From Candidatus Bathyarchaeota archaeon (GTDB lineage Archaea > Thermoproteota > Bathyarchaeia > Bathyarchaeales > Bathycorpusculaceae), in contig OY970340.1 of the NCBI GenBank assembly GCA_963717465.1, positions 1,664,001 to 1,728,000 on the forward strand: DNA of 64,000 bases, written 5' to 3'. Each line of letters starts with the position of its first letter. The stretch's first letter is position 1. The position numbers were made by a program, and so were the translations under genes. The notes below the pieces were generated by a model. That model was not told the DNA's origin. It saw nothing but the letters and a program-made list of their open reading frames with translations, and made no database searches. Positions 1 to 64,000 of this stretch are shown piece after piece.

Positions 1-1078
1 GCAGCCCTAAAGAAAGCAATCGGAAACCGCGTTTGGCAAGTAGTCAGAGCACCCTCAATGGTTGGTCGTGTCTGCGACGGTGGAACAATTTCCAGATGGT
101 CAGCAATGCAAATTTGCATGGCTATGATATGCTCATACAAACTAATGGCAGGAGAAGCAGCCACTGGAGAATTCGCCTATGCATCAAAACACGCCGAATT
201 AATTGAAATGGGTACAATGACACCTTGGAGAAGACAAAGAGGTCCAAACGAGCCTGGTGGTATTACATTTGGTTATCTAGCTGATATGATCCAATACGAC
301 AGAGTTCACCCAGATGACCCAGTAAGACAATCCCTTGAAACAATCGCTGCAGGCGCAATGCTATTCGACCAAATATACTTCGGCAGCTACATGTCAGGTG
401 GTGTAGGATTCACTCAATATGCAACAGCAACCTACACAGACAACATTCTTGACGATATGTGCTATAACATTGCTGATTACGTTAAGAAGAAATATGGCGG
501 ATTTACAAAGGCAAAAGTTTCCATGGACACTATACTCGACGTTGCAACAGAAGCTACAGAATATGGTCTTGACCAATATGACATGTACCCAACTCTAGCG
601 GAAACTCACTTCGGAGGCTCACAAAGAACCTCAGTAGTATCTGCCTCAGCAGGAGTAGGTGTCGCTCTCGCTACTGGACGTGCTCAAGCAGGAGTAAACG
701 GATGGTACCTATCTCAAATACTGCACAAAGAAATAGCCGGCAGACTCTGGATTCTACGGTTACGATGCACAAGACCAAATGGGAGCAGCAAACAGCTTTG
801 CCTTCCGAGGCGACGAAGGATTGCCAATGGAACTACGAGGACCTAACTATCCAAACTACGCAATGAACGTTGGCCACACCGGTGAATACGCAGGAATAGT
901 CGCAGCAGCGCATTCAGCTCGAGGAGACGCCTGGTGTTGCAACCCAATAATCAAAGTCGCATTCGCAGACCCAAGCCTCAAATTCGACTTCGTAAACGTC
1001 AGAGCATGCTTCGCAAAAGGCGCCACAAGAGAATTCATGCCTGCTGCAGAACGTACAGCAGTCATACCTCCAAAGTAA
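1..1078 (+). CDS. mcrA: Methyl/alkyl-coenzyme M reductase alpha subunit, C-terminal part (5' truncated by window; +1 frameshift at ~748)
   Basis: Motifs [69 protein letters not shown]. Removing T748 joins ORFs 58-846 and 779-1078 into [19 protein letters not shown]. Confidence 0.97.
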
Positions 1079-1079
1079 A

Positions 1080-1107
1080 TTCTCTCTTTCCTTTTTCATT
1101 TTTTTTA
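1080..1107 (+). terminator. Oligo-T archaeal terminator after mcrA (probable end of mcr operon)
   Basis: Pyrimidine/T-rich run ttctctctttcctttttcattttttttt directly after the stop codon. Confidence 0.55.
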
Positions 1108-1192
1108 AGTAATTTGTTTGCCTTTTATTTCCAAAAAATTAATATCATAAAAAATTACAGACTACTTCAAAGGGAAAAATTTAGCAGTTTTA

Positions 1193-1597
1193 ATGAATAA
1201 TTACGGGGAGTATGAAGTCATGGTAACGTTAAAAGTCGATCCTGGCGCTTGCAGATTCAACGCAGTCATCAATGTTAAGAAAGTGCTGGACGGAGAAGTT
1301 GAGCAAAAGAAAGCATCCGGCGCAGACATATTGAGGACGCTTGGTGGAGAAGTTGAAATAAGCATCATAAGTCAATGCCCAAATATTACGAAGCTAAAAC
1401 AAGCAATAGGTAAGGTTAAAATTTCTGAGGCAATTACATTGCCAAGTAGAAACATTATAATAAAAAAGGCTAATGAAACGTTGCCACACTCGGCATGTCC
1501 ACTTCCCTGTGCAATAATTAAAGCTGTTGAAGCAGAAATAGGCTTTGCAACCAAAAAAGATGTGGAGATATCCTTTGAAAAGTCTGAAAACATTTAA
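1193..1597 (+). CDS. Small Cys-motif protein (DUF6951-like)
   Basis: VDPGAC..F, ISQCPNI, HSACPLPCAIIKAVE..G...KDV.I.F pattern; start may be ATG 1220. Confidence 0.65.
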   Translation: MNNYGEYEVMVTLKVDPGACRFNAVINVKKVLDGEVEQKKASGADILRTLGGEVEISIISQCPNITKLKQAIGKVKISEAITLPSRNIIIKKANETLPHSACPLPCAIIKAVEAEIGFATKKDVEISFEKSENI

Positions 1598-1938
1598 TCA
1601 GTTTTTTTGGTTAGCGTGTATTAATAGAAATGAGTTGGCTTAATTTATCCGGAGAGACTTTTGGGCAATTATTTTGATTAAAGAACCAAGAATCTCTTTT
1701 TTCTTGGCGAAGTTTATGTTACCAAGTGCTGGAAGGTTTTTCTAGCCTTTTTCTTTTCTTACTTAGTCATTCTGCTTACTTGCAAATTATTTGCCTCTTC
1801 CTGCCGGTCCTCACACTTGTTCTCTTTATGAGCGTTAAAAGTTTGACGTGAAGGGATTTTAGCAACAAGGCCTTATAGATAAGTTAGCTACATTCCCCTA
1901 TAATCCCGTATACTATCTTTATGAGGAGGTGAATTATC

Positions 1939-2460
1939 TTGAATGATATAGAAGAAAAGGCTGCTGGGCTCCAAAAATTTGTGAAATTGTTTGAGACAAA
2001 ACCTGAAGCTGGCTTATTAAAGCCAAAGATTAAAGCAACTAACAAGGATGGTGTAGTGACCCTTAAAGCGGGTAACAGTAGTTGGGAAGAAGATTTTCCT
2101 CCCTCACTCGGAGGGCGTGATACAACAATCGGACCAATCCCTCATTTGCTCGGGTCACTGGCTGGTTGCGCTGCAGGTTTAATCAAGAATACACTTGCCC
2201 CACAAACAAATACATCAATTGACTCAGTTGATGCAGATGTCCAATGCGAATTTGATTTAAAAGGAATTCTCGGCATGGAAGGTGCTAAAGCAGACATTGG
2301 AAACGTTTCACTCACAGTTACAGTTTACTCAAATGACAGTCAAGATAAAATTGAGAAGTTACTTGAAGAATGGAAAAAGCGTTGCCCAGTATATCTATGT
2401 TTTACAAAACCAATTCAGGTCTCCACTAACCTAATAGTGAAAAAATCGGAAAGCAAGTAG
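1939..2460 (+). CDS. OsmC/Ohr family thiol-dependent protein
   Basis: GG..T.GP..HLLGSLAGC and RCPV Cys motifs; RBS ggaggtga upstream. Confidence 0.8.
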   Translation: MNDIEEKAAGLQKFVKLFETKPEAGLLKPKIKATNKDGVVTLKAGNSSWEEDFPPSLGGRDTTIGPIPHLLGSLAGCAAGLIKNTLAPQTNTSIDSVDADVQCEFDLKGILGMEGAKADIGNVSLTVTVYSNDSQDKIEKLLEEWKKRCPVYLCFTKPIQVSTNLIVKKSESK

Positions 2461-2744
2461 TCCTTTCGCTCTATGGGCAAGTGAATTAATTCTGATTAAC
2501 TCTTTTTTCAATTTATCGTTCAATGGGTGCTTATGATTTATGCTTCTTCTGGGCACTGATTACTTCTAGAGCCTATTGACAACTGACGGAGGTCGGAATT
2601 CATTCCCATAGCAGTTATCTTCATTTTTTTGCTGCACGCCGGAGCTTCCGCAGCCTAAACTTGGTTATTTTCTAAACCAAACAGATTAATACTGTTTATG
2701 TTACATCTAAACTTAACAAAATTGATCAATGAGGTGAGAAAACG

Positions 2745-3128
2745 TTTACTAAAATTGTAATACCAGTTGATGATCAAAACGGTCTAGAATCACGTTTGGC
2801 TGAACATTTCGGAGAAGCACCTTACTACGCAATTATTGAATTGGATGAAAATAGCAAAATAACCAATTTCCAAACCGAACCAAATAAGAGCGTCCATGTA
2901 GGCGGAACTGGATATCCACATGAGCACCTGTTACTTCTGAAACCCAACGTTTTTGTCGTCCGCGGTATGGGACCAGGATGCCTAGCAAGTATTCGAAGCT
3001 ACGGAATCAATGTGCTAAAAGCTGATGGGAGTACCGTTAAGGAAATAGTTGATTTCTATATTGGCGGAAATTTAATGCAACTTATCGGCGGCTGCAATCA
3101 TGCACATAATCACTCCAACAACTGCTAA
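2745..3128 (+). CDS. NifB/NifX-family FeMo-cofactor-binding-domain protein
   Basis: Reading frame extends upstream of the called ORF: TKIVIPVDDQNGLESRLAEHFGEAPYY, GMGPG; His-rich tail; true start codon unclear. Confidence 0.8.
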   Translation, partial: FTKIVIPVDDQNGLESRLAEHFGEAPYYAIIELDENSKITNFQTEPNKSVHVGGTGYPHEHLLLLKPNVFVVRGMGPGCLASIRSYGINVLKADGSTVKEIVDFYIGGNLMQLIGGCNHAHNHSNNC

Positions 3129-3269
3129 AAATGTGTAGCGCCAAAGAAGTCATGGGGCAAAATATTGCTTAAATTCTGATTTATTTTCTAAACTTTATAC
3201 CGAATTTTTATTCCAAAAGCCATAAATATGTTTATTTAATAATCAGGCAGACGAGAAAGTGTTTGTAAA

Positions 3270-4298
3270 ATGTCAAGTAGACTCAGCGATAAAGAAATTC
3301 AAATTATCCTAAATAAATCACTATCAAATAAACTCATCACAAAAGAAGAAGCAACAGCCCTTATGAAAGTTCCAATATTCTCAAAAGAAATGTATGACCT
3401 ATGCTATGTGGCAAACAAATTGTCGCGTGATCAATTCAAAAACAAAGGTGAAGTACATGCTCAAGTAGGCTTGGATTTCTCACCGTGCGCCAACGACTGT
3501 AAATTCTGCGTTTTTGGCAGTTTGGACCAGAAAGCAATTAGATTAAGTCCTCAGGAAGTTGTAGAAAGAGCCAAAGCCTTTCAAGATGCAGGAGCAAACG
3601 CAATTTACCTGATGACGACAGGTAGCTATGACTTCAAAGAATTCATTAGTATTGGCAAGAAAGTAAAAGCAGCTTTATTACCTACTATGCCTTTAGTTGC
3701 GAACATTTATGATTTTGGAGCAGAACAAGCTGAAGACTTAGCAAAAGCAGGTTTTACGGCAATATACCATGCCATTAGACTCCGAGAAGGAAAAGACACA
3801 AAAATTGACCCTAAAAAAAGAATACAAACAATAAAAAACGCTCAGAAAGCAGGATTAGACAGTTTATTCTGCATTGAACCTATTGGACCGGAACATGCAG
3901 TAGATGAAATAGTTGATCTCATGTTTTTAGGAAAAGAACTTAGAGTAACATTCAGTGGAGCAATGAAAAGAGTCTGTGCACCAGGCACACCACTCCATAA
4001 AAACGGTGAAATCTCCTATTGGGAACTTGCCAAAACGGTCGCTGTATCAAGGCTCGTTATGGGCAAATCTGCTTTAGGTCACTGCACCCACGAGCCAAAT
4101 ATGCCCTCATTGCTTGCGGGGGCAAATTTGATTTGGGCTGAGACAGGACCAAACCCAAGAGATGCTGAAAAAGAGACATCAAAATCCCGTGGGCTTGCTG
4201 TTTTGAATTGTCGCAAAATTTTGTGGGAATCAGGTTTCGAGCAGCTTGAGGGTCCATCGCCTTCTGCATTGGGTTCTCTACGCAAGCAGCAGGTTTAA
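3270..4298 (+). CDS. Biotin-synthase-like radical SAM protein
   Basis: CANDCKFC (CxxxCxxC); BioB/PylB-like N-terminal helices; C-terminal AGANLIWAE. Confidence 0.75.
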   Translation: MSSRLSDKEIQIILNKSLSNKLITKEEATALMKVPIFSKEMYDLCYVANKLSRDQFKNKGEVHAQVGLDFSPCANDCKFCVFGSLDQKAIRLSPQEVVERAKAFQDAGANAIYLMTTGSYDFKEFISIGKKVKAALLPTMPLVANIYDFGAEQAEDLAKAGFTAIYHAIRLREGKDTKIDPKKRIQTIKNAQKAGLDSLFCIEPIGPEHAVDEIVDLMFLGKELRVTFSGAMKRVCAPGTPLHKNGEISYWELAKTVAVSRLVMGKSALGHCTHEPNMPSLLAGANLIWAETGPNPRDAEKETSKSRGLAVLNCRKILWESGFEQLEGPSPSALGSLRKQQV

Positions 4299-4328
4299 CC
4301 ATTTTCTTTCTTCTTGAGGCTTTGAGAA

Positions 4329-5228
4329 TTGAATCAGCCGTTAAAAGGTTTCTTGCCATGGACTTGCGTAATCGTTGCTTCGGTTGCAACCATTTTTATA
4401 GGTAACTATTTTGGCGTGGATCCTGTCACTTTATCAGTCTATACGTTATTTGCGTGTTGGTTCTCTTTTATTATTTCCTATTCTGACAAATGGCCACTGA
4501 GAAAATATTCACAGCCCCTTCAAGGAGCACTATTTCTTGTCGCGTGTATCATTTACGCGTTTGTTCAACCCTATGTCCAAGTGAACATTCTCAATTATGG
4601 AACAGAGAATTATTGGCCGATAATTGCAAACCTTTTCTTTGCATTAGGCTTATCTGCCGCATTTGATAACAGACTTGTTAAAGGGTTAAAACAGCCCAAA
4701 GCGGTGATTCTCAACGCCTTTTTCTGGTACCTCATAACAATCGTGTTACTATTAACAATCGGATATGTTCCATCAATTTGGTTTGCATTTTTCGTGTTGT
4801 ACTTTTTCTGGTTTGACAGATACCCAATTGGAACTATGAAACAGCCATTCAAAGGAATTTTGTCATTTGTAGTGATGGGTGCGTCATCTTTGGTTTTAGA
4901 GTTTGCTTTTAGGCTTGCTGGCACAAGCTTTGTTGGAGGGAACTTGGTTGGTCCAGTTTGGTTTGCTCATTGGGTTTTTTGGCTGGTGGCAACCTCGTGG
5001 GTTTTTAAAAATTATCCTTTTGAGAAACTTCGGCAACCCTTAAAAGGGATAGTTGGAACAGCAATGACTGTCGCTTTAGCCTTATGTTCATTTTACATAA
5101 CTAATAATTTAGCAGGCCTGCCCCTGGCAGAGAATTTGGGATACGCGTGGGTGTTTGTAAGCTGGGTATACATTTGGCCCATCGTCTTTGGATCGTGGCC
5201 AGCTCGTGATAAAGAGATAAAAAATTGA
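4329..5228 (+). CDS. Polytopic membrane protein with internal (W/Y)P-x4-QPxxG repeats, putative transporter
   Basis: About 10 hydrophobic segments; repeated QPLKG/QPLQG/QPKA/QPFKG. Confidence 0.6.
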   Translation: MNQPLKGFLPWTCVIVASVATIFIGNYFGVDPVTLSVYTLFACWFSFIISYSDKWPLRKYSQPLQGALFLVACIIYAFVQPYVQVNILNYGTENYWPIIANLFFALGLSAAFDNRLVKGLKQPKAVILNAFFWYLITIVLLLTIGYVPSIWFAFFVLYFFWFDRYPIGTMKQPFKGILSFVVMGASSLVLEFAFRLAGTSFVGGNLVGPVWFAHWVFWLVATSWVFKNYPFEKLRQPLKGIVGTAMTVALALCSFYITNNLAGLPLAENLGYAWVFVSWVYIWPIVFGSWPARDKEIKN

Positions 5229-5251
5229 AGCGCGCTTTTAATAATTTAGCT

Positions 5252-5273
5252 ACTGAAATTTATTCAGTTTTTT
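5252..5273 (+). terminator. Hairpin plus T tract between convergent genes
   Basis: ACTGAA-N5-TTCAGT followed by a T run. Confidence 0.35.
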
Positions 5274-5409
5274 ATTGAAAGTTCAATGTTCACTGAAATT
5301 TTTTCGCTGTAGATATGTAGCACTGGGCAATTTGCTATTGTTCTTCGCTCGGTGATGTCGATTTCCAACTAATTTTAATTGTCTAATTAGTAATTTTTAA
5401 CGTTAATTG

Positions 5410-5931
5410 TCATTCTCTTGAAGCAATATTTTCTATTATCCTTTTATTTTCTTCGGCAGACATTTTCTGGATCTTCTTATACATTAATTCCATGACATTG
5501 CCTCCTGCGTATTCCAGCACTCTGCCAAGTGTGTATCGTCCGCCATTTTTTGCAAAAACTTCTTCTACCAATGCTTGATTTTGAGTAATTTTTTCTACAA
5601 ATTCCTTATAAAAGTTATTAGCCAATTTTTTAAGTCCAGGTTCCAGTTCTTTTATGTCAACGTCTCGAAGGATTGGCGTAACTGCTGAATAGTATTTTTG
5701 GCCCTGCTTATCTGTTGCCAACACCACAACTAAGCCAGAGTCGACTAGTTGTTTTAAGCATCCCTGAACCACTTCCGGTGGAAGATCCAGATACTCTGCA
5801 ACAACCCTGCTGGGTAAAGCTGCCCGAGACAACATTTCCAAAATATTCCTTTTTACGCCGTCAATCATTGTTACACTAAATTCGAGAAGATCCTTAAAGT
5901 TTTTATAAACTATAACTGGCATAAGTCTCAA
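5410..5931 (-). CDS. Winged-helix DNA-binding protein
   Basis: KRNILEML..AALPSRVVAEYLDL....VQGCLKQLVDSGLV; start may be ATG 5868. Confidence 0.6.
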   Translation of the reverse strand: MRLMPVIVYKNFKDLLEFSVTMIDGVKRNILEMLSRAALPSRVVAEYLDLPPEVVQGCLKQLVDSGLVVVLATDKQGQKYYSAVTPILRDVDIKELEPGLKKLANNFYKEFVEKITQNQALVEEVFAKNGGRYTLGRVLEYAGGNVMELMYKKIQKMSAEENKRIIENIASRE

Positions 5932-6240
5932 ACCATTTTTAATAAAACATTACACCTTTAAACGACCTCAGCTCTTATAAAAGTTTAACCTACTAATGTT
6001 TCTTAAAAATATCTTGGACTCAACTTCAAAATAAATCTGTTTTCAGGTTGTTTTTCTGAAATTTCTGTTTCTTCAGCGGGTTTTAGCGGATTTTTTATTA
6101 AAATACCCAATGATTGTAGACATGGGAATTTTGAACTGACGAAGGGAAGCTACATCTATGTTTTAAAACGCTTGTTGTGATTCAAATCGCACATTAAAAG
6201 GCTCACTAAAATCGAATTTCGGTAATAGACATTAATGCGA

Positions 6241-7143
6241 TTACGTTAGAGGCTTTGGCGATCTTTCAACCGTTAGTGTAGGTAGCTTTGCTTTCAATAT
6301 CACTAACGGTTCCTTAAGTGCTTCTGCTCTTGCCAACAAAATGCCCTTACCAGTTTCTGTAATAGCGAACACGGGTATTGCCATGCCTTCTTGAAGTAAA
6401 GCTTTAGGTCCAACAATCTCACGAACAGTCTTCGATGCGCAACCCCACACTATATCCGCATGGTTAGCTAAGATTTCAGCGTCTTGCAGGCTTATCCCAG
6501 TGTTATGAACCGCAAAAATAACCACGTTGACTCCCTTTTCTTTCTCAATCTTTCTAATCTTTATAACTTCTTGTGCTTCTCGTCCAGTCACCGTTACTGC
6601 AATCTTCTTATAGCCCGAATCAGCAGCTTTACAAACACCTTTTGCCTGATTTATCGTTGCATCTAATGGATTTAAAACTGAAGCACCTTTCGCCTCCAGT
6701 TTCTCTATGACCTTGGGAACAGGAGAGGTCTTTTCGATTCCAGTTAGTCTCGCTCCAATTCCTTGGACAAGATAAGGATTATTCGTCACCACAGTACCGG
6801 CTCCATCACACGCGATAACGGCTGAATCGAGAATTCCTCTCATCATCACTGTCATGATCATTTCTGACGCTCCAAAGAGCACAAAATCTTCATGATCCAA
6901 AGCTCTTCGCTCGGTGTATGTTCCAAATTTCCTGATGTTTTGCTCAACCATTGATCTTATAGTATCCTTAGTGAGAAACTTAATTCCATAAGCGCGGTCA
7001 TAAAGTGGACAATAATTTGTCGTGAGATCTTCAATTTCTTTTACAATACCGTCCTCTATTACAACACGAGCTCCGGCAAATCGAATGACGTGCCTGTCTT
7101 TCGTCCCGTATGCACTTTTACGTTGATTTTTTTTGCCAGTCAT
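6241..7143 (-). CDS. mmp8: Methanogenesis marker protein 8 (DUF2099)
   Basis: RVVIEDG, YCPL, FGASE, AVIACDGAGTV, LVQGIG, HNTGI, CASK. Confidence 0.88.
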   Translation of the reverse strand: MTGKKNQRKSAYGTKDRHVIRFAGARVVIEDGIVKEIEDLTTNYCPLYDRAYGIKFLTKDTIRSMVEQNIRKFGTYTERRALDHEDFVLFGASEMIMTVMMRGILDSAVIACDGAGTVVTNNPYLVQGIGARLTGIEKTSPVPKVIEKLEAKGASVLNPLDATINQAKGVCKAADSGYKKIAVTVTGREAQEVIKIRKIEKEKGVNVVIFAVHNTGISLQDAEILANHADIVWGCASKTVREIVGPKALLQEGMAIPVFAITETGKGILLARAEALKEPLVILKAKLPTLTVERSPKPLT

Positions 7144-7205
7144 AAAGTGTCCCTTAACTAATTGCGAACCTATAATTTTTAATGCAATTTAAATTACATT
7201 TAATG

Positions 7206-8126
7206 TTAGATTGTGATTGCAACAACTGATTCTGGTAGGATCTTTACTATTGTGTGTCCTTTTATTTCTGATGCTTTGACTTTAGCGACGTCTCTTATCT
7301 TAACTTTCTCTGCAAGATTTACGTTTAGAATTTTTTCTTGGTACTTGTTGAAGGGAAGTTTTACTCTTAACCCGTCAAGTTTGACTACTATTGGAGCTGG
7401 TGAAACAACTTGCTTTATAGCTGGAACTTGCTGTTCTATCATTTTCTTAACAAAAAATGGTTGAATTGCAGGGGGATCGTTGTCTATATCTTCTCTTCTC
7501 TTATCAATACAACGTGTTACCGCGTTTGCAATGCGTTCAAGTACTTTGATTTCTTCCTCTTTTTGAAACCGACGGCATATCCTTTCTACCCCACTAACGT
7601 ACTCACCCACATACGGCATTTTCTCTTCAATCTGTGGAGCGCCAGTGACGATTATTGGAATCGTTATATCTGAAATCAGCTTTGCTTTTTCCGTAATGCA
7701 TTTGCTAAAACATCCAAGAGCAAGCACAGCAGCATCATGCTCCTCAAGCAATCTTTTTTCCGACTCACTTATCTGGGCAATCCTGCGGCCAACCCCTCTT
7801 GCTAACCCAATAAAATTGGTTTTTGCACCTTGACGCCTCAAGTATTCAGCTATGTCGCAGAGTGGATGAGGCATATGTTGAGGGGAAAGAGAAGGCGCAA
7901 CGATAGCTATTTCAGTGCCACCTAAAGGCGCGTTTTCTATTTCCCCATGGAGTTCTTGAGCTTTTTCTCGAACTTTGTTCGTGTCTTTCTCTGGTACTGC
8001 AATTAGCATAATTACTCCTGTTTGGGTAATGTTCTTTTGTACCACAAATCCTCCAAGATCCTCTACTAACTCTTCGATTTCATTCTGCCTATACACTCCG
8101 CCGGTGTAGGTTAATGTGATATACAA
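7206..8126 (-). CDS. mmp7: Methanogenesis marker protein 7
   Basis: YTGGVYR, ELVEDLGG, HMPHPLCDIAEYLRR, GLARGVG. Confidence 0.92.
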   Translation of the reverse strand: MYITLTYTGGVYRQNEIEELVEDLGGFVVQKNITQTGVIMLIAVPEKDTNKVREKAQELHGEIENAPLGGTEIAIVAPSLSPQHMPHPLCDIAEYLRRQGAKTNFIGLARGVGRRIAQISESEKRLLEEHDAAVLALGCFSKCITEKAKLISDITIPIIVTGAPQIEEKMPYVGEYVSGVERICRRFQKEEEIKVLERIANAVTRCIDKRREDIDNDPPAIQPFFVKKMIEQQVPAIKQVVSPAPIVVKLDGLRVKLPFNKYQEKILNVNLAEKVKIRDVAKVKASEIKGHTIVKILPESVVAITI

Positions 8127-8990
8127 GTGTCATCCTCTCGGTTGATGCCTCTTTTTTCTAAGCCTGGGATTCCGCATGCATCTGCTCTACACATTTTGCA
8201 TAATCTAAACTGTGGAATATGAGGTTCGCAAAGGTCACGACTCGTCCTTAATTCTTCGCATGTTGGAGAGCGCAAGTCTTTGAAGTTATGAAGCGGCAAA
8301 AGCGGAATTATGTTCATTTTAAACGCTCCAAGTTTGGAGACTACTTTCGCGATTTCTTCAACATGTTTATCGTTTATTCCAGGTATGAGAACAGTGTTTA
8401 CTTTTATGCATAAGCCTTTTTTTGCGGCTAATTTTATTCCTTCAATCTGGTTCTTTGTAATTATCTCTCCAGCACGCAAACCCGTGTATTTCTTTCCTTC
8501 ATACACGATATATTCATAGATTTTTGCTGCGATGGCTGGATCCACGGCGTTGACTGTGACAGTTATGGTTTTTACGCCAGCCTCCACTAGTTCATCCACT
8601 TTCTTTGGCAAGAGTAAACCGTTTGTTGCGATACAATTTATTAGGTTTGGAAACTCTTGATGAACTCTCTTAAGAGTTGTGAATGTTGCTTCATTTGCAA
8701 GAGAATCCCCTGGACCGGCAACTCCGACTACTGTTAGTTGCGGATACTCTTTGACGGTTTTTCTGACTTTTTCTAAAGCTTCATCCGGAGTTAAGATGCG
8801 TGATGCTACGCCTGGTCTATTCTCGCATTTGTTAATGCTTCTTTTGCAGAAATTGCATTGTACATTACATTTGGGTGCAACAGGCAAGTGTAGTCTTGCA
8901 CATTGAGAATGAGCTTTATCATTGAAGCATGGGTGCAGCATCGTTGCATGAGCGAACTTTGAGTATTGTTTCGCGTCACGTGCACTCTTA
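8111..8990 (-). CDS. nifB: NifB-type radical SAM (stand-alone, archaeal form); start approximate
   Basis: HPCF, RLHLPVAPKCNVQCNFC, ENRPG, AGPGDSLAN, C-terminal CKMCRADACG. Confidence 0.9.
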
Positions 8991-9008
8991 AATTTATAAT
9001 TAAATCCT

Positions 9009-9596
9009 TTATCTTTCAAGCGAATCAGCCTTCTTAATAATTTCTTTGGATAATTCGAGCCATGACGGTTTAATCGGGTCTTCAGAGGCAACGATCAAGA
9101 TTTTTGAGTCATGCGTTGTTGAGTATCTAACACGCATTCCTTCAGGAATCATTCTAGTCAACGTGTCTATTATTCTATTAAGTAGCTCCTCTTTTGGGTC
9201 ATCAATAACCATTTCCGATAATTCTTCAACTTTTATCGGCTTTTCAATGACGATTTCATACCTGCTGGGTTGGCTGACTTCTTCTTTCCCGTACTTGTTG
9301 AAAAGGGCTCTTAGCAGTTTTGGCATGTAAGAATCGTCTTCTGCCGTTAGACTAACTCCTTTTTCAAGTTGTCGAATGGTTATAACCTCTGAGGCTTTTA
9401 CTGCTCTGCCTGATACAGCGTAAACTGCATAGATCATGAAGACTGGTTCTTCTGGATTAATGTAAATATACAAGCTCTTGATGGCGCTTTGAATCATGGA
9501 CTCTGCTAAGATTGATTCGATATAAGTTTGGTATGCTCGGCGGCTTGCCTCATCTGGAACTTCTATTGTGAGTTTTTCGGAACCTATTGTTGACAT
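9009..9596 (-). CDS. mmp17: Methanogenesis marker protein 17
   Basis: PEEPVF, Q.SRYEI, RMIPEGMRVR, ASED; operon position between mmp15 and mmp7. Confidence 0.85.
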   Translation of the reverse strand: MSTIGSEKLTIEVPDEASRRAYQTYIESILAESMIQSAIKSLYIYINPEEPVFMIYAVYAVSGRAVKASEVITIRQLEKGVSLTAEDDSYMPKLLRALFNKYGKEEVSQPSRYEIVIEKPIKVEELSEMVIDDPKEELLNRIIDTLTRMIPEGMRVRYSTTHDSKILIVASEDPIKPSWLELSKEIIKKADSLER

Positions 9597-10825
9597 TACT
9601 TGTCCTCCAGCAGTCCGGAAACTAGGACGGCTGAACCGACGGCGCCTATGAACGGAGAATGTTCTGGAACTATTACATCCATGTAGAGTGTGTCTTCCAT
9701 GGCTTTTACTAATCCCTTAACTAAAGATGTTCCTCCGACCTCAATTATTGGCGGTCGAAGGTCGATTTCTTGTAGTTGCTGCTCGAAAACTTGTTCTGCT
9801 ACGCTGTGGCACGCTGCAGCTGCGACGTCTGCTGGTGATGTTCCCGCTGCTAACGCGGTGCTTAAGTCCTGCATTCCGAAGACTATGCAGTATGCATTCA
9901 TCATTACTTTGTCATAATGCCCTTTTAGAGCCAATTCACCTAGCTCGACAACGTCCATTCCTAATCTTTTCGCGGTTACTTCAAGAAATTTCCCTGAGGC
10001 GCCTGCGCAAATACCTCCCACTGTGAAGCTGTCAGGTATGCCGTCATGCAGAGTTACTGCTTTGTTATCCATTCCTCCAATATCTAGTACTGTTGCGTCG
10101 CCTTTTTGCCTGTTCGCTAAAAATACTGCTCCTTTTGAATTTACTGTTATTTCGTCTTGGATTAGTTTTGCTTTGAAACGTTCTCCGACCAGGAATCTTC
10201 CATAGCCAGTTGTGCCAATAGCTTGAATGTCCTTTGCTTGAACTTTGGCTTGTTCTAACGCGGTTTCAAACGCTTTTTGGGCTGTTTCAACAATGTCAAC
10301 TGTAGGTATCCACGCTTCGCCGATAATTTGGTTATCTTTCATAATTGCGACTTTTGTTGTGGTAGAACCTGAGTCTATCCCTGCGGTAAGTCCTTCTTGC
10401 TTGGTTCTAGCCAATAACGCTTTTTTAGCGATGATATTTACTAGTGCTTCCATTCTTAAACGAAAATTGCCTGCTTTTGTTCTCTCAGTAAACGAGTAGG
10501 AAACAATTGGAATGTTTGCTTCAAGTTGAAGGTACCTTCTTATTGCGCTTCGCACAATTGCTCCTTCAGCACATCTGAAACAGGTTGCAATTAAAGCGCC
10601 ATCGACGTTGGATTTTCCTTCAGCGATTGATTTGGCTCTTGCCATCATAACTTTTAAGCCATTACTTGCAACCTTCAATCCGAACTCTTGGGAAACCTTG
10701 TTAATGTCTTCAGTAGCAACTTCAGGTATAACGATAGTTGCTCCAACATCTTTTGCAGTAGTTTCAATTTCTTTTTGAATTCCACTGTATTCTGTTCCGC
10801 AGGATATTTGTGCAATTTTTATCAA
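9596..10825 (-). CDS. mmp15: Methanogenesis marker protein 15 (ASKHA/CoA-activase-type ATPase)
   Basis: [52 protein letters not shown]. Confidence 0.93.
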
Positions 10826-11283
10826 TTTTTCGTCTCCTCTAATGATTTGAGAAAGTCTATTATTTTGCTAACCATCTGTTTTGCTTCTTTCTTGTTTTTC
10901 GGATAATTGACAACGATGTGCGGAATTTTATGCTGCTTGATAAGATACACTAAGAACTCATTTGACCTGGCGCAACCACAACACCCAAACCCGAAATCAG
11001 CGTCGTCAATTATAATTGCTGCGTCAGCTTTCTCTACGAGCGGTCCCCACATTGATAGACGGCCCCTGACTCCTGAGGGCACCTCGACAGCCGCGTACTT
11101 CAAGCCTTTTCTTGGTTCTTCAGCTGTTATGTTCATGGGCGGAGAATCTATTTCTGGATTCTTTACGATTTTTCCAATTTCGCTCATCATTGTTAAAGGT
11201 ACATGACCGCTCCTCTCAACTATATCAGCCAGAACAAGACTGTTTACTGGAGAAATTAGAACATTTTTAGCCAGATTTATCAC
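10822..11283 (-). CDS. mmp5: Methanogenesis marker protein 5 (DUF2112)
   Basis: [48 protein letters not shown]. Confidence 0.92.
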
Positions 11284-11731
11284 GCTTCTGCTTATTCTTA
11301 TTTGAATTTAAAATATCAATCGCAATTTCTTTAATTTCATCAGCTTCCACTTTTCTCTCTTCTCTTTTTTTAGCTACACGCTTGCCTCTATCAATATCTT
11401 CTAAGGCTTCACTGATGAATGGTAGAACATCAAATTCCATTTCAAGCTGATGATAGCCTGGTTTAGGGCCTCCTCCTCTATCAGCTCTACAAATTCTGCG
11501 ATCACCAATCGGGAAACCTCTCTCTTTCATAAAAACATCGTAAGTAAATGACTTTCTCAATTCTTGAACAGCTTTATTCACATGCTCTGCTTCTCCCTCA
11601 ATAAGAAGGCCGTAGCATGTTTCCTTAACCTTGATTGGCAGTCCTAACGAGTAAACCTTCACCGCGAGTTCAGAAGGCGTACGATTTGATTTTGGTGAAA
11701 GCACAACCATTCTCGTCTTAACTTCACTCAT
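11267..11731 (-). CDS. mmp6: Methanogenesis marker protein 6 (DUF2102)
   Basis: VKETCYG, KERGFPIGDRRICRA.RGGG.KPGYHQLE. Confidence 0.92.
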   Translation of the reverse strand: MSEVKTRMVVLSPKSNRTPSELAVKVYSLGLPIKVKETCYGLLIEGEAEHVNKAVQELRKSFTYDVFMKERGFPIGDRRICRADRGGGPKPGYHQLEMEFDVLPFISEALEDIDRGKRVAKKREERKVEADEIKEIAIDILNSNKNKQKRDKSG

Positions 11732-11735
11732 GAGA

Positions 11736-13265
11736 CTACTCCTCAATTAAGTAAATTTTTTCGTCTTCCTTAACTTTCTTCAAGAAATCCATACCTTCAG
11801 TAATTTGCCCAATAATGTTCGTGGAATCTAAATTCTCTCCTGTAGGCCCGTACTTCTCGCTGTCAGATAGTCTTATGCCTATTAGACCTGCATGCTTAGT
11901 TGACATGTTAGTTACACCCAACGTTTTTGATTTTACAAGGTTTTTAGGAATATTTTCTGGAATCAACGGCTCTAAAGGCGCTGCCTCGGCTTTAAAAATA
12001 ATAAGATCCTTTGTTTTGAAATGAACCTTAAGTAGTCCAATGGGCTTATCTAAAAGTTGCGCTGCTGATCTGAAAAATTGGCAGGTCTTTGGCGCTTTTT
12101 GATCCAGTAATTTGATTTTAACAATTTTTTCTTTTGATAATCCGTATGTTTTTATCGAACCTTCCTTAATCGCTTCAAAAGTTTTCTTCGGGCTTTGAGC
12201 TATTATTATTGCGTCATCATTCTTCAGGCCATTGCGCAATTGTTTAATGCCAACAGTGGAAAGTAAACCCGAAGCATCTGATTGTGAGCGACCAAGAACC
12301 ATTATTCTGGAAGGCTTAGTGATGACTGCTATTTTGTCGCCTTTTTTTGCAGAATCCAACAACTCGAGTCCTGTATAAACACTTCCAAAAACGCTGTGAG
12401 AACTGTTCGGCATCTCTTCGCTCCTGTAGATATAGATATCTCCTGTGCCAGAGCCAGTGTTTCTCACAGTTACTGAGCCCTTATTTCTGTTCTTTAGATT
12501 CTCTTTTGCTATTGCTAATCCACTTAAGCCCTTAAACTTCACATAAGAAGTTGAAGTATCGTTAACTTCTGCTACTTTGCTTTCAAGAACGCTTAATGCA
12601 TATTCGGAACACGAGGAAGCGGTTTCGTTTAGGTTTATGCCGATGAAAGTGAATATTTCAAGGTTATCATGCAATTCGTCAGTCATTCTTGCAAGTTGAG
12701 CGTTGCTTGCCACCAAGCTTCTGTCAATAACTGGCTCAATACTTTGGATTGCGTCTGCTTGTTGCAAGTTTTCAGCGGTGAACCTTCCGCTCACGACTTT
12801 TGCGAAAACTCCACGATTGCCCTCTGGAACACAGTATTCTGCTTCATGTCGCCTTTTGGAAATGATAATATGCGAGTTTTCTGGGTCAAATCCGGTTAAG
12901 CTTAGAATAGCTTCCCAACGGTCGTATTCATGTGAGCCTTTTGTTGGTTGTAAAGATGTTGAAAATGGCCCTATTGCTACACAATTTTTTGTTGTGAAAG
13001 TGACCTTTAGCTCCTTTAGTGCTGGCGACTTCTTTCTCCATTCTTCAATAAGTGGGATAGCGGAACCGTCTTCGAGTTTAATGTTTATTGTTCCTTTATT
13101 GGTTTTAATCAAGTACAGGTCAGTTTGCCTTAGAAGTTCTTCCCTGCTGTGAATTAACGCTATGATTGTACCCTCAACATGTGGTTCCTGTGATGCTTTG
13201 ATAGCATCCTGAACATTGGAGCCTTCGGGCAGAGTGATTGTTTTTCCATTAATCTTAACTAACAT
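11736..13265 (-). CDS. mmp3: Methanogenesis marker protein 3 (cyclophilin-like domains)
   Basis: MLVKING, AIGPF, VTVRNTGSGTGDIYIYR, SHSVFG, GVTNMS, GIRL...EKYGPTGE. Confidence 0.9.
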   Translation of the reverse strand: MLVKINGKTITLPEGSNVQDAIKASQEPHVEGTIIALIHSREELLRQTDLYLIKTNKGTINIKLEDGSAIPLIEEWRKKSPALKELKVTFTTKNCVAIGPFSTSLQPTKGSHEYDRWEAILSLTGFDPENSHIIISKRRHEAEYCVPEGNRGVFAKVVSGRFTAENLQQADAIQSIEPVIDRSLVASNAQLARMTDELHDNLEIFTFIGINLNETASSCSEYALSVLESKVAEVNDTSTSYVKFKGLSGLAIAKENLKNRNKGSVTVRNTGSGTGDIYIYRSEEMPNSSHSVFGSVYTGLELLDSAKKGDKIAVITKPSRIMVLGRSQSDASGLLSTVGIKQLRNGLKNDDAIIIAQSPKKTFEAIKEGSIKTYGLSKEKIVKIKLLDQKAPKTCQFFRSAAQLLDKPIGLLKVHFKTKDLIIFKAEAAPLEPLIPENIPKNLVKSKTLGVTNMSTKHAGLIGIRLSDSEKYGPTGENLDSTNIIGQITEGMDFLKKVKEDEKIYLIEE

Positions 13266-13448
13266 AGCTCCAACCAATTCTTAACTTGCTTACTGCTTGT
13301 TAACTAATCTAAATAAATCCCTTTACCTTAGGATTAGTATGCATATCTTATCGCATATATTTAGTTTTTTTATGAAAAGTGAGCAGATAACATTAAATGT
13401 TAGGAAGATTTAGCACATAAACAACTTTGGGCAATTTCATGGATTCAG

Positions 13449-15044
13449 GTGAATTCTTTGAAAGAGGATTTTCTGAAAATCGAAGGCGTAAGTAAAGAAT
13501 TCGATGAAACCAGCGTCTTGGAAAACGTTAATGTAACCATAAAAGAAGGCGAAGCATTAGGCATTATCGGTAGAAGCGGAGCAGGCAAATCAGTTCTTAT
13601 TCACATGTTAAGAGGCATGAAAGGTTATGAACCAACTAAAGGCAAAATAACCTATATAGTATCCGTATGCCCTCATTGCCTTTGGGTTGATCTTCCAAGC
13701 AAAAAAAATCAACCATGCCCAATGTGCAAATCCACGCTTGAATTGAAAGAAATCGATTTTTGGAATTCAAAGAATTCAGCTTATTTTGAGCCGATTAGAC
13801 GAAGAATTGCAATAATGTTTCAAAGAACCTTTTCTCTTTTCGGCGACTTTTCATCGCTTCAAAACGTTATGGAGTCCTTGCGGTGGGCAGGTTGCAAAGA
13901 TGAAAATGCAATTGTTAACAAATCCTTAGAGCTATTAAAAATGGTGAACTTAACCCATCGATTAACTCATCCAACAAGGGACTTGAGTGGTGGCGAGAAG
14001 CAAAGGGTTGTACTTGCCCGCCAGTTAGCTATTGACCCATTAATGTTGCTGGCTGATGAACCAACTGGCACTCTTGACCCTCAAAATGCAAAGCTAATCT
14101 ACTCAGTTCTTGACCAGTATATTCGAAAAAGCGGAAAAACTATGCTGGTGACTTCTCATATTCCTGAGGCAATTGAAAAGTTAACGGATAGGGCTATTTG
14201 GCTTGATCAAGGCAAGACGGTTTTAGACGGCAATTCAAAAGAGGTTATTGAAAAGTTCCTGAAAAAGACTAAGCCTCTCCGTGAGATGGAAAAAGAAAAG
14301 ATTGGAGACGACATTATAAGACTCGTTGATGTTAAAAAGCACTTTTTATCCATCGAACGAGGCATCGTGAAAGCTGTTGACGGCGTAACGTTGAACATTA
14401 GGGAGAAAGAAATTTTTGGCCTTATAGGCTTAAGCGGAATGGGCAAAACAACGATTGCGCGAATTATGGCGGGCATAACTACTCCAACAAGTGGAGAGGT
14501 TTATGTTAAGGTTGGTGATGAATGGATTGATCTTCGCAATCCAGGTCCCTTTGGCAAGGGGAGAGCTACTCAGTACATCAGGATTTTGCACCAAGAGTAT
14601 GCCTTGTATAGTTACAGAACCGTTCTAGAAAACCTGACCGAGTCAATCGGCGTTGAACTTCCAAGTGAATTTGCAGAAGTCAAAGTCTACGATGTCTTAA
14701 AGAGTGTTAGTTTCAATGAATCAGCCATAAAGAAAATACTCAACAAGTACCCCGAAGAAATGAGCGAAGGCGAAAGACACAGAGTTGCCTTGGCTCAAGT
14801 GATGGCAAAGGAACCCCGAGTCGTGATTTTGGACGAACCCTCTGGAACAATGGATCCACTGACAAAAATTGAAGTGGCCAAAGCTATTAGACAATCCAGA
14901 TCAGAACTTGAAACAACAATAATCATAGTATCCCATGACATGGACTTCGTTTGTTCAACCTGCGATCGAGCAGCCTTGGTACGAGATGGAAAAATCGCAA
15001 CAATGGGCACGCCAACTGAAATCGTAAAGCAAATAACAGCTTAA
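13449..15044 (+). CDS. atwA: MCR system component A2 (dual ABC ATPase with Zn-binding insert)
   Basis: [24 protein letters not shown] insert, [39 protein letters not shown]. Confidence 0.95.
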
Positions 15045-15142
15045 GCTGGTTGTAGCCAACAAGTTTAAAACATCGTTAAAATCTTTCCTTTCTTTGGGAA
15101 CAAAATAGCCTTAAATATTTTGTTTCATATGAACAGTCGAGT

Positions 15143-16540
15143 ATGTTCCAGTTAGTTTATGATATTGAGCTTAAGAATGATCCGCATGGTGCAAGGGTTA
15201 GACTGGTTCGTTTGCTTCGGAAAAATGATGCTGTTCAGCTTCAACGGTCTGTTTGGCTAATATCTGACATACCGCCTAATCTTTTCAAAATGTTGAATGA
15301 AATACGACAATTGAACGGAGCGGTTCTAATTTCCGAGTGGAAACCCAAGAATCTAAACGATTTCAGAAATTCACAATTCGATAAGCTTGAGGAAGGAAGC
15401 ATTGTTGGCGTTATTGTCCATGGTCCCGAAGTCATTGACAGCGGCTGGGCTCAAAAATTTATAAGAATTTTTGAAGATTTCGGCGTGAAAGTAATAGCTA
15501 AGCTTGGAGGGACCATGGGTAGGACCGCTATTATAGACGCTGGGCTTGAGGACAAAGTTGATGCTATGGAAAGTCTTCAGCCAAGCCATATCTTGGATGA
15601 TTTTGTACGGCAAGGCGTTGACGCTATATTTCTTTTAAATCATGGAAAAACGGTTGAAAGTGGCGTTTCACTTGGCATGGGTATCTTGGAAAGATCTCGA
15701 TTAATTAGGGAAGTTGAACTGCCCTTCTTTCAAATTGAAAGACCTGGAGAATCTGACGGGTTAGTTTTGCCTTGGGTAAAGGGCGAGGCTTTGGCAAAAT
15801 GGGTGGGAAGTAACCTTAACCTGGAAGTAATTAAGCCGCCCCCTATTGCTAAGACAATCGAATCCAAGCATGATACTATCTATAGGTCGGTTGGAGGAGT
15901 GCTGCCTGGAGAGAAAATCCTCGTTAACGGCGTGGTAATTGGAGTAAGCTCTTCCTCAAACGTAGTCGTAGCGGCTCGAAAAGGGCAAATAATCGATTTG
16001 AATGGTGGACAATTGAACAAGTATGGCGTAAGAAAGCTACGCAAAGTCGACTTAGCTAATGCCTCTATAAAATCAGCTGAAGTACTTCGCAGAAGCGAAC
16101 CTTTGAAAAAGGCGCAGATTAAAAGAGGTTACATAACAAAAAGAATCGCGCTATTAGAAAAAGCTGAAGATACTATTGATCTTGCTAAGACTGCTGACGC
16201 TATCGTTTCTGTTGGCGACGATACCACGGCGATTGCTGCTGAAATCTTGTCAAGGTTCAATATTCCCATGATTGGTGTCATCGATGGTGATGCTGACGGG
16301 CTAATTCGGCAAATAAGCAAAAAGGCTTCGATCGAGGAATATCAAATGATAGCGCCTCCAAAATCTGTCATCATAAAGCTCGAAGCAGGAGCCGATGACA
16401 ACGCAAGAGGATTGATTCGACGCATAATTTTCAATAATACCAAAATAATTGAGTTGAAAGAAACAGAAAATATAGACAATGTAAAAGATAAGATAATTCG
16501 ATTACTCGGAGATTATGTCGTAAAGATATCCAGTGTCTAA
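15143..16540 (+). CDS. DUF2117-family protein with N-terminal Cas2/PaaX-like domain
   Basis: N-term LVYDI...R.RL.RLLR...LQRSVW; then GVIVHGPEVIDSG, GGTMGRTA, LLNHGK, VGDDTT, DGDAD. Confidence 0.8.
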   Translation: MFQLVYDIELKNDPHGARVRLVRLLRKNDAVQLQRSVWLISDIPPNLFKMLNEIRQLNGAVLISEWKPKNLNDFRNSQFDKLEEGSIVGVIVHGPEVIDSGWAQKFIRIFEDFGVKVIAKLGGTMGRTAIIDAGLEDKVDAMESLQPSHILDDFVRQGVDAIFLLNHGKTVESGVSLGMGILERSRLIREVELPFFQIERPGESDGLVLPWVKGEALAKWVGSNLNLEVIKPPPIAKTIESKHDTIYRSVGGVLPGEKILVNGVVIGVSSSSNVVVAARKGQIIDLNGGQLNKYGVRKLRKVDLANASIKSAEVLRRSEPLKKAQIKRGYITKRIALLEKAEDTIDLAKTADAIVSVGDDTTAIAAEILSRFNIPMIGVIDGDADGLIRQISKKASIEEYQMIAPPKSVIIKLEAGADDNARGLIRRIIFNNTKIIELKETENIDNVKDKIIRLLGDYVVKISSV

Positions 16541-16625
16541 AATCCCAAAATGTTCATTTTTTCAGAAATAAAAAGAAAATAATTCTTATTGTTCAAGCTA
16601 GCTTTAATAGAAAACTATGAAGACT

Positions 16626-17624
16626 TTATTCTTCTTTTTCGAGTTTTGCTGTTTTTGCTTTTGTGTTCTTCTTTTTTAATCCGAAGATTGATTCTTTTTC
16701 AAGATTAAAAAGGGTTTCAACTTGTCCTTTGTAGGATATCTGAATAATCCTTTTCTTTAAAATTGATCCGACAACATTTGCGGTTAGACCATGCTTCCTA
16801 AGCAGCATAATGCATTCTTCGGGCTTGTCTGTAGTGAATACAAAACCAATTGATGGGTAAGTCACAAGCCATTCTTGCAATGAGATGTTTTCCGGTTTTG
16901 GTATGCTTTCAATGTTTATTTGGGCTCCAACGTGGCTTGATTCGCACAACATGGCGATAGTTCCGATAACACCTGGCCCGCTTACATCTTTACTTGTGTG
17001 CACAAGGTTTTTCTCTGCTAATTGCATTGGGGCTTCTAATCGCGTTAACACTTGTTTTCTAGTTTTAGACTGGACTGAGTCGAAGGTTTTGACCCAGCCT
17101 TTTGATCCAGGTTTTCCCTCTACATCTACTGCAATAATTATGCTGTCATTTAGTTTTGCAGTAGCACTTGATATAAAACTGTGTGAAACGCCTATGACTG
17201 CCGCGTCAACAGCATCGTAGGGCGTGTCTGGATGAGTATGCCCCTTTAGAAATTTTAATCCGTATTTGTCCAAGCCATATTTTATCCCTTTAACTATTTG
17301 CAATCTAAGGTTAGGGGAACTTGAAGATAAAACGTGGACATACCCAAGTGGCCGTGCTCCCTTGGCAACAATATCATTCACATTAACCACAACTGAGTAG
17401 AAGCCTGCAAGCCAAGGGTCATCTTTAACCAAGCTGTCTACGATACCGTCAGCTGAAACCACAATTTTTGTATCGCCTAAATTAAGAGAACCTGCATCAT
17501 CGTACACGTTTTCCCCCATGATTTCTAATAGATCACCCAGGGCAGATTTGCGTGTTAGCCCCTTAAACTGCTTCAATGCGCTCGATAACTCTGAAACGGA
17601 CGGTTGAGTTTGGTCTAGCCCCAA
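16626..17624 (-). CDS. mmp2: Methanogenesis marker protein 2 (AIR synthase/SelD-related)
   Basis: F.GLTRK, DDAG, ADGI, PWLAGF.SV.VNVNDI, GHTHPD, SKDVSGPG. Confidence 0.85.
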   Translation of the reverse strand: MGLDQTQPSVSELSSALKQFKGLTRKSALGDLLEIMGENVYDDAGSLNLGDTKIVVSADGIVDSLVKDDPWLAGFYSVVVNVNDIVAKGARPLGYVHVLSSSSPNLRLQIVKGIKYGLDKYGLKFLKGHTHPDTPYDAVDAAVIGVSHSFISSATAKLNDSIIIAVDVEGKPGSKGWVKTFDSVQSKTRKQVLTRLEAPMQLAEKNLVHTSKDVSGPGVIGTIAMLCESSHVGAQINIESIPKPENISLQEWLVTYPSIGFVFTTDKPEECIMLLRKHGLTANVVGSILKKRIIQISYKGQVETLFNLEKESIFGLKKKNTKAKTAKLEKEE

Positions 17625-17928
17625 CTTTAGATTGTCACCTAATAACCCGTTACTTTTTCAATCAACTTTAATATCTCTTTTGATAAGATTGCAGGGCTAA
17701 ACCTAACCTTGTCGAAAAAATGAAAAAATCACAGTTAGATTGCTTTTGCAATAGCTCTCGAGTGCGATTTTTCGCCAGCCATATTGATGCTTTTTTCAGC
17801 CCATTATTTTCCATTCAGTGATAAGTTGTGAACTGATCAAAGAAATCTATTTTCAAAAGCTTGACTTTGGGAATTAATCTTTATATTTCTAAACATTCGT
17901 TGGTAGGTGATTGGACAGGGGAAACTAA

Positions 17929-18702
17929 GTGCTAAATATTCAAAAGCTTATTGTTATTGGTGGCTGCGGGAAAAGCGGTGAAAAAGAGGCTGTTGAAAGA
18001 GTCGTTTTTTCCGGCGGAACGGTCGCAAGCATTGTTGGTCCCACTGGTAGCGGTAAAACGGCACTTATTAATGATATTGCGCTTTTTGCAAACCAAAATA
18101 CTCCTTCGAAAAGAAGAATTTTGATTAATGGTAAAGATCCGCTTGAAGACATGATGGAGAATCCCTCTCAAAACCCGATTGCATTAATCACTCAGCATAC
18201 GAATTTTCTTTCAGATTTGCCTGTTGGAAAGTTTCTGCAAACGCATGCTGCGATTCGTCACTGCGAAAAGGATATTACCGAAACCTTGAGTTTTGCGAAT
18301 CAGTTGACGGGTGAGCCGATTAACATTAATTCAAGCATGACTGAACTGTCAGGCGGTCAAACAAGGGCGCTTTTAATCGCTGATGCCGTGATTATTGGAA
18401 ATTCCCCAATTATTTTGCTTGATGAAATCGAGAATGCCGGGATTTACAGGGCTAAAGCGTTAGAGTTGCTTAAAGGCTACAAGAAACTGTTTATCTTTGT
18501 CACACATGACCCTTTCATCGCCTTGCTGTCTGACTTCAGAATTATCATGAAAAATGGGGCAATGCAAAAGCTCATTTTCACCAATGATGAAGAAAAAACT
18601 GTAGCAAAAGAAATAAAAAAGCTCGATGAACAGCTAACGCATTGCCGTGATAAACTACGCAACGGCGAAATCCTAAGCACTGCCGACTTGGAGCTGAATT
18701 AA
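17929..18702 (+). CDS. Soluble ABC-type ATPase
   Basis: GPTGSGKT, LSGGQTRALLIAD, LLDEIENAGI, VTHDP; no adjacent permease. Confidence 0.85.
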   Translation: MLNIQKLIVIGGCGKSGEKEAVERVVFSGGTVASIVGPTGSGKTALINDIALFANQNTPSKRRILINGKDPLEDMMENPSQNPIALITQHTNFLSDLPVGKFLQTHAAIRHCEKDITETLSFANQLTGEPININSSMTELSGGQTRALLIADAVIIGNSPIILLDEIENAGIYRAKALELLKGYKKLFIFVTHDPFIALLSDFRIIMKNGAMQKLIFTNDEEKTVAKEIKKLDEQLTHCRDKLRNGEILSTADLELN

Positions 18703-19399
18703 TTGAAGGCGATCATTTGCGCGGGTCCACCCGACAAGCGGGAAAACAATGGTGCTCAAGCAGGTTGTTCGCCGATTATTAGGCAAGTACAAGATTGCCT
18801 ACATTAAAATCGATGTTCAATTTGCAGATGAAGATGAAATATTCGCCAAGGAATTTGGCATTCCAACCAAAAAAGTTTATTCAGGAGACCTATGCCCAGA
18901 CCACTGCAATGTAGTGGTTTTAGGTGATGCAATAAACTGGGCTCAAGAAAAAGGTGCGGATATATTTCTAATCGAAACCGCAGGGCTTTGCCTTCGATGC
19001 TCACCTTACATCAATAACTCGCTTGGCGTCGTTATTTTGGAAGCTACAAGCGGCATGAATCTTCCCAGAAAAATCGGTCCAATGCTTTCACTCTCAGATG
19101 TAGCTGTCGTGACAAAGATTGATTTGGTTTCTCAGGCTGAAAAAGAAGTTTTCCGCGCAAACATTTTAGCAGCCTCAAACGTCAAAGTCATCGAGACTGA
19201 TGCCCTAAGAGGAATAAACATTGATTTTCTAACAAGACTCATCGAAAAGGCTCCAGAACTGCAAAAACCATTGTTCTTAAGAGGCAATCCACCTTTGGGA
19301 ACATGCACGATATGCGTTGGCAAAAAAGAAATCGGAAAAGAAGCACACTTTGGAACATTAAGGCCATTAAACAATGAAATATTCTTCAGAGGAGAATAA
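18703..19399 (+). CDS. HypB/UreG-like P-loop GTPase (+1 frameshift at ~18733)
   Basis: Corrected N-term MKAIICAGPPTSGKT; SGDLCPDH, ETAGLCLRCSP, TKIDLVSQAE, C-terminal CTIC. Confidence 0.82.
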
Positions 19400-19400
19400 A

Positions 19401-20054
19401 TTGTCAAAAGAAGAAATACTGAAAACTTTGCCCAAGAAAAACTGCGGCTTATGCGGTTTCAAAACTTGCGACGAAATGGCTCAAGCAATGACATTAAAAC
19501 CTGAACTTATTGAGCACTGCACTGTTAGAGAAACTCGCGGTCCAAGCAGTAGCGAATCTGAAAATTTTGAGCCTTTAACTTTCAAGGATTTTCTTGGCAG
19601 AGAGTACGATTTTGTATTGGACAAGTTCCCAAAGGATCACGGTCCGAAAGAGACAATTTTTCCATTCAACCCAGCGATTGTTGAAAAGCTCAAGCTTAAG
19701 AAAGGCGACCTTATCTTTGGGCGTCCAAGCTGGATAAGCTGCGGTTGCCCAGTTACACATGTTGGTTTAATAGTTGAAGATCCAGACTACTTCAACGGGC
19801 TTATCGTGTGGAACATTATGGGTCCATTAGCTGGCCGCCAGAAAGGAGCAATCGAAATCGGACACTACAACGCCATTGCGTACGAAGGCATCGTAAAAGA
19901 TGTCAAACCAGGCATCGAACTGAAAATTGGCATGCGCTACTTCTTCCAGCCCAGGTACTGCATGATGCAATGGCGCCACAGCGGACTTATCAACTTCATG
20001 CAAAACACTCCCGACGGATTGCACGTAAGAATCGAAGGCATCTGGATAGCCTAA
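19401..20054 (+). CDS. Fe-S-binding protein
   Basis: LPKKNCGLCGFKTC; GRP....CGCPVTH; CMMQWRHSG. Confidence 0.8.
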   Translation: MSKEEILKTLPKKNCGLCGFKTCDEMAQAMTLKPELIEHCTVRETRGPSSSESENFEPLTFKDFLGREYDFVLDKFPKDHGPKETIFPFNPAIVEKLKLKKGDLIFGRPSWISCGCPVTHVGLIVEDPDYFNGLIVWNIMGPLAGRQKGAIEIGHYNAIAYEGIVKDVKPGIELKIGMRYFFQPRYCMMQWRHSGLINFMQNTPDGLHVRIEGIWIA

Positions 20055-20229
20055 ACACGCAATTCACAAATCTCTAAACTTCGAAAATCTCATAATAGCT
20101 TAAATGCTCAAAGGTAATGCTTACTTTTTAAGTAAAAATCAAAACCCTGATTTCCATAAGATTTATGAATTCCAAAGAATCTGTTTCCCCTAAGCGTACA
20201 ATAACACGCTAACTGGAAAAGTGGGCTTT

Positions 20230-21481
20230 ATGAAGTACAAAACAATCTGCGAATCATGTCACGAAACACTCAAACCCCAAGTCGGCTTAAGCTCCACCTG
20301 CCCAAACGAATGCAGCTCACTTGCAAAGAACATCTTTACAACAGAAAAAATAACGCTTCGAGATTTGCCTGGGGTTTGGCGGTATCTGGATTGGCTTCCA
20401 GTTAACAAACCGTCAAGTTATGACGGCAAGAGTGTCACTTACAAAAGCAAAAAATTATCTAAGGAGCTTGGACTAAAAAACCTCTATGTGACGTTTACTG
20501 GTTACTGGCCTGAAATTGGTGCCCGTGTGAAGACTTGCACTTTTAAGGAGCTTGAAACTGCCGTCGGAATTCAATATGCCAAGGAGCAGGGTGCGTCTCA
20601 CTTAATCATTGCCTCGGCTGGGAGTACAGCCAACGCTTATGCCTATCTTGGCTCAATTGAAAAAATTAGCGTAGTCTTGGTGGTGCCTTCAAAGGTTGAA
20701 GATTGCCTTTGCGCGCCATTGGTTGATGGGAAATTCGTGAAAACCATTGCTGTGAAAGGGGAATATTCCGATGCTATTGCAGTTGCTCAAAGATTGGCTG
20801 GTTTGCCTAGTTTTGCTTATGATGCTGGAGGCAAAAGCCCTGTGAGAAGAGATGGGGCTGGCACGGTTATGCTTGAAGCCGTTGAAAAAATGAAGATTAT
20901 CCCTAGCCATTATTTTCAAGCGGTATCCAGCGGGGCAGGAGCAATAGCTGCTTTCGATGCGGTAGAAAGGCTTGCCAGAGATGGCAGGTTCGGTGCGTCA
21001 AAATTTAAACTTCACCTTTCCCAAAACGACCCGTTTATACCTGTTGTGAAAGCTTGGAAAGCAAAAAGGTGCATGATTGAAAAAACAGATGCGGAACCTG
21101 CGAATCCATTAGACGTCATTTACGCTAAGGTTCTCTCAAACAAGCAACCCTTATACGGGGTAAAAGGAGGCATGTTCGACGCTCTGCAGGCAACTTCTGG
21201 AGAAACGTATTCAGTGACAAATAAGCAAGCTCAAGATGCTCAAAAAATGTTCAGTCAACTGGAGGGAATCGATATTCATCCTGCAGCAGGAGTAGCGTTG
21301 GCTTCGTTAATTGATTCTGTTAATCAGGGAAAAGTAGGTTCAGAAGAAAACATCATGCTAAACATCACTGGCGGCGGATTTGAGCGAGCTTGAAAAGGAA
21401 CTTGGCACTCAGAAAATACCGTTCACCGCAAAAGTTGATAAGGATGCGTCGCTTGAGAAATTGAGGGATATTCTGCTTTGA
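20230..21481 (+). CDS. Cysteate synthase (ThrC-like PLP enzyme, CoM biosynthesis); frameshift near C-terminus (~21389)
   Basis: F.GYWPE.GA...TCTFKELE, ASAGST, RRDGAGTVM, YFQAVSSG, LHLSQN.PF, VLSN..P.Y, LNITGGG; adjacent to comDE. Confidence 0.88.
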
Positions 21482-22602
21482 ACGTCTTTGCAGAAATTTC
21501 TCAGATTCTTAAAGACTCAGGCGTAAACTTCTTCGCCATCCATCCATGCGAAAAAGTTGCCGGATTGTACAATTTAATCTCTAAAGATTTTAAGCATGTT
21601 TCTTTGGCAAAAGAAGAAGAAGGAGTAGGAATATGCGCAGGAGCATTTCTTGCAGGCGCAAAACCTGCAATGCTTATCCAAAGCTCAGGTCTTGGAAACA
21701 TGCCCAACGCGTTATGCTCTCTTACTCAAACTTACCAGATGCCCTTACTGGTTCTGGCAAGCTGGAGAGGCATATACCAAGAAGGTATCGTAGCCCAAAT
21801 TCCTCTTGGAAAAAGCATTCCCAAACTGCTTGAAGCAATCAACGTAAATTACACAATCATAGAAGACAGCGATAACCTCCCATTAATCGCCAATGCTGCA
21901 AACGAATGCTACCAACAAAATAAGGCGCATGTAGTTCTTTTAAGCCCTAAACTATCGGCTCAACAAGAAAAAATTCCTTATGACGCCACCTGCACAAACC
22001 GCAAACAGACAATTTCATTCAGAAAAACCACATTTGCTAAACCGGTTTTGACAAGATTCGAAATCTTACAGTGCATTGCTCCATTCCTCAAGGATAAAAT
22101 TGTGGTGTGCAATCTTGGCATTCCCAGCAAAGAATTGTATTCGATTTGTCATCAGAAATCAAACTTTTACATGCTTGGAAGCATGGGCTTAGCCTCATCA
22201 ATTGGACTTGGCTTATCATTGTTTACTCCAAAAGAAGTCGTTGTAATCGATGGGGATGGAAGCTTGCTAGCAAACCTTGGAACCCTCTCAACTATAGCCA
22301 AAGAGAAACCTAAGAACTTGACCATTATAGCAATTGATAACGGTGCTCACGGTTCAACCGGCAACCAGCCTACAGCAACAGCAAGCTGTGTGGACTTAGA
22401 AAAAGTAGCCCGAGCGTCAGGCTTTAAAAAAACCTGCAAAGAGGCAAACCCAAAACGACTGCTGCCTACCTTACAGAAAGTGGGTTCAGGACCGAATTTT
22501 GTACACTTACTTGCAAAACCTGGAAATTCCACTGTGCCAAACGTGCCCTTAACGCCAGAAGAAATAAAACGCAATGTGCAAGAGGCTATTTTGCGTGGAT
22601 AA
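21478..22602 (+). CDS. comDE: Sulfopyruvate decarboxylase, fused alpha/beta
   Basis: PCEK, EEEGVGICAG, QSSGLGN, NLGIPSKEL, NFYMLGSMG, DGDGS, DNGAHGSTGNQ. Confidence 0.9.
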   Translation: MNVFAEISQILKDSGVNFFAIHPCEKVAGLYNLISKDFKHVSLAKEEEGVGICAGAFLAGAKPAMLIQSSGLGNMPNALCSLTQTYQMPLLVLASWRGIYQEGIVAQIPLGKSIPKLLEAINVNYTIIEDSDNLPLIANAANECYQQNKAHVVLLSPKLSAQQEKIPYDATCTNRKQTISFRKTTFAKPVLTRFEILQCIAPFLKDKIVVCNLGIPSKELYSICHQKSNFYMLGSMGLASSIGLGLSLFTPKEVVVIDGDGSLLANLGTLSTIAKEKPKNLTIIAIDNGAHGSTGNQPTATASCVDLEKVARASGFKKTCKEANPKRLLPTLQKVGSGPNFVHLLAKPGNSTVPNVPLTPEEIKRNVQEAILRG

Positions 22603-23572
22603 GGTTCGAATTGGGCATTTAACAACTTCCTATCATACTGCTTTGATTATTATGGGAGCCGGCTGGGTTGAGAAAGAAATCGGCGTAAAACCTGAATGGC
22701 GACTGTTTCCAACTGGTCCTGAAATGATAAAAGCGTTTTCCAGAGACGAATTGGATATTGGCTATGTTGGGCTTCCTCCGGCAATGATTGGCATAACAAA
22801 AGGAATTCCACTAAAATGCATTGCAGGCGGGCATATGGAAGGCACCGTCATGACCGGTAAAGAAAACTTGAGATCGTATCAGGAAACAGGAAGCATCAAG
22901 AAAACTCTTGAGCAATTAAAAGGCAAAACCGTGGGGACACCGTCAAAAGGTTCAATCCACGATGTAATACTGCGTACCATTCTTGACGAGTCTAATCTTT
23001 CACAGAACGTATTAGTTAGAAATTTTGATTGGGCGGACATGATACTTGATGCGATGGAAAATGATGAGGTACAAGCCGCAGTTGGTACTCCTCCACTTGC
23101 AGTTTTAGCTTCCAAATCATTAGGTGCCAAAATAATACTTCCGCCTTCTGTGCTTTGGCCCCATAACCCAAGCTATGGAATCATAACGACAAAGACAATG
23201 ATTGATAATTCTACTGAAACGTTAAGAAAGTTTTTGATTTTACATGAAAAAGCATCTAATCTGATCAGAGAAGAGCCGCATAAAGCTGCCAAAATAGTCG
23301 CAAACACCGTTAAGCTCATGGATGAAGACTTTGTTTTCCAAGTTTACAAGGTTTCTCCGAAATATTGTGCGAGTCTTTCCCCAGAATACGTGCAGTCCAC
23401 GATGGCATTTGTTCCAGTCCTTCAAAGAATGCAATATATCAGCGGCAAGATAACTGAGGAGCAAGTTTTCTGCAAAGAATTAATTAAAAGAGTGCATACA
23501 GAGTCAGCCGCATTACGATTTCCCGTTAATGCTTGCCAAATGATTCTAGTCAAGCATTTTTCTCTGAATTAA
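22595..23572 (+). CDS. NitT/TauT (NMT1/THI5-like) substrate-binding-fold protein without signal peptide; possible C-terminal frameshift
   Basis: RIGHLTTSYHT, TGPEM, DIGYVGLPP, GSIHDVIL, SPKYCA; overlaps comDE stop. Confidence 0.75.
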   Translation: MDKVRIGHLTTSYHTALIIMGAGWVEKEIGVKPEWRLFPTGPEMIKAFSRDELDIGYVGLPPAMIGITKGIPLKCIAGGHMEGTVMTGKENLRSYQETGSIKKTLEQLKGKTVGTPSKGSIHDVILRTILDESNLSQNVLVRNFDWADMILDAMENDEVQAAVGTPPLAVLASKSLGAKIILPPSVLWPHNPSYGIITTKTMIDNSTETLRKFLILHEKASNLIREEPHKAAKIVANTVKLMDEDFVFQVYKVSPKYCASLSPEYVQSTMAFVPVLQRMQYISGKITEEQVFCKELIKRVHTESAALRFPVNACQMILVKHFSLN

Positions 23573-23601
23573 CGTAGTGCCCATAATCTGTTTTGCTATA
23601 A

Positions 23602-24162
23602 CTATCTTGAGATGTGTATGCTTCTAATTTCTGGTGATAGTTCAGCAAAGTCGTCATCGCCAACGTGAAATACTGGTTTAAACTTTGCAATGTTACAATT
23701 TGGTGAAAAAGCTCCTTTTGTTGTGTAGGCTGCTAAAACTTCACCAACTACAATTATGTGATCCCCAGCAGGAATCTTGTTCACTACTTTGCATTCCAGA
23801 TGAGCAAAGCATTCGTTTATGATTGGCGCTTTTACTTTCTTTGAAACGCCTGGTGTTAATTTTGATTCTTTAAATTTATCATGATTTCTTCCTGAAACTC
23901 TTCCACATAAAAGCGTCTCTTTGACAAAGTCCATGGATGGAACATTCACTACGAACTCTCCTGTTTCCTCAATCATTTTGGTAGAGCAATGGGTAGGTCT
24001 AAGACTGGCTGCCACTAGCGGCGGCACGTAAGAAACAGGCATTGACCAAGCGACAGTGACTATATCCGTTTTGCCCTCCTTATTGGCACATGATATGAGA
24101 ACAGTATGGCGAGGATGCAAAAGCCGACAGCTCATGCCAAGATCAAAATCCACTTTTTCCAT
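23602..24162 (-). CDS. Flavin reductase-like (flavoredoxin) protein
   Basis: VAWSMPVS..PP, GEFVVNVP, CG.VSGR..DKF, LECKV, GDH.I.VGEV. Confidence 0.85.
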   Translation of the reverse strand: MEKVDFDLGMSCRLLHPRHTVLISCANKEGKTDIVTVAWSMPVSYVPPLVAASLRPTHCSTKMIEETGEFVVNVPSMDFVKETLLCGRVSGRNHDKFKESKLTPGVSKKVKAPIINECFAHLECKVVNKIPAGDHIIVVGEVLAAYTTKGAFSPNCNIAKFKPVFHVGDDDFAELSPEIRSIHISR

Positions 24163-24374
24163 ATTCAACAAGCTAACCCTCAAACCTTAATTTTAATTAG
24201 CCATAAATAAAATTTGTTAAAAATTAGACCGTGAAAAGCAAGAATTACGTGCTTCTATTAAAGAAAAGGTTAGTTTCTTGTGCAACTAATGAAGGTTTTT
24301 TAAGTTGACTCTTTTTATTCATACCAAATTTCAAATTCGTCCAATCAAAAACCTCATAGTTGTGAAATTTAACA

Positions 24375-25200
24375 ATGACAAATGAATGGCGTCTTTTAGA
24401 TTCTGATCTTGTTGACCCAATAACTGGCGTCGCCACGGTTGAAGCCGTCGGAATAGCTAGATCAAAAAACTTGGTTCCGAATACAATAATTTTTTGGCGA
24501 CCGAAAACACGTTTTGTTTGTTTAGGTTACTTTCAGTACGTGAAAGATGAAGTTTACCCAGAAATATGCGAAAAACTCGGTGTAAAAATTGCTCGCAGAA
24601 TTCTCGGAGGCGGAATGGGTTACGTGGATCAAAACCAACTTTTGTACGATGTTGTAATGGGTTCAGAATACAAGGTAACTCCAGTCGCTTCTAGCATTGA
24701 ACGAATGTACAAGCACGTTTTAAGCGGAGTAATTCAAGGCTTAAGAGAACTCGGTTTCACAGATGTACTTCTAATGCCTGATTATAACTCTGCTATTTGG
24801 TTAAACGGCAAGAAAGTCTCTGGAAATTGTGCAACCAGCTTAACTGGAGCCCAAATAGTTGGCGGCAGTCTGCTTGTAGATTTCGATTTCGAAATGCTCG
24901 AAAAAGTCAGTAGAAATCCATACAAGAAGTCTCAAGTCAGGCATAACTTCACTTGAAGAAGGTTTAACATGTATTAACCGAGAAAGCAAAAAAAATGTCA
25001 GCTTAAAGAATGTAAAAGTTGCCGTTAAAACTGGCTTTGAAAAAGCTCTGAACATAAAATTGAAGCATGGAGCCCTAATCAAAGAAGAAGAAGATTTAAT
25101 CAATGAATTAGAGCCAAAGTTTTCTTCCAAAGAATGGACTTATCATATGGACATCAAGAGCCAAAAATTGATGCCGTACCCAGAAACTGGAGAGACATAA
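24375..25200 (+). CDS. lplA: Lipoate/octanoate-protein ligase catalytic domain (no accessory domain); frameshift ~24930
   Basis: WRLLD, LGYFQ, RRILGGGMGY.D, NGKKVSG; downstream frame continues to TAA at 25200. Confidence 0.82.
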
Positions 25201-25211
25201 TCTGACCAAAC

Positions 25212-26244
25212 TTGACAGAATTGCAAGAAAAAGCATTCAACGATGAAGCCATATCAAAAAATGAAGCAGACGTAATTTTACATCTTTCAGATGAACGGCA
25301 AATATCAGATTTAATCAAGCTCACAAGAGCCGTGTCTGATAAGCAAAATGGGAAAAGAATTAATTTTTACTATACAGGGAATTATTTTCCTGCATTATCT
25401 GTGACAGGCAGCAATTGTGCGCTTGCGATGTAAACACTGCGAAACCAAGCTCTTGCAGCAATTACCTGCAGCCCCAACGCCGCAAAAACTATGTTGAAAT
25501 GTGCTTAAAACTAAATGAAAAGGGTGCAAAAGGTGTTCTGATCACTGGCGGCTGCTCAAGTAATGGTAAGGTTCCTATCAGTAAATTTCTCGACGCTATA
25601 TCAGAAATTAAGAAGAAGACTAGTCTTATCGTTATAGCGCACACGGGAATTCTTGAAACAAAGGAAGCCAAGGAACTTGTTAATGCAGGATTGGATGGAG
25701 CAGCTGTAGACGTTGTTGGATTGCCTGAAACAATCAACTCCGTTTATTGCGCAGAATTCAAGCCAGAAGATTATGCTAATACTCTTAGAGCTCTTGGAAA
25801 CAGCTAAGATGCCAATAATATCTCCCCATGTTTGTGTAGGGCTCAATTTTGGCAGTCTCAAACATGAATTAGACTCATTAAGCATAATTGCAAAAATTAA
25901 ACCTACAACCGTCGTGATCACCGCTATTTTGCCTCTAAGAGGAACGCCCATGGAAAAAGTAAGAGTAGCAGCCTTTGATGTTGCCAAAGTTGTTATCGCT
26001 GCTAAACTAATGTTCCCCAATATTCCAATAACTCTAGGTTGTGCAAGATCAAAAGGTCCAGATAGAGAACATATAGAGAAACTTGCAATTCACGCAGGAG
26101 TAACTAACGTAGCCGTCCCCTCCGAATCAGCCATCAAAGAAGCAGAATCTATAGGGCTCAAAATTACTAGCTTATGGTGCTTGTTGTGCGGTTCCTCCGC
26201 TTGCTTCTCTTAAACTTGAAAAATGGAGAACTGTTGACGCATGA
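25212..26244 (+). CDS. lipS1: LipS1-type radical SAM lipoyl synthase, copy A (several frameshifts)
   Basis: SVTG..CAL.CKHC, LITGGC, HTG, PHVCVGL, LGCAR motif and terminal CC (YGACCAVP) after correction. Confidence 0.8.
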
Positions 26245-27254
26245 CTTCATCGCCAGTAGAAAAAATCCGGTTGTCAATTGGGACTGCAGTGATTTTAGGT
26301 CTTGAAATAGCTTTTATGAATAAGGATAATGCACCTACAACCGCCTACTTGCAGACTTATCATCCTGGCAGATGTGCAGCTAACTGCAAATTCTGTGCGC
26401 AGGCAAGAGATTCCGATGCGAAAGTTGACAAGATCGCCCGTGGATTGTACTTGCCCTACGATGCGGAGTTAGTAATTACTCGACTGAAAAAAGCAACTGA
26501 ACGCAAATTCATCAAAAGAATATGCATACAAACCATGAACTACCCTAAACTCATGGATGAACTACTCTGGCTCATCAAAAGGTTAAGCAGTGAAGTTTCA
26601 GCACCAATATCAGTATCAATTTACTCAATTTCACCCGAGAAAATCAGGCTTATAAAAGAAGCGGGCGCTCAAAAAATGATAATTCCATTGGATGCGGCGA
26701 ACGAAAAAATATTTGATGAAATTAAAGGCGCCAAAACTGCGGGTCCATACAGGTGGAAAAGCCACTTTTCAACCCTTGAAAATGCCCTTCAAATCATGGG
26801 CAAAGGAAACGTTGGAACACATCTAATGGTTGGCTTAGGCGAAACTGAAGAGGAAATAGTTAATTTGCTTGAAAAACTCGAAGAAATGGGCATCTACTGC
26901 GGACTTTTCGCTTTTACTCCCATCCCTGGAACTCAACTGGAAAAAATGGAGTCTCCTTCAATCGAGAGTTATCGCCGAATAAAACTCGCAAACTACTTAA
27001 TTTACAACAATTTAACCGAAGTCAACAAAATACGTTTTAATGAAACGGGAGAAATCGTTGATTTTGGAATAAAACAAGAAGAATTGGACAAAGCCATGGC
27101 GAAAGGTGAACCTTTCCTTACTTCAGGCTGCCCAGATTGCAACAGGCCGTTCGCAAACGAGGCTCCTGAAAAAACAATTTACAATTATCCCAATCTTCCA
27201 AAAAAAGTGGATCTTGGAAAAATCAAGAAACAGATAAAAAACAGTGGGATTTGA
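26241..27254 (+). CDS. lipS2: LipS2-type radical SAM lipoyl synthase
   Basis: IRLSIGTA, PTTAYL, CAANCKFCAQAR, HLMVGLGETE, FAFTP, TSGCPDCNRP. Confidence 0.88.
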   Translation: MTSSPVEKIRLSIGTAVILGLEIAFMNKDNAPTTAYLQTYHPGRCAANCKFCAQARDSDAKVDKIARGLYLPYDAELVITRLKKATERKFIKRICIQTMNYPKLMDELLWLIKRLSSEVSAPISVSIYSISPEKIRLIKEAGAQKMIIPLDAANEKIFDEIKGAKTAGPYRWKSHFSTLENALQIMGKGNVGTHLMVGLGETEEEIVNLLEKLEEMGIYCGLFAFTPIPGTQLEKMESPSIESYRRIKLANYLIYNNLTEVNKIRFNETGEIVDFGIKQEELDKAMAKGEPFLTSGCPDCNRPFANEAPEKTIYNYPNLPKKVDLGKIKKQIKNSGI

Positions 27255-27258
27255 AGAA

Positions 27259-28204
27259 ATGAGCCAAGAAGATTTTGTTCCAGTGGCTGGAGGTTTTGGA
27301 GTAAAAATCCATGCTCCAAGCGATGGCTGCATTGCATTCTGCAATAGTCCTTTCCCAGCGCACCGAGAATCCAGCGCTTTAGATATTTATCCAGCTGACG
27401 CAAAATTCGGAGATGAAGTTTCTTGTCCAGTAAACGGAATCGTCAAAGAGACACGGAAGTTTTCTTCACCCAATCTTTTTCCTGACAAGCCACCACTTGA
27501 TGAGTACTTGATTCTTATTGAGTCTGCTGATAATCCTGAGGTATACGTAAAAATCATTCATGCTCATCCGAAAGTTAGAAAAGGTGAAAAGGTTAACGTC
27601 GGGGATACTTTGGCGGTGTTAGTGCGCAGCGGTTACTGGGCTTATTCGGTTGACCCTCACATCCATGTGGAACTTCGCAATCCAAAAGATGCAATTAGAG
27701 CTTTAGGGTCCTATCCTCTGGAAGTATTAAACTCTCCAGAAAAAAAATGCGAAATAAGAGAACACGATAGAGAGTGATGTCTTAGGCGTTGTTGTTAAAG
27801 TGGAAAAGCGTTATGCAATTGTTCGCCCAAATCCTGAGAATTGGGTTAACAATCGGCAATTTTTCAGGTTTAGCAGCAAACTGTTGGAAACTGTGTTGGC
27901 ATTCTTGACGGAGGCTTACCATTTATGGGTTACGGAGGCGTTATAGGAACTGAAAAAGGCACGATTGCAGATGCTCCAGTAATCTTAAGTGGGAAAACTA
28001 TCGGAAGAATAACTACAAGCTTGGAGGGGCTGTCTAAATTTGAAACAGTTCCCTTCAAAGTCAAAGCAGGCACCTGTTCGGATGACTTGGGGATTTCTCT
28101 TAAGGTTTTTGTTGGGAAAACAACGAGAAATAAAACTTGTTCCAGCAAAAAACAATCAAATCAACGTTAAAGAGGACGATGTTGTAACAATAAAAAAGGA
28201 TTAA
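27259..28204 (+). CDS. M23/LytM-like metallopeptidase-fold protein (frameshifted)
   Basis: SPFPAH....ALDIY, PV.GIV, KIIHA.P.V.KGEKV.VGD.L, PHIHVE; C-terminal half split over several frames. Confidence 0.65.
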
Positions 28205-28256
28205 AATATGAATAAAACAATCAATGCACAACTTTCAGTTATTGGAGTGAATTTGT

Positions 28257-28704
28257 TTGGTTAAAATTGAAGGATTCAGTTTCCCGGAAAAACTCTATTA
28301 TAGCGAAGATCACCTTTGGATAAAACTTAAGGGAAATGAGGCGACAGTTGGCTTTACAAGTCTTGGAGAGGCCTTATGCAAAGAAATTGTGCATGTCGAT
28401 TTGCCTTTTGAAGGTGACGAAAAAAAGCAAGAGTGAAGAAATCGGTTCTTTCGAAAGCATTAAAGCAGTGTTTCGAATCCATGCGCCATTAAGCGGAAAA
28501 GTTACAAAAACAAACAATGACTTGTATCAGCAACCTGATTTGATAAACGAAGCTCCGTATGGAAAAGGTTGGTTATTTGTAATGGCTGCAACCGATCCGA
28601 AAGGTGAATTAAAGAAGCTAATGGATGCAAAAAAAGCAACTGCATACTACAAAGTTATTATCGATGAGGAACGAGCAAAATTCGGCGAGTACGATGAACC
28701 CTGA
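28257..28704 (+). CDS. gcvH: GcvH/LbpA-like lipoyl-carrier protein (frameshift ~28430)
   Basis: MVKIEGFSFPEKLYYSEDHLW, VGFT, ESIKA lipoyl-lysine motif, APLSGKV, PDLINEAPYGKGW. Confidence 0.88.
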
Positions 28705-28721
28705 ATACCTAAACTTTAGCT

Positions 28722-29752
28722 ATGGAGTTCTCTGAATTTTTGGAAAAGCAAGAATTAAATAATATTTTAGATAAGGCCCTTACCAGACCAATTACTGGCC
28801 AAGAAGCGCAAAAACTGTTATTGATTGATAAAGTTCAGCTTCCAGAATTATTATCGACATCACGGATTGTTTCAGACAAAAAAACCGACAAAACGCTGAC
28901 TGTTTATCACAAAGCGTTTCAACCCGTATCAATAACAGGACGAACTTGTGCTTTAAACTGTAAACATTGCAGTCAACATTATTTAGAGCACATGATTCCT
29001 GCAAGTAATCCTGAAAAACTGCTTACAAATCTGCAAGAATCTTAAGGCAAATCACGCGCCAGGTGTTCTTTTAAGTGGAGGTAGCAGAAAAGATGGAACC
29101 GTTCCATTAGACGAATTTGCGCATACAATAAGTTTGATCAAGAAAGAAACAGGCTTACTAATTTCTGCTCACACAGGTCCAATAAATTATGAAAATGCCA
29201 AAATCCTAGTTGAAGCCGGATTAGATATTGCTTTGCTTGATGTTGTAGGTTCAGCAGAAACCACAAAAAGCGTTTACGGCGTCAGTATAACTCCGGAGGA
29301 TTACCAAAAAACTTTAATGCTCTAAATGCTGCTGGTATCCCAAATATTTCTCCTCATATCTGTGTTGGGCTTCATTTTGGGAAACTTCTTGGAGAAGCAA
29401 AAGCTTTAGAGTTTAGTTTCACATGCCAAAGTGTCTACAATAGCCATAGTGGTGCTAATTCCAACAAAGGAAACGGCTATGGCTGAAGTTGATCCTTCTT
29501 CACCTGAGGACATAGCCAAAGTCATTGCAATCGCCAACTTGATGTTTCCAAAAACGCCTGTTTCGCTTGGTTGTGTGCGGCCTGGGAAAACTTTTCGTGC
29601 AAAGATTGATGAATTGGCAATCAAAGCTGGCATAGGAAAATTGGCGATTCCAACTGGAAATTCGCTTGAAGATTGCCCGAAGCGAAGGACTTAAAATTAA
29701 ATCTTTTGAGGATGTAATGTGCTGTTCAGTTGATGAATCTCAAATGAAATGA
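28722..29752 (+). CDS. lipS1: LipS1-type radical SAM lipoyl synthase, copy B (several frameshifts)
   Basis: SITGRTCALNCKHC, LLSGGS, HTG, PHICVGLHFG, LGCVRP, terminal MCCSV. Confidence 0.8.
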
Positions 29753-29869
29753 GTCTCTGCAACATTCTGATTTGAAATAGAGGAGTAGTGCCATCTTAAA
29801 CTAACTAAAAATTAAATATTTGGCTAATCAACCATTATAAAGCCTTAAAATCTGTTGAGTGTGTAATGC

Positions 29870-30926
29870 TTGGATAAATGGAGATTTATTGATTTAGACA
29901 CTACTGATCTTCCTTCTGTTCACGCTATAGAAGAAGCTATAGCTGAAGAAAAAATCGGAAATACACTATTACTATGGCGAGTAAACAAACCCGCTTTAAC
30001 GCATAGGCTATTTTCAGAACGTTTATGAGGAAATTGATGTTGAAAAAGCAAAAGAACTTGGCGTCCCATTTATAAGACGCATGGGCGGAGGCGGAACAGG
30101 TTATCTTACGCCAACTGTTTTAGCATATTCAATAATAGTCAGCGAAAAAAGCAATGTTATGCCTAAAAATGTTGAAGAAACATACGGTGTCATATGTAAC
30201 GGGGTGACGCTTGGTCTTAAGGAATTAGGGCTTGATGCAGTTCACGTGCCAATAAATGATGTTTTAATTGGCGGGAAAAAATTCTCTGGAAGTTCTCAGC
30301 ATAGAAGCTATGGAATGATTATCCAGCATGGATTCATAACTACAGAATTAGACCTTCCCACATTGGCCAAGTTGATTAAAGCTCCTAAAGAAAAGCTTCA
30401 GGATAAAGGCATAACCAAAATAGAAGATAGGATAACTTGGATTAACCGGGAAATTCAAAAAGCTGGAAGAGAACCGTTAAGTTTAGAGCAGATAAAGAAA
30501 GCGATTAGAACAGGATTTGAAAAAGCGCTTAAAGTCACTTTCCAGGATAGCAAACTTACGAAGCAGGAATTGGAAGCTGCAAAGAATTTTAAAGAAAGAT
30601 TTGAACTTGAAACATGGAACATCAATCCTAGACTATTCAAACGAGTCAACGCAGCATCAATTATTAAAGCACCTAAAGGCGTTATCAGAGTAAACGCGTA
30701 CGTTGCCAACGGTAAGATACTGGAGATAATGATAACCGGTGACTACATGATGCATCCTGTTGAAGCCATATCATCTCTTGAAGCTATGCTTACAGGAGCT
30801 AAAACTGATGAGCAAACAATACGAAAAATAGTGAATGAATTTTACGCTAAAGAGACAGTAATTACTCCTGGGGCTTCTCCGGATGATTTTGTAAAAGCAA
30901 TAATGAAGGCAAAGAAACCTTCCTGA
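29870..30926 (+). CDS. lplA: Lipoate-protein ligase with fused C-terminal accessory domain (Lpl(AB)); frameshift ~30000
   Basis: MDKWRFID, IGYFQ, RRMGGGGTGY, NDVLIGGKKFSG, C-term KAPKGVIRV...ITGDYMMHP. Confidence 0.85.
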
Positions 30927-31033
30927 ATTTTAAGAAGAACTTTAAAAATGATCATGCCTTTTATAAAAAAACTTTTAGAAGATACCTTAAAGACCTTTTT
31001 ACATAAAACTGTTAATTGGATGGGAGAAGCAAC

Positions 31034-33003
31034 ATGAATGAGAAACCCACGAATAGGCGTTTATATTTGTCACTGTGGCTTGAACATTGCTGCCACAGTT
31101 GATGTTAAATCAGTTGCAGAATATGCAAAGAATCTCCCTAATGTTGTTGTATCCAAAGATTACAAGTATACGTGTTCTGACCCTGGCCAGGAAATGATAA
31201 AGAAAGATATCAAAGAGCAAAAGCTTAACAGAATTATTGTTGCAGCTTGCTCTCCAAGGATGCATGAGCCTACTTATCGAAAGCTTTTGGAAGAATCAGG
31301 ATTAAACCCGTACTTGTTTGAAATGGTCAATATCCGAGAACAAGTTTCTTGGGTTCACATGAAGGATCCTGAAAAAGCCACTGAAAAAGCTAAAGACTTA
31401 ATCAGAATGGCAGTTGCTAAAGCTGCCTTATTGCAGCCTTTAGAAGAACAAGAAGTTCCTGTATTAAAATCGGTACTTATAATCGGCGGCGGTATTGCTG
31501 GTATTCAAGCAGCCCTTGATTTAGCTGATCAAGATTACAAAGTTACCTTAGTGGAAAAGAAGCCAACCCTCGGAGGTCATATGGCTCAGCTTGACAAGAC
31601 TTTCCCGACAATGGACTGCTCAATCTGTATTTTCGGTCCTAAAATGGTTGACGTCTACAAACACCCAAACGTTACACTTCTAGTTAACAGTGAAGTGCAA
31701 GATATCTCTGGTGCAGCGGGTAACTTCCATGCAAAAGTCTTGAAGAAAGCAAGATATGTTGACGAGAAGAAATGTGTCGGTTGCGGCGTATGCGCAACAA
31801 AATGTCCAATTAAGACTCCTAACGAGTTCGACAAGAATCTTGGTATGCGCAAAGCAATCTACATCCCATTCCCGCAAGGAGTTCCAGCTAAATACACGAT
31901 TGATAAAGAACACTGCTTGTTCTTCACTAAAGGCGTCTGTAAAGTTTGCGAGAAAATGTGTGAAGCCAAAGCAATCGACTATACTCAAGAAGACCAAGTT
32001 GTTGAATTCGATATTGGCGCGATTGTCGTTGCAACAGGCTATGATACTTTTGATCCCCAAATACAAAAAGAATGGGGCTACAAAAAGTATCCAAACGTTG
32101 TTAGCAAGCTTAGACTTAGAAAGATTGATTAGTGCTTTTGGTCCAAAGGAAGGCAAACTTGTACGTCCCTCAGACGGTAAAGAGCCTCATTCAATCGGCT
32201 TTGTCCAATGCGTAGGTTCAAGGGATGAACGAGTAGGAAATCCATACTGTTCAAACATTTGTTGCATGGCAACAATCAAGCAAGCCGTCCTTCTAAAAGA
32301 GAAGCACCCCGAATTCGAAATTTACGTCTTCTATAATGACATTAGAGCTTTCGGTAAAGGCTTTGAAGAATTTTACAACAGAGCACGGGCGAACTTTATA
32401 ACTTTCATAAAAGGCATACCTTCTGAACTGTCAGAAGACCCATCAACACACAACATCAACTTAAGAAGCGCTGACATGGTTCTTGGAAAAACAGTCGAAT
32501 TAGACCTTGACATGGTAGTTCTCGCAGTCGGTATGGTTCCGCCAAAAGATCTCGCTGAATTAGCAAGCAAACTCAGAATTCCGAGAGGCGCAGACGGATT
32601 CTTACTTGAAAGCCACCCGAAACTTAAACCTGTTGATGCACCAACTACTGGAATATTCCTTGCTGGCGCCGTTCAAGGACCAAAAGATATTCCGGCAACA
32701 GTTGCCCAGGCAAAAGCGGCTGCTTCAAGTGTGGCATCCCTGTTATCTAAAGGGAAAATTAAGGCAGAGACGAACATAGCAAACGTTAACGAAGAAAAAT
32801 GCTTAGGTTGCGGCCTCTGCGAATTAGTTTGTCCCTATAAGGCTGTACGAGTTGAGGTTACTCCAAAGGGAAGAAAAGCTAAGGTAATATCCTCGTCATG
32901 TAAAGGATGCGGAACATGCGCCGCCACCTGCAGGTGTGGAGCTATAGACATCAAAGGCGTTACAGATCAGCAAATAAACTCTATGATAGTTGCGTTAAGG
33001 TGA
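31034..33003 (+). CDS. hdrA: Heterodisulfide reductase subunit A, copy 1 (frameshifts ~31046 and ~32105)
   Basis: GVYICHCGLNI, AACSPRMHE, GGGIAG, KTFPTMDCSIC, QCVGSRD...YCSNICC, ferredoxin motifs. Confidence 0.93.
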
Positions 33004-33010
33004 ATATGAA

Positions 33011-33440
33011 ATGACTGAAGACTGAAAAGAACTGGGAACCAAAAATCTTAGCTTTCTTATGCAACTGGTGTAGTTATGCTGGAGCAGACCTTGCAGGAAT
33101 AAGCAGGATGCAGTATTCCCCTAACATTAGAGTAATCCGAGTTCCATGCTCAGGAAGAGTTAACCCATACTTCATAATAAAAGCCCTGCAAACCGGATGG
33201 GATGGAGTCCTGGTTTCTGGTTGCCACCCAGGCGACTGCCATTATATAAGCGGAAACCTTGCAGCAAGAAGAAGATTCGCTGTCCTGAAAGACTTGCTCG
33301 AATACATTGGAATCGAGCCTGGGCGGGTAAACTTTTCGTGGGTTTCAGCCTCTGAAGGTGACAAATTCGCTAAGGTTGTAAATGAAGTAGTAGAAACAGT
33401 GAAGGAGTTAGGGCCTCCTAATAAACTGGTGAAGAAGTGA
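33011..33440 (+). CDS. flxD: MvhD/FlxD-type [2Fe-2S] subunit (apparent indel near start)
   Basis: WEPKILAFLCNWCSYAGADLAG, PCSGRV, GCHPGDCHY. Confidence 0.88.
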
Positions 33441-33445
33441 TACTT

Positions 33446-34396
33446 ATGGCAGACATTGAGAATTCGATAAAAGAAACTGCTGAAAAGCTTCTTAACGAGA
33501 AAAAAGTTGACGTAATAATCGGATATGAAAAGGGAACCTTGCCTCTCCGTACGACTCCTTGCTTTGTGGACAAAGCTGGAGACGTTAAGAAACTGGTTTG
33601 GAACCCAAGCTGCGATGCCAACCTTGCAAAATACGTAGTGGGCAGAAAGGGAAAAGTAGGCATCATCGCAAAGGGTTGTGACGCGCGGCTAATAACGGTT
33701 TGTGAAATAGAAAACCAGATTCCAAAAGAAAACGTGGTTGTAATAGGCGTCCCTTGCGTAGGAGTTATTGATAGGAAAAAGATAGAAGAGAAACTTGAAG
33801 GTAAAGAAGTTCTCGAAAGCACGATTGAGGGCGACCAAATCAAGGTTAAGGGTGAAGGTTTCGAGGTTTATTTGCCATTAAAAGAGTTTCTCTCTGACTC
33901 ATGTATAACTTGCAAGCATAGAAACGCACCCATCTGCGATGTGTTTGTTGGAGAAAAAAGTCCGGAAAATGCAGAGGTAGACCAGTTCGCTGAAGTTTCT
34001 AAGCTCGAAGCAAAGTCACCAGATGAAAGATGGAAACATTTCGAAGAGGATCTAAGCAAATGCATCAGATGCTACGCTTGCCGGAATGTTTGTCCTCTCT
34101 GCTACTGCAAAACATGCGTGGTCGACCAGAATATGCCTGCTTGGATTGGCAAAACGAATGATCCCTCAGACACGATGATCTATCACATAGCCCGAGCTTT
34201 ACACGGCGCTGGAAGATGCGTTGACTGCGGAGCCTGCACTCGAGCTTGTCCCATGGGCATTAACCTCAGTGAACTCATGAAGAAAGCTGAAAAAATCATG
34301 AAAGAACGATACGGCTTTGAAGCGGGAGTAAGCCAAGATAAAGTTCCTCCGTTGGGAGAGAACAAACCGGATGATTCCCAAGAATTCATCAAGTAA
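33446..34396 (+). CDS. flxC: FlxC/FdhB-like 4Fe-4S protein
   Basis: IGYEKG, KGCD.R, CIRCYACRNVCPLCYCKTC, AGRCVDCGACTRACP. Confidence 0.8.
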   Translation: MADIENSIKETAEKLLNEKKVDVIIGYEKGTLPLRTTPCFVDKAGDVKKLVWNPSCDANLAKYVVGRKGKVGIIAKGCDARLITVCEIENQIPKENVVVIGVPCVGVIDRKKIEEKLEGKEVLESTIEGDQIKVKGEGFEVYLPLKEFLSDSCITCKHRNAPICDVFVGEKSPENAEVDQFAEVSKLEAKSPDERWKHFEEDLSKCIRCYACRNVCPLCYCKTCVVDQNMPAWIGKTNDPSDTMIYHIARALHGAGRCVDCGACTRACPMGINLSELMKKAEKIMKERYGFEAGVSQDKVPPLGENKPDDSQEFIK

Positions 34397-34397
34397 A

Positions 34398-35433
34398 ATG
34401 GAGGCAGCAAAGTTGAAAGTAATAGAAAAAAGCAAAATGCCTGATTTCGTTAACGGTCTAATCAAAGAATATGAGGTTTTCGCGCCAGTCAAGGACAAAA
34501 ACATAGTATCCTTCGGAAAAATCTCCTCTGAAAATCAAGTCTACCTAAATGCTCCAAACACGAAGAAGCCTGTTAAAGAGGTTTTCCTTCCGCAAACCGA
34601 GACACTTTTCACCTACAAAGTGGACGGTAAAAACGCGGAGGTAGTACCATCTCCAACTGTGAATGGAAAACGAGTAGTACTAGGTGTTCGTCCTTGCGAT
34701 GCTAGAAGCTTAGTAATGATGGACAAATTTTTTGGTGGGGGATACCAAGACGTTTACTTCTTAGATAAGAGAAAGAACACGACCGTGATCGGATTAGCCT
34801 GCAATCATCCTCTGAGCACTTGCTTCTGCACTTCAGTTGGAGGAAATCCGTCAGCAAAGGAGGGTATGGATTTACTCCTTCACGACGTAGACGGTAAATA
34901 CTTGGTAGAACCAGTCACTCAAAAAGGAGAAGAAGTCATCAAAAAGTTTCCATGGCTTGCCGATGCTGAAAAAGCAGACGAGGAAAAGGCAAAGCAGCTA
35001 GCTGAAGACGCTGAAAAAGCAATAACCTCTAAGGTTTTAGCTAAAGATGTAAACGTTAAGCTCTGCAAAATGTTCGATGATCCAATATGGGACCAGATAT
35101 ATCAGAAGTGCTTAGGCTGCGGAATCTGCGCTTTCCTTTGTCCCACCTGCACCTGCTTTGACGTTGTAGACGAAGGAGCACAGCATGAAGGAAAAAGAGT
35201 CAGAATTTGGGATTGCTGTCAATTTGGCTGCTTTACACAGGAAGGTTCTGGACATAATCCTCGCCCCTCAGGAAAGGAGAGAACGAGACAAAGAATCATG
35301 CACAAATTCGAACTATTGCGTTGATAATTACGGCGAAGGCTTCTGCGTAGGCTGTGGAAGATGCGTTCGTGAATGTCCAGTTAATCTTGACATCAGAGAA
35401 GTAATTGGCGCAATTAATCAGAAGGGTAAGTGA
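34398..35433 (+). CDS. flxB: FlxB/AsrA-like 4Fe-4S protein (frameshift ~35310)
   Basis: GVRPCD, CFCTS, CLGCGICAFLCPTCTCF, R.WDCC, RQRIMHKF, CVGCGRCVRECP. Confidence 0.82.
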
Positions 35434-35438
35434 GAAGA

Positions 35439-36277
35439 ATGAGTAATCCATATATTCCAAATCTTGCAGTCATCAAGAAAATCACAAGCGAAAACGACAG
35501 TTAACGACATAAAAACCTTTGACCTTGCTTTTAAAGACCCTGAGGCGATGAAGAATTTCAATTATACATGTGGTCAGTTCGCAGAAATCTCTGTCTTCGG
35601 AGCTGGAGAGTGCCCGATAGGCATAGCTTCATCACCCATGGACAAAGATTGCATCCAATTCACCGTGAAAAAAGTAGGCGTTGTCACGTCGACCTTGCAC
35701 AACAGCGACGAAGGAACCGTCGTTGGAGTCAGAGGACCTTTTGGCAATGGATTTCCAATGTCAAAATTAGAAGACCATAATCTCGTTATTATCGGGGGAG
35801 GATTCGCTTTCTCTACTTTGAGATCTCTAACAAAATTTGCTCTTCATGAAGAAAACAGAGACAAATTCAAAGACTTAACTATTATCTATGGAGCCCGCAA
35901 TCCTGGTGAACTTAATTCAAATATGACCTTGACGAATGGGCAAAAAGAAAAGACATCAGCCTTTCGTTACTGTTGACGCTGGAACTCCCAGCTGGACGGG
36001 GCTTGTTGGTTTAATTCCAAACATTGTCAAGCAAGTTGCCCCATCCTCAAAGAATTCAGTCGCCATCATTTGTGGTCCACCAGTAATGATAAAGTTCACT
36101 ATGCCTGTAATTCGCGACCTTGGCTTCTCCCCAGAAGATGTCTACTTATCCCTTGAAATGAGGATGAAGTGCGGCATTGGAAAGTGTGGAAGATGCAACA
36201 TAGGGAGCAAGTTCGTGTGTAAAGATGGTCCCGTATTCTCAAGCAAAGAGCTTGAGTCGATGACAAAAGAGTACTAA
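35439..36277 (+). CDS. flxA: FlxA/AsrB-like FAD/NAD(P)H-binding subunit (two frameshifts)
   Basis: GQFAEIS..G.GE.PI, RGPFGNGF, IGGG, YGAR, CGPPVM, EMRMKCGIGKCGRC...CKDGPVF. Confidence 0.85.
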
Positions 36278-36309
36278 GTTTAGCATGTTAACAATTTGAG
36301 GGAGTAAGA

Positions 36310-36840
36310 ATGCAAGAACAAAAAAGCGTAAAATTCGACCCAAAGTTCAAGTATGAAGTTGCAGCTATGCCTGGCGGCGAAAGCGTAAAATTCTGCTTTC
36401 AATGCGGCAAATGTGAAGCAACTTGCCCAATTAGGCGCTTCAAAGATCAGTATCGACCAGCACAAGTCATAAGAGCAATTATGGTTGGAGATCGCGAGGC
36501 AGCTTTAAACAGTCAAACCATTTGGTTATGCGCAACATGCTATTCATGCAGTGAACATTGCCCTCAGGGAGTACATTTCACTGATATAATGCAAGTTATC
36601 CGAAACATAGCTGTTGCTCAAGGAAAAACTAACCCGACTTACCAAAAAATCGCTGATGTTATTCTTGCTAACGGAAAAATCTTTGACTCCGTTGACTTCA
36701 TTAATGAAATGCGTTCTGATCTTGGGCTTCCACCAGTAACGACATTGAACAAAGAGGAAATGAAAAAAATGCTTAGTGACGCAAAAGAAGTTCATAAGAA
36801 ACATGAAAGTGAAGCAGCATGCAAAGAAAGAAAAAAGTGA
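36310..36840 (+). CDS. hdrC: Heterodisulfide reductase subunit C
   Basis: CFQCGKCEATCP; IWLCATCYSCSEHCPQGV. Confidence 0.92.
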   Translation: MQEQKSVKFDPKFKYEVAAMPGGESVKFCFQCGKCEATCPIRRFKDQYRPAQVIRAIMVGDREAALNSQTIWLCATCYSCSEHCPQGVHFTDIMQVIRNIAVAQGKTNPTYQKIADVILANGKIFDSVDFINEMRSDLGLPPVTTLNKEEMKKMLSDAKEVHKKHESEAACKERKK

Positions 36841-36859
36841 GCATCACTAGGTGATTTTA

Positions 36860-37738
36860 ATGAAGTATTTGTTTTATCAAGGTTGTACAACTCCGCAAAA
36901 AGAAAACGGGTATGAAGTATCAATGAGAAAAATCGCTTCCAAATTAGATATCGAGCTTGTTCCGCTTGAAGAACAAAACTGTTGCGGCTTCTTTGTTAAC
37001 CCAGTTGACCACTTTAGCTCGATGATAATGGCCGCACGAAACTTGGCGCTTTTTGATGCTGCTGGACTTGACGCTATTACTCCTTGCCCGGCATGCTTTG
37101 GTCATCTTACTAAAGTGAGAAACGAGCTTTTGGCCGACAAAAAATTGGCAGATGAAGTTAACGAAATCCTGCAAAAATACGGAAAGAAATTCACTGGCGT
37201 TCAAAAAATTAAACATTTAGTAAACGTGCTCATCGACGAAGTTGGCATGGAAAAAATCAAAGCATCAATAACAAGGCCGTTAACTAACTTAAGGGTTGCA
37301 CCTCACTATGGCTGTCACGTGCTCAAGCCATCTTACGAGGTAAATACTGATGATCCAGAAGATCCTGAATTGCTTGATTCCTTGGTTGCAGTAACAGGAG
37401 CTAAAGTTGTTGAATATAGCGAGAAGAAACTCTGTTGCGGTTCAACAGTTGCAAATGCCGACGAAGCTCTCTCTATTCAAATGACCAAAACTAAACTAGA
37501 GAGTGTGCGCAAGGCTGGAGCAGATGCAATTGTAACACTCTGTCCGGCATGTCATATGCAACTAGACCTTGTGGCAGGTGCAAAGCTTCGTGAAATCAGC
37601 CTTCCAGTACTGCATTATACTCAATTGCTTGGGCTTGCTCAAGGATTTAGTGCAGAAGAACTTGCATTCGGCGAAAACCGCATTGATACAGAAAGAGTCG
37701 TTGAAATAGCGTTATCGCCCGCCAGTAGTCTCTGCTGA
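36860..37738 (+). CDS. hdrB: Heterodisulfide reductase subunit B
   Basis: Two CCG domains: GC..CCG..CPAC and HYGCH..CCG..CPAC. Confidence 0.92.
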   Translation: MKYLFYQGCTTPQKENGYEVSMRKIASKLDIELVPLEEQNCCGFFVNPVDHFSSMIMAARNLALFDAAGLDAITPCPACFGHLTKVRNELLADKKLADEVNEILQKYGKKFTGVQKIKHLVNVLIDEVGMEKIKASITRPLTNLRVAPHYGCHVLKPSYEVNTDDPEDPELLDSLVAVTGAKVVEYSEKKLCCGSTVANADEALSIQMTKTKLESVRKAGADAIVTLCPACHMQLDLVAGAKLREISLPVLHYTQLLGLAQGFSAEELAFGENRIDTERVVEIALSPASSLC

Positions 37739-37987
37739 AAAAAAGTAGGTAAAGACATAGAAGACGATACTTCACTTGTAGATATTGATTCATCATTGTA
37801 CGTCTTCTCACTTATTTGTTTACAAATTTCTGCTCGAATGCCTAAAATTTAAGCCTGAGTAAATTGTAAATTTGAGCAGTATGAAACTTGTCCCTATGCC
37901 CTTGTAAATTATATTACATACAATAAATATTTATAAGGAAGATTTTTCGTCTAAAGATGCAACTGCATGCAGTGGATAGGAGAAAGT

Positions 37988-39994
37988 ATGAGTGAGAAAC
38001 CTAGAATTGGCGTTTATATATGCCATTGTGGTTTGAACATTGCCGCCACGGTTGATCCCAAATCAGTTTCAGAATACGCAAAAACTCTCCCTAATGTTGT
38101 TGTATCAAAAGATTATAAGTACACGTGTTCTGATCCTGGTCAAGAAATGATAAAGAAAGACATCAAAGAGCAAAATCTCAATAGAATTATTGTAGCTGCT
38201 TGCTCTCCAAGGATGCATGAGCCTACTTATCGTAAGCTTTTGGAAGAATCAGGGTTAAACCCCTACTTATTTGAAATGGTCAACATCAGAGAGCAGGATT
38301 CTTGGGTTCACATGAAAGACCCTGAAAAAGCCACCCAAAAAGCAAAAGACTTAGTCAAAATGGCAGTTGCCAGAGCTGCCTTACTAGAGCCTTTAGAAGA
38401 AAAAGAAGTCCCTGTGCTAAAATCAGTGCTTATAATCGGCGGCGGCATCGCTGGCATTCAAGCAGCCCTTGATTTGTCTGAACAAGATTACAAAGTTACA
38501 TTAGTAGAGAAGCAACCTATTATCGGAGGCCATATGGCTCAGCTTGACAAAACTTTCCCGACAATGGACTGCTCAATCTGCATTTTCGGTCCTAAAATGG
38601 TTGATGCCTACAAGAGCCCAAATGTTACACTTTTGGTTAACAGTGAAGTGCAAGATGTTTCGGGTGTAGCAGGTAACTTCCATATTAAAGTCTTGAAGAA
38701 AGCAAGGTATGTTGACGAGAAGAAATGTGTCGGTTGCGGTGTATGCGCAACAAAATGCCCAATTAAGACTCCTAACGAGTTTGACAGAGACCTCGGCATG
38801 CGTAAAGCAATCTACATTCCATTCCCACAGGGAGTTCCAGCTAAGTACACGATTGATAAAGAACACTGTTTATACTTCACTAAAGGCGTCTGCAAAGTTT
38901 GCGAGAAGATGTGTGAAGCCAAAGCAATCGACTACAAACAAGAGGACCAAGTTGTCGAATTTGACGTGGGCGCTATCGTAGTTGCAACGGGCTATGATAC
39001 TTTTGATCCTACAAAACAAGATGTATGGGGATACAAAAAGTATCCAAACGTTGTCACAAGCCTAGACTTGGAGAGATTAATCAGCGCATTTGGTCCAAAG
39101 GAAGGCAAACTTGTTCGTCCCTCAGACGGTAAAGAACCTCATTCAATCGCTTTTGTCCAATGCGTAGGTTCAAGGGATGAAACGGTAGGAAATCCTTGGT
39201 GTTCAAACATTTGCTGCATGGCTTCCCTTAAACAAGCGCATCAATTAAAAGAGAAGCATCCGGAAACAGAGATCTGCATTTTCTATATCGATCTAAGATG
39301 CTTTGGCAAAGGATATGAAGAATTTTACAATCGGGTCCAGAGCGAAGGAGTAAGATTCAACAGAGGCAAGGTTAGCGAGATTATTGAGAACAAGAAGACC
39401 GGAAATCTTCAGGTGAAATTTGAGAATACTCTTGCAGGCGAAGTGATTGAGAAAGAGTTTGACATGGTAGTTCTCGCAGCAGGTATGATTCCACCAAAAG
39501 GTCTTGCTGAATTAGCAAACAAACTTAGGATTCCAAGGAGCGCAGACGGTTTCCTGCTTGAAACTCACCCAAAGCTTAGACCAGTCGATGCACCGACTCC
39601 TGGAATATTCCTTGCAGGTGCCGTTCAAGGACCCAAAGACATTCCAGCAGCAGTTGCTCAAGCAAAAGCAGCAGCTTCAAGCGTAGCCTCATTACTGTCT
39701 AAGGGCAAGATAAAAACTGAATCAGCAATTGCACTGATAGATGAAGAACTGTGTAGCGGATGTAAAGTGTGCATCCCACTGTGTAGATATGACGCTATAA
39801 AAGTTAAAGAGAAAAATGGTAAGACAGTTGCCGAGGTGTCTGAAGTTTCATGCATGGGCTGCGGAACGTGCGCTTCAGGTTGCCCGACTAAATCAATAAC
39901 TATGAAGCACTTTACTGATAAGCAAATCTTAGCTGAAATACGCGCATTAGCGCCCGACGATAAATTGGTTGTTGAAACAGCAGGAGGAGCATAA
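37988..39994 (+). CDS. hdrA: Heterodisulfide reductase subunit A, copy 2 (intact)
   Basis: Same HdrA motif set as copy 1, uninterrupted ORF. Confidence 0.96.
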   Translation: MSEKPRIGVYICHCGLNIAATVDPKSVSEYAKTLPNVVVSKDYKYTCSDPGQEMIKKDIKEQNLNRIIVAACSPRMHEPTYRKLLEESGLNPYLFEMVNIREQDSWVHMKDPEKATQKAKDLVKMAVARAALLEPLEEKEVPVLKSVLIIGGGIAGIQAALDLSEQDYKVTLVEKQPIIGGHMAQLDKTFPTMDCSICIFGPKMVDAYKSPNVTLLVNSEVQDVSGVAGNFHIKVLKKARYVDEKKCVGCGVCATKCPIKTPNEFDRDLGMRKAIYIPFPQGVPAKYTIDKEHCLYFTKGVCKVCEKMCEAKAIDYKQEDQVVEFDVGAIVVATGYDTFDPTKQDVWGYKKYPNVVTSLDLERLISAFGPKEGKLVRPSDGKEPHSIAFVQCVGSRDETVGNPWCSNICCMASLKQAHQLKEKHPETEICIFYIDLRCFGKGYEEFYNRVQSEGVRFNRGKVSEIIENKKTGNLQVKFENTLAGEVIEKEFDMVVLAAGMIPPKGLAELANKLRIPRSADGFLLETHPKLRPVDAPTPGIFLAGAVQGPKDIPAAVAQAKAAASSVASLLSKGKIKTESAIALIDEELCSGCKVCIPLCRYDAIKVKEKNGKTVAEVSEVSCMGCGTCASGCPTKSITMKHFTDKQILAEIRALAPDDKLVVETAGGA

Positions 39995-39996
39995 AA

Positions 39997-40437
39997 ATGT
40001 CGACTGAAACTTTTGAGCCTAAAATTGTAGGTTTCCTTTGTAACTGGTGTAGCTACGCAGGTGCAGACTTAGCTGGAATCAGCAGAATGCAATATCCAAC
40101 AAACGTGCGAGTTATCCGCGTTATGTGTAGCGGAAGAGTTGATCCTGGTTTTGTTCTTGAAGCCTTCAAAAGTGGAGCTGACGCTGTTCTAATCGCTGGT
40201 TGCCACTTGCCTTCAGACTGCCACTACATCGGAGGTAATTTCAAAGCTAACCGAAGAATAGCGCTTCTAAGACAAGTATTAACCGGATTTGGCATTGAAC
40301 CTGAACGGCTTAGACTTGAATGGATATCTGCATCTGAAGGGGACCAGTTCGCAAAAACAATAAAAGAATTAACTGAACAAATACGAAAACTTGGTCCGAG
40401 TCCTTTGAAAAATGGGGTAAAGGAAAAGGTGAATTAA
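39997..40437 (+). CDS. mvhD: F420-non-reducing hydrogenase subunit D
   Basis: FEPKIVGFLCNWCSYAGAD, MCSGRV, GCH..DCHY. Confidence 0.94.
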   Translation: MSTETFEPKIVGFLCNWCSYAGADLAGISRMQYPTNVRVIRVMCSGRVDPGFVLEAFKSGADAVLIAGCHLPSDCHYIGGNFKANRRIALLRQVLTGFGIEPERLRLEWISASEGDQFAKTIKELTEQIRKLGPSPLKNGVKEKVN

Positions 40438-40441
40438 GAAA

Positions 40442-41431
40442 ATGTGCGCTGAAAAATTAAAATTAGCCTTTTACTGGGCTGCAAGCTGCGGTGGATGCGA
40501 AATCGCTGTATTAGACATAAATGAAAAAATACTCGATGTCTTAAACATCGCTGACATAAAATTCTGGCCAGTTGCAATGGACATTAAGTACAAAGACGTC
40601 GAAGCGATGCCCGACAAATACCTTGACATAACTTTCTTTAACGGTTCAGTCAGAAGCGAAGAACAAGAACACATGGCCAAACTGCTTAGAGAAAAATCAA
40701 AAACACTCGTCGCGTTTGGATCTTGTGCTCAAGAAGGATGCATACCTGGATTAGCAAACCTGCACACAAAGAATGAAATCTTCAACACAGTATATCTTGA
40801 CAAACAAAACCCGTCACTTTCAAACACAGAAGGCGTTTCACCTAAACTCTCAACACAAGTTAAAGAAGGCACATTAAAACTTCCCGCACTATTCGATACA
40901 GTTAAGACATTAGACCAAACTGTTGACGTAGACTATTATATCCCAGGCTGTCCACCACCAGTAAAACTGATCCTTAACGCAGTAAACGCAGTTGCAACAG
41001 GAAAACTGCCACCAAAAGGTTCAGTTTTAGCACCCTTAGAATCAGTTTGCTTCGAATGCCCCCGCAAGAAGGAAAACAAGAGCATAGAGAAAATTTACCG
41101 AGTTCACGAAAAAACTCCCGAACCTGAGAAATGCCTGCTTGAACAAGGAATAATATGCATGGGACCAGCCACCAGAAGCGGTTGCGGCGCTCAATGTTTA
41201 ACGGTTGATATGCCTTGCACAGGTTGCGGCGGACCTTGTCCAAACGCTTTGGAGCAAGGTGCGTCAATGATTAGTGCATTGGCTTCAATCCTTGACTTGG
41301 CTGATGAGAATACAAAGTATAGTCTTGAGGATGTCAACAAGGTTATGTCTCAAATTAAAGATCCGGTTGGAACGTTTTACATGTATTCGCTACCAAGCTC
41401 AATTTTGAAAAGAAAGGTGATTAAACAATGA
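40442..41431 (+). CDS. mvhG: F420-non-reducing hydrogenase small subunit
   Basis: WAASCGGC, FGSCA, PGCPP, VCFEC, CMGPATRSGCGA.C...PCTGCGG. Confidence 0.92.
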   Translation: MCAEKLKLAFYWAASCGGCEIAVLDINEKILDVLNIADIKFWPVAMDIKYKDVEAMPDKYLDITFFNGSVRSEEQEHMAKLLREKSKTLVAFGSCAQEGCIPGLANLHTKNEIFNTVYLDKQNPSLSNTEGVSPKLSTQVKEGTLKLPALFDTVKTLDQTVDVDYYIPGCPPPVKLILNAVNAVATGKLPPKGSVLAPLESVCFECPRKKENKSIEKIYRVHEKTPEPEKCLLEQGIICMGPATRSGCGAQCLTVDMPCTGCGGPCPNALEQGASMISALASILDLADENTKYSLEDVNKVMSQIKDPVGTFYMYSLPSSILKRKVIKQ

Positions 41432-42879
41432 AAGAAATACTAATCGATCCAGTTACTAGACTTGAAGGACACGGGAACATATCGATATTCCTCAACGACC
41501 AAGGCGAAGTTGAGAATGCATACTTTAAAGTTCCTGAACTTAGAGGTTTTGAACAATTCTGCGTTGGCAGAAGAGCTGAATTGATGCCTCTTCTTACGAC
41601 CAGAATTTGCGGTGTCTGTCCTGTTGCTCACCACTTTGCTTCTGTAAAAGCATTAGATCAAGCATTCAATGTTGAGCCTCCGTCAGCAGCAAAGAAACTA
41701 AGAGAACTCATGTATGCTGGGTATTACATTTATGATCATACTTTGCACTTTTACTTCCTCGGCGGACCAGACTTTGTCGTAGGTCCAGATGCTCCACCAG
41801 AAAAACGCAACATTATAGGCGTAATCGAAAAGGCAGGCTTAGATGTTGCAAAAGAAGTAATCAAACATAGAGCTTACGGACAAAAAATAACCGCAATCAT
41901 AGGTGGAAAAGCAACTCATCCAGTCTGTGGATTACCCGGTGGAATGTCCAAAGCTCTAAGTGAAACTGACAGAAAAGAAATTCTTATGATGGCCGAATCA
42001 TCCGTTAAATTTGCTCAATTGACACTGAAAATATTCCATGACATCGTGCTTGGAAACAGTGGCTATGTTGATTTAATAAAAAGCGATGCTTATACTCAAC
42101 AGACTTACTATATGGGCATGGTCGATGACAACAACAAAGTAAGCTTCTACGACGGAAAAATCCGAGTAGTTGACCCTGCAGGCAAAGAATTTGTAAAATT
42201 CGAAGGAAAAGACTACGCGAACCAGATTGGTGAACACGTAGAGGAATGGTCATACGCTAAATTCCCATACCTTAAGAAGGTTGGCTGGAAAGGATTAACA
42301 TATGGTCCAGACAGCGGCGTTTACCGAGTTGGCCCACTTGGACGATTAAATGCGTCTGATGGCATGACAACTCCATTAGCACAAGCAGAATACGAAGAAC
42401 TGAAAAAGACTTTAGGCAAACCAGTTCATGGCACCTTAGCATTCCACTGGGCACGATTAGTTGAATTACTGTACGCAGCAGAGCACGCAGTTGAAATGGC
42501 AAAGGATCCAGAGATAACAAGCACAAACATTCGTGCTAAACCAGGTGAACCAGGCGAAGGCGTAGGCGTAGTAGAAGCATGCAGAGGAACACTTTTCCAT
42601 CACTATACTTTAGACAAGGATGCATTAGTAAAAAGCGTTAACATGATAGTCGCCACCACAAACAATTATCCGGCAATATGCATGTCAATCCGCGATGCAG
42701 CTAAAGGCTTAATCCACAACGGCAAATTCGATCAAGGCACACTCAACAAGGTAGAAATGGCCTTCAGAGCTTACGACCCATGCTTCGGCTGTGCAACACA
42801 CTTTGCAGTTGGACAGATGCCGCTTGAAATAACTGTCTACGATTCAAACAGAAAAATCGTAAACACAATCAAACGCTAA
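41428..42879 (+). CDS. mvhA: Group 3c [NiFe] hydrogenase large subunit
   Basis: TRLEGHG, L1 RICGVC, L2 DPCFGCATH plus cleavable C-terminal tail. Confidence 0.94.
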   Translation: MKEILIDPVTRLEGHGNISIFLNDQGEVENAYFKVPELRGFEQFCVGRRAELMPLLTTRICGVCPVAHHFASVKALDQAFNVEPPSAAKKLRELMYAGYYIYDHTLHFYFLGGPDFVVGPDAPPEKRNIIGVIEKAGLDVAKEVIKHRAYGQKITAIIGGKATHPVCGLPGGMSKALSETDRKEILMMAESSVKFAQLTLKIFHDIVLGNSGYVDLIKSDAYTQQTYYMGMVDDNNKVSFYDGKIRVVDPAGKEFVKFEGKDYANQIGEHVEEWSYAKFPYLKKVGWKGLTYGPDSGVYRVGPLGRLNASDGMTTPLAQAEYEELKKTLGKPVHGTLAFHWARLVELLYAAEHAVEMAKDPEITSTNIRAKPGEPGEGVGVVEACRGTLFHHYTLDKDALVKSVNMIVATTNNYPAICMSIRDAAKGLIHNGKFDQGTLNKVEMAFRAYDPCFGCATHFAVGQMPLEITVYDSNRKIVNTIKR

Positions 42880-43069
42880 GCTCTTCTCAATCTTTTCAAT
42901 CTCGACGTTATGCATCGAATCTATTTTTATCAACTTTTAAAAAATCAAATAGGCACAGCGATAGTTAGAATCTTTAACCGGTGACTTCAAAGAAGAGAAT
43001 TATTTATATTCATTTCCTATATTCTAAATCCAAGCCAGTAAAATTGAAAGATTAAAATAGTTTGATAGA

Positions 43070-43672
43070 ATGCAGGGGATTACGATGTCTAAAGCATGTG
43101 TTGATAAAGCTTGTTCTTTGATTAAAGAGTGCAAGGGAGTTTGTTCAATCGTTAAAGTGTTAGATGAAAAGGAACGCAGTAAACTGCTTGAGTTAGAAAA
43201 AGCTGAAGAAGGCAGTATGGTTCAGTTTGGCGCAGGGTTTGAGAATCAGGGAATGGCTGAAGCGTTAAGCCGAGATGTTGTTATTTTGATAATAAATGAT
43301 AATACTTTTGAGTACCGTGAGCCAACAATTGTCCTTAAGGCTGATGAAGAAATAGTTGGCGAGATAGTATCTGATCCAGAAAAAATTCGAGAAATGAAGA
43401 ATAAACCTGGTTACTTGGTCTCAGGAAACAATTTTGTTATTTATACCCATAAGTTAAGGGGGAAAAAGGGGATCAAGATGAAGTTTATTACGCTACCATT
43501 TTCGCTTCCCCATGACGGTCTTAAAAACGGTTCTGCTGACTTCGGAGTAACAGATGTAATATGCGGATGGCCTTCAAGAGGCGTCGACTCCTACATAAAA
43601 AGCCAGTATAACTTAGAAACTAAGGACCTCAACATTGGCACCTTACTGGTAGGTTTCAACGTCAAAAAGTAA
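43070..43672 (+). CDS. Conserved-looking hypothetical protein
   Basis: 200-aa ORF with normal codon usage; no recognised motif. Confidence 0.6.
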   Translation: MQGITMSKACVDKACSLIKECKGVCSIVKVLDEKERSKLLELEKAEEGSMVQFGAGFENQGMAEALSRDVVILIINDNTFEYREPTIVLKADEEIVGEIVSDPEKIREMKNKPGYLVSGNNFVIYTHKLRGKKGIKMKFITLPFSLPHDGLKNGSADFGVTDVICGWPSRGVDSYIKSQYNLETKDLNIGTLLVGFNVKK

Positions 43673-43721
43673 ATACTTGATTTAAGTTATGCCAAATTTC
43701 ATTTCATTTTGCTTAAAATGT

Positions 43722-44480
43722 CTATTTCGTTTGCATAGCAATTGAGCGTCTTGTTAGACCTAGCCCAAGAAAGTTTCTTAGTGTTTGGCAGTTTTTTACG
43801 GCGTTAGCGTTATAATCGTTATTGAAGTAACAGTAGACTTGCTTGGACTTTATTTTATTGATTTTTTGCGTCCATCCTTCCAGTTCCTCATCAGGATAGA
43901 AATGCTTGTACCATCCATTCTTCCCATGAAACCGGATATAAACGATGCTTGCGTTTTTTACTAGGTAATCAGGCAGATCAGAAGCGGAAACACTGCAAAA
44001 AACTAAGCCATTTTTCTCCATGAAACTGTAAACTTCCTTATCCCACCAGCTTTCATGCCTAAACTCCAACACGTTAGTAATTGATGGGTCAACCTGATTT
44101 GCTATCTTTTCAAGCAATTCCATGTTTTTGTTGACGAATGGCGGCAACTGAAAAAGCACACAAGATAACTTTTCATTTAAAAATTTAGCAGCTGCATAGA
44201 ATCGGTCTATTAATTCTTTGGTTTCATTGAATTTGCGTGAATGCGTTATTAGACGGTTAGCTTTCAGGATAAATTTGAAATCTTCTGGTGTTTGTTGGTG
44301 CCAGTTTTGAAGCATGCTTTGTTTGGGAAACCTGTAAAATGTGCTGTTAACTTCTAACGTGTTGAAGTATTGTGAGTAAAATTCAAGCCATTTTTTCTTG
44401 GCTAAATTTGATGGGTAAAAAAGGTTTTTCCAATGATCGTAGTAGTAGCCAGAACAACCCAGATAAAACTGCCTATTCAT
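43722..44480 (-). CDS. DUF72 (YecE) family protein
   Basis: GCSGYYY..W..FYP, EVNSTFYR, LFQLPP, EFRH.SW, YIRFHG, YFNND. Confidence 0.92.
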   Translation of the reverse strand: MNRQFYLGCSGYYYDHWKNLFYPSNLAKKKWLEFYSQYFNTLEVNSTFYRFPKQSMLQNWHQQTPEDFKFILKANRLITHSRKFNETKELIDRFYAAAKFLNEKLSCVLFQLPPFVNKNMELLEKIANQVDPSITNVLEFRHESWWDKEVYSFMEKNGLVFCSVSASDLPDYLVKNASIVYIRFHGKNGWYKHFYPDEELEGWTQKINKIKSKQVYCYFNNDYNANAVKNCQTLRNFLGLGLTRRSIAMQTK

Positions 44481-44705
44481 AATTTAAAGTTCCAATCATT
44501 AAGCAAGTGTGATTAAACTTTTATCGATTTGTTGGCTAACCGATTACAACCACAGAAAGTAATTCTTGCATTCTATTACCATCTGGGTGCGGTTTGGCAA
44601 TTACAAAGGCAACATTACCGTTTAGGTGACTTTCGAATCTGTATAAAGATTCAAACTCAACAAGTTTTTTATTCAGATCATTCGTTCTGTGCTTGGAGAT
44701 AAATC

Positions 44706-45194
44706 GTGACCTATGAACTCGAACTAATCACGGCCACAACTGTTGCTCTAATCGTTATAATCATGGCTGTATACCTGCTCGTTCTAAGAAGAAACGGTTG
44801 GGCAGGCAAGAGCACCAATTATCAATGCACAAACCCAGCGTGCAAAAAAACCTTCCAAAAACCATTAGAAGTTACAGATTCAGCAGATTCACGACTAACT
44901 CATTTTGTCTGCCCTGAATGTGGCTACGATCTAAGCACGCTTGTTTCTAAAAAACGCCTCATCTTTAATAAAGACTCAAACCTAAAAAGCAGACATACTC
45001 TGAATCTATCAAGAAACAAGGAACAACCATCAAGAATTGACGAGACACCCTTAGGATGCAAGTTTCATTTCGGGTACTTATTTTCTCTTCAAAAAGGTTC
45101 ACCATTTCCTCATCAATGCTTTGAATGTCCAAAACTAATAGATTGTTACAGACCACTGGAAAAAAGAATGAAAAATGAACCAGGTGGGATTTGA
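44706..45194 (+). CDS. Membrane-anchored protein with two Cys-rich Zn-binding modules
   Basis: N-terminal TM helix; CTNPAC..CPEC; CKFHFGYL...CFECPKLIDC. Confidence 0.7.
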   Translation: MTYELELITATTVALIVIIMAVYLLVLRRNGWAGKSTNYQCTNPACKKTFQKPLEVTDSADSRLTHFVCPECGYDLSTLVSKKRLIFNKDSNLKSRHTLNLSRNKEQPSRIDETPLGCKFHFGYLFSLQKGSPFPHQCFECPKLIDCYRPLEKRMKNEPGGI

Positions 45195-45198
45195 ACCC
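45173..45198 (-). repeat. Degenerate copy of the tRNA-Ala 3' end (att-like)
   Basis: 23/26 identity with 56863-56888, same orientation. Confidence 0.65.
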
Positions 45199-45817
45199 AG
45201 CGTAAGTTGAGATAACACCCGCATTTTCTATCTTCTTCAAGATATAGTGGCTGATTTTTCAAGCTAAATGAGCACTCCAATCAAAAAGCTTATCTTTTTA
45301 GCTTCAATGTCTAAGTGTTTTTGATTAGTTTTAGGCTTCTGATCTGCTTGGTTCTGGAGTTTTAGTATGCTTTTTTGATTCATAAATTTATTTAGGTTAA
45401 AAGCCGTTGATACAGGATGTTGCCCACCTAAAGACAAGAAAACATGTACAACTATGGTTGACGTTTAATCCAAGAAAGAATCAAATCCGTAATAGACAAC
45501 CAACATATATTCGACTATTCGCCTTAATTTCTTGGGCTAAAACAGAGTCAGCTTAAACTAAAATATGTAATCAGGTGTTAAATTGGCTAGCAAAGCTGGA
45601 AACTCATTTAAATATTTGCTAAAAAGCTACGGTTTCAATCAGAATGTAACAGAGAACATCTGGAAAATCTATAAAAAATAATCATACACGGCTGTTTTTA
45701 AAATAGTTCCCAGGATAATTTTTGGTTAATTAATTTCTTTAATAGCGTCAAATGAAGAACAAATAAAAAAGTAAAAAAGAATAACATTAAACTTGTAAAA
45801 GTGTTAACTTTTTAAGT

Positions 45818-45961
45818 TTAATATCTTCTTGGCGGTCTTCGTTTTGAATAACATTCTCTGCAATAAACTGGCCTTGTGCCATCTGGCTTGAAAGGAACAT
45901 CGCATTCTTTTCCACAGTCAGCACAGGTTGCCTTATGCATTTCTTTGTTTCCATATGACAT
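45818..45961 (-). CDS. CxxC-x17-CxxC small zinc-binding protein (47 aa, below ORF-track cutoff)
   Basis: MSYGNKEMHKATCADCGKECDVPFKPDGTRPVYCRECYSKRRPPRRY. Confidence 0.88.
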   Translation of the reverse strand: MSYGNKEMHKATCADCGKECDVPFKPDGTRPVYCRECYSKRRPPRRY

Positions 45962-46258
45962 TTCTTTTTTCACTTCCTATTTAACTAATTTAGCACGTCG
46001 CTAATTTGCAAATCATTTGCTTATATATTCGCGGTAAAACCTACTATAAAATCTACCTATTGGAAATTTAACTTTGATCATAAGCAACCCGAAAGAATTG
46101 GAAAACTTCCATATATTAGACCGTGTAAAGGGCTTTCGTTGTTGTAATTTGGCGAATTCGTTACCCAACATTAAAATAAATTATTTGACTGTTGCAATAT
46201 AGCATCACGTTCCATTTAGAGATAGTGAGTTAACAGAAAACTGGAGTAATAAATTACA

Positions 46259-46426
46259 TTGAAGAAAAAGGATAGTATAGACGTAAGTGAATCAGAAACT
46301 TTCAAGTCCTACAATGAGAAGCTGAAAGCGAAGTATGGTGACAACTGGCTAGGTAAGGGCAAGTGTACAGGATTAGAGTTTAAACGTTGGTTAGCTCTAC
46401 GTGACAATAAAACAGAAATTCCGTAA
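46259..46426 (+). CDS. Small hypothetical protein (55 aa)
   Basis: TTG start after ggag; MKKKDSIDVSESETFKSYNEKLKAKYGDNWLGKGKCTGLEFKRWLALRDNKTEIP. Confidence 0.4.
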   Translation: MKKKDSIDVSESETFKSYNEKLKAKYGDNWLGKGKCTGLEFKRWLALRDNKTEIP

Positions 46427-46443
46427 CCCCGCGTTAATTGTTG

Positions 46444-46456
46444 TGGACCGGGCGGG
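46444..46456 (-). repeat. Second tRNA-Ala 3'-end remnant
   Basis: tggaccgggcggg identical to 56866-56878. Confidence 0.6.
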
Positions 46457-46783
46457 CTTCTAAAAGATTATTCATAACGAGTTTGTTAAGAACACCTTTC
46501 CTGTGGCGGGATTAACTCCGCTCGACCATACGAGAGAGTCTTTACTAACCAGCGCTTCTCCATCAACTATTCCGGGCACGCGGCGATATCTTATTTATCT
46601 GCAATGCAGAAACATATCAGACTATACGAAAAATCATTATTAATAAACTGAAGGAATAAGCGATAATAATAAAATATAACGCCCACTAACCAATATAACA
46701 TGGTTAAAAGAATCGTTAAAATTGACGAGGAATTCATTCAAATTATTATGAGTTATAAAAATCAGTAAGCCTCTGACAGAGGA

Positions 46784-49582
46784 ATGGCAAAAATGGGAAC
46801 TATAAACCTTGATAAAATGTTTAATCCAAAAAGTGTTGCAATAATCGGTGCCAGTGATGAAAAAGGCTCCGTTGGCTACGGGATAGTTAAAAACTTCAGC
46901 GATTCAGGATTTAATAGAAAAGTTTACTATATTAACATTCGTAAACCCGAAATCCTCGGCATCAAAACGTACCAATCAATCGAGCAAGTTCCTGAAGCCG
47001 TTGACTTAGCAATTATCGCTACACCAGCAAAAACCGTTCCTGACGTAATGGAACAATGCGGTAAAGCAAATGTTAAAGGCGTAATCATCGTTTCCGCCGG
47101 CTTTAAAGAAACAGGACCAGAAGGAAAAGCCTTAGAAGATAGAATTTTAACCACCGCCAAAAAATATGGTACCCGAGTAATCGGCCCTAATTGCATCGGC
47201 CTGATCACGCCGAGCGCAAGTCTTAATGCTACATTCGTTGATAAAATGCCTAAACCTGGTCAAGTAGCTTTTCTCTCTCAAAGTGGCGCATTGGGATCAG
47301 CCATTCTTGATTGGGCTATAAATGAAAACATTGGTTTTAGCACTTTCGTATCAGTTGGTTCCATGGTTGATGTGGATTTTGGCGATTTAATCGATTATTT
47401 AGGCTCAGATTCCAAAACCAAGAGTATTCTCATGTATATTGAAGGTATAACTGAAGCTCGAAAATTCATGAGTGCCGCTCGCCATTTCTCGAGTACAAAA
47501 CCTATTATTGTTGTAAAATCAGGTAAATATAATGAAAGCGCCAAAGCGGCATCATCCCACACAGGGGCCCTCTCCGGTGAAGATGATGTGTATGATGCAG
47601 CGTTTAAACGTGCAGGTATTGTCCGAGTGGATGAAATCGAAGACCTATTTAATGCGGCTGAAGTGTTAGGAACACAACCCTTACCTGCAGGTCGTAGATT
47701 GGCAATAATAACAAACGCAGGAGGCCCGGGTGTAATGGCTACCGATGAGTTGATTACTAAGAAGGGCGAATTGGCTAAACTAGATAAATTCACTATTGAC
47801 CGACTCGACAAGATTTTGCCGCCGTTTTGGAGTCATGGTAACCCTTTGGACGTGCTGGGTGATGCCAAACCAGATCGCTATAAAGTAGCAGTGGAAGCAT
47901 GCCTTGATGATGAAAACGTTGACGGTATAGTCATCATCTTAACCCAGCAAGCTAATACAGAACCCGTAGAAACAGCCAAAGCCATAGTAGAGATCATCAA
48001 AAACAAGACCGTAAACAAAACGATTCTCGCATCATTCATGGGATTTGGCCCTGCAACAGAAGCAAACAAAATTTTAAACGACAACAAGATTCCAACTTAT
48101 TCCACACCTGAACAAGCAATTAAAACGTACATGTTCATGTACCAGCATAAGCGTAACTTGGAGCTAATTTACGAGACGCCTGAAGAATTACCTGTCAATT
48201 TAGCTCTCCCAAAAAGGCCCGTTATGAACATTTTTCGAAACGTCGAATGTGAGGACAGAGATATACTCACTGAAGAAGAAGCAAAAGAGGTGCTTAAATA
48301 CTACAATTTGCCCGTCGTAAAAACACTTGTTGCTGCTACTCCCGAAGAAGCTGTGGCACACGCCAAAGAAATCGGATTCCCAGTTGTGCTCAAAATCTTA
48401 TCACCACAAATCACTCATAAAACGGATGCTGGTGGTGTCATCCTAAATCTTCAAAATGAAAAAGATGTTAGGGAAGCCTACGAAACCCTAATTAAAAATG
48501 CTAAAATCTACAAACCTGACGTTAAAATTGTTGGTGTAACAATTCAAAGCATGGTTCAGAAAGAAGGGATTGAACTAATTTTAGGGGCTAAAAAAGACCC
48601 CGTGTTCGGTCCAGTTATACTTTTTGGCATGGGTGGCATTGGCGTAGAACTTTTCAAGGATTACTCAATTAGTTTTCCACCATTAAACACTACCTTAATT
48701 CTCCGAATGATGGAAGAAACCAAAGTTTACACGTTACTCAAAGGCTATCGTGGCTCCTTACCAGTAGACTTAAGCGTTTTGGACAAAATCATACTTCGCT
48801 TCACTCAGTTAATCATAGACTTCCCTCAAATCAAAGAAATAGACATTAACCCATTATTGATGGAGCAAAACAAAGCTACCATTCTAGATGCAAGAATCGT
48901 CATTGACAAGGATGCTTTCAACAAGAAATTAGATTCCCACGAAAACATGATTATGAGCGCTTACCCCAAGAAGTACGAAACTCTATGGACCATGGAAAAT
49001 GAAGAACAAGTAATTCTTCGACCCATTAAACCTGAAGATGAACTCTTATGGCTTGAAATGTTCCAAAGCTTCTCTGAAGAAACCATCCGCAACAGCGCTT
49101 TTGAAATGTTTAAAGACACGCCTCACGAAATCCGCGTTCGATACTGCAACATTGATTATGACAGGGAACTTATGATAATTGCCGAAAAAAACCATTCAGA
49201 ACCAAAAAGAATGATGATAGGCGCTTGCAGAATCAGCATTGATCCTGACGGAAAATCAGGACAGTTGGCGTTTATTGTTGGCGATAAATGGCAAGGCTTA
49301 GGGCTCGGAACAAAGATAGTTGATTATGTACTTGAAATAGCTAAAGAAAACGGGTTGGAAGAGGTGTATTTTGTCACTCGAAAAGACAACAGCAAAGCCA
49401 TAGCCTTAGCAAACAAGATGGGTTTTGTGATAGAAAATCAAGAAGATAACAAAGTTAAAGGAATCCTAAATCTAAAGGAAGAAATCATCAAAAATCCCTG
49501 CATAGAACCGAGACCACAAGAATCCCCGACACAAATCGCACAGCCTAATGCACTAACAGAAGAAACCACAAAACCAACGTAA
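46784..49582 (+). CDS. NDP-forming acyl-CoA synthetase (alpha+beta) fused to C-terminal GNAT (Pat/PatZ architecture)
   Basis: IGPNCIG, SQSGAL, SHTGAL, TNAGGPG, NPLD, HKTDAGGV, EIDINP; GNAT LRPI.PED, WQGLGLG. Confidence 0.9.
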   Translation: MAKMGTINLDKMFNPKSVAIIGASDEKGSVGYGIVKNFSDSGFNRKVYYINIRKPEILGIKTYQSIEQVPEAVDLAIIATPAKTVPDVMEQCGKANVKGVIIVSAGFKETGPEGKALEDRILTTAKKYGTRVIGPNCIGLITPSASLNATFVDKMPKPGQVAFLSQSGALGSAILDWAINENIGFSTFVSVGSMVDVDFGDLIDYLGSDSKTKSILMYIEGITEARKFMSAARHFSSTKPIIVVKSGKYNESAKAASSHTGALSGEDDVYDAAFKRAGIVRVDEIEDLFNAAEVLGTQPLPAGRRLAIITNAGGPGVMATDELITKKGELAKLDKFTIDRLDKILPPFWSHGNPLDVLGDAKPDRYKVAVEACLDDENVDGIVIILTQQANTEPVETAKAIVEIIKNKTVNKTILASFMGFGPATEANKILNDNKIPTYSTPEQAIKTYMFMYQHKRNLELIYETPEELPVNLALPKRPVMNIFRNVECEDRDILTEEEAKEVLKYYNLPVVKTLVAATPEEAVAHAKEIGFPVVLKILSPQITHKTDAGGVILNLQNEKDVREAYETLIKNAKIYKPDVKIVGVTIQSMVQKEGIELILGAKKDPVFGPVILFGMGGIGVELFKDYSISFPPLNTTLILRMMEETKVYTLLKGYRGSLPVDLSVLDKIILRFTQLIIDFPQIKEIDINPLLMEQNKATILDARIVIDKDAFNKKLDSHENMIMSAYPKKYETLWTMENEEQVILRPIKPEDELLWLEMFQSFSEETIRNSAFEMFKDTPHEIRVRYCNIDYDRELMIIAEKNHSEPKRMMIGACRISIDPDGKSGQLAFIVGDKWQGLGLGTKIVDYVLEIAKENGLEEVYFVTRKDNSKAIALANKMGFVIENQEDNKVKGILNLKEEIIKNPCIEPRPQESPTQIAQPNALTEETTKPT

Positions 49583-49627
49583 CCTTAGCTGCAAGAAGTC
49601 TAAAGCTAAAGACCAGAAAATTCCAAC

Positions 49628-50032
49628 CTAAACCCAAATCTTAATGCACATGGCTGTTCCTAAATTAGTTTGCAAAGTATCTGATGACTCTTGATTTAGT
49701 GTTATTATGCGTGTTGACAGATGCTTCGGCCGTGAGAAGCATGATTGGAATGCAGAGTTGAGAAATGAAACGTAAGTCGCTAATCCTTTCAAGTTATGCT
49801 GTGATAAGCTGGCCAGATTCTTAAGCCGACTAAAAACCTGTTCTACAGCAACCCGTTTCTTGTATGCAACCATAAAGATTCTTGGTCCATGACTCCTAAA
49901 CTTTCTATCAACCCTTAAAACGCCACATCTGAAAATAATTTCAGCTAATGTTTCTTCAATATGCTTTTTCATTTTTAATCTGTTTTTCCAAGTATAGACA
50001 AAAAGGAGATAGGGCTGAGATGGGAATAACAC
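49628..50032 (-). pseudogene. DDE transposase C-terminal remnant (IS4/IS5-like)
   Basis: YKKRVAVEQVFSRLK (Y-x2-R-x3-E-x6-K signature); no N-terminal catalytic part or termini found. Confidence 0.65.
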
Positions 50033-50068
50033 GCTTAGCTGTACTTACTAAAAACCCCAATTTTTCAG

Positions 50069-50338
50069 CTACATTTCTGGAGACGCTTTCAATTTCTCGA
50101 TTTCCTTATCCAGGTGGTTAACAACTGCCTCAAGCCTTTTCTTTCTGCGCTCCATAATTGCAATCAACTCTTCCTTTGTCGGCTTAAGCAACATTTCACC
50201 GCAAACTGGACAACGCATACCAGACAGCATCATGTGCATTTTCATATCCATGTCCATGCCGCCCATCCAAGGCTTGTGCCAAGGCATTCCGCCGTAGCCT
50301 CCCCATGAGCCATGACCGCATTCTTTTTCCTGATCCAA
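50069..50338 (-). CDS. Small Met/His/Gly-rich protein with CxxC and C-terminal coiled coil
   Basis: ggaggtga RBS before TTG 50338; MDMDMKMHMM, CPVCGE. Confidence 0.65.
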   Translation of the reverse strand: MDQEKECGHGSWGGYGGMPWHKPWMGGMDMDMKMHMMLSGMRCPVCGEMLLKPTKEELIAIMERRKKRLEAVVNHLDKEIEKLKASPEM

Positions 50339-50698
50339 AAAATTCACCTCCATTTTTTGAAGTTTTGTGGGAACTGGTGGTTGAAGTGTAGAGCTTGAAG
50401 CCATATCACTCAACTCATTGTTTCTACTTCATTTTAGCATTAGATGTGATTTTTCGACTTAATAACTTTCCCGTTAAAATATTAGTGTAGAAACCAAGTT
50501 CTGTTCTTTTTTGTATCTGCCACGTCTTCTAACATCAACTTTCTTGATATTATCCATCATTTAATCAATTGTGCACTCACTTGAATCTATGCCAAAAATA
50601 TGCGCTAGATTCCTGAGAGAACACTAAGAAAACACTTAAGAGGCTAACCCTAGATTTAATCACTTTAGACAATATAACAGTTGAGGCAGATTTACAAA

Positions 50699-51344
50699 TT
50701 GGGTATTTTTGTGAAATTGCTAGGTCATGCGAGTTTCGAGATAAAAGTTGACGACAAAATTATATACGTTGATCCTTATCAAGGCGAATACAAGAATAAA
50801 GCAGACTTAATACTAGTTTCTCATTCTCATACGGATCATTGCGACTCCTCGAGGATAAATGAAATACTAAAAGACAATACTGTGATTATTGCGCCGGCCG
50901 ATTGCGCCTCTAAGATAGGAAAAAGTGTGAAGTCACTTAAACCTGGAGAAAAAGCTTCGGTTGGCAATATTACCGTGCAGGCTGTAGAAGCCTACAACTA
51001 TAAGAGGTTCAGGTCTCCCAATAGTCCATTTCATCCTAAGGGATTAGGAGTTGGCTATTTGTTAACAGTAGAAGGCAAAACTATCTATCACGCGGGTGAT
51101 ACAGATTTCATTCCAGAGATGAGGAATTTAAAGAACATCTACCTCGCGTTGCCTGCCATGTGACGGAACATTTACGATGGACAGCCCTGAAGTAATAGAA
51201 GCCGTATTAACAATCAATCCGAAATATGTTATCCCAATGCACAGTAGACAGACTGACCTCGAGAAAATCAAAAGAGAAGTCGAGGCAAAATCGAAAATCA
51301 AAGTTGTACTTATCCAACCCGGTGAGCAATTCGAAATAAAGTGA
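50699..51344 (+). CDS. MBL-fold metallo-hydrolase (frameshift ~51152)
   Basis: LGHASF, VDP, SHSHTDH, YHAGDTD; second frame continues GTFTMD..IPMH. Confidence 0.85.
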
Positions 51345-51457
51345 TTTAGTGCGCGAAGGAAAGCAATAAAGGGAAATAAAAAAAGAAAAAAGAGAAAGCT
51401 AAAACGATATCTCCAGGCACGTTAAAGCGCTAACTGGTCATGGCCTAAAAACCGCTT

Positions 51458-53158
51458 TTACTCAACCGCCATTGCATCATTTATTTTATTTTCAGGTTCT
51501 TTTCGTTTATTCACGTATTTTTTGTCCCTCAGTGCAGAAAAAATTGCTGCGAAGACGCTCAATATCGCTCCGATTATGAAGGCTTCTCTTAAGGCAACCA
51601 TGAAAGGAGGCGAAATGGCATTCGGGAAAAAGCTTGATCCCGTCAGATAGTCAATCGTTGTCTTAGGTATAGTGCTTAATAATGAAGTGGGAAGGCTCTG
51701 AAGTAGCGCGGCAACGGGATTATAGCCTAGAAACGACGCAAAAAGTGCCGCTGAAGCTGGTGTAGAACTTAAAACTTGTGCGATCGCGGCAGGCGCACCT
51801 GCACTAGTAACTGCTGTTGAAAGTGCGCTTGGAAGGTTAGCGGTTAACGAAACTATGATGATGATGAAAAATAAAGCTTGACTTATCGTCATTGCACTGT
51901 TCTGCAGAGTCGCGCGCATACCAGAAGCAGCGCCTCTATGTTCGGCAGGCACAGAGTTCATTATGGCAGCCATGTTAGGTGAAGCAAAGATGCCGCCGCT
52001 AATTCCACTAATGAAAAGTAATATTGCGAAAGATGCATAGTTGAAATTAGCTGGAAGAAGGGTGAAGCCTAAGAAAGATGCCGCAGAGATTATCATGCCA
52101 ACAGTAGCAAATAATCTAGCGCCATGCTTATCGGAAAGATAGCCGCTAATCGGTCCAGCTATGACAAACCCTATAGACATAGGAATCAAGAATATGCCGC
52201 ACCAGAAGGGCGTTGAATCATAGCTGTATCCGTGAAGAGGAAGCCAAATTCCCTGAAGCAAGATAACGAGCATTATCATAACTCCACCCCTTGCCATTGA
52301 CATAAAAACTGAAGCAAGATTACCTGCGCTGAACGCTCTTATCTTAAATAACTCAAGTCTGAACATTGGTTCAGCAACATGACTTTCAATAAATGGAAAA
52401 GCAATTAGAAGAGCTGCCCCTGACACAAGGGCGGCAATGACCCATGGGCTACCCCAACCCATCGCTGAGTTGCCATACGGTACCAATCCGTATATAACGC
52501 CTGCTAAGATTAATGTTAACCCAGCGCCAAAAGCAATGTTTCCCCAAATATCCAACTTTTGGTTTTTTCTAATAGTGCAACACTCTTTCAGCTTCAAGTA
52601 TGACCAGATTGTGCCCAGCACTCCTATCGGCACACTCACAATGAACACGAGTCGCCAATCATAAACTGCTAGAATTCCCCCGAGAACCAGACCTACTACT
52701 GAACCTGCAAGAAAAGATATTTGGTTTATTCCAAGGGCTTTTCCCCGTTCATTGGCGGGAAACGCGTCTGTTATTATTGCAGCGCTATTAGCGAATAAGA
52801 ATGCGGCGCCGACTCCTTGAATCATCCTAAAAACTATAAGCTCGATAGCTCCAGCGTCGCCCAGACTTGGGGTTATGGAGCAAAGTATTGAACCAACCGT
52901 GAAAATGGCGAACCCCATGTTGTAGAGTTTTACTCGTCCAAACATGTCTGAGAGCCTGCCGAAAGTTACGAGCAACGTGGCAGTAACAATGCTATAGCCG
53001 AAAAGAATCCATAGCATGTACTGGAAGGATGTGAAAGGGTTGATGGCGATTCCTTTGAAAATTGCTGGCAAAGCAATCAGTACAATTGAGCCATCGATTG
53101 AAGCCATCAGAGTGCCAATAGTCGTGTTAGAGAGCGCAATCCATTTATACTCTACCAT
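51458..53158 (-). CDS. MFS transporter (DHA2-like)
   Basis: [24 protein letters not shown], about 14 TM segments. Confidence 0.92.
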
Positions 53159-53374
53159 GAGTCAACACTAAAATTTGTTTTAATGCGTGTTAAGGCTCAT
53201 AAATACGTTGCTCTACAAAACGTGTAGAAGCTGAACAAAAACAAGCCATATACAAATTAAGTAAATTTCTAAAACATATATCGATTATATGCCTGATATG
53301 CTAGCCCGCGCTATTTATCTTGCTAAAAAACGCACGATATTAGCAGATTTGCCCTTGCTATTCTTGATAATCGC

Positions 53375-53815
53375 TTAGAAGTTATTTACAATGAAATCCC
53401 TAAGCTTCGTATGTTCCCCAAGTAACAAAACTATTCTTTTCGAGATATTAACTATCTTTTCGTCGAATAATCTTGAAGCCATGAGGCAAGCAGTATAAGT
53501 TGAGACGCCTATAACGAGGTCCTGCAAAACGTTTACAGTTCCAAGATGCCAAATGATAACATACGTTATTAACGCACCTAGGACAGACATAATCATTGAC
53601 CTTATAACAAAGTATAGCCTTTGCGTTTGATTGGAAACAGATATCGCTTTCGAAACTTCCTTTTTTATGTTTTCACGTTTTTCCTGCACAGCTGTTTGAG
53701 TTAATCTGCCTACTGCAAACAATTCAGCTTCAACTTGCTTTAGAACATTATCTACAAGTTGAACATTATCAGCAAGTTGACCGTCAACACCTGTTTTAGA
53801 AATCATCCCATCCAA
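53375..53815 (-). CDS. Hypothetical membrane protein
   Basis: Coiled region followed by two TM segments. Confidence 0.55.
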   Translation of the reverse strand: MDGMISKTGVDGQLADNVQLVDNVLKQVEAELFAVGRLTQTAVQEKRENIKKEVSKAISVSNQTQRLYFVIRSMIMSVLGALITYVIIWHLGTVNVLQDLVIGVSTYTACLMASRLFDEKIVNISKRIVLLLGEHTKLRDFIVNNF

Positions 53816-54219
53816 ACCCCAAATTGAAAAATGCTAACCATTTTTAGTTACACCTTTCTTCCCTAAATGATAAAGTTAATTATTAAAACTTTTTTCAAAA
53901 TTGAACCCATATTCTACTCTAACTTGCATAAAAATCTCATTAGATAGAAATAACAAATGCAATCATAGCGTCTTATTTGTCACACAACGATTCGATTTAG
54001 CTTAACTTTCCAGCGCACATTGGGCATTCAGTAAGGAGCTTATCTTGCATTACATCAGCTTTTAGGGGTAGGCGCGCTACGTAGAAAGTCGAAAATCGAA
54101 CATTTGCTTGGGAACTCTATTTTTGCCTTTTAGACTCTTCAAATCAGTTAAGTCTATTTCTCAAAAACAATTAAGAGTTAACCTGATAGTATGTATTGAC
54201 GTAAAAAGGAGACATCTAT

Positions 54220-54504
54220 TTGAGCAGGTTTGTAGCGTCTGTCAATATGTTTATCGATGCGTCTGAGAAAGAAGCTGTCTTGGCCGAGCTTTCTAAAATC
54301 CCTTCAATGGAAGAAATTTATGAGGTTGCAGGTGAGTACGATATAGTTTCTCTCGTTTCTACTTCAAGCGTAGAAGAGTTCCGAGATTTGCTACATAAGA
54401 AAATACTCAAAATCAAAGGAATAAAAAGCACTGTAATATCAGTAATTCTTAAGCTAAATAATAAATCAAGTTTTCCTGAAAAAAGAATATTATTGAACAC
54501 TTAA
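54220..54504 (+). CDS. Stand-alone Lrp/AsnC ligand-binding (RAM) domain protein
   Basis: EIYEVAGEYDIV, IL.IKGIKST. Confidence 0.85.
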   Translation: MSRFVASVNMFIDASEKEAVLAELSKIPSMEEIYEVAGEYDIVSLVSTSSVEEFRDLLHKKILKIKGIKSTVISVILKLNNKSSFPEKRILLNT

Positions 54505-54677
54505 AAAATCACTATTCTTTTACTCAATACATCTAATTGATTGTTTTAATGACTCAAGGGTTTTCTTAGCTGTCAGATTATTCTCGATGTACACCGCTTT
54601 CTTCCAATCGCATAATCCTTAAGTGCGGCAGAACTGGGGAGTGACAGGTTTATACTTGGCTTCAATCGATTTCGGTA

Positions 54678-55754
54678 TTAATGAATTAATTTTAGGTAAA
54701 ATTTTGGGTTAGACAGTAATTCTTCTTTGGCAGCGTTAACAATTGTCTGCTTGGAAGCCAAAGAGCTTTCTTTGAAACAATTAATCAAACAATTTTTATT
54801 GTCACACGCAGAATTATCGGAAACAATCTTGCTCAAATCCTGTCTTTCTTTGAGATTGAACAACTTTTGTCGCTTGAAACATGTGAACACATCCAAATTG
54901 CAGTCAATTATAAGCGAAATTTCGCCAGCTTTACAGGGATACCGCATTGGCAAATTATCATGAGCTCTCAATACATCTCTCATGTATCCTGAAACAGTAG
55001 CGACATCTGAACCGTCAAGTTTCATTTGCAGAACTTTAGCCACCATATTTCTCACTTGAAGGCGAGTTTGATTTTGCAAGGAATTCATGTTTCCGCCGAC
55101 GACAAATGTGCTGTAGTTAGAAGATATATAGGGGTAAGATAATGCGAAAGAAATGCCTAATTCTTCATTTACGTATCTGACAACATTTTCTACGTCATTA
55201 ACTGTCCACGATGGATTAAGAAAAGTAATTGCATACAGTTTTATTCCTAATTCTTTAGCGGTTTTAATTACTTCTTTAGCTTTACTTGAAATTCCAGGGA
55301 TACATTTTGTTTCATCCCAGGTGTGTTCGTTGTAATGATCCACAGAAATTGATAAAACATCTAAACTATACCGAAGTGTTTTCAGTGTAGATTTAGAAAT
55401 AGTGCCGTTTGTTGTTATTGAAGTTATTAAGCCTTTATCTTTCGCGTATTTAGTCACTTCGATTAAGTGTGGATATAGTGCGGTCTCACCGCCCGTGAAG
55501 TAAATAATAGAAAAATGGTTTTTTGCCAGAACATCTATAGCAAACTTGGCATTTTCCAATGGCAAATCAAAAGGTTTGGATGACCAGATATTGCATCTAT
55601 CTGTGCACTTAGCGTTGCATCGTGTCGTCACCTGGACAAAGGCGAATTTTACTTCACCTTTGTTTTTTACAAAATCAGATAGAATTGTGTTTAAAGTTCG
55701 TAAATTTAAATTTCTTCTTTCTTGATTGATGCTTTTCAGCCTTCTATTCTCCAA
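54678..55754 (-). CDS. Radical SAM protein with C-terminal SPASM/twitch-like Cys motifs
   Basis: TTRCNAKCTDRC, FTGGE, TTNG, ISVD, PCKAG, CDNKNCLINC. Confidence 0.8.
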   Translation of the reverse strand: MENRRLKSINQERRNLNLRTLNTILSDFVKNKGEVKFAFVQVTTRCNAKCTDRCNIWSSKPFDLPLENAKFAIDVLAKNHFSIIYFTGGETALYPHLIEVTKYAKDKGLITSITTNGTISKSTLKTLRYSLDVLSISVDHYNEHTWDETKCIPGISSKAKEVIKTAKELGIKLYAITFLNPSWTVNDVENVVRYVNEELGISFALSYPYISSNYSTFVVGGNMNSLQNQTRLQVRNMVAKVLQMKLDGSDVATVSGYMRDVLRAHDNLPMRYPCKAGEISLIIDCNLDVFTCFKRQKLFNLKERQDLSKIVSDNSACDNKNCLINCFKESSLASKQTIVNAAKEELLSNPKFYLKLIH

Positions 55755-55838
55755 TTATTCTGCACGCATACTTAGATATCCAGAATCTACTATGAACACT
55801 GAATATTTGAAAAAAGAAAATGATGCAGAGATATAAAC

Positions 55839-55872
55839 ATATCAAGCGTGCGCTTATATCAAGCGTGCGCTT
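55839..55872. repeat. Perfect 2 x 17 bp tandem repeat with palindromic core
   Basis: ATATCAAGCGTGCGCTT twice; core AAGCG-tg-CGCTT. Confidence 0.85.
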
Positions 55873-56182
55873 AGTCGTTCCTAAATTTGGTTCAAAAATG
55901 GTTTTATTAGGTGACTTTAGGTATCCGGGGACAATTTCGCGAAGAGGTTTCAGTTGAGTCCTGCTATGTATTCGCTCATGGCTTTTCAGTTGCTCTAAAG
56001 CCAGTCTAGATTTAAGGTTAACGGTAAATAGCCGTCAAAGAAAAGACTTTTTCACACAATCTCAAAAAGCATGCGCGCTTGGGTGTGTCCTTCGAACCCT
56101 TGCTTCAGAGGGCTGAATATCCAATTTGATTGTCTGTTGGGTGGCGGGTTGCGATTGAGGAAAAAGATTAGTGGCTTTTTAG

Positions 56183-56340
56183 TTAACCGCTTTTCAATGT
56201 GGCTACGGCTCTGCCGTCAACGATTAATTTTGCTCCGTTAACGTAGAATGCATCTTTACTCATTAAAAGATACGATTTTAGCCAATTCTTCTGGTTGCCT
56301 GGTCGATGCTAAATTACATTTCTAACAATGTATCCATAAA
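56183..56340 (-). pseudogene. Short-chain dehydrogenase C-terminal fragment
   Basis: Across a frameshift: QPEELAKIV / LMSKDAFYVNGAKLIVDG. Confidence 0.55.
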
Positions 56341-56865
56341 TTCGCCTTGGTTGGGAACAGCGCTATCTTCGCAGAGCTCCCCAACTCTGGATTCACTGGA
56401 TCTTGAGGCTCAATTATGGCTCCAGAAGCGCCAGATTAGCTGGGGTTTGTCCTAGCCTTTCTAAAACCGGTGTGGTAGATATACCCTAACTAAGAGAGGC
56501 TGCCATATAGCTCTGTGAGCGGTTCTCGATAAGCGTGAGCTGTGTGTCACGCAAATTGTATGGACGTTTCTGCAACAATTTCCTTAAGCATAAAGCCGTC
56601 TTCTTCGAGCTTTAGCTCAAAGAGGCGTTTTTCAAGCAGATTCTTGTCCAAAAAAATCACATTTAGTGCACTTTTTGCGAATTTTAATACTAACCATTAG
56701 AATTCGTGGGAAACTCTCCTAACGGCTACAAAGCACAGGAGAGCACCTTGGATCTTTAGGCTTAAGTTTCTCATCGTTTGACAGCCAAGTGATGCCTTGT
56801 CAATGACGTGAGCTGAGCAGGGCTGAGATTTCAAAATCCTTGCTGACTGAGAACGCACATGCAAA

Positions 56866-56940
56866 TGGACCGGGCGGGATTTGAACCCGCGGCTTCCGCG
56901 TTGCGAACGCGGCGATCATACCGGGCTGATCTACCGGCCC
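56866..56940 (-). tRNA. tRNA-Ala (anticodon CGC), intronless
   Basis: GGGCCGG/CCGGTCC acceptor stem with G3:U70, anticodon arm CCGCG-TTCGCAA-CGCGG, T arm GGTTCAAATCC. Confidence 0.96.
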
Positions 56941-57004
56941 AGCTAAACAAGTACTTCTAAAATGGACTTTTAGCTAAGGCATTTAGAGGTTTCGGTTATA
57001 CCGC

Positions 57005-57181
57005 TTACTCTTCACCGAATCCGTGCTCTACTCTGCCATGCGTTTTGCGATAAGAAAATTCGTGTGCTCCTTTCTCATCACCAAAGCAGTTTACGTGTTT
57101 CTGTAAATCAGCTTTTGTTAAGAAAATGCACATGCAATGGGGGCACTTGTAGTACTGGTTGTTGTTTGCTTCTTCACCCAT
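57005..57181 (-). CDS. Small C2H2-like zinc-finger protein (58 aa, below cutoff)
   Basis: aaggag RBS; YKCPHCMCIFLTKADLQKH. Confidence 0.7.
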   Translation of the reverse strand: MGEEANNNQYYKCPHCMCIFLTKADLQKHVNCFGDEKGAHEFSYRKTHGRVEHGFGEE

Positions 57182-57307
57182 TCTCCTTTCGCCTTGGGGA
57201 GACTTTATTGAAGGCTAGCTTAAAGATGTTTAGGGGATGTTTTATGGGCAAATAAATTTGGGTTTGTTAAAAAAAATTTCGAAGCGGTATGCATTTTTTT
57301 ATGCTTG

Positions 57308-58603
57308 TTATGTTTTAGCGACTGTTTTGTTTAGTTCGATTACGCTGAATTCCTGATTTTTCGATTGGGCGAGCTTTTCATATATTTGCAGTGTCTGGTC
57401 AGCAGCTTCCCTCCAAGTGAAATATTGGAATACTCTTTTTCTTCCGTTTTCTCCCCATTTTTTAGCGCGATCGAAATCTGCGAGTGTTTCCTTTATGCCC
57501 CATGCAATATCCATTGGGTTTCCTCCGTTGACGTGGATGCCGTTTTGGTCAGGTCCAGAAGGCACAACCTGTTCTCTAAAACCCACAACGCCCTTTGCTC
57601 CAACTATTATTGGTTTAGCCATCGACATCGCTTCGAGACTTACGATTCCGAAAGGCTCGTACGTGGATGGAAAGATGCAAATATCTGCGGCTGCGTAATG
57701 TAGAATGCGTTCTTTTTCGGAGATAAACTCGAATCTGCATAAGACTTTATCTTTTACACCGAGCCTGTTTGCCAACTCGATTACGTCATTTTGCTGTTCC
57801 CCTTTTCCTAGTATAACAAGTTTGGTGTTCGGGTAGTCTGCGAGTACTGAGGGCATTGCTTGAACTAGATTTATCACGCCTTTAACCCATGTTAATCTAC
57901 CAATAAACAAGATCATTTTATCTTCTGGCTTTATGCCATATCTTTGGCGTATAGCCTCTGTCTCTTCATGCTTCGCTATTTTCGGATTGTATTTGTTTGG
58001 GTCTACACCATTCCATACGACGCTTATTTTTGGTTTTGACCAGCCGTGCTTCACCAAGTCTTCTTGCATTGCGTAACTTACTGTTAATATCCTGTCTACT
58101 TTTTCGGCTGATGCATATTCAAAATGTGACACTACCTCTGAGCCAGGTCCCCCAGCTCTTCCCCATTCTGTACTGTGAACGTGGAATGCAACGGGAATTT
58201 TTGTTTCATTCTTAATCATCAAGCCAGCCATGCTGCTTAACCAGTCGTGCACACATACAACGTCGAAGTTGCAGCTCTCCTTTTTTATCATGCTGTTTAT
58301 GAATTTCGTTGCGCTTAACACGTTGTAAATGAATATGTCATTAAACAAGCTGATGTTTGTTCCCCATTTTTTCAAATCCTCAGTGACGAACATCGGAAAA
58401 ATGTTGCTTGCGTTCGCCACGAGGGGTCGATGCACTTCAACTCCTTTAACAATTTCCCTGGTTTTCAAGTTTCCAGGATTTAGCGTAAAAACCGTAACAT
58501 CATGACCCATTGCTACATATTCGCGTGTTATGTATTCTGCATATGTTCCCAGTCCTCCAACTAAGGCAGGTGGGTATTCCCAGACGAAGAAACCTATTCT
58601 CAT
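57308..58603 (-). CDS. GT4 glycosyltransferase (glycogen-synthase-like)
   Basis: WEYPP..VGGLG, HDW, HSTE.GR, GRL..VKG, EPFGIVSLEAM. Confidence 0.92.
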   Translation of the reverse strand: MRIGFFVWEYPPALVGGLGTYAEYITREYVAMGHDVTVFTLNPGNLKTREIVKGVEVHRPLVANASNIFPMFVTEDLKKWGTNISLFNDIFIYNVLSATKFINSMIKKESCNFDVVCVHDWLSSMAGLMIKNETKIPVAFHVHSTEWGRAGGPGSEVVSHFEYASAEKVDRILTVSYAMQEDLVKHGWSKPKISVVWNGVDPNKYNPKIAKHEETEAIRQRYGIKPEDKMILFIGRLTWVKGVINLVQAMPSVLADYPNTKLVILGKGEQQNDVIELANRLGVKDKVLCRFEFISEKERILHYAAADICIFPSTYEPFGIVSLEAMSMAKPIIVGAKGVVGFREQVVPSGPDQNGIHVNGGNPMDIAWGIKETLADFDRAKKWGENGRKRVFQYFTWREAADQTLQIYEKLAQSKNQEFSVIELNKTVAKT

Positions 58604-58826
58604 TTTTAAACACTCTTGAAGTTTTTCACAGGAGTTCTATTGAGTTGACCCTTGTGTTGTTGATATAGGCTGTCTAAAATGAATAAATCAGTTATGAATT
58701 GCCAATTTGAATTGAGATTAACTATATGTGTGCTAAGAACTTTGACTTGAAAACGAAGCATGTTTATTACTTAAATTACTTTTAGCCTTAACTGAATCGT
58801 TTTAGTACACGATACCTGCTGTTAAT

Positions 58827-59033
58827 CTAAGTTTTCCTTAACCCGCAACGCAAGCTTTCTCTTTTTCTTTCAGTTTCAATCTGATACTTCAGACACTCAT
58901 ATGGATAGAACCACCCGCGTGAAAGCTTCCTGTAAGAGGACTGACTTATAGGTGCAGCTTGCTTAGCTGAATAATCGATTATTGCGATGTTCTGTTCTTC
59001 TACGGCGTTTGCGTTTTCTTGACTTTTCTTCAT
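58827..59033 (-). CDS. Small hypothetical protein
   Basis: 68-aa ORF, isolated. Confidence 0.45.
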   Translation of the reverse strand: MKKSQENANAVEEQNIAIIDYSAKQAAPISQSSYRKLSRGWFYPYECLKYQIETERKRESLRCGLRKT

Positions 59034-59430
59034 GGGAACACTTTGAAACTTTAGTGAATATTACGATACGCTATAAACCTTGTAATCTGCCCTATAAACG
59101 TTCTGAACAGCAAATATTTATTCGCTATACTTACAGTAGCGGCAAGGTCGAATAAATTACTCCTTTGAGGTAATAAACAGCGTCCAAAATGGATTTTCGT
59201 CGTTTTAAAAATGTTGAACAGGAAAAATGTTACAGTCATAAAGCATCGACAAGGGAGACTATGCGCGTTATTAATGTGAAATATTAACAGAACGCTTGTC
59301 TGTTTATCGGTGCCGCCCTTTCGTGTGCCAAAAGGGCATGCAAAAAAGCAGTTGATATTTTATTGCATGGAATCTTGATAAAAAATTGTTTATTAAACGA
59401 ATGCAAGTATGAAAGTAAAAAGGGAAAGAT

Positions 59431-60312
59431 TTGTCGCGTATGCAGTTTAACCAAAAAAGCAAAGCTGTCTTTTACACTATCTTAGCTGGGGTTTTATGGG
59501 GCACTTCTTTTCCAGTAATAAAAATAGGTTTAATCTACACTGACCCATTTGCGTTTCTTTTTTGGCGCTTCTTAGTTTCTTCTGTGACTCTTTTGGTTGT
59601 CATGCTCGTGCTGGGAAAATTGTCGTTCAAAATATCAGACAAGAAGTTGCTTGTTTTTTTGGGCATCGCAAACGGCATCGGTTATGTGTTGCAGTACGTG
59701 GGAATGAATTATGCGACGGCGGCTCAGGCAGCCCTTTTCATAAACCTCAGCGCCATGTGGGTTGCTATTTTAAGTCCTAAACTGTTGGGTGAGAGCTTTT
59801 CCCGCAAAAAAGTCATCGGCGTGCTGTTGGGTTTAGCTGGAGTTGTGTTTGTGAGCACTAATTTGGATCTTGCAAGCTTTGGTGCAATTCAGTTCTGGGG
59901 TGATTCCCTGCTTATTATTTCAGGTGTTACGTGGGCACTTTTCATGATCTACAACAAAAAGTTTGTTAGGGATTCAACGTCAGCTACTTTCCAGTCTATG
60001 ACTTGGGTGCTTTTATTTACATTATTTTCCATTGTTCCTTTTACAATTTTATCCGGACCAAAATTGTTTGTTATTTCAGGTTCAGCTTGGTTTGGAATTT
60101 TATGGACTGCGATTGTTTGCTGGGTTATACCGTACTATCTTTGGCTTGAGGGACTTAAGCATCTTTCCGCTTCCACTTCAACGGTTCTTCTTTTGTCAGA
60201 GATTGTTGTTGCTGTGATAATATCAGTAATTGCGCTCAAGGAGCCCATCACTTTTGTCTCAACCATTGGAGCGCTCTTCATATTAATCGCACTAGTACTT
60301 GTATCCAAATGA
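59431..60312 (+). CDS. DMT/EamA family transporter
   Basis: LWGTSFPVIK, two EamA repeats, 10 TM segments. Confidence 0.92.
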   Translation: MSRMQFNQKSKAVFYTILAGVLWGTSFPVIKIGLIYTDPFAFLFWRFLVSSVTLLVVMLVLGKLSFKISDKKLLVFLGIANGIGYVLQYVGMNYATAAQAALFINLSAMWVAILSPKLLGESFSRKKVIGVLLGLAGVVFVSTNLDLASFGAIQFWGDSLLIISGVTWALFMIYNKKFVRDSTSATFQSMTWVLLFTLFSIVPFTILSGPKLFVISGSAWFGILWTAIVCWVIPYYLWLEGLKHLSASTSTVLLLSEIVVAVIISVIALKEPITFVSTIGALFILIALVLVSK

Positions 60313-60450
60313 GCAGTTCATAATTCTTTTATGTATTCGAAATGCTTTCATTCATTCTTAGCTCCCCTAAGAGGATTGGACTTTTTCTGGGAAAAGAAAA
60401 TAGCTGTAAATTTCAGGTTCATCGATGCCATGAACGAGAAGGAAAAATGA

Positions 60451-61511
60451 TTATTTATTCTTTGAACGAAGCTCTTTTGCTAAACTATCAATTATCTCTA
60501 TTGCTTTGTCAATATCCGCCTTTTCTATGCCGCGATGCGTAACCAATCGCACTCTGTTCTTGGTAATAGTCGAGGTTAAAACACCGTTCTCTTTGAGCTT
60601 TTGAACGAAGGCATCAGCTGAGATGCCTAAATCGGTTATGTCGACAGGAACCATGTTTGTTTGAACAGCCGGCAGATCAACTTGGAAACCGCCAATCTTT
60701 ATGATTCCTTCTGCTAAGTGGTGAGCGTTTTTATGATCTTCTTCTAATCTGTCGATCATTGTTTCAAGGGCGACAATTCCGGGTGCAGCAATTATTCCAG
60801 CTTGGCGCATTCCGCCGCCTAAGATTTTCCTGTTTTTTCGGGCTCTTTGGATGAAGTCTTTGGAGCCAACAACGAGGGAGCCAACCGGGAGCTTAAGCCT
60901 TTGGATAGGCAGAACATCATGTTGTCCACATGCTTTGTGAATTCTTTTACATCAACCTTTAAGGCGACAGCAGCGTTGAATATTCGGGCGCCGTCTAAGT
61001 AAAATGTTAAATTATGTTTTTTCGTGACTTCGCTTATAGCTCGCATTTGGTCTGGACTTACGATTGTTCCCCCATATCGGTTATGAGTATTTTCAATGCA
61101 GACTAAAGCGGGTTCTGGAAAATGGATATTTTGCGGTCGTATCGCTGCTTCTATGTCGTCTGGATTGATTGCTCCCCAGTGGCCTTTGATGCGCCAGGGT
61201 ACTAATCCAGCAATTGCAGATATTGCGCCTACCTCATACCAGTAAATATGAGCCTCTTCTTCCAAAAAGACCAAGCTTCCCCGCTTAGCATTGGTCATTG
61301 AAGCAACCAAGTTTGCTTGCGTTCCACTTGTGACTAGAAGAGCTGCTTCTTTGCCCATTTTCTTAGCTGCGATTTCCTCAAGCTTGTTAACTGTCGGATC
61401 TTCCCCGTAAACGTCATCGCCCAGTTTAGCATGACGAATTTCCTCGAGCATTTCTTCTGTTGGCAAAGTGACCGTGTCACTTCGTAAATCGATTACTTCT
61501 TTGCTTGCCAT
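60451..61511 (-). CDS. ltaE: Low-specificity L-threonine aldolase (frameshift near 60885)
   Basis: DLRSDTVT, GDDVYGEDP, SGTQAN, ENTHN, DGARIFNA, CLSKGL; second frame GGMRQAG. Confidence 0.9.
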
Positions 61512-61907
61512 TCTCCCTTCCTCAAATTTACCCTTACTAAGATTGCAATAACTCCCTGCCTTAAAGGATTTTTCAGGCCAGATAACGTTGTGTTTTACTT
61601 ATTCTTCTATGGTTTGTGCATTGCTTCATAGGGTATTTTCATTTTTTGGAACCGTTGAAGTCGAAAAAGCAAATATTCCAGGTATTAAATTGCTTTGATA
61701 ACTTTATCAAATTTAGCGTTTTAACGCTTCTTTAGCTTCAATCCAAAGCCTATTCACTCAATTTTGTTGTCAGTAGCTAGAGGAGATACGATAAATCTGC
61801 TTTTTTGTATGTACGTAAGGGGAACGCTATTTTAGCGTAAGTGTTAAATTGTACCTTAGGCAAAAAATAGCAAGTATATAATATAAATAGGAGAGAGGAG
61901 AAACCAA

Positions 61908-64000
61908 ATGTCAAATAGAGCTATATCGAAAACAATGTGGGTAATAATTCTTGTAATAATAATTGTAGTAGCAGCAGCAATAGGATCAATAGCTTACATG
62001 TTAACTAGACCGGCATCACAAATCTCTTTTAATGTGACATCTTTTGCAGCAGCACAAGGGACAGGCATTACTTTCACCGTAACTAGCTTTGCATCGGGTG
62101 GAAACGCAACAATTTACTTTGGAGATGGACAGTCGGCTACTGGTTTAACAGCCAGCTCACCTGCGGTAACCCATACTTACGCAAACCCTGGAAGCTACCT
62201 AGTGTACGTTCAGGAAAATGCTAGCGGCAACCAAATTTCCTCTTCAGCGAGTTCTTTGGAGACCATTTCGATAACGTCAAACATAACTGCTACCAATCCT
62301 ATAGCTCCATACGTATCAGTTCCTGTCATAGCAATGAATTCAACGTTGAATACTAAGGAGCCCATAGTATCTTCCGGTGATACTGCATACTTTTTAGGCG
62401 GATATCTTGAATCACCTTCTGATCCAAGCACCACTATAACGAGTTACACGTGGGACTTTGCCAATGGAGCGGCTAATCAAACAGTAAATGCAGATAGCTC
62501 ATCACTTGACCCAGTAGTAAATCCAGTAAATACGACTTTCTCGGCGGCTGGTCTTTACCCGGTAAGTTTAACTTTAACTACAACTGAAAGTTCACTTAAT
62601 GCTGAAAATTTAACTGTTACGCAAACCTACAATACTACCTATGAGTTTACTGTTGCGGTAAGCACAAGCGCACAACCATACGCATTGTATACCTATGGCA
62701 ATGTGCCTGACCCAGGAGTTATTAGAGTAGCAGAAAACGTCGCTGGAGGTCCATACTCATTTGACCCGCAAGTCGACTACGAAACTGTCGGCTATGAAGT
62801 CATTCTCAATACCATGGCAACTCTGCTAGTGTACAAGGGATCTTCGACAACTGATTTCTTGCCAATGTTAGCTGCATCAGTTCCAACGGTTGGAAACGGT
62901 ATTAACGCTGACAGCACACAATATAACTTTACGATAAGATCAGGTCTAAGTTTCTCAAATGGCGATCCAATCACAGCCTACGACGTCTATTACACTATGA
63001 TTAGAAACCTGCTTTTTGTCGGTGGAACGCCAGGAACACCCGATTGGATACTAGCTCAATACTTAATAAGTGGAGCTACATTGGGAAGCAAAATAGTGGC
63101 AAATGACACTGACACTGTTGATTACAATGCAATATTGAACGCGGTACAATGTGACAATGCAACAAACACGATAACTTTCAACCTTGCTAGTGCTACAAGT
63201 TCAGCGCAGTTCTTTACGGCAATTGCATTTCCGTTAGGCACTGGAGTGCTCGATGCAAAATGGCTTGAAAGTGTCGGCGCAGGCATCACTTTCTCACCAG
63301 CAGGATTCTCTAACTATGAAAACCAAGCTAATGAAGGCAGCTATGTTACGGATGTCCAGAATAGTCCTGTTGCATCGGGTCCTTATGAAATTCAAAGCTA
63401 TGCTTCAGGGCAATCCGTGGTTTTAACACCTAACCCAGGATGGACAGGCGTTACAGGAATACCTGCGGTAAAGAATACAATAGAAATATCATGGGTTAAA
63501 GATCCGGAAACAGCCTACGAAATATACACCAGTGGTCAATCCGACATGCTAACTCTGATTCCGTCAAACTACTTCCCACAACTCAAGGCTCAAGAATCAG
63601 CAGGTCAAACCGATATCTACAGCGTATCATCTCTATCGTGCTTCTTCTATGTCTTTAACGCAAACGTGTCAGTATCTACAATGCAGTCACAGTGGCCAGG
63701 CTCAAGTATGCCCGCGACGTATTTTGCTAATACGCTAGTGCGAGAAGCCTTCGCTTACGCATTTAACTACACTAACTACTTAGACGAAATAGTAGGCAAT
63801 TCTGTCAATGGTGAGAACTTTGGAAGCAACTACACAGGCGCAATCATTAATGGTTTGCCATATTATGTGCCACAAGATGAACTTACAGGCGTGCCTGACT
63901 ATAACTTAACATATGCAACGCAACTCATGGAGCAATCGGGAGAAGCTGGTACAACAGTCAACATACCTATCATTATCCCATCAGGTGACACCGTCAACTA
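61908..64000 (+). CDS. ABC family-5 (peptide/nickel) substrate-binding protein with PKD domains; runs off window end
   Basis: Class III-like signal MSNRA/ISKT plus TM; PKD motifs IYFGDG, HTYANPGSY, YTWDF; SFDPQVDYE, LKFSNGDPITAYDV. Confidence 0.88.
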   Translation, partial: MSNRAISKTMWVIILVIIIVVAAAIGSIAYMLTRPASQISFNVTSFAAAQGTGITFTVTSFASGGNATIYFGDGQSATGLTASSPAVTHTYANPGSYLVYVQENASGNQISSSASSLETISITSNITATNPIAPYVSVPVIAMNSTLNTKEPIVSSGDTAYFLGGYLESPSDPSTTITSYTWDFANGAANQTVNADSSSLDPVVNPVNTTFSAAGLYPVSLTLTTTESSLNAENLTVTQTYNTTYEFTVAVSTSAQPYALYTYGNVPDPGVIRVAENVAGGPYSFDPQVDYETVGYEVILNTMATLLVYKGSSTTDFLPMLAASVPTVGNGINADSTQYNFTIRSGLSFSNGDPITAYDVYYTMIRNLLFVGGTPGTPDWILAQYLISGATLGSKIVANDTDTVDYNAILNAVQCDNATNTITFNLASATSSAQFFTAIAFPLGTGVLDAKWLESVGAGITFSPAGFSNYENQANEGSYVTDVQNSPVASGPYEIQSYASGQSVVLTPNPGWTGVTGIPAVKNTIEISWVKDPETAYEIYTSGQSDMLTLIPSNYFPQLKAQESAGQTDIYSVSSLSCFFYVFNANVSVSTMQSQWPGSSMPATYFANTLVREAFAYAFNYTNYLDEIVGNSVNGENFGSNYTGAIINGLPYYVPQDELTGVPDYNLTYATQLMEQSGEAGTTVNIPIIIPSGDTVN

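Follow-up and report, generated by a model that had tools for sequence, protein, structure and literature searches.

A putative LipS1/LipS2 lipoylation module with an orphan carrier, linked to hdrABC-mvhDGA genes in Bathyarchaeia

What purpose does a set of lipoylation genes serve between the genes of CoM synthesis and those of heterodisulfide reductase? The arrangement is found in Candidatus Bathyarchaeota archaeon (Bathyarchaeia; Bathyarchaeales; Bathycorpusculaceae; assembly GCA_963717465.1, 88% complete, and G000 in the comparisons). The window, i.e. the whole stretch analysed, comprises 64,000 nt of contig OY970340.1 (1,664,001 to 1,728,000, forward strand), and the module lies at 24375..30926. 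A preliminary description had assigned it to a methanogenic HdrABC/MCR cycle.

The module and its lipoylation enzymes

The features, in window coordinates, are:

20221..24183, both strands, context outside the module: cysteate synthase, fused comDE, SsuA-like binding protein, opposite-strand flavin-reductase-like gene
24375..25200, + strand, lplA, catalytic domain only, no LplB (LplA-cat; PF21948; one frameshift near 24930)
25206..26217, + strand, lipS1 copy a, radical SAM enzyme inserting sulfur at C6 (orthologue just under the NF053742 cutoff; four frameshifts)
26241..27254, + strand, lipS2, sulfur insertion at C8 (orthologue matches NF053743; intact)
27244..28204, + strand, DUF8155/M23-like gene (PF01551 weak; DUF8155; four frameshifts)
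28251..28704, + strand, GcvH-like lipoyl carrier, module clade, FESIKAV (PF01597; one frameshift near 28434)
28722..29752, + strand, lipS1 copy b (orthologue matches NF053742; four frameshifts)
29867..30926, + strand, lpl(AB), lipoate/octanoate:protein ligase with fused LplB (PF21948 and PF10437; one frameshift near 30005)
31038..36277, + strand, hdrA duplicate, mvhD, three Flx/Asr-like genes
36310..42879, + strand, hdrC-hdrB-hdrA-mvhD-mvhG-mvhA (HdrB at 36851-37738)
43070..43672, + strand, unknown protein, probably an eighth module member (orthologue directly 3' of the last module gene in 4/4 relatives)

ORFs and domain matches agree with the preliminary description on the order, strand and identities of the seven genes, and the gap between the last module stop and hdrA (30926 to 31038) is 111 bp, close to the 110 bp given there. 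Between comDE and the module, however, an SsuA-like binding-protein gene and a flavin-reductase-like gene on the opposite strand (23602-24183), not mentioned there, intervene, so there is no co-oriented read-through from the CoM genes. As that description had stated, no gcvP, gcvT, E1, E2 or E3 was recognised among the ORFs of the window. The seven genes are real despite the frameshifts in G000, and are intact in four relatives.

By model matches LipS1 and LipS2 belong to the lipoyl-synthase family. The LipS2 orthologue of relative G135 scored 312 bits with NF053743 (cutoff 270); its LipS1 copy b scored 256 bits with NF053742 and copy a 225, just below the cutoff of 230. The G000 LipS2 is 73% identical to the orthologues of G135 and G085. 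In alignment the LipS1 orthologues retain CxxxCxxC, GCxR and CC, and comparison with published data (PMC9585515) indicates that the radical-SAM and auxiliary-cluster cysteines are kept. In that pathway LipS2 acts on the terminal carbon, inserting sulfur at C8, and LipS1 inserts it at C6 (PMC9585515). The two LipS1 copies share 43% identity in G135.

Lpl(AB) aligns as a two-domain protein with the ND..K motif. LplA-cat, aligned to T. acidophilum LplA, retains the GKKxSG lysine, and the ND aspartate is replaced by Ala in all five orthologues. This aspartate is typical of ATP-dependent lipoate ligases; since it is replaced and the LplB domain is absent, such a function was rejected for LplA-cat. 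The protein may instead be an octanoyl/lipoyl transferase with a LipM/LipL-like role; a LipL-type conserved cysteine was not seen in it. In the M23-like gene the His, Asp, His and HxH residues are invariant in 29/29 sequences with the spacing HxxxxxxD, its matches to PF01551 and DUF8155 lying below cutoff and recognition mark, respectively. At 13 of the 28 other loci from Bathyarchaeia, similar genes have ordinary lip genes as neighbours; the product is a candidate zinc amidase for removal or recycling of the acyl arm.

Lpl/LipS1/S2 occur in 17% of archaeal genomes (PMC10332631 / PMC9585515). The module shares with the sLpl(AB)-LipS1-LipS2 pathway (Tanabe et al. 2023, PMC10332631; Neti et al. 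2022, PMC9585515) the ligase, LipS2, LipS1 and the cluster cysteines; it adds a second LipS1, the aspartate-less ligase-family gene, the DUF8155/M23-like gene and a resident carrier, and lipT is not in the module. With the LipS1, LipS2 and Lpl models and motifs matching and an orphan carrier present, the earlier reading of these genes as a LipS1/LipS2-Lpl lipoylation unit is very likely correct. G000 has further lipoylation genes, namely one more complete cluster (738-742 kb), two solitary lplA and a solitary copy each of lipS1 and lipS2.

Carriers, heterodisulfide reductase and methyltransferase cassettes

The lipoyl lysine, encoded at 28462-28464 in the module carrier, is kept in 12/12 aligned H-proteins. 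The G135 module GcvH scored 117.2 with NF002270 (cutoff 117) and 103 with TIGR00527, under 115.85. A tree had been suggested as the means of choosing between GcvH and LbpA; the module carriers are not LbpA, and form a separate clade (100/99) outside the housekeeping GcvH of the genus. Assignment to LbpA was rejected because 11 carriers have 0 or 1 Cys, versus the two conserved cysteines near the termini that define LbpA, with some archaeal exceptions (PMC6067878). A glycine-cleavage role was likewise rejected, gcvP and gcvT not being found in G000 (88% complete); gcvP is found in 0/120 genomes of the genus. The genome-wide search did recover an E3-like gene (lpd) and a stand-alone E2 catalytic domain, the sole E1 match in G000 being a transketolase. 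The E3-like gene, above the NF004947 cutoff in G000 and represented in 108/120 genus genomes, is a housekeeping gene, and counts against a role for Hdr insofar as it could re-reduce lipoyl unaided.

Proposed linkage of the module to HdrABC was borne out, hdrA lying within 1.4 kb in four of five module genomes and at about 20 kb in the fifth. In G000 the first hdrA (31038 onward) is 87% identical to the second across the N-terminal half; the block of hdrA duplicate, mvhD and Flx/Asr-like genes was not found at the matching place in the four relatives. The module-linked HdrB (36851-37738) scored 259 bits with TIGR03288, below the cutoff of 345. As in methanogen HdrABC-MvhADG (PDB 5odc), the Mvh partners and all ten cluster cysteines are kept (C9, C41, C42, C76, C79, C152, C192, C193, C228, C231), and the HdrB/CCG family test found both five-cysteine sets for the non-cubane clusters. 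In contrast to that enzyme, residue 14 is Lys, Arg201 and Phe233 are absent (Ala233), and so are the two substrate loops PAPG and GGGVR. Because of the score and the loss of CoM/CoB contact residues (roles in PMC13261682), this HdrB was rejected as a CoB-CoM heterodisulfide reductase. Its clade (at least 56% identity) is restricted to G000, G135 and G085 among the 120 genus genomes; the CoB residues are missing from the housekeeping HdrB of the genus as well, so the module clade is not alone in having lost them. Action of the module-clade HdrB on protein-bound lipoyl is conceivable, at slightly under even odds.

An sHdr system was rejected, the gene order being hdrC-hdrB-hdrA-mvhDGA or hdrA-hdrC-hdrB-mvhDGA versus hdrC1B1A-hyp-hdrC2B2. 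In common with sHdr-LbpA (Cao et al. 2018, PMC6067878) are Hdr-family genes grouped with those for GcvH-like carriers and with dedicated lipoylation genes, and several carrier types per genome, some basic-surfaced. Unlike that system, the present one has hdrABC with mvhDGA, carriers without the two LbpA cysteines and corrinoid methyltransferase partners, and the genes next to the module include no recognised sulfur transferase.

The module-type carrier occurs in 5/332 genomes of its Bathyarchaeia family, and all five carry cassettes of the methyltransferase MT430, a corrinoid protein and an H-protein of a second lipoyl clade. The gene content is TrmB-corrinoid-methyltransferase-H-SCP2, with SCP2 accompanying most cassettes, and the H motif is ES[RI]KYTG. 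In four module genomes the distance from the module to the nearest MT430 gene is 0.3, 0.3, 0.4 and about 9 kb. Among the 120 genus genomes the LipS2 orthologue (73%), the N-terminal half of the M23-like protein and ES[RI]KYTG H-proteins are confined to G000, G135 and G085; MT430 at E<1e-60 is present in these and in G137, a genome 64% complete in which no module match was found. In G000, 6/9 H genes are at most 3 kb from an MT430-family gene versus 0/20000 random draws, and 8/8 MT430 genes are at most 6.2 kb from an H gene (MttB-like, 3/9 within 10 kb). The charge around the lipoyl lysine is -2 in module H orthologues and +4 to +6 in five cassette H-proteins and one G135 H-protein; cassette protein L021, at -1, is an exception and not basic. 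Carriers are sorted to their ligases by local charge (bioRxiv 10.64898/2026.10.01.755906).

MT430 has the MtaA/URO-D fold (PDB 4ay7, the methylcobamide:CoM methyltransferase MtaA; E 2.5e-10, TM 0.62/0.76), with 15% identity and another cysteine set. Its invariant residues are C202, C267 and D268, the two cysteines being on the active-site face and both UGA in one paralogue. The zinc motif of MtaA is H-x-C...C; this site is absent from MT430, and the fold therefore does not imply thiol methylation.

A proposed relay and its alternatives

Since the module travels with a special Hdr and B12 methyl-transfer genes in relatives that do not make methane, its arm probably serves those enzymes as a thiol partner bound to protein and does not belong to the adjoining methane pathway. 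We propose, at roughly even odds on sequence evidence, a dedicated lipoylation relay in whose carriers a CoB-independent HdrABC-Mvh and corrinoid methyltransferases would find their thiol/disulfide partner. Lpl(AB) would use ATP to place octanoate on the acidic H-protein of the module, and LipS2 and then LipS1 would add sulfur at C8 and C6. LplA-cat, having no ligase aspartate, would hand the arm to the basic-faced cassette H-proteins, where the second LipS1 may complete it, and the M23-like protein may recycle it. Such use of GcvH as an assembly platform with a single-domain LplA-family mover would resemble the Bacillus subtilis LipM-GcvH-LipL relay (PMC10332631, PMC6067878), with LipS1/S2 in place of LipA and other H-proteins, not E2 subunits, as clients. 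The lipoyl dithiol would be the thiol partner of the MT430 methyltransferases, and the non-canonical HdrABC, fed by MvhDGA (or by the Flx-like genes in G000), would reduce the disulfide and probably bifurcate electrons to ferredoxin; the relay assigns no dithiol-oxidising step.

Supply of the cassette carriers by the module is the likelier case, and that the lipoyl sulfur accepts or donates a methyl group is rather unlikely. More doubtful still is a methyl-thioether cycle on protein-bound lipoate that needs neither MCR nor CoM, in which each corrinoid/MT430 pair would transfer a methyl (or alkyl) group onto or off the lipoyl sulfur of its own H-protein and a dedicated bifurcating HdrABC-Mvh would regenerate the dithiol. 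Also counting against the relay, the other ligases and LipS genes of G000 could load the cassette carriers, and the co-occurrence, in five genomes of one family that are not independent, could reflect one transferred island.

The foremost alternative, to which we give something over one chance in five, is that the module lipoylates its own H-protein alone, as the disulfide substrate of the neighbouring Hdr and a redox shuttle between E3/NAD and Hdr/ferredoxin, the cassettes being island passengers loaded by other ligases. The separate clade of the module H-protein, the closeness of hdrA and the E3-like gene favour it, as does publication of the same idea for Culexarchaeia, where GcvH, paired with HdrB, was proposed as a disulfide carrier (PMC9723716). 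The Ehe cluster of those organisms, GcvH/HdrB/HdrA2B2C2 (Kohtz et al. 2022, PMC9723716), likewise has an orphan GcvH adjoining HdrB in non-methanogenic Thermoproteota; here, in contrast, the hydrogenase is a soluble Mvh and not membrane-bound, a full lipoylation module is attached, and a second family of carriers goes with methyltransferases. The own-carrier reading leaves unexplained why there should be a second ligase-family gene, which has no ATP-site aspartate, and a second LipS1, and why MT430 cassettes co-occur in 5/5 genomes.

It is unlikely, and would be compatible with any of these readings, that the G000 module is an eroding remnant following gain of MCR. The assembly has 15 single-base frameshifts across 6.5 kb in 6/7 module genes, lipS2 being the sole unbroken one, versus 0.39 per kb elsewhere (a cruder count), and the nearby mmp genes, cysteate synthase, hdrC/B/A and mvh are all whole. 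However, 14 of the 15 are +1 insertions (one is a deletion), in-frame stops are absent, mcrA and mcrB are split too, and 16 of 52 other tested genes have frameshifts, all of which fits long-read assembly error.

Somewhat less probable again is that the H-proteins are acyl carriers, loaded not with ordinary lipoate but with a hydrophobic substrate or an atypical mercapto-acyl arm, delivered by SCP2, tethered by a ligase and modified by two LipS1 and MT430, with Hdr loosely coupled. This would suit the SCP2 genes, the divergence of the LipS1 copies, a candidate amidase that could free a small product and the unlike cysteines of MT430 and MtaA. Against it stand the fit of LipS1/LipS2 to lipoyl-synthase models with auxiliary-cluster cysteines kept, and the ordinary lip genes that M23-like genes adjoin elsewhere.

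Relation to MCR and CoB

The preliminary description had the lipoylated carrier supplementing or replacing CoB in the MCR cycle, which now appears very improbable. The module does have CoM genes on one side and hdrA on the other within a canonical MCR cluster, and the sole mvhGA of the usual type of the genus follow the module-linked hdr. Furthermore, no dedicated AksD/AksE/AksF passed the cutoff among scanned candidates, so CoB synthesis is not proven. However, mcrA is present in 1/120 genus genomes and, of the five module genomes, in G000 alone; among those five, cysteate synthase and a canonical CoB-CoM HdrB likewise pass their cutoffs only in G000, and comDE was not found in the other four, a difference from methanogen HdrABC-MvhADG and MtaA. 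The canonical HdrB of G000 is encoded at 1647.5 kb, beyond the mcr operon and some 17 kb ahead of the window; it scored 439 bits (cutoff 345) and keeps the contact residues missing from the module-linked protein (Arg14, Gly46, Gly198, Arg201, Phe233). The channel of MCR takes the small molecule CoB, and we know of no admission of a protein-tethered arm to it.

Retention of the module by relatives without mcr refutes the MCR link, but as they retain it near hdr, the Hdr link is supported. The mcr/CoM block of G000 occupies the site of a methyltransferase cassette in the relatives, so the proximity to mcr is a one-genome arrangement, and we regard the module as almost certainly MCR-independent. 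That it makes the mercapto-acyl part of CoB on the carrier, with LipS2 adding a thiol at the terminal carbon of heptanoyl and the M23-like protein releasing the product, is the least credible proposal, for although LipS2 acts on the terminal carbon (PMC9585515) and a dedicated Aks set was not recognised, MCR and CoM genes are missing from four module genomes and two LipS1 copies point to a dithiol rather than a monothiol.

A false lead is thereby removed: the module is not part of MCR methanogenesis. HdrABC-Mvh without a known disulfide substrate is common among non-methanogenic archaea, and the locus brings together, in a small set open to testing, a lipoylation module, two clades of carriers, an HdrB clade lacking CoB contacts and corrinoid methyltransferases, co-inherited in five genomes, with intact, expressible copies in four relatives. 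If the relay is correct, lipoate would gain a new role as partner of B12 methyl transfer and bifurcating Hdr, and a substrate would be named for an orphan Hdr. Were the methyl-thioether cycle also true, one tethered cofactor would fill the roles of CoM and CoB, true MCR having been added later beside it in G000.

Module genes and their state

Seven co-oriented genes stand in the window in the order claimed for them in the preliminary description, and the last of them is followed by hdrA after 111 bp, close to the 110 bp suggested there. The features considered here are as follows:

24375..30926, + strand, lipoylation module: lplA-cat, lipS1a, lipS2, M23-like gene, GcvH-like carrier gene (module H), lipS1b, lpl(AB)
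36851..37738, HdrB of the module-linked, non-canonical clade

The module does follow the cysteate synthase and comDE genes, although an SsuA-like gene and a flavin-reductase-like gene on the opposite strand separate comDE from it. The window covers C1 1664001-1728000 of its genome, G000, which is a single contig of 3.05 Mb. Module-type carriers occur in five of 332 genomes of the family:

G000, 88% complete
G135, 94% complete
G085, 100% complete
G514, 79% complete
G582, 85% complete

The last two are apparently the genomes also numbered G488 and G489. None of the seven genes is disrupted in the four relatives, three of which keep the G000 order, the remaining one having two divergent halves. 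Alignment of the intact G135 proteins to the window revealed that six of the seven genes are frameshifted in G000, with 15 single-base shifts (lplA 1, lipS1a 4, lipS2 0, M23-like 4, H 1, lipS1b 4, lplAB 1), 14 of which are insertions, and no in-frame stops. A cruder count outside the module gave 24 shifts over 61 kb, affecting 16 of the 52 genes; mcrA and mcrB, too, are split. Assembly error is the likely cause of the shifts in the module; gene decay may be another. Scanning for promoters with a sigma-70 model, which is ill-suited to archaea, and for terminators gave matches at chance level only.

The G135 orthologues scored 312 bits for LipS2 (cutoff 270), 256 and 225 for LipS1 (cutoff 230) and 117.2 for the carrier (GcvH cutoff 117). 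Both LipS1 copies, which are 43% identical, contain the CxxxCxxC, GCxR and terminal CC motifs. The ligase specified by the last gene has two domains and the ND..K motif. The product of the first gene retains the lysine, with alanine replacing the aspartate in all five orthologues; since the ND aspartate of lipoate ligases binds Mg-ATP, we infer that this protein is a transferase. The M23-like protein matched DUF8155 in the atlas with a recognition value of 2271, below the mark of 2300, and its single-sequence fold had a pLDDT of 30. Its residues His35, Asp42, His101 and His134-x-His136 are invariant in 29/29 homologues. Of 401 Bathyarchaeia, 112 have such homologues, and at 13 of 28 loci a lip gene is found no more than 1.5 kb from them. 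The LipS1/LipS2-Lpl assembly pathway has already been described and is common in archaea (PMC10332631); in T. kodakarensis LipS1 acts at C6 once LipS2 has acted at C8 (PMC9585515).

Another full set of lipoylation genes (H-osmC-lipS2-lipS1-lpl(AB)-DUF116-FAD oxidoreductase, the last possibly lipT-like) is located at 737-742 kb of G000 (L007:6189-11451), where MttB-like and corrinoid genes lie approximately 3 kb away. In addition, a genus-wide LipS2 paralogue adjoins an isopropylmalate/homocitrate-synthase-like gene at 27/27 loci (L019:5806-8191, which is G000 2610.8-2613.2 kb, and L029-L055); this arrangement could hint at 2-oxoacid chain elongation feeding the octanoyl chain.

MCR, CoM and CoB

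The MCR of G000 is of canonical type, its McrG being nearest to the methanogen enzymes and farthest from ethyl-CoM reductase among 20 PDB matches. The genome also contains mmp and A2 genes, cysteate synthase and comDE, with the cfb (F430) cluster elsewhere (1566-1571 kb, L209). Among 120 genomes of the genus mcrA was found in one, G000 itself, and among 61 wider relatives again in one. It was found in none of the other four module genomes, nor was comDE in a search that had no positive control; cysteate synthase and TIGR03288 HdrB exceed their cutoffs in G000 alone of the five. The module is independent of MCR, and its proposed service to the MCR cycle does not hold up.

One option raised for the carrier was that it supplements or replaces CoB. 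Against this stands a separate, canonical HdrB at 1647.5 kb, ahead of the mcr operon (439 against a cutoff of 345), which keeps Arg14, Gly46, Gly198, Arg201 and Phe233, the CoM/CoB contacts in PDB 5ODR (PMC13261682). Arg240 is absent from it, as it is from PDB 8rvu. Homocitrate-synthase-like candidates for CoB synthesis are present in G000, and none of 17 proteins scanned exceeded the cutoffs for dedicated AksD/E/F. An interpretation of the module in terms of MCR or CoB is not supported.

The MCR cluster of G000 (C1, 1644001-1708000; L015 together with window 1-24200) is the sole one of canonical type in the 120 genus genomes. It comprises mmp and CoM synthesis genes, three MtaA-like genes, an MtrH-like gene and its own HdrABC. 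A BioB/PylB-like radical SAM gene, under every family cutoff, lies directly past mcrA (window 3270-4298). Distant from mcr is a second mmp5/mmp15/DUF2102-like set with an SCP2 gene (L019:8853-11537); an identical copy of this SCP2 gene occurs at 2310 kb.

Carriers and methyltransferase cassettes

The gcvP and gcvT genes, reported missing from the window, were not found in a search of the whole G000 genome (88% complete) either, and gcvP was found in none of the 120 genus genomes. The absence of E1, E2 and E3 genes, asserted for the window, extends to the genome only in part: the sole E1 match is a transketolase and was rejected, although an E2 catalytic domain and an E3-like gene above its profile cutoff are present. 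The former is without a lipoyl domain and was rejected as a client, occurring in seven of 120 genus genomes and being absent from G135 and G085; the latter was rejected as a marker of the module, being a housekeeping gene of 108/120. The housekeeping GcvH gene of the genus adjoins a pyridine-nucleotide disulfide reductase gene at 24 of 27 loci (L069-L095), and the one product checked is CoA-disulfide-reductase-like.

There are nine GcvH-like genes in G000 and one in most of the genus, and the lipoyl lysine is kept in 12/12 aligned carriers. The carrier tree, which like the HdrB tree includes no characterised GcvH, LbpA or methanogen HdrB, resolved module H (100/99), methyltransferase-linked H (100/99) and housekeeping H. 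The module carrier forms a group of its own, apart from the housekeeping GcvH, and none of the carriers has the LbpA cysteine pair (as specified in PMC6067878). The local charge at the lipoyl lysine is -2 (acidic) in module and housekeeping H; it is +4 to +6 (basic) in five of the six cassette H of G000 and -1 in one. In bacteria surface charge is described as sorting clients between ligases (bioRxiv 10.64898/2026.10.01.755906).

The gene adjoining lplA-cat in G135, G085 and G488 (0.3-0.4 kb) specifies MT430, a protein of 420-450 amino acids that belongs to no curated family. It forms part of a TrmB-corrinoid-MT430-H-SCP2 cassette, which in G489 is located about 9 kb away; in G000 the CoM/mcr block takes its place and the cassettes are found elsewhere in the genome. 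In G000 an MT430-family gene lies no more than 3 kb from six of the nine H genes (0 of 20000 random draws), and each of the eight MT430 genes has an H gene within 6.2 kb; only three of the nine MttB-like genes have one within 10 kb. Metagenome loci with cassette H, some of them near-duplicates and mostly on short contigs, carried MT430 and a corrinoid gene in 5 of 11 cases. Strong MT430 matches in the genus are confined to G000, G135, G085 and G137, the last (64% complete) giving no module match.

PDB sequence searches with MT430 gave no match; its predicted structure (pLDDT 91) best matches MtaA (4ay7, E 2.5e-10). MtaA carries an H-x-C...C site, and MT430 has invariant Cys202, Cys267 and Asp268 instead. 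In a distant paralogue that adjoins a PSTK-SelB fusion, in-frame UGA codons replace both cysteines; this MT430-related gene is also near an hdrCB pair (L020:10990-12228, L021:3366-5585).

Genes for a MoxR-like AAA ATPase, a NifH-NifD fusion and NifK-like proteins recur beside the module or cassettes in G135, G085, G000 and one metagenome contig (L061:3726-9686, L157, L199); the Nif-like ones specify a nitrogenase-like reductase distinct from CfbCD. Divergent thermosome-like genes are repeatedly found beside cassettes (L061:9870-11633, L011:3925-5892, L020:7200-8828). G000 also has nine paralogues of MttB-like and six of MtmB-like type, and its matches to corrinoid proteins exceed 20.

A plausible Hdr partnership and a possible lipoyl relay

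The linkage of module and Hdr is kept in the relatives without mcrA: hdrA follows at a distance of 0.1-1.4 kb in four of the five genomes, the distance in the other being about 20 kb, and hdrC, hdrB and mvh genes share its cluster in all five. The window HdrB (259; TIGR03288 cutoff 345) retains all ten cluster cysteines and Lys14, and lacks the PAPG loop, the GGGVR loop and Phe233. CoB residues are missing from the housekeeping HdrB of the genus as well, and their loss from the window protein should be weighed with caution. In the 120 genus genomes HdrB sequences 56-73% identical to it are restricted to G000, G135 and G085; matches of any kind occur in 108, mostly housekeeping HdrB at 41-45%. 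In a quick tree made without bootstrap, all seven sequences of module type cluster together (SH-aLRT 99). Co-folding of module-clade HdrB (24-row alignment) with module H (22 rows) scored 0.00, and was counted neither way. G000 has seven hdrB genes in all.

A partnership of the module with Hdr is plausible. It is established that sulfur oxidisers have Hdr-like enzymes working with lipoyl carriers (PMC6067878), and in the non-methanogenic Culexarchaeia GcvH has been proposed as the disulfide carrier of HdrB (PMC9723716). From what is known of the families, octanoate would be ligated to the carrier and two sulfur insertions would follow. The catalytic-only LplA might then take the arm off module H and pass it to cassette H, with the M23-like protein possibly recycling it. 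Module-clade HdrABC could reduce the lipoyl disulfide with H2 via Mvh or, in G000, alternatively with NADH via Flx-like genes, and MT430 may use the lipoyl sulfur. We regard the whole chain, from lipoylation relay through Hdr reduction to use by MT430, as evenly poised between right and wrong, and direct S-methylation of the lipoyl sulfur as rather unlikely.

A search of the literature outside subscription journals found no publication that connects lipoyl carriers with both corrinoid methyltransferases and Hdr, and the link is unreported in the literature searched. The module is a real feature of these genomes; of the two, the MCR cluster of G000 is probably the more notable.
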